Origin: Bdellovibrionales bacterium
Lineage (GTDB): Bacteria > Bdellovibrionota > Bdellovibrionia > Bdellovibrionales > UBA1609
Assembly (NCBI GenBank): GCA_050246815.1
Contig: JBFWVI010000015.1
Span: 30,983-61,120 of the forward strand
Length of the DNA stretch: 30,138 nt
Direction of reading: 5' to 3'
In this document: positions 1-30,138 of the stretch, piece by piece
How positions within the stretch are numbered: the first letter of the stretch is position 1
Layout of the letters: every line of letters starts with the position of its first letter
Notes under the pieces: model-generated
Seen by the model: the letters and a program-made list of their open reading frames with translations, nothing else
Database searches by the model: none
Told to the model about the DNA's origin: nothing
Position numbers and translations under genes: made by a program

Positions 1-260
1 AACAAGACCGTGCGATCTTGGTGAAAGTGGAAAGCCTCACTGAGCCCGGCGAAGTGGAAACCGTAAAAGTGTGCTCGTTCGACCAAAGCAGCGACATCAA
101 GTCAGTCGAGCAAAGCGAAAAAATGGCTTTGCTACGCCAAGCGTTCTCGCGCGGCGATCGAATCCAGATGAGCTACAACAGCCCCTTTGATCGTTGCTTA
201 TCTTCAATCAACTACAAAGCCGCGGTTGAAAAGGCCCAAGCCAACGGCAAAAGCATTTAA
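1..260 (+). CDS. Hypothetical protein, 3' part (5' end outside window)
   Basis: The frame of ORF 18..260 is open back to the window edge (CAA GAC CGT GCG ATC TTG GTG...) and ends at TAA 258-260. No recognisable motif. Confidence 0.6.
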   Translation, partial: QDRAILVKVESLTEPGEVETVKVCSFDQSSDIKSVEQSEKMALLRQAFSRGDRIQMSYNSPFDRCLSSINYKAAVEKAQANGKSI

Positions 261-482
261 GTCCGTTTGCCGTCCTGGCGCTGCAAATTTGACACTGAAA
301 ACACGGTGGAAAAAATCACCCTCAAAACTTGGCCACGCTTTGCTCGTTTCATCACGACTTCATCCATCAGCTCAGCTTACGGCGACCATCTGATCGTGCA
401 AACCGGTGGCGGCCAAAACCGTCACCTGGCAGATTTTAAACTCCTCAAATCCCTTTAAAAGCGAATCCATGTAAAAAGTACA

Positions 483-497
483 TGGCCCAAGGCTTGC
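483..497 (+). promoter_or_regulatory. Putative sigma54 (-24/-12) promoter
   Basis: TGGCCCAAGGCTTGC fits TGGC-N7-TTGC and lies ~55 nt upstream of the RBS-supported ATG at 554. Confidence 0.65.
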
Positions 498-553
498 TTT
501 TAGTGGCCATGGGTCGAATTGCGGCCCATGGAATTGCTTTGAGGAGACCTTAT

Positions 554-2290
554 ATGAAGCGTATCTCTTGGTCGTTTAAAGTTCTGGTTCTGGTTTTGGC
601 CGTCACCAGCGTTGCCTGTAACCGTGGCAACAGCCGCTCGCGCGGGCGCGTGAAGCAGACCGAAAATTTCGATCACCGTAAGCCGGGCACCAACTCGGAT
701 CAGGATTCCCAGGCTGAAACTCTTGCGGCCGAGAAATCCGCTGCAGAAAAAGCAGCCGCCGATCAGGCCGCCGCCGACAAAGCAGCGGCCGAGAAAAAGG
801 CTGCCGCTGCCAGCACGACCAGTGGTGGTTATGCGGTTCGCCGATCGCCTGAAAGTGGAACCGCCACGGCGGCCGTTTCGGCTGCGGCCGCAACCGCGGT
901 TGTAGCTGCACCAGCCGCTAAGGCTGCCGACAACCGCCCGACTTATTTCAACACCAGTGATATCGTGGGAGTGACTTCGTTGCGCGCAGCTGGTGCTTCT
1001 AGCCCACAAGGCGGCGCCATCGTTCGATCGAATTCGGCTTCTGCTCAAGATAATGGTGTCACCTTTGTCCAATCCAGCGAAATCGTGCGTGGCCACGGAA
1101 CCACAGGTTCCGGCGGCGCGAACGGCTTCAGCGATGGCGGCGTTCGCCAAGTGGTGGTGGCCGGTCCCGGTTATCCCCAGGGTTATGAACCCACCGACCG
1201 CCCCAACTACAGCGGTCTGCTCGATCAACGCGGTCAGGCCTACACCGACAACAAAGACGATTCGATTATGGCCGTATTGGTTCACCGCATGAACAATATG
1301 GATTCTGCCCTTCGTGCCGACAGCGAGCAGTTGGCTCAAGCTGTCAGTCGCGTGAATTTGATCATTGATCGCCAGGTGGTCAGCCTTGATTTGTCGTTTC
1401 AATTTGAAGACCGCGTGGTCGAGGCCACTTTTAGCGGTTATTTAAACAACCGCCATGCCTCCACCAACCTGACTCAGCGTTCTGGCAGCGAACAATTCAA
1501 CGTGCATATGCTTTGCGCCGACGCCCAGGTGTCACAAAATGTGTTGTGCCGCAATGCTATTTTGACCATCGATCAATTGAAAGACGGTCAAGTGTGCCGC
1601 CGCATCTATGCGGTTCACCGCTGGATGTTCGACAAAGTGGGCGATGGCCACTTCACTTTGTCGAAAGAAGATTTTGAATTGTCGACCAAGATTTACGAGG
1701 AAGACAAAGCCATCCAAAAAGCGCAAAAAGAAAACAAAAAATACGAAAAAGAATTGGTCGTCAAAAACCGCGCTCTGCGTGCGTTCTTGCGCCTGGTGGG
1801 CAACACCATTCACTACAATCGCGTGTTCATCCACAATGAGCCCGTGCGTTTAGCGTCTGGTGAAAACACTCAGTTGGCCCGCACTCCTCGCTTGGGCTTT
1901 TTGGGCGTTCGCTCGTGGGCTGTGGCCTACGGTCCCTCGTTTGTCGAAATCACCATGAACAAGGCCAAAGCCGGTGGCAATGGTGCGTTGTCTGACAGCA
2001 CTCGTTTCTTCGGTCTGTTGACCAAACCCCGCATGCCCGGGGAGCTCGCCACCGACTTAAACCGCGAAGGCGAATACTCAACCCCGCAGATCGACGATCG
2101 CTATGACGAGCGTCTTGCTCAGACCATTCAAAAGGCCGCTTTGCTCGACAACGATGGCCGCGGCAACTTGGCCCTGAATTTGGAATTCAAAGACAGCAAA
2201 GTAGGCGTCGCCAGCAGCCGCGTGAACTTCACCGGCCTGCACTTGAATGTGTTAAGCAGCAACGAATTGCTTGAAGTTGTGCCGAAGTAA
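554..2290 (+). CDS. Large lipoprotein of unknown function with Ala/Lys-rich low-complexity N-terminal region
   Basis: GAGGAG RBS at 541-546 favours ATG 554 over 482. MKRISWSFKVLVLVLAVTSVAC is a signal peptide II with lipobox SVAC. AAEKS/AAEKA/AADQA/AADKA repeats follow. Confidence 0.8.
   Translation: MKRISWSFKVLVLVLAVTSVACNRGNSRSRGRVKQTENFDHRKPGTNSDQDSQAETLAAEKSAAEKAAADQAAADKAAAEKKAAAASTTSGGYAVRRSPESGTATAAVSAAAATAVVAAPAAKAADNRPTYFNTSDIVGVTSLRAAGASSPQGGAIVRSNSASAQDNGVTFVQSSEIVRGHGTTGSGGANGFSDGGVRQVVVAGPGYPQGYEPTDRPNYSGLLDQRGQAYTDNKDDSIMAVLVHRMNNMDSALRADSEQLAQAVSRVNLIIDRQVVSLDLSFQFEDRVVEATFSGYLNNRHASTNLTQRSGSEQFNVHMLCADAQVSQNVLCRNAILTIDQLKDGQVCRRIYAVHRWMFDKVGDGHFTLSKEDFELSTKIYEEDKAIQKAQKENKKYEKELVVKNRALRAFLRLVGNTIHYNRVFIHNEPVRLASGENTQLARTPRLGFLGVRSWAVAYGPSFVEITMNKAKAGGNGALSDSTRFFGLLTKPRMPGELATDLNREGEYSTPQIDDRYDERLAQTIQKAALLDNDGRGNLALNLEFKDSKVGVASSRVNFTGLHLNVLSSNELLEVVPK
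725..811 (+). repeat. Degenerate 15-bp (5-aa AAEKA/AADKA) tandem repeats inside the lipoprotein gene
   Basis: The translation here reads AAEKSAAEKAAADQAAADKAAAEKKAAAA. Confidence 0.7.
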
Positions 2291-2296
2291 ACGCAT

Positions 2297-2320
2297 AAGC
2301 CACCCGCTCGAGGGTGGCTT
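2297..2320 (+). terminator. Stem-loop, probable intrinsic terminator of the lipoprotein gene
   Basis: AAGCCACCC-GCTCGA-GGGTGGCTT is a perfect 9-bp inverted repeat 6 nt after the stop codon. The U-tract is weak. Confidence 0.6.
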
Positions 2321-2420
2321 GTTGCAGCCCGCGTCAAGCTTGCGGCAACACTTGTGAGTTCACGAATTCCAGTGTGAAAATACAGGTCTAGAACTTTGCA
2401 CCACAACAAGATGAGCAACT

Positions 2421-3338
2421 ATGAAAATCAGCACCGACACCAAAAGCGAGCAGTTTTCGCTCTTGCCTGAAGCCCCACAGCCGCAGCTGGCCGCCTACTC
2501 CGACTACCGGGTGTACTTGCGCGACTTTTACGAATACAAGCGCCGCCAAACTTCGGGATCGATTCGGCCTTATTCGTATGCCACTTTTTCTGCCGGAGCA
2601 GACATCCGTTCGCCCAATTATTTAAAAATGATCATCGAGGGCCAACGCAATCTTTCCAATGACATGGTCAAAAAATTCGCTAAAGCCTTGGGGTTGACCA
2701 AAGATGAGACCGAAGAGTTTTCAGCCCTTGTCGATTATAGCCAAGCCACCGACCCCTTGGATCGCAACCAGCACTTAAAAAAACTCTCTGAGCTGCGCGC
2801 CCAGCGCCAGGTGAAATCGGGCGAAATCAAAGCCGAAGCTTTGGACAAAGTCCCAAGTTGGGTGACCTGGGTGCTTTATGCCCTGGCCGAACAAAAAGAC
2901 GCCAAGTTCGATTACGACCGCCTATATGAAATCATGAAAGGCAAAGCCCAGCGCGACGACATTCGTCGTAGTCTGGGCCGCCTGGTGCAATCGGGAGATC
3001 TGACCATCGATCCTGAGACCGGTGACATCAACAAAGGCCGCGAGCTGATCTCGGGCAGTGAAGACATCCCGGTGGCTTTGGTGCGTAAACTTCAAAGTGA
3101 ATTGATCTACATGGCGCTTGAGGCGCTCTTTCAAGAGAACATCCAAGACCGCGAATTCGGCGCCATGACTGTCGCCCTGACCGAAGAGGAATTCGAGCAG
3201 CTGAAATTCGAATTGCGCCAATTCCGCAAACGTTGGTTTAAAGACGTGGCGGTCAAACGCAAATCGGGTAAAGGGGATCGGGTTTTTCAGATGAACATCC
3301 AGCTTTTCCCGCTGACCGCTCGTTCAACCCAGAAGTAA
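2421..3338 (+). CDS. TIGR02147 family protein (N-terminal HTH-like region, C-terminal DUF4423)
   Basis: Characteristic N-terminus YSDYRVYLRDFYEYKR...YSYATFS...SPNYLKMIIEGQRNLS and C-terminus REFGAMTVAL...VFQMNIQLFPLT. Confidence 0.9.
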   Translation: MKISTDTKSEQFSLLPEAPQPQLAAYSDYRVYLRDFYEYKRRQTSGSIRPYSYATFSAGADIRSPNYLKMIIEGQRNLSNDMVKKFAKALGLTKDETEEFSALVDYSQATDPLDRNQHLKKLSELRAQRQVKSGEIKAEALDKVPSWVTWVLYALAEQKDAKFDYDRLYEIMKGKAQRDDIRRSLGRLVQSGDLTIDPETGDINKGRELISGSEDIPVALVRKLQSELIYMALEALFQENIQDREFGAMTVALTEEEFEQLKFELRQFRKRWFKDVAVKRKSGKGDRVFQMNIQLFPLTARSTQK

Positions 3339-3349
3339 CTCGACCTTTT

Positions 3350-3384
3350 AAAAAACAAGAGCCAGGCTTTTAAGGGCCTGGCTC
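3350..3384 (-). terminator. Intrinsic terminator oriented for the minus strand
   Basis: 9-bp stem GAGCCAGGC/GCCTGGCTC (3359-3384). It is followed by TTGTTTTTT only on the minus strand; the plus strand continues ACAAG. Confidence 0.75.
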
Positions 3385-3555
3385 ACAAGAATTAATCAAT
3401 TAAAGGTCCCAAGAGGAATCACTTCTTTAAGCCTTAGCGACGAACTTAAAGGGGGCTTTACAGCACCCTAGACTTTCGAGGGGGGGAGGGGGAAAGCGCC
3501 CATCGCTAAGACTTACAGAAACAGCCAACGTCCAACTTCCACATACGTACAGCAA
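3350..3555 (-). ncRNA. Candidate sigma54-dependent structured small RNA (~200 nt; ends approximate)
   Basis: Bounded by a sigma54 motif (3567-3581) and a minus-strand terminator. 3423-3442 pairs with 3501-3520 (17 Watson-Crick pairs, 2 G-U that work only on the minus strand, 1 mismatch). This stem encloses a C-rich-loop hairpin and a GTAA-tetraloop hairpin. No credible ORF. Confidence 0.6.
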
Positions 3556-3565
3556 AGGATGTATT

Positions 3566-3582
3566 AGCAATCTGCGCGCCAA
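3566..3582 (-). promoter_or_regulatory. Putative sigma54 promoter of the candidate sRNA
   Basis: The minus strand reads TTGGCGCGCAGATTGCT, close to the TGGCAC-N5-TTGCW consensus. Confidence 0.75.
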
Positions 3583-4056
3583 GACGCAATGGGTCACAGA
3601 AAATAGGGGCTCAATTTCTCAAGTATCAATAGATTTCAGTTGGAGTTGGCAAAGCCGCATCAGATTAGGTTTTCAAGATTTGAAGTCCGAAAAAAGAGCC
3701 GACAAATAGCGTCACTCGGCCGCCGAATGGTCCCTTTGCGGCGCCAGCTCTTAACAAAAATTCACGAGTGACTAAGTAAAAAACGTTATGGTTGGGCAAA
3801 AGAATTTTGTGGTTATCAGTGAACTTGAGAGGGAAAACTTCCCGAAGAGCGCTTTCCCTCTCCCCCTCGAAATCGAAAATAGATGTAGCAAATAAACTGA
3901 GGATAATCTGCTCACATTTCCTCACACTAACGCGCGCGCTTAGCCTGAAATTTTGACCAAATCCCAGTCACGATGTCTTATTTTGAGACTGAAGAGACGG
4001 GAGTCTGTCTTTACGCCCCCAATTGCCGCAAAATTAAAGACGGGTGTGAGGGGCTT

Positions 4057-4569
4057 GTGCAAAAAATCATTCTAAGCCGATTTTTAATAATGACCGCCAC
4101 AGGTTTAATCCTTGGAGCCTTCTTTCAAAACTGCGGTTCTTATACGGCCATCAAATCGGGTTCGCCCCTGGTTTACAAAATCGACAATGGTCAAACGTTC
4201 ACCGCACAGGCTTTGTCGTCTGATGATCGTCAGGCTGTCTGTCGCGGGCAACACAATTGGCATTGTGTGATCCATCAGTTTCGGCCTGACAATACCCAAT
4301 CAAGCACACCCGGCGAAGTCTGCAACGGCGATTTTTGTGTGGATGCCACGTTGGTCCACCATGGCTCGGCAGAAGCTTTGGGCTCCTGCCGAGATTGCAC
4401 CGAGGCCGATGGCCAACCGGGCGGTCGATATCATTATGATGAAGTCTATTGTGGAAATCAGAACATCACCCAAGAGGGATCTGTGACAGCGGCCATCGTG
4501 GCCAACTCTTCGATCCCACAGCTCGCGTTGGCGGAGGCCCTGAATATATGTTTAATTGCAGCCGAATAG
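4057..4569 (+). CDS. Cys-rich lipoprotein of unknown function
   Basis: GTG 4057 is preceded by GAGGGG. The signal peptide ends in FFQNC, a lipobox type common in Bdellovibrio-like organisms. The mature part has 8 further Cys. Confidence 0.7.
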   Translation: MQKIILSRFLIMTATGLILGAFFQNCGSYTAIKSGSPLVYKIDNGQTFTAQALSSDDRQAVCRGQHNWHCVIHQFRPDNTQSSTPGEVCNGDFCVDATLVHHGSAEALGSCRDCTEADGQPGGRYHYDEVYCGNQNITQEGSVTAAIVANSSIPQLALAEALNICLIAAE

Positions 4570-5243
4570 TTTTTGCGTTGCTGATGGTGGCCTTTGGCTT
4601 TGAGGCCGCGGCCCATGTGCGTTTTACGGTTCCGGTGCCGCGCTCGCAGGCGGATGGGTTAAAGACACCTCCTTGTGGGAATATCCCGCGCACAGCCCAA
4701 GTCACCGAGCTTCGCCCCGGACAAGTGATGCAAATCAGCTGGACCGAGGTCATCAATCATCCGGGCTTTTTTTCGGTGGACATTTCGCAGGCCAATGACC
4801 AGAACTTCCAAGAGATCTGGCGTTTTGAAGACAACCAAAACACAGTCGGTTCACACAACTTCACCGGCACCATCACCATTCCCAACATCACTTGCGCCAA
4901 CTGCACGATTCGCCTTATTCAGCACATGCTTGAAGATCCCAACATGCCTTCGCTTTATTACTCTTGTTCGGATATCTCGATCGCGGCAGACAGTGGGGGC
5001 ACGGTGACTTTGCCGTCGCAACCCGGTGGCAATGGCGACTTGGGTGGCTCAGGCGGAAAATTAGGTAAACCAGGTCAGATGGCCGGTGGCTGTGGTCTGG
5101 TGGCCCGCACGAGCGATCGCTCGGGTGGTGGTCCCACGCCGCCGATGGTGGGCTTTATTTTGATGAGCCTGATACTGCCGCTCATCACCTGGCACCGACT
5201 AGGCCATGTGCCCAGTCGGGTTACTGCCAGGCGTCGTCGCTAG
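4548..5243 (+). CDS. SCE4755-family polysaccharide monooxygenase-like (LPMO-like, His-brace) protein with C-terminal membrane anchor
   Basis: GGAGG precedes ATG 4548. The signal peptide ends AAA and the mature protein starts with His (HVRFTVP). Motifs PCG, W-x-E-x-INHPG, CxNCTIRLIQ and YYSCSDI. Gly-rich linker, GGCG, TM helix and RRRR tail. Confidence 0.75.
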   Translation: MFNCSRIVFALLMVAFGFEAAAHVRFTVPVPRSQADGLKTPPCGNIPRTAQVTELRPGQVMQISWTEVINHPGFFSVDISQANDQNFQEIWRFEDNQNTVGSHNFTGTITIPNITCANCTIRLIQHMLEDPNMPSLYYSCSDISIAADSGGTVTLPSQPGGNGDLGGSGGKLGKPGQMAGGCGLVARTSDRSGGGPTPPMVGFILMSLILPLITWHRLGHVPSRVTARRRR

Positions 5244-5794
5244 AACCAATATTTCAAAGCCCCATTTAAAGAAAACGTGTCGGCACCCGAATTACTGACG
5301 AACAGGTAATTGGCGTTGGCGCCCACGGTGAACTCGCGCCGTTCAACAGTAGAACCTGCGATAGGCACGTCAAAGCCACCCAGCACGGCCAAACCCATGC
5401 GGGTGTCGGTGTCATCGCCGCTGGTGTCGCGGACCACTCCCGCACCGGCGCCTAAAAAAGTATGACGAACAAAGGTGTTCCCACTGAAGTTGTAAGTGCC
5501 TCGGGCCAGCAAGTGGCTTCGATCCAAGTCGGCCTTGCCCTGACCGTTACTGGAAAATGTTGAAAACTCCAAAGCTACGCCAATCGGCACATAGGGTTGA
5601 AATCCGATCTCGGCCCCAAACTCACCGGCGGTATTGTAATTTTCGTTGGTGTCTGAAAGCCCGGCGCGAACGCCGAAGTGGGGTTTCATGGCCTCAAGTG
5701 AGCCGGCCTCGGCCGGGGTCGGCATCGTCGAGGTTTGGGCCTGCGCCACAGTAGTAAGAATCAGTAGCGTCAGGGCCAAGAATGGTTTTTTCAT
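5240..5794 (-). CDS. Small outer-membrane beta-barrel protein
   Basis: AAAGGAG RBS, signal peptide (AQA), alternating amphipathic strands, C-terminal LKYWF beta-signal. Confidence 0.8.
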   Translation of the reverse strand: MKKPFLALTLLILTTVAQAQTSTMPTPAEAGSLEAMKPHFGVRAGLSDTNENYNTAGEFGAEIGFQPYVPIGVALEFSTFSSNGQGKADLDRSHLLARGTYNFSGNTFVRHTFLGAGAGVVRDTSGDDTDTRMGLAVLGGFDVPIAGSTVERREFTVGANANYLFVSNSGADTFSLNGALKYWF

Positions 5795-7370
5795 AGTTTC
5801 TCCTTTGATGGTTTGAGATCGCGGTTGGGATTTCGAGATTTGAATCTGAAAGTGGTTTAAGGTCTTGGCTGGCTGGCCCTTCGATCACTTTGCCATGGCA
5901 GTCGAAACGCGAGCCGTGGCAGGGGCAGTCCCAAGATTTTTCAACGCCGTTCCAATGGACCAGGCCACCTAAGTGGGGGCAGGCGGCGGAGTAGGCTTCC
6001 AGATCGCCCCGTTCGTTGCGGAACAGAGCCACTTTCCGTAAGCCATAGTTGATGACGGCCCCGTCATTGTAAGCCAAATTTTCAATCACTTGAGCCGATT
6101 GTGGTGAAATCCAATCGGCGTATTGCATGGCCACATTGGCGTTTTCCTTGATGTACTCAGTCAGTGCGCGCAGACGAAAGCGTGAGGGTTCATAGACATG
6201 AGCCCAAGAGTTCTCAAGTCGCAAAATCTGGTCGCGCACTAACAGCGCGCCCACCGTGGATTGGCTCAGGCCTGTTCCCGACTGTCCGGTGATCACATAG
6301 ACGTTTTCATTGTCCAAGGGGTTGTGGCCCAAGTAGGCCAAGCCATCGATAGATTCCATGATTTGGCCCGACCAGCGGTAAGCCACTTCGCTGGCAAACG
6401 GAAAGCGACTTTCGGTCCATTCTCGCAAACGCGCAAAACAATCCTCGGGGTGGTCATTTTGCCCGGTTTTATGATCCTCGCCACCAACAATTAAAAGATC
6501 GTGCAGTGAAGAATAGGGATGCGTGCGCAAGTAGTGGTAGGGTGTGCCGGTGTCCCAATAAAGGCCAAGGTGCACTTCATTTTTCGGAATTTTATAAGCC
6601 AAAACGTAAGAGCGATAAGGTGCTTGCTTAGTATGAATTGCGAAAACATTATTGATCGGCGTGTTTGTGGCCACCACCGCAGCGTGGGATTTGATCGAAT
6701 GGCCAGACGCCGTAATCACCGTGGCGCTTTTGCCGCCTTGAATCGTGGTGACTTGGCTGTGACAAAAGATGCGGCCTTTATTGGCCAACACTTGCTTGGC
6801 CAAGCCGCGCAGGTATTTTAGGGGATTGAGCTGGATCTGATTGGGAAAGATCAAGCAGTTGCCGGTTTCAAAGGTGGGCAGTGGCGCTTGCGAAGCTGCG
6901 TGCACATCGTTTAAACCGGCCCGGTGCGCGGCGCTCAATTCGCGCGGCAGCTCATCGTCGTTCAATTGAGCGGAATTTTCAAAGAGGTAACCACTGACTC
7001 TTTTGTAATCGCAATCGATCGCACTTTGAATCAGGATTTGGTCGACCGTATTCAGTGCCGCGACCTGGCTTTGGGCCACCAGGCGGGTGTCGGCGACGCC
7101 GTGCAACTCTTCAAGACGATGATAGCGAGTGTCCAAGGCGGCGGTGACATGGCCGGTGCTTAAGCCGGTTTGGCCCTCACCCAAATTTTGGCTTTCAAGC
7201 ACGCAGACCTTTTGGCCGCGTTCGCTTAGCAAATAAGCCGTGGTCAATCCGGCAATGCCCGCACCCACCACGCACACATCGCAGATCAAATTGTCACTCA
7301 AGGCCGGGCATGCCGGCATTTTGACGTCATCATGCCAGGGTGTTGATGTGGACGCGATCGAAGTTTTCAT
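5694..7370 (-). CDS. FAD-dependent oxidoreductase (DAO family) fused to a C-terminal Rieske 2Fe-2S domain (YhfW-like)
   Basis: DVCVVGAGIAG Rossmann motif. Rieske motifs CPHLG and WDCPCHGSRF. Start taken at ATG 7370 (MKTSIAS). Confidence 0.9.
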   Translation of the reverse strand: MKTSIASTSTPWHDDVKMPACPALSDNLICDVCVVGAGIAGLTTAYLLSERGQKVCVLESQNLGEGQTGLSTGHVTAALDTRYHRLEELHGVADTRLVAQSQVAALNTVDQILIQSAIDCDYKRVSGYLFENSAQLNDDELPRELSAAHRAGLNDVHAASQAPLPTFETGNCLIFPNQIQLNPLKYLRGLAKQVLANKGRIFCHSQVTTIQGGKSATVITASGHSIKSHAAVVATNTPINNVFAIHTKQAPYRSYVLAYKIPKNEVHLGLYWDTGTPYHYLRTHPYSSLHDLLIVGGEDHKTGQNDHPEDCFARLREWTESRFPFASEVAYRWSGQIMESIDGLAYLGHNPLDNENVYVITGQSGTGLSQSTVGALLVRDQILRLENSWAHVYEPSRFRLRALTEYIKENANVAMQYADWISPQSAQVIENLAYNDGAVINYGLRKVALFRNERGDLEAYSAACPHLGGLVHWNGVEKSWDCPCHGSRFDCHGKVIEGPASQDLKPLSDSNLEIPTAISNHQRRNYEKTILGPDATDSYYCGAGPNLDDADPGRGRLT

Positions 7371-7382
7371 AACCCGTGTTTT

Positions 7383-7398
7383 TGCAAAGTCCACGCCG
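7383..7398 (-). promoter_or_regulatory. Putative sigma54 promoter of the FAD/Rieske gene
   Basis: The minus strand reads CGGCGTGGACTTTGCA (GG-N10-GC with TTGCA). The predicted +1 falls within a few nt of ATG 7370. Confidence 0.55.
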
Positions 7399-7514
7399 CG
7401 CTTATAAAGCAATGGGACTTCGACAGGCCCGGCCCTTGAGGAATTTTGCCTCTGCATTCATGTGAACTGAGGCATGAACGGGATTCATCGCCGCGTTTAT
7501 TAAGGGGCCCAAGC

Positions 7515-7530
7515 TGGAAAGATTTTTGCA
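7515..7530 (+). promoter_or_regulatory. Putative sigma54 promoter of the hemerythrin gene
   Basis: TGGAAAGATTTTTGCA (GG-N10-GC with TTGCA) lies ~33 nt upstream of ATG 7563. Confidence 0.6.
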
Positions 7531-7562
7531 AGCATAGACCAGTAGACAAGGGGGAGGGGGAA

Positions 7563-8102
7563 ATGAGTCTCAATATTTATGATGTGTTGAAGAAAGATCA
7601 CAATAAGATCAAAAGTCTGCTTCAGGAATTGGTCGACTGCGAAATGGTGGACGGCATGCGCTGTCAGGATTTGGTAGAGGCTTTGCACTTTGAGTTGCTA
7701 CCGCACACGCATGCCGAAGAGGCGGTTTTTTACAATTCGTTGAGGTCCTTGCGCGCGGCCCGCCCAACCATAATGCATTCTTATGAAGAGCATATGGAAA
7801 TCGAAAATCTGCTGCGCGCACTGCAAATCCAAAGTGGCTTTGACGACCATTGGATCAACACGGCCCACAAATTGAAAGCCGCTATCGAACGGCATTTAAA
7901 AGAGGAAGAGGGGTCAATTTTTAATATGGCGCAAAGTTTATTTCTGCGCGAAGAAGAAAAAATGATGGGCGAAGCGTTTTTAAGGCTAAGGCCGCAAGTC
8001 GCAGAGGAAGGCCTCGTGCGAGTGACCTTGGACGCGATCGCCGATTTGATGCCGACGCGCTTTGCTGCGACGTTGCGCACTTTTGATTTGAATCCGAAGT
8101 AG
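7563..8102 (+). CDS. Hemerythrin/HHE cation-binding domain protein
   Basis: Motifs LKKDH, HTHAEEAVFY, EEH and HLKEEE. A G-rich SD precedes ATG 7563. Confidence 0.9.
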   Translation: MSLNIYDVLKKDHNKIKSLLQELVDCEMVDGMRCQDLVEALHFELLPHTHAEEAVFYNSLRSLRAARPTIMHSYEEHMEIENLLRALQIQSGFDDHWINTAHKLKAAIERHLKEEEGSIFNMAQSLFLREEEKMMGEAFLRLRPQVAEEGLVRVTLDAIADLMPTRFAATLRTFDLNPK

Positions 8103-8136
8103 CCATTGCAAGGCCGGCCGTGTTAGGTTTTTTGCC

Positions 8137-9180
8137 ATGATTAAAACAAAAGCTTACGCCGCCCAATCAGCCACTTCGCCACTTCAACCCTTTCAGTTTG
8201 AGCGTCGCGACCCGCGACCTGATGATGTGGTCATCGAAATTGCTTATTGTGGCATTTGCCATTCTGACATTCACACTGCACGAGGTGAATGGGGGCCGAC
8301 GGCTTACCCATGTGTCCCAGGCCATGAAATCGTGGGTCGTGTGATTCAGGTGGGCAAAAAGGTCAAGCGCTTCAAAGTCGGTGACCTTGCCGGTGTGGGT
8401 TGCTTTGTGGATTCGTGTGGAAAGTGTCCCAACTGCAAAACCGGTGAACAGCAATTTTGCCAAAAGCATACGGCTTTTACCTACAACAGCACCGAAATGG
8501 ACGGCAAAACCCCGACTCAAGGCGGTTACTCCAGCCACATCACGGTCAAAGACCAGTACGCTTTGAAAATCAAAAAGGGTTTGCCGTTGGATCGTATTGC
8601 GCCGCTTTTGTGCGCGGGCATCACGACCTATTCGCCGCTCAAACGATACGGCACTAAAAAAGGCAAAAAAGTGGGGGTTGTGGGTTTGGGTGGCCTTGGC
8701 CATATGGCTATCAAAATCGCCAAAGCCATGGGTGCGGAAGTGACGGTGTTTAGCACTTCCCCCGGCAAACAGGCTGACGCCAAAAAGTTGGGCGCAAAAA
8801 ATTTCGTAATCAGCACCGATGCCAATAACTTTGCGGCACATGCAGGCAAATTAGATCTGATCATCGACACCGTTTCAGCCAAACATGATTTTTCGCCGTA
8901 CCTAGGGTCTTTGAAGATGGACGGCACTATGGTTTTGGTGGGCGCAGCTCCCGAACCCAGTCAAGTCAGCGCCTTTGCCTTAATCATGGGTCGTAAGCGC
9001 CTGACCGGGTCGCTGATCGGCGGCATCAAAGAGACGCAAGAGATGTTGGATTTTTGCGCGAAGAAAAAAGTTCTCTCGGACATTGAGCTGATCCCGGCCA
9101 GCCAGATCAACGAAGCGTATGAGCGCACGATTAAAGCACAGGTCAAGTACCGCTTCGTGATCGACGCGAAGACTTTTTAG
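8137..9180 (+). CDS. NAD(P)-dependent zinc alcohol dehydrogenase (cinnamyl-ADH/YahK-like)
   Basis: CGICHSD, GHEIVG, structural zinc Cys cluster, GLGGLG and YRFVID. Confidence 0.95.
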   Translation: MIKTKAYAAQSATSPLQPFQFERRDPRPDDVVIEIAYCGICHSDIHTARGEWGPTAYPCVPGHEIVGRVIQVGKKVKRFKVGDLAGVGCFVDSCGKCPNCKTGEQQFCQKHTAFTYNSTEMDGKTPTQGGYSSHITVKDQYALKIKKGLPLDRIAPLLCAGITTYSPLKRYGTKKGKKVGVVGLGGLGHMAIKIAKAMGAEVTVFSTSPGKQADAKKLGAKNFVISTDANNFAAHAGKLDLIIDTVSAKHDFSPYLGSLKMDGTMVLVGAAPEPSQVSAFALIMGRKRLTGSLIGGIKETQEMLDFCAKKKVLSDIELIPASQINEAYERTIKAQVKYRFVIDAKTF

Positions 9181-9611
9181 TTCGCGTCCAGATGCTTCAA
9201 AATATGCGGGATGTCCGCTTTTTCCAAATCCTTGGCGATGAAAGTCATATTCTTTGCCGCCACCGCGCTGACTTGCTTTTTAATTTTGCCCAAAAGGTGC
9301 GGATTCGCGAAGACAGTCACATGTTGATAGAGCTTACCATGCTTGGCCGTTCTTAAAAGTTTGGCCAAAGTGTGGGCAAAATGGTCGGCGACCACTTCGG
9401 TGTGAGAATTGTGCGGCGCTAGCCGATGCGGTGTTTTGCTGCCGGCCCACTTGGCGTAACTTTGACCGAACTTGTCGGTTTTAAAATCATGCTCGCGACG
9501 GCGCCCCTTTTTATTGACCAGCGTGCGTTGCCATTTAAGCGGCAGACTTTTGGCATCACGCTTAAAGATTTTGGCTTCAGCGCGACTGGCAACCATAACC
9601 CATTCTTTCAT
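9177..9611 (-). CDS. Host attachment protein family (release-factor-like)
   Basis: Pattern WVMVASRAEAKIF...FA..LA..L...VFANPHLLGKI...IAKDL. AGGAG RBS. Confidence 0.8.
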   Translation of the reverse strand: MKEWVMVASRAEAKIFKRDAKSLPLKWQRTLVNKKGRRREHDFKTDKFGQSYAKWAGSKTPHRLAPHNSHTEVVADHFAHTLAKLLRTAKHGKLYQHVTVFANPHLLGKIKKQVSAVAAKNMTFIAKDLEKADIPHILKHLDAN

Positions 9612-9626
9612 TTGGAACTCCTTTTA

Positions 9627-9660
9627 AGAAAAGGGCCGCGGCCGGAAAACCACGACCCTT
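9627..9660 (-). terminator. Probable intrinsic terminator or attenuator after hsp20
   Basis: Minus-strand stem GGGTCGTGG/CCGCGGCCC (with G-U pairs) followed by TTTTCTT. Confidence 0.55.
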
Positions 9661-9667
9661 CCAAAGA

Positions 9668-10126
9668 TTATTGAACTGCGATTTGTTTGGCGGCGGTGCT
9701 TTTTGTTTTGGGAACACGGATTCGCAAAACACCGTTTTTAAAATTGGCCTCAATCTTCTTTTCGTTGATTGGTTCCGGTAGGGTGAAGCTGCGCACGTAA
9801 GAACCGTAATTGATTTCGGACAAGTATTGCTTGTCGGTTTCTTCTTTCTTTTCTTCTTTGCGCTCGGCGCGAACGGTCAGTCGGTCGCCGTCCACTTCGA
9901 CTTTGACTTCTTCTTTGTCGATGCCGGGCAAATCAAAATTCATTTGGTAAGACTCGGCGTCTTCTTTGACTTCGCACGAGGGCGAAAAAGGGAACTCGGA
10001 GCCCTTGGCACCGTTGCGCTCGCTGATCATTTCATTCAAAAGACGGTCAAAGCTGCTCTCCATTCGGGCCATTTCGCGGAAAGGATTAGAGGTTTGGCGG
10101 CCAAACCAGCGTTGCAGTCCTGACAT
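9668..10126 (-). CDS. Hsp20/alpha-crystallin small heat-shock protein
   Basis: Motifs DLPG, YGSYVRSFTLP and FKNGVLRIRVPK. AAGGAG RBS before ATG 10126. Confidence 0.95.
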   Translation of the reverse strand: MSGLQRWFGRQTSNPFREMARMESSFDRLLNEMISERNGAKGSEFPFSPSCEVKEDAESYQMNFDLPGIDKEEVKVEVDGDRLTVRAERKEEKKEETDKQYLSEINYGSYVRSFTLPEPINEKKIEANFKNGVLRIRVPKTKSTAAKQIAVQ

Positions 10127-10165
10127 ATTGTACTCCTTCTGTGAGGTTGTTTGTGCAGTGGGAGT

Positions 10166-10181
10166 AGCAAGCCGGATGCCG
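10166..10181 (-). promoter_or_regulatory. Putative sigma54 promoter of hsp20
   Basis: The minus strand reads CGGCATCCGGCTTGCT, 40 nt upstream of the ATG. Confidence 0.7.
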
Positions 10182-10271
10182 ACCGCAAAACACACGTCAA
10201 ATGCAACAGTTTTGATTTAAGTGAGGGGAGGGAGACAAAATATCTCAACCTGGCGGGCAAAATGTCACGCG

Positions 10272-10943
10272 TTACACATCGGCTTCACGTAATGAAATTT
10301 TGCCGTCGATCAGATAAATCTCCCGATCGGCTTGTCTGGCATAGCTGGGCTCGTGCGTCACCAGGGCGATTGTGGTGCCATGCTGCTGGTGAATACGTTT
10401 TAAGATCGACATCACCACGGCGCTGTTTTTAGTGTCTAAATTACCGGTGGGTTCATCGGCAAAAAGGTAGCGGGGACGCAGCACCAGCGCGCGCGCGATG
10501 GCCACGCGCTGCTGCTGGCCTCCTGACATTTGCCCCGGGAACTTGTGCTTTTGATCAACGACATCCAGTTCTTCCATCAAAGCGATGGCCTCGGGAAATA
10601 ATTTTTTTTCAAGGCCCAGATTGCGTGCGGGCAGCAAAACATTTTCAAGGGCTGTCAGCTCGGGCAGCAAATAATGAAATTGAAAAACAAACCCGACTTT
10701 TTCATTGCGAAAGCGGTGAAGGTTGTCGACCGATAAGCGCGCCACATCTTGTCCATCGATCAACACGCGACCCTGGCTGGCGTGATCCAAAGTGCTGATA
10801 ATGTAAAGCAAAGTACTTTTACCGCTGCCCGAGCGACCCGAAATAGAGACGAATTCGGCGTCTTTGATTTTGAAATCCAAGCCATGCAGCACTCGCTGCG
10901 GCGGTTGGCCAAATTCTTTGATCAGCCCCTGTCCTTCGATCAT
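10272..10943 (-). CDS. ABC transporter ATP-binding protein (LolD/MacB type)
   Basis: Walker A GRSGSGKST, signature MSGGQQQR, ADEPTGNLD, VTHE. ATGA overlap with the permease stop. Confidence 0.95.
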   Translation of the reverse strand: MIEGQGLIKEFGQPPQRVLHGLDFKIKDAEFVSISGRSGSGKSTLLYIISTLDHASQGRVLIDGQDVARLSVDNLHRFRNEKVGFVFQFHYLLPELTALENVLLPARNLGLEKKLFPEAIALMEELDVVDQKHKFPGQMSGGQQQRVAIARALVLRPRYLFADEPTGNLDTKNSAVVMSILKRIHQQHGTTIALVTHEPSYARQADREIYLIDGKISLREADV

Positions 10944-12184
10944 GATTCCGCCCGAATGATGTCCATGGGGGTCATGCGGCTGGCCTCCCAAGCGGGGATC
11001 AGGCTGGCGATCAGCGAGGCCACATTGGCGGTGATAAACGCGGTCACATAAATCGACCAGTCATAACTGATGCGCAGGTTGTGGCTGCCGCCGATTTCAA
11101 AACCAAAGTCGATGGAGCCAAACCAAACACAAAGCCAAAAACCCAAGATCATTCCCAAAAATCCACCGGCCAAGCCAAGCAAGGTGCCCTGATACAAGAT
11201 CAATTCCAAAATTCGCCGTGGCGAGTAGCCAATGGCGCGCAAGATGGCAATCTCGCGTCTTTTTTGACTGATCATGATGGTTAAAACATTGTAAATGCCG
11301 AACGCGGCCACAATTAAAATCGCAGTGGTGATAAAGTAGCGGGTGAAGTCTTGCACCTTAATCACTTCCATAAAGGCCTTGTTGGCCTCTTGCCAGTCTT
11401 CCACTTTGTCGCGAGTCATGGCCTGCCAAGAGTCAGCCAGATCGGTGGATTTGTCGATGTCCAGCAAAGACACGGCGATGGCGCTGACCTGGCCAGGGCT
11501 TTTTGCCAAAACCTGCACATTGTCCAAATGAGCAAAGGCCACCGAATCATCAAACTGCTGATTGCCATAGTGGACGATACCCGCCACTTTGTAAGGCCTG
11601 GGCGCAGTGCGCCCGCTGCTGACATTTAAAACTTGGTCTAAGCGCGCGCCCAATTTTTTGGCCACGCCACTGCCGATCACCAGATTGTTGGCGCCAGAGC
11701 GCAGTTTTAAGAAGGAACCCTCTTTCATGTATTTTTCGACACTGGTCAGGCGGGCATGGCGCTCTGGGATCACTCCCAAAAGTCCAACCGAAACCGAAAA
11801 TTTTCCGCTCGTTAAAAGCGCGTTGGTGCTTAGGCGCGGCGAAAAGTCAAAAACCTGGGGATCGCTTTGCAATCGATCGACCCAGCCCTGGTAGTGCTGC
11901 AATTTGGTTTCTTCGCGTTTGCCCCCGGGGGGCAGTCGCCAAAGCAGTCGCGGATTTTCGCCGTAAAGAGCGGTGGTCACTTGCTGTGCTTCAATATTTT
12001 GCTCTGAGCCAGAAATCAGGATGTGGGCGGTGTTGTTGAGCAACTGCTCCGAGATATAAGCCCGCATGCCCAATTGCACCCCAGAAATGCTGACATAAAG
12101 CAAAGTGCCAAAGCTGATGCCCAGCAAGATCAAGAGCGTTTGTTTTTTGCGCGCCATCAACTGACGCCAGGACAAAAAGAACAT
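10940..12184 (-). CDS. ABC transporter permease (MacB/FtsX/LolC-E family)
   Basis: N-terminal TM, large periplasmic domain, KRREIAILRAIG, three C-terminal TMs and PAWEASRMTP. Confidence 0.92.
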   Translation of the reverse strand: MFFLSWRQLMARKKQTLLILLGISFGTLLYVSISGVQLGMRAYISEQLLNNTAHILISGSEQNIEAQQVTTALYGENPRLLWRLPPGGKREETKLQHYQGWVDRLQSDPQVFDFSPRLSTNALLTSGKFSVSVGLLGVIPERHARLTSVEKYMKEGSFLKLRSGANNLVIGSGVAKKLGARLDQVLNVSSGRTAPRPYKVAGIVHYGNQQFDDSVAFAHLDNVQVLAKSPGQVSAIAVSLLDIDKSTDLADSWQAMTRDKVEDWQEANKAFMEVIKVQDFTRYFITTAILIVAAFGIYNVLTIMISQKRREIAILRAIGYSPRRILELILYQGTLLGLAGGFLGMILGFWLCVWFGSIDFGFEIGGSHNLRISYDWSIYVTAFITANVASLIASLIPAWEASRMTPMDIIRAES

Positions 12185-12185
12185 T

Positions 12186-12962
12186 TTATTCCTTGGGCAC
12201 TAGGATTTCGTCGTCGGGCAAAAGCTCGCCACCCGTAATTTCAGCGGATAGGCCATCGGTCAATCCCACTTCGACTTTAATTTTACGGCTGTGGCCTTTG
12301 CGGTTCACCAGCAAGGTGCCGCTGCGAAGCGCTTTATAGGGCACTAAAGTGCCCTTGACCTGGCCGATTTCAACCGACACGTCCGCTGTCATGCCGGGCA
12401 AAATGCTGGCATCCAAGTTGTCCACTTTGATGTTCGCTATGAATTCGTCGTCCTTGGGGAAGATTGCAGTCACCTGGCCAGCTAGAGTTTGGTTGCGCAA
12501 AGATTCAAAAGAAACTTTGGCCACTTGACCGGGACGTATGCGCAAAGCGCTTTCTTGTTCTAAAGAAAGTTCCAGATAGCGGTCCTTTAAATTTTCTAGA
12601 CGTAAAATAGTCGAATTCGGCAGGGCTGTTTCACCTTCAAAAAGCGAAATCAAACTGACTGTCCCGGCAAAGGGGGCACGAAAAACAGCGCTGGATTCAA
12701 GCTGAATTAGCCGTTGGCCCTTTTCGACTTGATCGCCCTCGCGCACAAAGCGCTCTTTGACCGTGGACAGCACGCCCACCTTCACTTCGAAGCGCTGGTT
12801 AGATTTGACCTTGCCCAAGCCATACACCGCTTCGGTGATCTGGCCTTCGGCAGGTTTGACGCGATTGTATTTACGGTTCTGCGCAGTCGTGCCATACCAG
12901 GCGCCCGCGCCCAAAAGGATAAACAAAGGGACCAAGATCAGGGCCCATTTCAAACGACTCAT
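12186..12962 (-). CDS. Efflux periplasmic adaptor (membrane fusion protein), short form
   Basis: GAGG RBS before ATG 12962 (MSRLKWALIL). Lipoyl-like VREGDQVEKGQ...RAPFAGTV with essentially no alpha-hairpin between the halves. LPGMTADV. Confidence 0.85.
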   Translation of the reverse strand: MSRLKWALILVPLFILLGAGAWYGTTAQNRKYNRVKPAEGQITEAVYGLGKVKSNQRFEVKVGVLSTVKERFVREGDQVEKGQRLIQLESSAVFRAPFAGTVSLISLFEGETALPNSTILRLENLKDRYLELSLEQESALRIRPGQVAKVSFESLRNQTLAGQVTAIFPKDDEFIANIKVDNLDASILPGMTADVSVEIGQVKGTLVPYKALRSGTLLVNRKGHSRKIKVEVGLTDGLSAEITGGELLPDDEILVPKE

Positions 12963-13063
12963 AGTTACCTCTTCATCAAGGCGTATATCAAAAGTTAGGC
13001 GGGTGGGTAACAAAGAGGTTTTTTTACGGGGGGCGCCAAAGATCATATGTTGCGTAGATCGAT

Positions 13064-14233
13064 CTAAAATTGCCGTAATCGCCAAAATGCGACCAAACTG
13101 ACCAGGGCTTCCAGCAAACCGATGATCAAAAACAATTGCCCAAGGCTGGGCCCATTTGGCACGGCACTTAGCGCGCCACCTAAAAACACTGCCAGCGGGT
13201 AAAGCCCTTGGCTCAACAAGCGCCGCGCGCCAAAGACCACACCGCGCTCCTCGGGGGCAGTCAATTGCACCCACAGGGTTTGATTGGCCGAATTAATCAC
13301 AGGCATCATCAATTGGCGGATCGCCAACCCCACCGCCCACAAGCCGATCAACCCAGAAGCGCCCACCAGGATGCGACCGGCGATCGCCCCGATCAAAGTT
13401 CCCCCCGCGATCACCGATCCCAACCGCCGCTTGAGCGGCACCAGCAGCACCAACAAAGCGCCCAGGGTCAGGCCCACAGCCGAGAGCGTGTTGACCATAG
13501 CCAAACTTTTTTTATCGCCTGCGGTCGCGGTCAACACCAGGGCCGCCACTAGGCCGGCCAGCAAGCCATGAAAAAAATTGGCCCAACAAAAATGCAGTTG
13601 CAGGTGGCGAAGTTGGGGGTGACCCAGGATTTTGTGAATACCTGCGCCCCAGCTTTGCTTGGCACGCGCTGGGATTTCGGGAAAACTCACTGTTTTTAGC
13701 GCGAACAAAGCCAACACATAACTGATCGCGTCCATCCACAAAATGCCCTTGAAGCCCATTTTCTCATAGGCGATCACGCCCAAAACCGGCGCTAAAATCA
13801 AAGGGCCGTTTTCAATCAGCGCCACCAGTCCTTGGCTTCGCATGAAAAATTCTGGCCGCGCCAACAAAGCCGTGCTGGATTGAAAGGCCAAACCCAGCGC
13901 CGATTCGACCGCGCCAGTTAAAAATAAAAACATCATTAGGGCACTGAGGTTGAAAAGATCAAAACGCAGCAGGGTGCCGGCCAATATAGTCAGCACTAGC
14001 AAAATCAAATTGCTGCCGGCAATGACATTTTTCAGCGGAAACCGGTCCACCAGGTGGCCGGCGAAAAGGCTTAGATAAATATTGGGCATCAACTTGGCAA
14101 ACACGGCGATGCTCAGCCAATAGGGGCTTTGGGTTTGTTCATAGACCCAAAGCGAAACTGCAAAGCCGGTCAAACCGCTGCCCAACAACGACACCAGTTG
14201 GCCCAGCCAAAGCGTCAAAAAGTTTCTAGACAT
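13064..14233 (-). CDS. MFS transporter (macrolide-efflux/DHA3-like exporter)
   Basis: MSRNFLTLWLGQLVSLLGSGLT start, GHLVDRF motif, ERGVVFG and many TM helices. The start overlaps the stop of the HExxH gene. Confidence 0.9.
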   Translation of the reverse strand: MSRNFLTLWLGQLVSLLGSGLTGFAVSLWVYEQTQSPYWLSIAVFAKLMPNIYLSLFAGHLVDRFPLKNVIAGSNLILLVLTILAGTLLRFDLFNLSALMMFLFLTGAVESALGLAFQSSTALLARPEFFMRSQGLVALIENGPLILAPVLGVIAYEKMGFKGILWMDAISYVLALFALKTVSFPEIPARAKQSWGAGIHKILGHPQLRHLQLHFCWANFFHGLLAGLVAALVLTATAGDKKSLAMVNTLSAVGLTLGALLVLLVPLKRRLGSVIAGGTLIGAIAGRILVGASGLIGLWAVGLAIRQLMMPVINSANQTLWVQLTAPEERGVVFGARRLLSQGLYPLAVFLGGALSAVPNGPSLGQLFLIIGLLEALVSLVAFWRLRQF

Positions 14234-15020
14234 GAACGCCTTTCGCGAAAGCGTGGATGTTTTGTTGGCCTGTGGCCGTAAAGTAGCGGGCATTTTCACT
14301 TTGTGAAAGCCGCTCGATCAAAAATTCAAAGGACTTTTGACCTTCTTGGGCCGCGTGAGTCACTCTTTCAAGGTCTAAATCTTCTGCGCCCGCAGTTGCC
14401 AGCAGTTGGCGCCGCCAGTTGAGCAGCCCCGCATAAACGCCGGCGGCATGGTAGCAGCGGTCCAGCTCCCAAAATTGATTGCGATTTTCTTGATGCTTAC
14501 GCCAGGTGATGTGCACTTTGGGCGCTGTGCGGGCGTCAAAGTCGTCGCTTAAGATTTCACCGCGTAAAATGGATTGGTTGATTTCTTGGTGGATGGCCTC
14601 GTGGTAAAGGTTTTCCGCCAAAGCCCAAGTTGAAGGCGCCGAAAACAAAGTGTTGGGCGGGATGTGCACCAAGGCTTTGTTTGAAATAAAAACGCAGCCC
14701 GGCCAATTGGGGAATGAGGCCGAGGTAATACGTTCATCCTCACCCCAGTACTCGCGGCGTAGCTCCATCCAAAAGACAAATCGTATGTGACGTTGAGCAT
14801 AGGCTGCAATCGCCGGCTCCACTTGGTGCAAGTGTGCCCAGGCTTCACCGATCAAATCCAAGTGGGCGTCGTGGGCGACGCTTAAGCGGTGTGAGGGCAG
14901 GGGCAATTGGGCAAGGCCGTTTTCAAGATCGGGTTGAATCAGGCGCGGCGCCAAGTGCCCGGGCAGGGGTGAGCTTTGGCGCAGCAGTTGCTTGTGATGG
15001 GGTGTGGGCAGAGTCAACAT
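14226..15020 (-). CDS. aKG-HExxH family protein (putative Fe(II)/2-oxoglutarate-dependent peptide beta-hydroxylase)
   Basis: Motif order TSASFPNWPGCVF ... LAENLYHEAIHQ ... ITWR ... YHAAGVY matches the HExxH-plus-distal-His architecture of this family. GGAGG RBS. Confidence 0.75.
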   Translation of the reverse strand: MLTLPTPHHKQLLRQSSPLPGHLAPRLIQPDLENGLAQLPLPSHRLSVAHDAHLDLIGEAWAHLHQVEPAIAAYAQRHIRFVFWMELRREYWGEDERITSASFPNWPGCVFISNKALVHIPPNTLFSAPSTWALAENLYHEAIHQEINQSILRGEILSDDFDARTAPKVHITWRKHQENRNQFWELDRCYHAAGVYAGLLNWRRQLLATAGAEDLDLERVTHAAQEGQKSFEFLIERLSQSENARYFTATGQQNIHAFAKGVHV

Positions 15021-15022
15021 GG

Positions 15023-15397
15023 TTACCTCCCAATGTCCGAGCCGCGTTGGTCGCCCAACTTTTCCAGCTTCATAAAAAAACGCGGCACCGCTTCGGGAAT
15101 CAGTTGGTGGGTGCGCTTGACCAAAAATTCAATTTTTTCAAGTGTGCTCAGTTGCTGCGTGGGCACCAGCTCTGCCAGGCGCAAACGAATTTTGTTCAGC
15201 TTGGCCCGTGCAGTCAGATGGTTTTCAGAGTTCAGGGTGCTGTGTGGGGCGACTCGCCCCAGGCGTTCCAAGCGCTCCTGGGGCGAGAGGGTGGGATCAG
15301 GCAGAAGTTCTTCAAGCCGGCGGCTCACGGCCATCAGCTCGCGGCAGACTTCATCAAAAGACTCTTCATGGGCTTCAGGTAGTGTGATGGTGATCAT
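15023..15397 (-). CDS. Hypothetical 124-aa protein with internal R-L-x-x-hydrophobic-hydrophobic-P repeats
   Basis: GGAG RBS. The stop is 2 nt before the HExxH start. Repeats RLEELLP, RLGRVAP, RLAELVP and RTHQLIP. Confidence 0.7.
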   Translation of the reverse strand: MITITLPEAHEESFDEVCRELMAVSRRLEELLPDPTLSPQERLERLGRVAPHSTLNSENHLTARAKLNKIRLRLAELVPTQQLSTLEKIEFLVKRTHQLIPEAVPRFFMKLEKLGDQRGSDIGR

Positions 15398-15418
15398 GAA
15401 AAACTCCGCCCGGGTGGG

Positions 15419-15571
15419 TTATTTGGTTTTTTTGGCTTTACGACGGATCGCCTGTTCTTCGCGTGACAAAGCTTCAAGGTAGGCCTCGATTTCTTTGGGA
15501 TTGCGCGAGCGGCGGGCGAAGTCGGGGACCATGTGGTCCAAGCGCTGGGTCAAACGATCGATGATTTTCAT
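15419..15571 (-). CDS. 50-aa peptide, candidate RiPP precursor (absent from the supplied ORF track)
   Basis: AAGGAG RBS 7 nt before ATG 15571. Translation MKIIDRLTQRLDHMVPDFARRSRNPKEIEAYLEALSREEQAIRRKAKKTK, stop TAA 15421-15419. First gene of the operon. Confidence 0.75.
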   Translation of the reverse strand: MKIIDRLTQRLDHMVPDFARRSRNPKEIEAYLEALSREEQAIRRKAKKTK

Positions 15572-15620
15572 AAGTGTGCTCCTTTTAGGGCCAGGTTCAT
15601 CCTGGCTGCAGGGGCACTAT

Positions 15621-15636
15621 CGCAAGGACTGGACCG
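15621..15636 (-). promoter_or_regulatory. Putative sigma54 promoter of the peptide-HExxH operon
   Basis: The minus strand reads CGGTCCAGTCCTTGCG (GG-N10-GC with TTGC), 50 nt upstream of ATG 15571. Confidence 0.5.
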
Positions 15637-15732
15637 GGTTTTGGAAAGCCTCAACACGAATTTACAGGCAGCTGAGGGGCAAGGTGTCCGGATTTCGGAT
15701 CCCTTTGTCCGGGCTTATGGACGGCAGGGGCA

Positions 15733-15761
15733 TTGCGGCAAAGGGGCGGCCATGCTAGATT
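15733..15761 (+). promoter_or_regulatory. Putative sigma70 promoter of ssrA
   Basis: TTGCGG-17 bp-TAGATT with an extended -10 TG at 15753-15754, 14 nt upstream of the mature 5' end. Confidence 0.55.
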
Positions 15762-15775
15762 GCAACGGTCTCTTT

Positions 15776-16131
15776 GGGGGCGACATGGCTTCGACGCGGG
15801 TCGTGAAACTTCAGGAGCATGCAGGGGATGGTATGAGGACCTCTTTAAAAACATACCAAATGTATTCGGCAATACCGAACACGCACTTGCTGCTTAATTG
15901 ACAGCAACGCAAATCTGGTTGTCGGCGATGCGACCAGGCTAGCGCAATAATGTCGCACCGGCTGCAGGGTGTTTTCTCCAGGCCACTGCAGCCTAAAAAT
16001 TCTGGGGGAGGGGCCAAGGGAAGTCTGTCGCTGGACGTCCTCTGGCCGACCTAAAATAAGCGACTAAGCATGTAGCCCGCCTGAATGTGGAACTCTTGCG
16101 GACGGGGGTTCAATTCCCCCCGCCTCCACCA
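15776..16131 (+). ncRNA. ssrA: Transfer-messenger RNA
   Basis: 5' GGGGGCGACATGGCTTCGAC. 3' T-arm GGGGGTTCAATTCCCCC followed by CGCCTCCACCA, with the G3-U alanine identity pair. The tag ORF 15868-15897 encodes GNTEHALAA-stop. Confidence 0.97.
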
Positions 16132-16331
16132 TTTCTACATTGAAAAATCAGTCCATCCATCCTCAATGCTATTTGAGGGACTTATTAGGGGATTGAATGA
16201 AACAAAAGCTTGCTGGTGTCACTGCCGACCTACTTGGTCTCGATTCAGCAATTTGGTTAATCGCAATCATTACAGCGTTCTCAGGATTTTTTGTCGCATT
16301 TCGTATGAAGGAGACACTCAAAACCTGCATT

Positions 16332-16376
16332 GAAACACCAGTTTTAGAGCCCAACTAAATTTGAGACTGGTGTTTC
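16332..16376. terminator. Long stem-loop between ssrA and the convergent marC stop
   Basis: GAAACACCAGT...ACTGGTGTTTC is a perfect 11-bp inverted repeat, extendable to 17 bp with G-U pairs on the plus strand. Confidence 0.55.
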
Positions 16377-16381
16377 TGGCC

Positions 16382-17038
16382 TTAATTTACACTCTGGACG
16401 ATCTGTGAAACGAGCTTTGTAGCTCCTTCGACAATAAGTTGAATTGAGAGCGCGGAAAGAATTAGTCCCATCAGTCTCTGAACAACTGAAACGCCAGACC
16501 GTCCAATGGCTTTTGCGATTACTGATGATGAACGCAAAATAAAATACGAAAGAACGAAAGTAAAGGCTATAGCCGCAGCGATCACCGAAAAATGGAGTGT
16601 GTGATTCGATTGGTGATCAGTTGAAAAAACCATGATCGATGTAATCGCACCTGGTCCAGCAAGGAGCGGAATAGCAACTGGAACAAAGCTGATATCTTCT
16701 CTTTCTTGTGGTGCAGAAAGCTCCGCTGCTGAACACTTGCAGTCGTCAGCTTTTCCTCTCAGCATCTCAAGAGCAGTTAGCAGTAATAGTAGTCCACCTC
16801 CGACTTTGAACGCATTCAGATTCAAACTCAATGCGCTAAACAAGTATGTGCCGAAGAGGGAGAACAGCAAGAGAACTGCGGCTCCAGTGACTGATGCCTT
16901 CTTAATCACGGCATGGCTTGCCTCAGGTGTGTAGCCTCTTGTTAAAGAAATAAAAGCAGGAACCACACCGATAGGATCGACGATCACTATCAACGTGGAA
17001 AAGACGACAAAAAAGCGATTTAAAAGTTCGAGATCCAT
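16382..17038 (-). CDS. MarC family integral membrane protein
   Basis: Motifs IVDPIG, FKVGGGLLL, FVPVAIPLLAGPGAI and RLMGLIL. Confidence 0.93.
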   Translation of the reverse strand: MDLELLNRFFVVFSTLIVIVDPIGVVPAFISLTRGYTPEASHAVIKKASVTGAAVLLLFSLFGTYLFSALSLNLNAFKVGGGLLLLLTALEMLRGKADDCKCSAAELSAPQEREDISFVPVAIPLLAGPGAITSIMVFSTDHQSNHTLHFSVIAAAIAFTFVLSYFILRSSSVIAKAIGRSGVSVVQRLMGLILSALSIQLIVEGATKLVSQIVQSVN

Positions 17039-17089
17039 ACTAGTTTGCCACTTCGTTTTGATATGCCATTTTCGCCCTCGATATTTAAG

Positions 17090-17119
17090 AAAGCCCGCGG
17101 CTCAAGTGCCGCAGGCTTT
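17090..17119 (-). terminator. Probable terminator after copZ
   Basis: AAAGCCCGCGGC-TCAAGT-GCCGCAGGCTTT hairpin just after the copZ stop, with T-rich flanks on both strands. Confidence 0.6.
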
Positions 17120-17124
17120 TGGGA

Positions 17125-17331
17125 TTAGAGCTTCCGTGCGCCAAGGACTGGGTATCCGGCCTCCTCAATAAGAGCGGTAATTTCCGTCTGCTCACGATTA
17201 CTCTTCACCTTCACTGTTTGCGATTTGAGGTCCACTGAAACTTCGACATTCGGATCGATTGATTTCAGAGCGTAGCTCATCGAATTGGCGCAACTACCAC
17301 AGGTCATGCCACTTACTTTGATCTCATACAT
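17125..17331 (-). CDS. copZ: Heavy-metal-associated (HMA) copper chaperone
   Basis: 68 aa with GMTCGSC and IEEAGY. Divergent from copA, with a CueR box upstream. Confidence 0.9.
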   Translation of the reverse strand: MYEIKVSGMTCGSCANSMSYALKSIDPNVEVSVDLKSQTVKVKSNREQTEITALIEEAGYPVLGARKL

Positions 17332-17390
17332 TTGAGGTCTCCTTTAGTTTTCTCCAACCGACTTCGATCAGAGATTTTCTTAAAGATCGT

Positions 17391-17413
17391 CCTTCCAGTC
17401 ATTGGAAGGTCAA
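17391..17413 (-). promoter_or_regulatory. CueR operator/promoter for copZ
   Basis: CCTTCC-N7-GGAAGG (17391-17409) overlapping a minus-strand -35 TTGACC. Confidence 0.85.
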
Positions 17414-17493
17414 GGTGGTTTTTTCAAATTCTCAAAAAAAGACACCCTCCTGCGTTGGAAGGTTGTAGTTCGAACTATTTTTTGTGGCCGCTA

Positions 17494-17524
17494 TTGACCT
17501 TCCAATGGTTGGAACCCGTAACCT
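17494..17524 (+). promoter_or_regulatory. CueR operator/promoter for copA
   Basis: TTGACC-19 bp-TAACCT with CCTTCC-N7-GGAACC in the spacer, the classic MerR-type geometry. Confidence 0.9.
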
Positions 17525-17560
17525 GATCTCGTTCACTAATAAATAGAAATGGAGATAGTT

Positions 17561-19858
17561 ATGCTGCAAGCAGAATTTCAAAGAGACAATAAACGCGAAT
17601 TTGACGTAGCAATCGAAGGAATGACTTGCGCCTCGTGCGTTTTCCGAATTGAGAAATCAGTATCTAAAGTTCAAGGGATTGATTCAATATCAGTTAACCT
17701 TGCGACTGAAACCGGAAAGGTAATTTTAGCTGACGACCGATTGAGTGAAGACGATGTCATTCGCGCAATTGGTAAAGCTGGCTATAAAGCTGAGCTGATT
17801 TCAAACGAGGTCGCGCCAAAGACTGACAATAAAGCCGCCGCTCTCCGCCAGGAGCGAACACGCCTATATATCGCGATTATTCTTTCAACTCCACTAGTCC
17901 TTCCAATGTTACTTGAACCGTTTGGTATTTCGGCAATGCTGCCTGCGTGGGCGCAGCTTGCGCTTGCCGCTCCTGTTCAGTTTTGGTTGGGCGCTCGGTT
18001 TTACAAGGCCGGTTGGTCGGCTCTCAGGGCTCGATCTGGAAATATGGATCTTTTGGTATCGATCGGAACTACAGCTGCATTCGGATTAAGTCTTTATTAT
18101 ATGTGGAAGAACTTCGGTGAGTCCCACGCTCACGGCGGTGCGCATCTTTATTTTGAAAGTGCAGCCGTCATAATTACGCTTGTTCTTCTCGGGAAATACC
18201 TTGAATCGCGAGCAAAACAACAGACATCTGCTGCGATTAAAGCGCTCCAAGCTCTCCGACCCGACTCAGCCATTCTCGTATCAGGAGGACAAGAGCTTGA
18301 AGTTCCTTTGAGCCAAATTAGACTGGGCGATCAAGTTCGAATCCGCCCTGGAGCAAAAGTGCCGGTTGATGGAATTGTGATCGAAGGCGAAAGCCAAATT
18401 GATGAATCTCTGATTACAGGTGAAAGCCTTCCAGTAGCAAAGATTGCTGGCGACAAAGTCACAGGCGGATCGGTCAATACTGACGGGCGATTACTTGTTA
18501 GAACAACAGCATTAGGTTCAGAAACAACACTGGCTCGAATCATTCGCCTAGTCGAAAGCGCTCAAGCAGGCAAAGCACCTATTCAGCGCCTCGTTGATAA
18601 AGTTAGCTCCGTGTTCGTTCCGGTCGTGATGCTCATTGCACTTGTAACGTTAGTTGGCTGGGGATTAACGACAGGTAATTGGGAGCATGCTATTCTTAAC
18701 GCTGTCGCTGTACTTGTCATCGCATGTCCATGTGCTTTGGGCCTAGCCACACCGACCTCAATTATGGTCGGTACAGGTCTCGCGGCGAAAGTCGGAATTC
18801 TCATAAAGGATGCTGAAGCGCTTGAGCTGACTCACTCGGTTACGGCTGTTGCATTCGATAAAACCGGTACACTCACAGAGGGAAAACCACGGCTCAACAA
18901 CTTAGTTTCGTTCGATGGTAATTCATCGCGATTACTGCGATTAGCTGCCGCAGTTCAGCTCGGAAGTGAGCATCCACTTGCTAAAGCGGTCGTTCAAAAA
19001 GCTGAGCAGGATCAAGTAAGCCTTCCGGAAGCTACTTCAGTTAAGGCACTTCCTGGAAAAGGTGTTGAAGGCACGGTGGAAAGCCAACGAATCGCAATTG
19101 GCACCAAAAAGCTCATGATTGAAAGAGGTATAGACATCTCAAAGCATGAGTACAAAGAAACAAAGTTCTTAATGGCTGGCGAAACGGTCGCTTACATTTC
19201 GGACCTTGATTCACGACTCGTTCTGGGCGTGATGAGTTTCTCTGATCGGATCAAAGATTCTGCACGAGAAACCGTAGCGGAGCTTATCACTCGCGGTATT
19301 AAGCCAATCATGATCACCGGCGACAATCAGCAGAGCGCTATGCGTGTAGCGCGGGAGCTGGGAATTGCAGAAGTTCGTGCAGAAGTTTTGCCAGAGGAAA
19401 AATCTCAGGTGATCGAAAAACTTAAGGCTGAGGGCTATCGAGTTGCGATGGTTGGTGACGGTATTAATGATGCTCCGGCTTTAGCGGCCGCTAACGTGGG
19501 TTTTGCAATGTCGACCGGAGCTGATGTGGCAATGCACTCAGCAGGCATTACACTGATGAATGGCAACCCTCTTCTGATCCCCGATGCAATCGAAATATCA
19601 AGACGGACTTACTCGAAAATTCGTCAGAATTTGTTTTGGGCCTTTATTTATAACGTCGTTGGCATTCCTCTAGCGGCGGCAGGCTTACTTACTCCTGTTG
19701 TTGCAGGCGCTGCGATGGCGTTTAGTAGCGTAAGCGTGGTTTCAAATTCGCTATTGCTCAAAAGGTGGAAAGCAGCTAGCCGCAGGCCAGATGAGATGAA
19801 AATCTCTGGGCCTGCATACGAAGAGTGGACGGCAATTGAAGCTCGTCGAGGTATGTAA
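17561..19858 (+). CDS. copA: Copper-translocating P1B-type ATPase
   Basis: HMA motif [40 protein letters not shown] and MAFSS. GGAG favours ATG 17561 (alternative 17549). Confidence 0.95.
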
Positions 19859-20871
19859 TGGGCATACAAGTTTTAGTTAAAAATTTGAATCAAGATTTTA
19901 CTGCCGCCCCGAATGAAACCGTACTCACGGGAGCTTTGCGCAACGGCATTAATTTTCCTCACTCCTGCCAAAACGGGAGATGCGGAATGTGCAAATCAAG
20001 ACTTCAGAGCGGAGAAGTTGATCATCTTGCTCATAACAAATTCACATTGACCGACGAAGAAAAAGTATCGGGACTCATTCTAGCCTGCAAAGCCATTCCA
20101 AAAACTGACGTAGTAGTTAGCTGGGTTGCTGAAGAAGAGGAATTTGCTAACTCACAATCCATTGAAACAAAGGTAGTCCAGAAAAACCGACTAACACACG
20201 ACACATGGCGAGTTGTACTCGAAGCTGAATCCCACAAGTTCAAATTCAAACCTGGACAGTACTCATTGCTGAACATTACAGGTTTCCCGCCTAGAAATTA
20301 TTCTATGTCTAATCAGCCAAATGACCGTCAGCTTGAATTCTACATCCGCCAGTTGCCTGGTGGCCTCGTAAGTAACTACGTCAATGAGACATTAAAAGAG
20401 GGGGACTCGGTAACAGTCATAGGGCCGCTAGGAAGTTCGTACTTACGAGTAGTGCATGCAGGTCCAATTTTGCTTGTCGCTGGCGGCTCTGGGATTGCGC
20501 CAATAAAATCGATTTTAGATGCAGCGATTACTAACGGAATGCGACAAGCGATCTACTTGTATTTCGGGGTCCGCGAAGAACAAGACGTTTACCTGCTCGA
20601 TCATTTCCGAAAACTAAGAGAACAGTTTCCAAATTTTGTTTTCAATATAGTGGTTGATCGCGGCTCGACGAACAAAGCATATCGATCAGGTCGACTCAAC
20701 GACGCAATTAAAATTGATTTCCCAGCCTTTCACGGCAAGTGGAACGCATATTTAGCGGGTCCACCCCAAATGGTGGAGAGTGTCTCAAACTTAATCATTA
20801 TGAATGGCATTTCAAAATCGACTGTGTGGTCAGACCCATTCGTTACAACGGAACATGGAGCAGTGAAATGA
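19858..20871 (+). CDS. 2Fe-2S ferredoxin / FAD-NAD(P)H oxidoreductase (AscD / oxygenase-reductase type)
   Basis: SCQNGRCGMC...LAC ferredoxin motif, RNYS, GPLG, AGGSGIAP and YLAGPPQMV. TAATG overlap with copA. Confidence 0.9.
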   Translation: MGIQVLVKNLNQDFTAAPNETVLTGALRNGINFPHSCQNGRCGMCKSRLQSGEVDHLAHNKFTLTDEEKVSGLILACKAIPKTDVVVSWVAEEEEFANSQSIETKVVQKNRLTHDTWRVVLEAESHKFKFKPGQYSLLNITGFPPRNYSMSNQPNDRQLEFYIRQLPGGLVSNYVNETLKEGDSVTVIGPLGSSYLRVVHAGPILLVAGGSGIAPIKSILDAAITNGMRQAIYLYFGVREEQDVYLLDHFRKLREQFPNFVFNIVVDRGSTNKAYRSGRLNDAIKIDFPAFHGKWNAYLAGPPQMVESVSNLIIMNGISKSTVWSDPFVTTEHGAVK

Positions 20872-21416
20872 AGATCATAGGAATGATTGGAAGCTTAAGA
20901 CAGGGTTCATATAGCCGGTCAGTATTTAACAAATATCAGCAGCTTGCAGTGGGCAAGGCCGAGATTGTCGAGGCTGAAATTCGCTACATTCCTATGTTCA
21001 ACGAAGACCTGATGAATTCTGATTTTCCCCAATCAGTTTTGGAACTAGGCGCTCAGATCAGTGATGCAGATGGTTTGATTTTTTTCAGTCCAGAGTACAA
21101 TTATTCTGTCCCTGCGGTCCTTAAGAATGCCATCGATTGGCTATCAAAAAGCCCTAACCAGCCTCTAGCTGGTAAATCCGCTTCCATAATCAGCGTATCT
21201 CCAGGCCTATTCGGTGGTGCGCGAATGCAGTACCACATGCGACAGATCGGAATTTACATGGATATGCGCTTCCTAAACCGACCAGAAGTTATGATCGGCG
21301 AGGTGCAGAAGAAAATCGGGCTGGACGGGATTCTAGCTGATCAGCTCACAAACGGGTTGCTTGAGAACCACTTAGTTCACTTTTCTCGATTCATTGAGCA
21401 GCAAAAACGTCCTTAG
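20868..21416 (+). CDS. NADPH-dependent FMN reductase (ChrR/YieF-like)
   Basis: GSLRQGSYS and PEYNYSVPAVLKNAIDWLS. ATGA overlap and GGAG RBS place the start at 20868. Confidence 0.92.
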   Translation: MKIIGMIGSLRQGSYSRSVFNKYQQLAVGKAEIVEAEIRYIPMFNEDLMNSDFPQSVLELGAQISDADGLIFFSPEYNYSVPAVLKNAIDWLSKSPNQPLAGKSASIISVSPGLFGGARMQYHMRQIGIYMDMRFLNRPEVMIGEVQKKIGLDGILADQLTNGLLENHLVHFSRFIEQQKRP

Positions 21417-21418
21417 TC

Positions 21419-21449
21419 TTGACCTTCCAATGATTGGAAGGTGTATTCT
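21419..21449 (+). promoter_or_regulatory. CueR operator/promoter for cueR
   Basis: TTGACC-19 bp-TATTCT containing a perfect ACCTTCC-N7-GGAAGGT. Confidence 0.9.
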
Positions 21450-21474
21450 GGGTTTGAAAGTAAATGGAGGTTTT

Positions 21475-21861
21475 ATGAATATTGGAGAAGCAGCAAAAGC
21501 ATCAGGCGTAAATGCGAAGCTCATTCGTCATTACGAATCGATTGGGATAATTCCGAAGGCATCTAGAAGCGATTCAGGATACAGGATTTACAACGAAACC
21601 GATGTTGGCATTTTGACCTTTGTTCGGAGAGCACGAAGACTCGGCTTTTCCATGAAGGAGATTAAAAAGCTAGTAAGCCTTTGGCGCAATCGAAGTCGCG
21701 CTAGCGCAGATGTGAAAGCTCTCGCGCTGGCACACGTCAAAGAGATGGAGCAGAAGATCGACGAGCTTCAGGCGATGGTCAAGACCCTTAGGCATTTGGC
21801 AAAAAACTGCCACGGCGACCACCGCCCAGATTGTCCAATAATTGAAGAGTTAGCTCAGTAA
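21475..21861 (+). CDS. cueR: Cu(I)-responsive MerR-family regulator
   Basis: MNIGEAAKASGVNAKLIRHYE start and C-terminal CHGDHRPDCPII. GGAGG RBS. Confidence 0.95.
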   Translation: MNIGEAAKASGVNAKLIRHYESIGIIPKASRSDSGYRIYNETDVGILTFVRRARRLGFSMKEIKKLVSLWRNRSRASADVKALALAHVKEMEQKIDELQAMVKTLRHLAKNCHGDHRPDCPIIEELAQ

Positions 21862-21881
21862 ACATTTTTCCCGGAGGAATA

Positions 21882-22292
21882 ATGAACAAAAATCTTTTAA
21901 CTGCAATTGCCGCGATAGCTATGGTGCTCGCCTTCTTTTCGCCGCCCGTTCATTCAGCTGAAATCCTAAAGAAGGTTGATAACGAGAAAGTCTGCATGGT
22001 GACGGATATGCTCTTTGGGAAAAAACAGATTCCCGTTACGCATCAAGGCAAGACCTATTATGGCTGCTGCGCAAACTGCAAAGAAACACTGACGAAGGAT
22101 TCTAAAGCGCGAACCGCAATTGACCCAGTTTCTGGTAAGTCTGTTGATAAGGCAGTCGCCTTTATCGCGGCTCGCGAAGATAACTCAGTCCTGTATTTTG
22201 AGAACGAAAATACTTTTAAGCAATTTTCTAAGAAAGCGTTCCCGAAGCCGGCAGGCGACCATTCAAAGCATGAGGGTCACACTCACCATTGA
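21882..22292 (+). CDS. Secreted TRASH/YHS-like metal-binding protein with His-rich tail
   Basis: Signal peptide, VCMVTD, YYGCCANC, DPVSGKSVDK and a C-terminal HSKHEGHTHH. Confidence 0.75.
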   Translation: MNKNLLTAIAAIAMVLAFFSPPVHSAEILKKVDNEKVCMVTDMLFGKKQIPVTHQGKTYYGCCANCKETLTKDSKARTAIDPVSGKSVDKAVAFIAAREDNSVLYFENENTFKQFSKKAFPKPAGDHSKHEGHTHH

Positions 22293-22321
22293 CGTGAATT
22301 CGAGAATTCTGAAAATAAGAC

Positions 22322-22352
22322 TTTACCTTCCAATAGATGGAAGGTGGAGGAT
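22322..22352 (+). promoter_or_regulatory. CueR operator/promoter for the multicopper oxidase
   Basis: TTTACC-19 bp-GAGGAT containing a perfect ACCTTCC-N7-GGAAGGT. Confidence 0.85.
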
Positions 22353-22386
22353 GTAGGAGATCGGATTAATTGAATAGGAGACTTTT

Positions 22387-24831
22387 ATGAAACTAATGAC
22401 TTTGATCGCCACAACATTATTCACCTTGCTCTTTGCGGGAGAAGCTTTCGCTAAGACGGTTCGTTATGAACTCACGGTACGAAACCAAAAAGTAAATATG
22501 AGTGGAAAAAAAGAGGTCGACTTTGCATTGACCGTGAATGGAGGAATCCCCGCTCCTACTCTTGAATTTACAGAAGGTGATGATGCCGAGATTTTAGTTA
22601 AAAACCAAATACCGGATGAAGAAGTCTCGATCCACTGGCATGGCATTCTACTTCCCCCAGAGGAAGATGGAGTAGCCTACGTTAATACGCCTCCGATCTT
22701 TCCTGGAAAAGAGCGACTTTTTAAATTCAAGATCAGGCAAAATGGCACCTATTGGTATCACTCGCACACAGCCGTCCAAGAGCAAAAAGGCGTTTACGGT
22801 GCATTTATTATCCATCCGAAGAAAAAAGTCGTTCAGTACGACAAAGACGCTGTTCTGGTTTTGAGCGACTGGTCAGATGAAAATGCGGATCAGATCATCC
22901 GTAATCTTCGCAAAGATGGCGACTTCTATCTCTACAAGAAAGATTCGATGCGATCTTACTTTGGCGCTGTTAAAGCTGGGGGTCTGAAATCGCATTTAGC
23001 AAACGAATGGTCACGTATGGGAGGAATGGACCTCTCAGATGTCGGCTATGATGCCTTCTTGATTAACGGCAAGCGCGACTCGCAACTTCTTGTCGCTCAT
23101 CCTGGTGAAAAGATCAGACTTCGTATCATCAATGCTGCGGCTTCAAGTTATTTCTATGTTTCGATGGGTGTTCCGATGCAGGTCATTTCTGCTGACGGAG
23201 TTGATGTAACGCCAGTTCAAACAAAAGAAATTCTCATGGGTATGGCCGAGACTTACGACGTTCTTTTTACTGTACCGGAGCATAAGAACTACGAGCTCCG
23301 CGCAACTGTTCAGGATGTAACCGGCTATGCATCTGCATGGATTGGGATGGGAGAGAAAGTTCCTGCTCCGAGCAAGCCACTTCCAGATATGTACGCTTCG
23401 ATGGACCACGCCGGACATGGTGGTAAAGGGGATCACTCAGATCACGGGTCAGCTACCGAAGGACATGCTGGCCATAGTTCCTCTATGGATCATTCTCAGC
23501 ACGGAGGCCATGACGCTCATACAGGTCATGCCAGACACACTGAAGCATCTCAAAGCAGCGGCCATGAAGGGCATGGTTCACACGCTGGACATGGAACGAC
23601 TCAAAAAGACAAGCCAACTGCGGGTGGCGGTCATGGGAATCATGCGAACCACTCAGTCCATGCTAGTCTTGGCACTCACGGCAAGGAAGCGAAGACAATA
23701 ACGAAGAAAAAAGTCACCGGCACGCATGAAGGCCATGCGCCCAATTCTACGACTTCGGGTTCTATTGACTGGAGTACACAATCAGACGCCATGCTCAGAC
23801 AAAACGCTGCTCCTCGCGACCTCATCAGCCAAGCTTCGTTTAAACCAGTTCTTGAGACTTTGAGTGTCGATTCGCTAAAGGCAATTCAGCCTACGACGCT
23901 CCCAAAGGATGCGAAGGTTCATGACGTGAAACTCGTTTTGGGTGGCGATATGGAACGCTACGTTTGGCACATCAACGGAAAGGCGATCCAACAAGACAGA
24001 CTTTTGATGATTAACAAAGGCGAAGTCGTCCGATTTACTTTCGTAAACGATACGATGATGCATCACCCGATGCATTTTCACGGTCACTTCTTCCGAGTTG
24101 TGAATGAGAACGGAGAACGCTCGCCGCTCAAACATACAGTAGATGTTCCACCACATGGCTCTAGAACAATCGAGTTCTATTCAAATGAGCCAGGTCAATG
24201 GATGCTTCATTGCCACAATCTCTACCACATGAAAACTGGCATGGCGCGTGTCGTCCGTTACAACGACTTCAAACTCACTCCTAGCATGGAAAAGCACGAC
24301 AAGCATGATCCGCACTTACACGAACATTTCTACACGCATACAAATCTTGAAGCTGCGAGCAATCACGCAAAAGCGCAGTTTAGGCTTATGCGAACATGGG
24401 ATGAAATTGATTTTGAAGTCGAATCAAGAAGCGATAGTTCTAAGAATTTTGCCGTTGATGGAAAATGGGACATAGAGGGTGATCTCTTTTACCGAAGGTG
24501 GTATGGCAACTTCCTTAATTTGATCGTCGGTGGAAGCGCATACGATGAGAAGGGCTATGGAATGCTCGGAGCAGGTTATATCCTGCCGATGTTGATCGAG
24601 ACTCAATTGCTGGTGAACCACGATGGCAAATTTAGGGTCGATGTAGAAAAGCGCTTTCAATGGACTAAAAATGTATTCACTGATGCAGAATTTACCTGGC
24701 GACCAAAGCGGGAGGGTGAACACGAAAGTGAGTATGAAGTCACTCTTATGTATGGCCCTTCTTGGCATTGGGCCGCTGGTTTAATGTTAACAAACAAAAG
24801 TGTTGGCATGGGAGCGCAGATACAGTTTTAA
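22387..24831 (+). CDS. Multicopper oxidase (CopA/PcoA type) with long His-rich insert and C-terminal beta-barrel-like domain
   Basis: Copper motifs HWHG, WYHSH, HPMHFHGH and HCHNLYHMKTGM. His/Gly-rich segment at about 23400-23740. The C-terminus is beta-strand-rich and ends in IQF. Confidence 0.92.
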   Translation: MKLMTLIATTLFTLLFAGEAFAKTVRYELTVRNQKVNMSGKKEVDFALTVNGGIPAPTLEFTEGDDAEILVKNQIPDEEVSIHWHGILLPPEEDGVAYVNTPPIFPGKERLFKFKIRQNGTYWYHSHTAVQEQKGVYGAFIIHPKKKVVQYDKDAVLVLSDWSDENADQIIRNLRKDGDFYLYKKDSMRSYFGAVKAGGLKSHLANEWSRMGGMDLSDVGYDAFLINGKRDSQLLVAHPGEKIRLRIINAAASSYFYVSMGVPMQVISADGVDVTPVQTKEILMGMAETYDVLFTVPEHKNYELRATVQDVTGYASAWIGMGEKVPAPSKPLPDMYASMDHAGHGGKGDHSDHGSATEGHAGHSSSMDHSQHGGHDAHTGHARHTEASQSSGHEGHGSHAGHGTTQKDKPTAGGGHGNHANHSVHASLGTHGKEAKTITKKKVTGTHEGHAPNSTTSGSIDWSTQSDAMLRQNAAPRDLISQASFKPVLETLSVDSLKAIQPTTLPKDAKVHDVKLVLGGDMERYVWHINGKAIQQDRLLMINKGEVVRFTFVNDTMMHHPMHFHGHFFRVVNENGERSPLKHTVDVPPHGSRTIEFYSNEPGQWMLHCHNLYHMKTGMARVVRYNDFKLTPSMEKHDKHDPHLHEHFYTHTNLEAASNHAKAQFRLMRTWDEIDFEVESRSDSSKNFAVDGKWDIEGDLFYRRWYGNFLNLIVGGSAYDEKGYGMLGAGYILPMLIETQLLVNHDGKFRVDVEKRFQWTKNVFTDAEFTWRPKREGEHESEYEVTLMYGPSWHWAAGLMLTNKSVGMGAQIQF

Positions 24832-25280
24832 ATTTCAACCGTTGCGCGTTCATGTATTCTCTTAACTGTTGAATGGTACCAGCGAGTTTGTCCAGATGGA
24901 GTTCTAATGCCTCTCTTGGAGAGCCAGTCAGAGATTTTTTGATATGACCAACCGTTCCTTCGTTTTCTTTGGATACTTTGAATGACCATTTGCTCGCGAA
25001 TATGAGGTACTCGTTTCCCATCTTCCATTTTTTTACCAAACCTCAGCCATCCCGACTCTCGCTCTCCTTTTGCAATTCCCAGTCGCGTTAATGCTGAATT
25101 TATAGTGGAATGACCACAGCCAATGGGGACAGCAATCTGCCTAGCAGATAGCCCTTCTACGGTGTATTTTTGATTGAGGAAGGATTTGTTACGAAATAAG
25201 GGAGTTGTCGAAACCGTTGATTGTATTCTAAGATGCATTGAGGACAGGTTGAAAAAATCATCATGGGACTTGTCCACCAT
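24828..25280 (-). CDS. HTH plus recombinase DNA-binding-domain protein (no catalytic domain; start uncertain)
   Basis: GLSARQIA HTH. REQMVIQSI...GWSYQKISDWLSKRGIRT..G..RW..STVKRI resembles the large-serine-recombinase 'Recombinase' domain. Confidence 0.6.
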   Translation of the reverse strand: MVDKSHDDFFNLSSMHLRIQSTVSTTPLFRNKSFLNQKYTVEGLSARQIAVPIGCGHSTINSALTRLGIAKGERESGWLRFGKKMEDGKRVPHIREQMVIQSIQRKRRNGWSYQKISDWLSKRGIRTPSGQTRWYHSTVKRIHERATVEI

Positions 25281-25480
25281 CTTCAGAGTTTGAGAACCCG
25301 GGCCGTCCCCCGGAGTTCTCGCAACTCAGAACTTGGTTTTTAGTACTGGTTTGGATGAGTTAGTCTTCGCCGTCTCGATGAAGCGGCAAATCCAAGATTG
25401 CAAAATGGGGACGAAAACGTTGAACCCGAAGGGCTGAGACAACGCAGACTTCGGGCTTTTTTATGGGGTGGGGACGACGA

Positions 25481-26356
25481 ATGAAGTTGAAGAAAACAAA
25501 GAGTTCAGCGCCAACAAAGGAAGCGATTCTATCGGCAATAAGAGGCTGTGCAAAAAAAATTGGTCATTCGCCATCTCGGTCAGAGTTTGTTGCAAATGCA
25601 AGAATTAGTGAATTTCACGTTTTGAAACACTTTAGTTCGTGGCGTGAGGCTGTTCAGGCTGCTGGTCTGGAAGTCTATACTCAAAATATCAGAATTGACG
25701 ACACTGAACTCCTTTCTGATTGGGGCGAGTATGTTCGCAAGCACCGCCACATACCAACTCGCAATCAGTATCGACACGAAGGTAAATATAGCACGGGTTC
25801 TTTTGATAAACATTTTGGGCCATGGGCTGTTATTCCAGAAAAATTTAAGACGTTCTTTGCCGGGGATACAAGCTGGGCAGATGTTCTGGCGTTGATTCCT
25901 ACTAAGACAAAAGCCATCCAATCACGATCCAGCTCTGTTCCACTACAAAACTCGAAGGGGACATTAAATAAATCAAGAACTCAGCATACGAAACTGATTG
26001 ATCGCCCAACGTATGGCAATCCAATGGACTTCCGGGGTCTGCGTCACGAGCCCGTAAATGAGGGTGGAGTTGTATTTCTTTTTGGAATCGTAGCTCGCGA
26101 ACTAGGTTACTTGGTTGAGATAGTTCAGGCCGGATTCCCAGACTGCGAGGCAAAACGACAAATTGGTCCGGGCAAATGGCAGCGTGTGCGAATTGAGTTT
26201 GAATTTGAAAGTCGCAATTTCAGAGATCATGGCCACCCTCCTGAAGGGTGTGATCTTATTGTTTGCTGGAGACACAACTGGACTGATTGTCCGCCAAACC
26301 TTGAAGTCGTTGAGTTATCGACATTGATCTCAACTTTATCATCTACAGATGAATAG
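25481..26356 (+). CDS. Homing-endonuclease-associated repeats fused to a PD-(D/E)XK-like nuclease domain
   Basis: Two repeats (..GHSPSRSEF...HFSSWREAVQAAGL; ..HIPTRNQY...HFGPW). C-terminal NEGGVVFLF...FPDC...IEFEFES..F..HGH...CDLIVCW. Alternative start 25463. Confidence 0.7.
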   Translation: MKLKKTKSSAPTKEAILSAIRGCAKKIGHSPSRSEFVANARISEFHVLKHFSSWREAVQAAGLEVYTQNIRIDDTELLSDWGEYVRKHRHIPTRNQYRHEGKYSTGSFDKHFGPWAVIPEKFKTFFAGDTSWADVLALIPTKTKAIQSRSSSVPLQNSKGTLNKSRTQHTKLIDRPTYGNPMDFRGLRHEPVNEGGVVFLFGIVARELGYLVEIVQAGFPDCEAKRQIGPGKWQRVRIEFEFESRNFRDHGHPPEGCDLIVCWRHNWTDCPPNLEVVELSTLISTLSSTDE

Positions 26357-26377
26357 TTACGGCCACAGGATGCTTGA

Positions 26378-26911
26378 ATGAGTGAACTCGAGAAAATCAA
26401 AACTGAAAAGGCACACTGCAATCAATGCCTAAGTCAGACAAACCATTGGATTCGGGCAAGCTATTTTGAACGTCACGAGGATGAGCATCAATGTGTTTGG
26501 GGTTCAAACAGCTTTCAGATTTTGCAGTGTTGTGGCTGTGAGGAAGTAAAATTCAGAAGGTCTGAACAATTCTCTGAATGGGAAGACTACGAAACAAATG
26601 CTCACGGTGAAACTGTACCAGTTTTGCCCGTTAAAGAGACTTACTTCCCGCCCGCGAAATGGCGAATGTCTCCCAGGTGGATGCACCTTTTATTTGTTAA
26701 GGATGAAGTCCTGCATCGTATTCACGAAGAGGTTTACGCCGCCATACAAGCAAATTCACTGTTTCTTGCCGGAGCCGGATCCCGATCCCGAGCACTCATT
26801 GAAAGAGTGTTAAGTTTTACCGTTGGTGAAAGTGGCTCCTTTAATGGAAGACTGAAATTGCTAGCCCAGAAAGGTTTTATTGCGGAGAAGGATGCTTCTA
26901 CATCGAAGTGA
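26378..26911 (+). pseudogene. DUF4145 (HEPN-like) protein with N-terminal zinc ribbon, apparently C-terminally truncated
   Basis: CNQC...CCGC followed by EVYAAI....LAGAG.RALIE...L..L..KGFI. It stops before the usual R-x-x-G-N-x-A-A-H motif and contains an in-frame 6-bp duplication. Confidence 0.55.
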
Positions 26912-27575
26912 GAGTGCGATCTGCTTGAGGTAAGAGGGGAGAAAGAACTACTCTTGCCCCTTTACTCCGAAATATAATCCATTCTGCAAGCGCTAAATTG
27001 ATGATCCAACCAAGTAACATTGAAATGGATCGACTTAATTCTCCTTCTATTGAGGGGAATATTAGCTGCGGAAGATGAGTGAAAACCTGTGTGCCGACAC
27101 CCATTGCGAGCGCGTAAGCGCGAATCATCCAGTGGCCATGCTCAATGTACTTTCTCTGTCGAATTGCCCCAAGACTGAGAAAAATAAAAAGTAGCATTAA
27201 TAAACCAACGAGCAGCCTGGTTATATAGACTGCAAAAGTATCATGATTCGCAAAAGGATATACCAAGGTCATCCAAATCCCAGTTGTAGCAACGACAATT
27301 CCGAGCACAACCAATACTCCCCCTGTCCGTCGATGCCATTTCGGGAGTTTTGATCTAAACCCCGGAGCAAACTGAAATGCACCAAACAAACTGTAGAAGG
27401 AGGCACTCAAAATGTGGGCTACGATCAGTATAGGATTGGTCAGGAATCTCAAATTCTCAACTGAACTATCTGCACCCTCAATTTTAAGGATGCGAATTGC
27501 ACCTCCAATTAAAGGTACTAGTGCAAGAAGAACGAGCCCGATAACAGTTAACCAATCTCTACTTTTGTTCTGCAT
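26898..27575 (-). CDS. DUF2306 family membrane protein
   Basis: AHILSA...GAFQF...WHRRTG...HGHWMIRAYAL; about 6 TM helices. Confidence 0.85.
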   Translation of the reverse strand: MQNKSRDWLTVIGLVLLALVPLIGGAIRILKIEGADSSVENLRFLTNPILIVAHILSASFYSLFGAFQFAPGFRSKLPKWHRRTGGVLVVLGIVVATTGIWMTLVYPFANHDTFAVYITRLLVGLLMLLFIFLSLGAIRQRKYIEHGHWMIRAYALAMGVGTQVFTHLPQLIFPSIEGELSRSISMLLGWIINLALAEWIIFRSKGARVVLSPLLPQADRTLTSM

Positions 27576-28077
27576 ATCGATTCATCCTTTTTGCTTCTAA
27601 TTCTTTTCTAAGATCGCAACTTGTCAGGCGAAGCATTAAAACTGAACTCGAAACACATCTTGTGTCGTGAATGTCACCAGGAAGAAATATGCGACTCTGT
27701 CCAGGCTCAACTCTATATGTCTCCCGTCGAACAATACTGACCTCGCCTAGTTTACTCTCAATCCGGCCGAACGTTCCCATTTCCATTTGACCACGTTGTA
27801 CGGCATAGATGACCCATCCATCTCCATGATCGTGGGGATTTCGATATAACCCTTCATGTTCTGCGTGTGCTAAAATGATAAACCCATGCTCAGGATCGCG
27901 GTACAGCTCGCGACTTTCATCAAGATCTCCTTGAAGTGCTGCCAGCCATGATTCAGAAATTGGCGTCCGTACAAGTTCTTCCATCAAAGCCTTAGCTTTC
28001 ATAACTAGCTTTGAATCTAGCGGTCCCCACGCCTGACGTAGGCCTTCGATGAATTTAGTTAGCGAATCTTTTTCCAT
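27559..28077 (-). CDS. Cupin-fold, cysteine-dioxygenase-like metal-binding protein
   Basis: PHDHGDGWVIYAV and PGDIHDT supply a three-His cupin pattern. AGGAG RBS. Confidence 0.7.
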   Translation of the reverse strand: MEKDSLTKFIEGLRQAWGPLDSKLVMKAKALMEELVRTPISESWLAALQGDLDESRELYRDPEHGFIILAHAEHEGLYRNPHDHGDGWVIYAVQRGQMEMGTFGRIESKLGEVSIVRRETYRVEPGQSRIFLPGDIHDTRCVSSSVLMLRLTSCDLRKELEAKRMNRYAEQK

Positions 28078-29305
28078 AAGTTCTCCTTTTTTGGTGTTTG
28101 AGTTGATTAACTAGAAGAATCGCGATCAAGAGCGCAGCAATCGTGAATGTGACTTGGAATCCATCTGAGATTGCCGCTTCGGCTGCTTGGGAAGGGTTCG
28201 TGCCCTTTGCGAAGTGGTCAAAAAGGCCACCCAACAAATAGGTTCCGCAGATCAACCCAAGATTGCGTGAAAGATTTAATGCGCCAGCTGCAACCCCTCG
28301 ATGTTCATTTCGAGCGTTTTTCATAAAGCTGTTTGAATTGGCAGAAAGAAAAAATTGATAGCCGAGGCTCAAGAGCACTGCAGAGAGTGCAAAACCTAAG
28401 GCTCCAAAATGTCTTGGTAAGAAGATAAAGGAGATAGTCCCTACTAGTGACTGTACGAAGCCAAATTTAATGACGAAACGACAACCAAGCCGATCTACAG
28501 CATAGCCCGCAAGTGTACCTGAAAGAATCGACGTAATAGGACCTGCGGACATAACAAGCCCCATATGGCTGGGTTCAAGGTGTAAGGCATGGGTTAGATA
28601 AAAAGGGCCGACAATTAAAGTTGAAATCATAACGGCAGAAATGGCCAAGTTCGAAAAGAGGTGCACTCTAAATGAGGTATCTGAATAGAACGATTTGACT
28701 GAATCCAGAAAGCTGCTCTGGAGAACGCTATGACCTGAGACTTGACCATGCTGCAGGAACCAAAATGCGAGAAGAAGAGTGAAAATTCCAGCGGCAGTCA
28801 TCACAGTAAAAACAGATCGCCATCCAAATTCCCCTATGAGAAACCCACCGATTAAAGGTCCGGTTGTAGTCCCCATAGCCGACATGGTTGCGAGGAGCCC
28901 GATGATCCGACCCATTTTCTGATGAGATAATACATCTGTAACAATAGCTATCGGAAGCACAGCAAGAGCCGCAGCGCCAATTCCCTGGATGGTGCGACCA
29001 AGGATCAAAGATGAAAACGAAAATGAAATCGCAGATATCAGGGTGCCGACACTAAATACGGTCGTTCCTAAAAGCAAAATGTTGCGCCGGCCTTTCAGAT
29101 CTCCAAGTCTGCCTACGACCAGGCTAAAAAAAGTAATCGCTAATAAATAGCAGAGAACCACCCATCGTACGGTCGAGAAGGAAAGCGAGAATTCCATTGA
29201 AATCGAGGGCAGCGCAAGATTGGCGATGCTAGTTCCAGCAGAGACTAAAAGGGTAGATAGGGCGAGAGTTCCAATTAACATGTTTTGCTTAAATCGTGTT
29301 TCCAT
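28055..29305 (-). CDS. MFS drug-efflux-type transporter
   Basis: ANLALPSI, GRLGDLKGRR, GRTIQGIG and GPLIGG. Start placed at ATG 29305 because the longer start at 29326 lies inside the operator. Confidence 0.88.
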   Translation of the reverse strand: METRFKQNMLIGTLALSTLLVSAGTSIANLALPSISMEFSLSFSTVRWVVLCYLLAITFFSLVVGRLGDLKGRRNILLLGTTVFSVGTLISAISFSFSSLILGRTIQGIGAAALAVLPIAIVTDVLSHQKMGRIIGLLATMSAMGTTTGPLIGGFLIGEFGWRSVFTVMTAAGIFTLLLAFWFLQHGQVSGHSVLQSSFLDSVKSFYSDTSFRVHLFSNLAISAVMISTLIVGPFYLTHALHLEPSHMGLVMSAGPITSILSGTLAGYAVDRLGCRFVIKFGFVQSLVGTISFIFLPRHFGALGFALSAVLLSLGYQFFLSANSNSFMKNARNEHRGVAAGALNLSRNLGLICGTYLLGGLFDHFAKGTNPSQAAEAAISDGFQVTFTIAALLIAILLVNQLKHQKRRTYGKRFAN

Positions 29306-29311
29306 GAAACC

Positions 29312-29342
29312 AGTGTGCAACTTCAAGTTAACTTGAGATCAA
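29312..29342 (-). promoter_or_regulatory. MerR-type promoter/operator for the MFS operon
   Basis: Minus-strand TTGATC-19 bp-CACACT, with the palindrome TCAAGTTAACTTGA in the spacer. Confidence 0.8.
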
Positions 29343-29403
29343 GCGAAATCTACAAAAAATTCAAATTTTCATTGGTTTTTATCAGTTTTCAATCTACCCT
29401 GAG

Positions 29404-29423
29404 ACCTCAACCTAACTTGAGGT
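29404..29423. promoter_or_regulatory. Second MerR-type operator upstream of the regulator gene
   Basis: ACCTCAA-CCTAAC-TTGAGGT inverted repeat with the same geometry as the site at 29321-29338. Confidence 0.7.
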
Positions 29424-29428
29424 ACGAA

Positions 29429-29878
29429 ATGAAATCGAATTTATCAGGAAAAACGCTCGATATCGGTGAGGTCGTTCGTTTGACTGGCGTACCTCCTTCA
29501 ACTCTTAGATTTTATGAGGAGAAAGGTCTTATTCGATCTACTGGTCGTCACGGACTTCGAAGACTCTTTAATTCACATATTTTGCAACAACTGGAGTTTA
29601 TAGCGTTGGGAAGACATGCTGGTTTAACCTTGGAAGATATCGCGTCGATGTTCACAACAGAGGGTAAGCTCCAGGTGAACAGAAGGTTTCTTTTCGATAA
29701 AGCCAACGAAATAGAACAAAACCTTCGAAAGCTCACAGCGGTTCACAATACTCTTCTTCATGTGGCGAAGTGCTCAGCTCCGAATCACATGGAATGTCCT
29801 AAATTCCAACGCCTGCTCCGAGTTGCAGGAAAACGAAGCCTATCCAGAACGAAGAGCAAAAGCGTCCGATCTGAATAG
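29429..29878 (+). CDS. MerR-family transcriptional regulator
   Basis: LDIGEVVRLTGVPPSTLRFYEEKGLI HTH and C-terminal CSAPNHMECP. Divergent from the MFS gene. Confidence 0.9.
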   Translation: MKSNLSGKTLDIGEVVRLTGVPPSTLRFYEEKGLIRSTGRHGLRRLFNSHILQQLEFIALGRHAGLTLEDIASMFTTEGKLQVNRRFLFDKANEIEQNLRKLTAVHNTLLHVAKCSAPNHMECPKFQRLLRVAGKRSLSRTKSKSVRSE

Positions 29879-29939
29879 GTCGTAAAAACAATGCAGTTAG
29901 TCCCGAAATCTGGCCAGAGGGATCTTTCAACGCCCGGAG

Positions 29940-30138
29940 TTAGTTTTTACTTTTCCAACTCTCTTCAAATTCACTCGGTGTTTGCATTTTAAGTGCCGAG
30001 TGGCGTCGAGTCGGATTATACCAGCCTTCGATAAATTCAAAAACCTTCATCCGTGCTTCAACTCTTGTTTTAAATCTATTCTTCGCCAGAAAAAACCAAC
30101 TCAGTCGACACCATCAGAGTCTTCAAGAAAACTTCGCC
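29940..30138 (-). pseudogene. IS3-family transposase C-terminal remnant (runs off the window)
   Basis: The minus strand encodes FKTRVEARMKVFEFIEGWYNPTRRHSALKMQTPSEFE, typical of the IS3 OrfB end. An in-frame TGA at 30116-30114 lies just upstream. Confidence 0.8.

Follow-up and report, generated by a model that had tools for sequence, protein, structure and literature searches.

We analyzed a 30,138-nt stretch of a contig from a Bdellovibrionales bacterium, referred to below as the window. Near its left end, a TIGR02147/DUF4423 gene (2421..3338, plus strand), whose product gives a weak N-terminal HTH match, converges on a region (3350..3582, minus strand) that an earlier note, made from the sequence of the window, had proposed to encode a small RNA. 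We found all the features claimed for this region in place on the minus strand. A sigma-54 (−24/−12) promoter motif is present at 3582–3566, and transcription would start at about 3555–3553. A 15-nt unit with the consensus GYNGWACGTTNGYTG, which the earlier note had missed, lies at the predicted 5′ end of the transcript (leader unit 1, 3553–3539) and is followed 17 nt later by a second copy (leader unit 2, 3536–3522). The 5′ arm of a long stem (3520–3498) then folds onto a 3′ arm at 3445–3423. Of the 20 stem positions that had been proposed to pair (3520–3501 with 3442–3423), 19 do so on the minus strand, and the two G-U pairs said to work on that strand only are indeed mismatches on the plus strand. 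Two hairpins that had been described between the arms are both part of the predicted minus-strand fold: a short one (3497–3472), closed by GCUUUC/GAAAGU, that displays a 14-nt C-rich loop (3491–3478), and a second small one (3469–3451). Downstream of the stem, an intrinsic terminator with a U tract (3384–3350) was called on the minus strand only and is also found in the predicted fold.

Taken alone, the promoter motif is weak, because the strict sigma-54 pattern has 28 matches across the 3.4-Mb genome and the one at 3582–3566 is just one of them. The minus-strand fold is stable (z = −3.4, with none of 200 shuffles equally stable); the plus-strand fold reaches z = −3.1, with 1 of 200 shuffles equally stable. 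Given this plus-strand value and the 28 occurrences of the promoter pattern, the single sequence is at most suggestive.

We searched 61 genomes by BLAST and obtained 13 non-self matches, 11 of which proved to be true homologues on reading; two short matches (L012 and L014) covered the terminator tail only and were dropped. Two covariance models were built, R1 from 12 sequences without their promoters and R2 from 54 sequences with their promoters. After removal of L096 and two antisense shadows from 79 R1 matches, 76 were retained. R1 matches occur in 51 of 109 genomes of the window's own family and in 53 of the 151 genomes of an order sample. The motif TGG-N8-TTGC lies upstream of 72 of the 76 matches at a nearly fixed distance; of the other four, two carry one-base variants and two lack the motif. 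Since R1 lacked the promoter, this conservation is independent of the search. The sigma-54 motif claimed for the window is a property of the family, and an RpoN domain was found among the proteins encoded in the genome. On these sequence grounds, transcription by sigma-54 RNA polymerase is likely.

We then examined the structure in an alignment of 54 sequences made by MAFFT from sequence only (alignment A5). Each of the 17 pairs in the long stem has two-sided changes, and 89.9% of the stem cells are paired. The structure as a whole is paired at 86.1%, versus 32–46% in slid controls, and none of 500 shuffles scored as high; kin sequences can beat shuffles without structure, so we place the weight on the slid controls and on the variety of pair types. 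The stem cells comprise 630 Watson-Crick, 183 G-U, and 27 A-C combinations, and this excess of G-U over A-C fixes the minus strand. All five closing pairs of the C-loop hairpin also show two-sided changes, in an alignment (A4) that was fitted to the model and leans towards it. Only 21 of 74 members contain an ATG frame of at least 10 codons, as a small peptide would need. Covariation of the long stem, together with the G-U/A-C asymmetry, bears out the proposal of a structured RNA gene on the minus strand. That the gene is real is very probable on this comparative evidence, and we take it to be a non-coding RNA gene that is conserved in Bdellovibrionales.

The relatives differ in shape from the ∼200-nt transcript first proposed. 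In 57 of the 76 matches, a U-rich tail follows directly after the long stem. Thus, the family core measures ∼110–150 nt (∼90 nt in the minimal form) and mostly ends right after the stem; the separate terminator is correct for the window, but it is a local, lineage-specific addition that inspection by eye showed in the window and, as a similar hairpin, at two loci of the same genus. The second small hairpin, also present at the locus, varies across the family and is missing in several lineages. The smallest form comes from two f3 genomes: after the promoter it has a single leader unit, then one hairpin whose loop reads UUUC8U, and finally a U tract. Carriers have one copy of the gene, apart from one genome with a tandem pair. 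In this pair (L040, G012:C49:18369-18952), a clear sigma-54 motif was seen at the first copy only. Searches with R1 (E ≤ 1) gave no paralogues in the genome of the window, and two patterns gave no matches in viral contigs.

R2 (E ≤ 0.001) matched 62 of the 151 sampled genomes of the order. By family, matches were found in 25 of 42 genomes of the window's own family plus the genome of the window itself, in 18 of 21 for f2, 3 of 3 for f5, 1 of 1 for f6, 11 of 20 for f12, 2 of 5 for f3, and 1 of 5 for f7, with none in 42 genomes of f10 or in the 11 genomes of five small families. The f7 match (genome G042) keeps the promoter and leader only. All 18 named records that carry the motif are MAGs of Bdellovibrionales, Pseudobdellovibrionaceae, or Bdellovibrionaceae, so the guess that relatives would be found in Bdellovibrionota was right and can be narrowed to the order Bdellovibrionales. 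The large family f10 probably holds the cultured Bdellovibrio strains. Among 121 of its genomes, 25 gave weak matches only (best, 25.4 bits), and the 20 places read, out of 28, proved to be promoters or leader-like stretches with no stem and no C loop; the syntenic sites of five f10 genomes gave nothing above 14.1 bits. Failure to find the RNA in this family would explain why the RNA family has been missed. Outside the order, the phylum sample gave one clear match. In the class of that match, two of nine genomes carry a similar element composed of promoter, stem, C stretch, and U tract, with no leader units. These elements are possible distant members of the family.

In the whole window, only a tmRNA (15776–16131) reaches the gathering cut-off of Rfam 15. 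At the locus, the best match at E ≤ 10 scores 20.2 bits against a cut-off of 70 and is driven by the terminator, and in 14 homologous loci nothing matched across the RNA at E ≤ 0.5, in agreement with the earlier statement that the element belongs to no recognised family. No description of this RNA was found in the accessible parts of the literature covered, a scope that had subscription journals and preprint and motif-survey supplements outside it; one genome-wide RNA motif survey does not mention Bdellovibrio in the portion of its main text that was available (PMC11109978). Apparently, this is an order-wide, uncatalogued small RNA family, of a known functional kind but with a build of its own.

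The leader units are part of this build. Two units at a 17-nt period are present in 60 of 74 members and several members have one unit only. The first unit begins 10–17 nt after TTGC in all 74 scored members (13–14 nt in 53 of them), and one-unit forms keep the same distance. It is the sequence of the units that is conserved; their mutual pairing is maintained only at the self-complementary ACGU. A hairpin between the two units was rejected beyond these four bases, despite a two-sided change in one sequence. The strict promoter-plus-unit pattern was found in 17 of 201 genomes, 16 times at the RNA and once before a gene, and the reversed control gave none. When the genome of the window was scanned with a weight matrix of the unit, most of the best matches (78 of 88) fell inside genes. 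The strict pattern and the matrix scan thus lend little support to the unit as a common regulon motif. We read the leader units as a predicted binding site tied to expression, at the DNA or RNA level. The doubled element points to a putative regulator.

Leader units also occur apart from the C loop. In G042, the promoter and both units are found at the syntenic site before a protein-coding frame, with no C loop. The frame (L162:2556-3200) appears lipoprotein-like, and both its start codon and its ribosome-binding site fall within a long predicted stem; the element is possibly an RNA gene turned mRNA leader. On contig C3 of the window's genome, another sigma-54 motif stands before a gene with just one unit between them. 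Both cases favor a role of the units in expression. Twin ACGT units of about the same period, intergenic and with no C loop, were also seen at L099/L163, L124, and L103/L164 (genus g75 of f10) and at L140 and L145; the similarity among the g75 copies goes beyond the units, so these may represent a separate RNA.

A TIGR02147 gene lies convergent within 1.5 kb downstream of 59 of the 76 matches, as the earlier note had guessed, and the end of the protein match is often less than 100 nt from the RNA or overlaps it. The TIGR02147 protein, with its weak HTH match, is a candidate binder of the leader units. A DUF4423 protein of B. bacteriovorus appears among the proteins raised during growth in prey in the part of a published study open to us (PMC12546842). 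At five f10 loci (L154–L158), TTATCCACA/TTTTCCACA motifs stand in the place of the RNA downstream of the TIGR02147 orthologue, and an apparent tmRNA is nearby in four of the five. These motifs are DnaA-box-like. In the window, the tmRNA is found at 15776, whereas four of 77 loci have a tmRNA no more than 1.5 kb from the RNA, so the intervening DNA of the window (3973–15400) may be inserted. This stretch holds an LPMO/BIM1-like gene (4449–5243) and stress genes. It also holds one minus-strand run (10272–15397) of an ABC exporter, a membrane-fusion protein, an MFS transporter, and a 124-aa frame, together with a weak peptide-hydroxylase match with HExxH (E 3.6e-4); the run is possibly a peptide-modification cluster. 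Further on, a copper-resistance cluster (17549–25280) encodes a CopA-type ATPase, CueR, and a multicopper oxidase, with a recombinase-domain fragment at its end.

We turn to the C-rich loop. The longest C-run of each member (4–9 nt) is predicted to be unpaired with a probability above 0.8 in 69 of 74 members, so the exposed C-rich loop claimed for the window extends to the family. The C-run is the sequence that is kept in all lineages while the letters of the stem change, and its retention in an exposed position points to pairing with a G-rich RNA. Hfq was not found in any of the genomes searched for it (1 of 1 and 5 of 5), which fits small RNAs that pair through loops, like RepG.

We scanned the genome of the window for targets. 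Perfect matches of at least 6 nt to the 14-nt loop are present at −20 to −4 of 248 of 2045 ATG genes, versus 13 in coding controls. For the loop hairpin, perfect matches of at least 8 nt are present in 101 of 2973 start regions (our own ORF calls), versus 6–8 in three control windows. GGGGGA ranks third among the hexamers that precede ATG starts in this genome, and the loop has pairing partners available. Ordinary G-rich Shine-Dalgarno sequences would, however, produce an excess of loop complements at start codons by themselves. Thirty target candidates have matches of at least 9 nt, and two of them were tested for conservation or co-variation. The best single site, a 14-nt perfect complement of the loop at the start of a hemerythrin gene (7550–7563, plus strand, 4 kb away), is missing from all 11 homologues and was rejected. 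By eye, most of the hemerythrin homologues (L222–L232) have a sigma-54-like TGG...TTGCA upstream, and all 12 genomes with the hemerythrin gene also carry the RNA. The other candidate is a small, single-copy LuxR-HTH gene (G000:C43:3172; L233–L302) present in 144 of the 151 order genomes. Its start region, GGAGCAAGGATG, is almost invariant and is accompanied by a conserved upstream motif, TGTCAGACTTT..ATA.AGG. We take the start region to resemble a CsrA site, and the gene looks as if it has a conserved regulatory leader of its own. The G-rich start matches the f1 loop well, and does so even where the RNA is lacking, but in f2 carriers the pairing is poor. Site and loop showed no co-variation (p = 0.33 in a permutation test of 37 pairs, and 0.93 when confined to the family); with a site that is conserved and does not co-vary, the gene was kept just as a candidate for f1.

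Poly-G ribosome-binding sites are also found in lineages that lack the RNA, and their share has no consistent relation to it: the share is higher with the RNA in f1, lower in f2, and equal in f12. Three unsure genomes were left out of this comparison, and the minimal form was afterwards recognized in two of them. In one genome, a heuristic predicted signal peptides for 82 of 162 genes with G5 sites (51%) versus 50 of 143 genes with AAGGAG (35%, p = 0.008). This excess of signal peptides among genes with poly-G sites is a lead only. Within the window itself, a near copy of the C-loop hairpin lies on the opposite strand 350 nt away (3843–3872, plus strand) and forms its own hairpin; a minus-strand transcript of this copy would be complementary to the loop. 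No similar sequence was found in the other fetched loci.

The best explanation, which we favor somewhat over even odds, is anti-Shine-Dalgarno repression by the C-rich loop. The long stem would be a scaffold that holds the loop open and, in most relatives, would also serve as the terminator. The loop would base-pair with ribosome-binding sites rich in G on a group of mRNAs and so shut off their translation, with no need of Hfq. As for the leader units, present once or twice, we see them as a putative site at which a regulator binds to adjust expression of the RNA gene itself, and not as the pairing seed. Because the target tests were neutral or negative, the role of trans-acting translational repressor, already put forward in the earlier note, is suggested by anatomy and analogy. 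A bolder version would have the RNA act as a sigma-54-driven mimic of the 16S anti-Shine-Dalgarno that damps the poly-G class of ribosome-binding sites as a life-cycle switch of uncultured predators, bringing their secretome down as a block, and would make it a counterpart, possibly a remote relative, of Pxr. We regard this version as distinctly unlikely.

Other readings were weighed against repression by the C-rich loop. CsrB-type RNAs titrate an RNA-binding protein, and decoys of the CsrB/RsmZ type carry many GGA motifs in loops. The leader units or the C-run could likewise titrate such a protein: the single-stranded units are repeated and conserved as sequence, not as a hairpin, in a copy number of one or two; similar units stand in a few mRNA leaders; no conserved mRNA target was found in our tests; and CsrA is encoded in the genome. 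However, there are at most two units, and GGA is not constant in them, with A or T about equally frequent before ACGT, so CsrA fits poorly. Moreover, with 16 of the 17 unit patterns at the RNA itself and the weight-matrix matches mostly inside genes, there is no large regulon to relieve, and the distant forms keep the C-rich stretch without the units. We therefore consider a protein decoy unlikely. It is less likely still that the element acts only in cis, adjusting the 3′ end of the mRNA from the convergent TIGR02147 gene as an antisense or terminator structure. The frequency of this neighbor (59/76), often within 100 nt or overlapping, would suit such a function, but the 17 matches that lack the arrangement keep the stem and the C-run, one genome has two tandem copies, and the invariant C loop and the leader, which are not complementary to the end of the TIGR02147 gene, would be left unexplained. 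The least probable reading, to which we give very little credence, is a second 6S-like decoy of RNA polymerase or a DNA-level feature without an RNA product. The long irregular rod recalls 6S, and conserved repeats near a promoter could be pure DNA sites, but compensatory changes in which G-U is favored on one strand are characteristic of an RNA. The earlier note had named 6S as a known family to be checked. The canonical 6S of this genome (RF00013, 62.3 bits), its only 6S match, is found on contig C66, and 6S was not among the matches listed at the locus at E ≤ 10.

A last alternative concerns ancestry. We fetched eleven Pxr loci with the published probe, three of which were confirmed by the Rfam model at 125–129 bits. 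Pxr (RF01812) and this RNA both have a sigma-54 motif, a long imperfect stem, an exposed C-run loop, an intrinsic terminator, a length of ∼110 nt, and a predatory host. All eleven Pxr loci share the sigma-54 motif, a GGAC/GGGAC leader at a similar distance, the long stem, and a UUC7A loop, and the accessible sections of two studies report that a C-to-A change in the Pxr loop abolishes function (PMC5568312, PMC5684412). This RNA could thus be a remote Pxr homologue with the same C7 loop, a life-cycle switch shared by descent among predatory deltaproteobacteria-like lineages. However, neither model scores the other family: the Rfam Pxr model (cut-off 80 bits) gave no match in five genomes at E ≤ 1, and R2 reached at best 6.1 bits (E 0.2) on true Pxr loci. 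On the unit matrix, the leaders of Pxr do not rise above background, with 11–36% of random windows scoring as well. Pxr lies downstream of the NtrC-like regulator pxrR/nla19, whereas this RNA faces a convergent TIGR02147 gene, and no pxrR/nla19-like regulator adjoins it in the window. According to the part of the study at hand, Pxr arose within one myxobacterial suborder (PMC5684412). This RNA also differs in that its C loop usually sits on a short hairpin in a multiloop upon the long stem, and in its doubled 15-nt leader units. We consider common descent with Pxr highly improbable. From what could be consulted of the respective reports, Pxr is processed into long and short forms and controls development (PMC10217877), and its direct targets are predicted but unconfirmed (PMC11928866).

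The C-rich loop has parallels beyond Pxr. In RepG of Helicobacter pylori, as described in the available part of one report, the loop of the terminator is rich in C and U and base-pairs with a G-repeat located in the leader of an mRNA (PMC8295292). The minimal f3 form of our family has the same build, a C/U-rich loop on a terminator hairpin. RepG comes from a different phylum, however, and the sigma-54 motif and leader units belong to this RNA; no RepG-type family was among the Rfam matches listed at the locus, at the homologous loci, or in the minimal forms. Given the lack of a cross-model score and leaders unlike those of Pxr, the RNA is a member of neither Pxr nor RepG. Among Firmicutes and Actinobacteria, unpaired C-rich stretches of RsaE/RoxS, RNAIII, and 6C RNA act against ribosome-binding sites. 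These RNAs have several C-rich loops, whereas this RNA has one main C loop, and the 6C model scored the minimal forms below threshold (26.8 bits versus a cut-off of 47, E ∼3).

Within the same order, the regulatory RNAs reported for Bdellovibrionales in the literature consulted are the eight of B. bacteriovorus from one transcriptome, the attack-phase RNAs APsRNA1-7 and merRNA; in the portion of that study available to us they are intergenic, 100–650 nt long, and, per the authors, without homologues elsewhere (PMC3627812). By eye, none of the eight sequences in its supplementary figure S1 combines twin units with a long stem that carries a C-run loop. The present family adds to these an order-wide RNA with strong covariation, a defined promoter type, and an alignment ready for use, in organisms in which Hfq was not found, and it could offer a testable handle on how predators switch growth phase. 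Taken together, these comparisons suggest by analogy that the RNA likely works like Pxr or RepG. Beside Pxr, it would be a second natural example of a design that joins a sigma-54 promoter to an exposed C loop.

Follow-up and report, generated by a model that had tools for sequence, protein, structure and literature searches.

A recurrent four-gene cassette with a divergent aKG-HExxH-fold protein as its only recognisable enzyme, probably RiPP-like in character, in a Bdellovibrionales bacterium

The aKG-HExxH enzymes share an oxygenase fold that was recognised recently and is likened to that of zincins (PMC12636437). Reported family chemistry comprises beta-hydroxylation of His, Asp, Phe, Gln and Pro as well as oxidative backbone cleavage, and BpmH, PflC/PosC and PesO have been published as stand-alone members (PMC12636437, PMC13060819). 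According to the description in PMC12636437, PflC and PosC carry out Gln beta-hydroxylation and the oxidative removal of a C-terminal ARMD; their clusters include an MNIO-nitroreductase and a GNAT, and act on an NHLP-type precursor with a Gln run and the ARMD tetrapeptide. PesO beta-hydroxylates a Pro in the nitrilobacillin pathway, its target being followed directly by a conserved C-terminal R(V/T)DN (PMC13060819), and BpmH belongs to a biphenomycin-like pathway (PMC12257519). Both are described as working beside MNIO enzymes, and the pes cluster adds an Asn-synthetase-like enzyme and M16 peptidases (PMC13060819, PMC12257519). In ChlBH/ChlH, the HExxH domain is fused to a radical SAM cyclophane synthase. 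Every characterised aKG-HExxH member works beside another tailoring enzyme (radical SAM, MNIO).

The window analysed here, a stretch of 30,138 nucleotides from a Bdellovibrionales bacterium, contains a stand-alone HExxH gene in a run of seven minus-strand ORFs, which are as follows (positions are those of the window):

15419..15571, minus strand: 50-aa peptide gene (ORF, SD-like sequence, conserved motif)
15023..15397, minus strand: 124-aa helical repeat protein (ORF, homologues, internal repeat)
14226..15020, minus strand: HExxH protein, 264 aa, divergent aKG-HExxH fold (TIGR04267 under its cut-off, AF2/Foldseek)
ATG 14233, stop 13064, minus strand: MFS transporter, 389 aa (MFS_1, TIGR00900)
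12186-12962, minus strand: HlyD-type adaptor (HlyD_D23)
10940-12184, minus strand: permease, MacB_PCD/FtsX (FtsX and MacB_PCD)
10272-10991, minus strand: ABC ATPase (ABC_tran)
13064-15571, minus strand: the cassette of peptide, 124-aa, HExxH and MFS genes, a conserved four-gene set

The coordinates reproduce the order and the gaps of 21, 2, -8 and 101 nt that the first-pass annotation had given for these ORFs. SD-like sequences (AAAAGGAG, GGAG and GGGAGG) lie upstream of the 50-aa, 124-aa and HExxH ORFs, and the start of the MFS ORF shares 8 nt with the HExxH stop region; for the MFS ORF, a GTG further upstream (14299) is likewise open. The true start of the ABC ATPase is likely the ATG at 10943, which overlaps the permease stop. 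The ABC genes follow on the same strand 101 nt after the MFS gene, with no predicted terminator between 12962 and 13064, an arrangement that leaves room for co-transcription. Among the sequencing runs listed, three DNA runs of one study contain the stretch, two of them possibly being its source, and no RNA run does. The putative promoter of the first-pass annotation was not recovered: a sigma-70 scan of the minus strand detected none upstream of 15571, and neither promoters nor terminators were more numerous in 10000-16400 than in shuffles. On sequence grounds both small ORFs are real genes, because their homologues or the motif described below recur beside HExxH genes in other phyla. Chance ORFs are ruled out by this conservation.

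The HExxH protein carries HEAIH at residues 140-144, as well as W173-R174, H191 and R203. Its match to the aKG-HExxH family model TIGR04267 / IPR026337 (E 3.6e-4, 20.6 bits) is under the cut-off of 40, which makes it a divergent relative outside the trusted range of a model that matches 69 of its 79 homologues at E<=0.01 (best 2.5e-16). The protein is assigned to aKG-HExxH at the fold or superfamily level only. At this level the earlier suggestion of a ChlH fold is borne out by Foldseek and VIA-align, the HMM score being sub-cut-off. The best Foldseek matches of the AF2 model (pLDDT 90.4) are 8s5f, the ChlB HExxH domain (E 2.6e-8, TMq 0.61), and 22ob, SjiH (E 2.4e-5); the best protease match stands at E 0.21 and TMq 0.19. 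VIA-align gives Z 19.0 to 8s5f (rmsd 2.8, 211 aligned) and Z 17.3 to SjiH (PDB 22ob, 'SjiH-Ni'), the second-best structural match at 15% identity, followed by 7.0 for the next best and 5.0-6.0 for zincin proteases. The difference between these values (Z 5.0-6.0 and E >= 0.21 against Z 19.0 to 8s5f) speaks against an ordinary zincin protease. A literature search found no relevant paper on SjiH.

A first HExxH profile of 10 rows had no match among PDB sequences, and the 79-row family profile matches the ChlH sequence (8s5f_A) at E 1.9e-5 with HExxHQ, PWR and LHA aligned. The window protein is 16% identical to ChlH but is neither fused to nor adjoined by a radical SAM cyclophane synthase, and its putative substrate is without a cyclophane motif. 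In the 79-row alignment H140, E141, W173 and R203 are invariant (79/79 each), while H144 is kept in 78, R174 in 77 and H191 in 76 of the 79 rows. The PWR Arg and LHA His shared with ChlH are presumably the 2-oxoglutarate and iron ligands. The protein is a predicted Fe(II)/2-oxoglutarate oxygenase.

The 50-aa peptide contains the motif LTQRLDHMVPD at residues 7-17 (nt 15521-15553), followed by a 33-aa tail; this is the only copy in the window genome. A protein search with the peptide returned only itself among proteins of 27-88 aa, and its relatives were recovered by translating 25 related loci, 7 from genomes and 18 from metagenomes, which belong to actinobacteria and uncultured bacteria. Their consensus is x-T-x-R-L-D-H-x-[VI]-x-[DE], 11 residues with the core T-x-R-L-D-H. 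This motif lies on the cassette strand in 21 of the 25 loci, against an expectation of 0.0 from shuffles, and in the window, the constant T and RLDH positions being partly built into the search pattern; a looser pattern and a BLAST search had earlier found the same RLDH units. The motif takes three forms: it closes a small ORF, stands as a tandem triplicate, or is fused to the N-terminus of a 124-like protein. Tails of 0-12 aa follow it in the 12 single-motif loci with a small separate ORF (L004, L005, L007, L008, L010, L012, L013, L014, L015, L016, L020 and L026), and the peptides of L014 and L015 stop exactly at its last Asp. Tandem units occur in two Streptomyces loci, one with 42 nt in 3.0 copies (L006) and the other with 51 nt in 3.1 copies (L003). 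In the actinobacterial loci the motif is C-terminal and preceded by N-terminal stretches that vary, and in the window and the fused clade it is N-terminal and a follower comes after it; residues 5-36 of the window peptide share 50% identity with the N-terminus of a 124-like protein of the fused type (L021).

The 124-aa protein is marked by LLPDPTLSP..ERLERLGRV, ELVPTQQLS, QLIPE and a C-terminal KLEKLGDQRGSDIGR. Its internal repeat, noted in the first-pass annotation, is real by hhalign, which aligns residues ~18-47 to ~64-93 (probability 95.4%, E 2e-8). The protein also appears to carry degenerate copies of an 'R-L-x-x-hydrophobic-hydrophobic-P' unit of the motif, and in one clade it is covalently joined to the motif. 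AF2 predicts five helices (pLDDT 77.9, pTM 0.48) and a disordered tail at residues 117-124; the ESM Atlas model is poor (pLDDT 0.46). No Pfam, NCBIfam or PADLOC family was found for it, nor a PDB fold match (best Foldseek E 2.1) or an ESM Atlas look-alike. A defence system is ruled out by the PADLOC search, which returned no family. The protein has 20 homologues including itself, 71-38% identical, and it is more conserved than the enzyme: 71% against 47% to the nearest relatives and ~50% against 36-41% to actinobacteria. A protein that served only as leader or follower would not usually be better conserved than the enzyme.

The MFS protein matches MFS_1 (E 7.2e-16) and TIGR00900 (E 6.6e-34, under the cut-off of that model). 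Its homologues in the cassette at 11 related loci are 28-36% identical (E 1e-23 to 1e-51), one of them being weaker (25%, E 1.6e-6). Every one of the 11 separate-peptide loci whose flank is long enough has the MFS gene, which is absent from the four fused-type loci with flank (L018, L021, L022 and L023), among which L021 and L022 are long contigs. The lack of an adjoining MFS gene speaks against export and for a role inside the cell, at least in the fused clade.

The synteny of peptide, 124-aa, HExxH and MFS genes recurs in the neighbourhood analysis of the 25 related loci, a check that the first-pass annotation had proposed. A 124-like protein is encoded in 24 of them, an adjoining HExxH protein in 18 and an adjoining MFS homologue in 11. 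The gene orders are peptide-124-HExxH-MFS, peptide-HExxH-124-MFS (L005) and peptide-HExxH-MFS-124 (L015, L026), in addition to the fused peptide and 124-like form. None of 60 genomes from the same family or order contains the cassette, and a search of a phylum sample was positive in 4 of 401 genomes including that of the window, the other three being weak and of another subtype; the vertical history of the cassette is thus not traceable.

Pfam and NCBIfam identify no radical SAM or other tailoring enzyme in the cassette, so that the HExxH protein stands as its only recognisable enzyme, as first proposed, and no published description of the cassette was found, in keeping with the earlier view of a possibly undescribed system. 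The stand-alone position of the HExxH protein is not new in itself, since BpmH, PflC/PosC and PesO are in print; what holds is that no second enzyme class occurs here. The unusual feature is this absence of a second enzyme class, not the absence of a radical SAM enzyme as such. Neither the cassette nor the flanking stretches of the related loci showed a peptidase family. Multi-copy or leader-bearing peptides would need cleavage, and a cassette without a protease speaks against a RiPP; for some RiPPs the core-releasing protease is reported to be encoded elsewhere (PMC12636437).

The PflC/PosC systems, as described in PMC12636437, resemble the window in that the HExxH enzyme stands alone, a precursor and transporters lie next to it, protease genes are absent, and a conserved motif near the precursor C-terminus precedes a short tail; PflA has a long conserved N-terminal region that may be analogous to the 124-aa protein. 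The window differs in its lack of a second enzyme, in its motif (T-x-RLDH-x-V-x-D) and in that the long conserved protein is separate in most loci. PesO and BpmH are likewise stand-alone aKG-HExxH enzymes that tailor RiPPs (PMC13060819, PMC12257519), and the Pro site of PesO resembles the V-P-D of the window motif (PMC13060819). However, Pro10 of the motif is not constant: it is kept in 16 of 20 loci and is T, K or I in the other four.

With moderate confidence, we regard the cassette as RiPP-like, with the HExxH protein as the sole tailoring enzyme that likely modifies the motif peptide and an MFS protein that would export the product. The fold matches that of ChlH, the HExxH, W-R, H and R residues are conserved, and the four components recur across phyla in three orders and in the fused form. 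A putative precursor is linked to the enzyme, the motif being present in 21 of the 25 loci and an HExxH gene adjoining in 18. The substrate would be the motif x-T-x-R-L-D-H-x-[VI]-x-[DE], read as a RiPP core because it is C-terminal in small ORFs (tails of 0-12 aa) and triplicated in two Streptomyces loci. The site that we favour for beta-hydroxylation is the pair Asp6/His7 or else Asp11, since Asp and His are reported substrates of characterised members and Pro10 is replaced in four loci. The 124-aa protein would be a trans-acting follower or scaffold; alternatively, its C-terminal tail, LGD-x-R-x-x-D-x-G, conserved and disordered, may make it a second substrate. The MFS protein would export a small product.

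A possible but rather unlikely alternative is an intracellular modification or regulatory module, in which the HExxH protein hydroxylates the 124-aa protein and its motif unit, fused or split, the 124-aa protein, once modified, is what functions, for instance as a switch that depends on oxygen, iron or 2-oxoglutarate, and the MFS protein is a co-regulated or controlled partner instead of a peptide exporter. Such a module would account for the 124-aa protein being the most conserved component, with five confidently predicted helices, for the motif lying within the 124-like protein where no MFS gene adjoins (L018, L021, L022, L023) and for a cassette that encodes no protease; full-length precursor is also reported in cell lysates of a related Pseudomonas system (PMC12636437). 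However, the triplicated motif and the ORFs that end 0-4 residues past it look precursor-like, an MFS gene accompanies each of the 11 separate-peptide loci of sufficient flank, the ESM Atlas pLDDT of the 124-aa protein is low at 0.46, and its AF2 pTM of 0.48 implies no defined tertiary fold.

It is improbable that the HExxH protein mainly cleaves, either oxidatively as in PflC/PosC or hydrolytically, to free motif units with no side-chain hydroxylation. PflC and PosC oxidatively remove a C-terminal tetrapeptide, and PflC is reported to hydrolyse the same bond as well (PMC12636437); the short variable tails after the motif, the tandem units that need separating, the absence of a gene for a protease and the invariant Glu of HExxH (79/79) are compatible with such a role. 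Against it, L014 and L015 end at the last Asp of the motif, and tail removal is thus not a general purpose; moreover, all characterised members also hydroxylate, and a resemblance in sequence to the ARMD site is lacking.

Beta-hydroxy-Asp and beta-hydroxy-His are chelating groups of many non-ribosomal siderophores. By this token the cassette would yield a metallophore of ribosomal origin and of a new RiPP class defined by the HExxH protein, with the constant Asp-His pair (and perhaps the terminal Asp) beta-hydroxylated in the core T-x-R-L-D-H-x-V-P-D, an enterobactin-exporter-like MFS protein for export and the 124-aa protein as a core-mimicking scaffold in trans, a split follower; this is a speculative extension of the RiPP-like reading, to which we attach little probability.

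The identities given earlier to the adaptor, MacB-like permease and ATPase are confirmed by Pfam and NCBIfam (HlyD_D23 E 7.2e-13; FtsX E 4.1e-20 and MacB_PCD E 4.8e-14; ABC_tran E 3.7e-33). All equivalog models for LolCDE, MacB and DarD fall under their cut-offs, the ATPase reaching 179.8 bits against NF038007, for which the cut-off is 375. Their tentative membership of the cassette was not supported: no homologue of the trio adjoins the cassette at any of the 25 related loci, and in G004, a genome of the same family without an HExxH match, the trio occurs at 54-61% identity as a stand-alone operon. GC content is 0.546 in the cassette (97.9th percentile of 2.5-kb windows) and 0.518 in the ABC genes (66th percentile). 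The adaptor, permease and ATPase genes are likely a separate operon that would act independently of the cassette. That all seven genes form one unit and the modified peptide leaves through the MFS protein and a tripartite ABC exporter is highly improbable, since the shared strand, the 101-nt gap without a predicted terminator at 12962-13064 and a sub-cut-off resemblance of the ATPase to DarD- and MacB-type exporter ATPases are opposed by the 0/25 loci with an adjoining trio, by its presence in G004 without an HExxH match and by the unlike GC of cassette and ABC genes.

With its sole enzyme, its sharp motif and its single, triple and fused substrate forms, the cassette is a clean system for the study of HExxH recognition and chemistry. 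An unexplained partner, the 124-aa protein, that is more conserved than the enzyme adds to its value, and the natural split and fused variants provide a ready-made test of this protein as a trans-acting follower. The cassette also suggests that Streptomyces, Nocardiopsis, Lentzea, Allokutzneria, Microbispora and uncultured bacteria have a peptide product that is as yet undescribed.

Seven ORFs occupy window positions 10272-15571 on the minus strand, all of them where the first-pass annotation had placed them:

15419-15571, minus strand: 50-aa ORF
15023-15397, minus strand: 124-aa ORF
14226-15020, minus strand: 264-aa ORF with HEAIH
ATG 14233 to stop 13064, minus strand: MFS transporter (Pfam and NCBIfam)
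12186-12962, minus strand: adaptor (Pfam and NCBIfam)
10940-12184, minus strand: MacB_PCD/FtsX permease (Pfam and NCBIfam)
10272-10991, minus strand: ABC ATPase (Pfam and NCBIfam)

The claimed spacings of 21, 2, -8 and 101 nt follow from the ORF coordinates, and both databases bear out the families proposed for the four transport proteins. Shine-Dalgarno-like sequences precede the 50-aa, 124-aa and HExxH ORFs. A putative promoter had been proposed for the 50-aa ORF; the sequence upstream of this ORF gave no promoter-like site in a sigma-70 scan. No terminator-like site was found in the 101-nt gap between the first four genes (the cassette) and the ABC genes, and promoter and terminator counts in the region show no excess over shuffles. 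For the ABC ATPase, ATG 10943 (MIEGQGL...), which overlaps the permease stop codon, is a likelier start than TTG 10991.

Upstream of the 50-aa ORF, at a distance of 204 nt and in divergent orientation, is a tmRNA gene (15776-16131, plus strand; Rfam 171.9 bits, tag GNTEHALAA). Past the 3' end of this gene, the DNA (16132-30138) has a GC content of 0.45-0.47, against 0.507 for the genome, and encodes MarC, an HMA protein, a Cu-type P-type ATPase, MerR regulators and a multicopper oxidase, with a recombinase fragment at 24828-25280; this stretch probably represents a copper-resistance island that inserted at ssrA. The window also encodes a Host_attach/baeRF family-12 protein (9177-9611, minus strand) as well as, at 4449-5243 (plus strand), a protein that matches BIM1-like and LPMO_10 copper-binding domains; neither marks the organism as a predator.

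The HExxH protein has no Pfam match, and the NCBIfam model of aKG-HExxH peptide beta-hydroxylases, TIGR04267, scores it below threshold (E = 3.6e-4, 20.6 bits; cut-off 40). Its family is small in a word-indexed search (10 proteins, itself included); an exhaustive search recovers 227 representative clusters at E <= 1e-3, including 139 at E <= 1e-10 and 22 at E <= 1e-30, and TIGR04267 matches 69 of 79 aligned members at E <= 0.01 (best 2.5e-16). An AlphaFold2 model from the 79-member alignment (pLDDT 90.4, pTM 0.89) finds the HExxH domain of ChlB as its top Foldseek match in the PDB (8s5f; E = 2.6e-8, TMq 0.61) and SjiH as its second (22ob; E = 2.4e-5), the best protease reaching only E = 0.21 and TMq 0.19. 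VIA-align scores the model at Z = 19.0 against 8s5f (rmsd 2.8, 211 residues) and Z = 17.3 against 22ob, with the next row at Z = 7.0 and zincin proteases at Z = 5.0-6.0. The 79-row profile reaches the ChlH sequence (E = 1.9e-5) with HExxHQ, PWR and LHA aligned, and conservation is high at H140, E141, W173 and R203 (79/79 each), H144 (78/79), R174 (77/79) and H191 (76/79). Modelling as an ordinary zincin protease, which would have refuted the HExxH reading, is not what this fold comparison and residue conservation show: the model has a ChlH-type fold, and its match to 8s5f and 22ob over proteases argues against that candidate. The proposed aKG-HExxH identity thus holds for the fold class, as judged by Foldseek and VIA-align, and does not extend to the curated TIGR04267 cut-off. 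As modelled, it belongs to this fold class as a divergent member outside the cut-off of the family model, and its activity, metal and cosubstrate are presumably aKG-HExxH-like.

The predicted synteny of peptide, 124-aa protein, HExxH protein and MFS transporter recurs in a comparison of 25 related loci (7 from species genomes and 18 from metagenomes). A 124-like protein occurs in 24 of the 25, an adjoining HExxH homologue in 18 and an adjoining homologue of the window MFS in 11; where an HExxH or MFS gene is missing, the contig mostly ends too early. True exceptions, besides the four fused-type loci without MFS described below, are L011, with a TPR protein downstream, and L009 (Pontibacillus), in which a truncated 98-aa gene stands by two MFS fragments without HExxH. 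The latter (Pontibacillus litoralis 4801-6219; MFS fragments of 175 and 171 aa, then the 98-aa homologue, motif peptide absent) appears to be what is left of a cassette that decayed in this Firmicute. Gene order varies from peptide-124-HExxH-MFS to peptide-HExxH-124-MFS (L005) and peptide-HExxH-MFS-124 (L015, L026), which argues that the genes are linked by function and not just by history. No recurrent further enzyme family was found in the flanks of these loci.

A protein search with the 50-aa peptide returned no match beyond itself. In translated related loci, its residues 7-17 (LTQRLDHMVPD) proved to be a conserved element. An 11-residue motif, x-T-x-R-L-D-H-x-[VI]-x-[DE], is present in the window and in 20 of the 25 loci, invariably on the cassette strand (25 matches, versus 0.0 in 20 shuffling rounds), its constant T and RLDH being partly imposed by the search pattern; a looser pattern and BLAST had earlier recovered identical RLDH units. 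An additional copy with Y at position 1 (L013) brings the total to 21 loci. The four without it are L009 (decayed), L011 (just 157 nt upstream), L017 and L027 (not a family member). Of 20 loci compared (L023, identical to L022, was dropped), 16 have Pro at position 10.

The motif takes three forms. In the first, a separate small ORF holds one copy, followed by a tail of 0-12 residues in 12 loci (L004, L005, L007, L008, L010, L012, L013, L014, L015, L016, L020 and L026) and a longer one in L025 (27 residues) and in the window peptide (33). The second is a tandem triplication (L006, 42-nt unit x 3.0 copies, 96% matches; L003, 51-nt unit x 3.1 copies). In the third, motif and 124-like protein are fused, with the motif N-terminal (L018, L019, L021, L022, L023 and L024); four of these loci (L018, L021, L022 and L023) contain HExxH and lack MFS within the available flanks. 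In the HExxH tree, from which L012 and L013 were excluded as too short, fused types cluster (support 92/87), as do actinobacterial separate types (90/92), both below the 'starred' support level. In sequence, the window peptide is similar to the N-terminal part of fused-type proteins, sharing 50% identity with that of L021 across 32 residues. The 50-aa and 124-aa ORFs (15397-15571, minus strand) are in frame with each other, with one TAA and six codons lying between them; hypothetical read-through of this TAA would yield a protein resembling the fused clade.

The 124-aa protein has 20 homologues, itself included (71-38% identity), with carriers such as Streptomyces megasporus, Nocardiopsis alkaliphila and Lentzea. 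Judged by identity, it is conserved more strongly than the enzyme, both in the nearest relatives (71% versus 47%) and in actinobacteria (about 50% versus 36-41%). Near-invariant stretches are LLPDPSLSP-x-ERLERLARVVP, ELVP and a C-terminal KLE-x-LGD-x-R-x-x-D-x-G. Its earlier description as a repeat protein is backed by hhalign, which aligns residues about 18-47 with about 64-93 (probability 95.4%, E = 2e-8); a possible third unit is weak (34.9%). The three repeats look like degenerate copies of the motif unit of the peptide, R-L-x-x-hydrophobic-hydrophobic-P, without the Asp-His pair. AlphaFold2 predicts five helices with junctions at 'hydrophobic-hydrophobic-Pro' motifs (pLDDT 77.9, pTM 0.48), an ill-defined tertiary arrangement and a disordered tail (117-124). 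The protein has no family in Pfam, NCBIfam or PADLOC, no PDB fold match by Foldseek and no ESM Atlas look-alike. The family varies most after LGD-x-R, where, for example, the window protein has GSDIGR, the actinobacterial ones have STDVGVSPR-x-WQ, two proteins have a Cys-rich extension and the fused clade has short, unrelated tails. Cys-rich extensions after a conserved S-D-x-G-R (for example, ...SDVGRACDCSECARIRLSTPPTT) occur in some 124-like proteins (L011 158-595 and the homologues P0020 and P0021), and hint at a possible role of the C-terminal tail itself as a variable core.

The ABC genes had been tentatively counted with the cassette. None of the 25 loci has an adjoining ABC-gene homologue; the permease is matched only in L027, a locus without the cassette, and the ATPase only by an unrelated L006 gene. 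G004, a genome of the same family and another genus, lacks an HExxH match; its adaptor, permease and ATPase genes (54-61% identity) form a compact operon that runs divergently to a P-type ATPase gene. Membership of the ABC genes is not supported by these comparisons. The G004 ATPase orthologue has the same 4-nt overlap with the permease. Cassette GC is 0.546 (97.9th percentile of 2.5-kb windows) and that of the ABC genes 0.518. The cassette is found in none of 60 relatives and in 4 of 401 genomes of a phylum sample, this one included and the other three weak. The lack of ABC genes at the 25 loci, the G004 operon, the GC content and this patchy distribution suggest that the four-gene cassette arrived separately, beside a pre-existing ABC operon; in this genome the two may still be co-transcribed.

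Characterised aKG-HExxH enzymes beta-hydroxylate His, Asp, Phe, Gln or Pro of RiPP precursors (PMC12636437, PMC13060819), and PflC and PosC additionally cleave the backbone oxidatively (PMC12636437). By analogy, the HExxH enzyme would most likely oxidise the motif peptide, with Asp6/His7 or Asp11 preferred because these motif positions are constant and Pro10 is not. We infer that the motif is a RiPP core from three features: it lies where small ORFs end, it is triplicated in tandem, and MFS is present in 11/11 separate-peptide loci with enough flank versus 0/4 fused-type loci with flank. On this reading, the 124-aa protein would serve as a follower or scaffold (acting in cis for the fused clade and otherwise in trans), or as a second substrate via its conserved, disordered tail. 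In the main rival reading, the module would hydroxylate protein inside the cell and have the 124-aa protein as its true product.

A different cassette occurs in three genomes of the same order (L028 in G280, L029 in G373 and L030 in G332). Its small ORF ends in ...RRLLNVIPVDIEALLKELDEEV; the other members are a compact protein of 442-455 aa, which combines a membrane part with an ABC-like ATPase part, and an HExxH protein of 217-238 aa, matched by TIGR04267 in L030 (E = 5.8e-8) and L029 (1.7e-3) and not in L028. A 2OG-Fe(II) oxygenase is additionally present in L030. The I-P-V-D of the peptide in this cassette recalls the V-P-D of the window motif.

Stand-alone aKG-HExxH enzymes in print are PflC/PosC (PMC12636437), PesO (PMC13060819) and BpmH, which differ in that each is accompanied by MNIO or other tailoring enzymes. 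The suggestion that the cassette is possibly undescribed agrees with the literature searched (main texts, with few subscription journals), in which no mention of the cassette, the motif or the 124-aa protein was found. We conclude that the cassette is a real, conserved and, in the literature searched, undescribed variant of aKG-HExxH RiPP-like systems.
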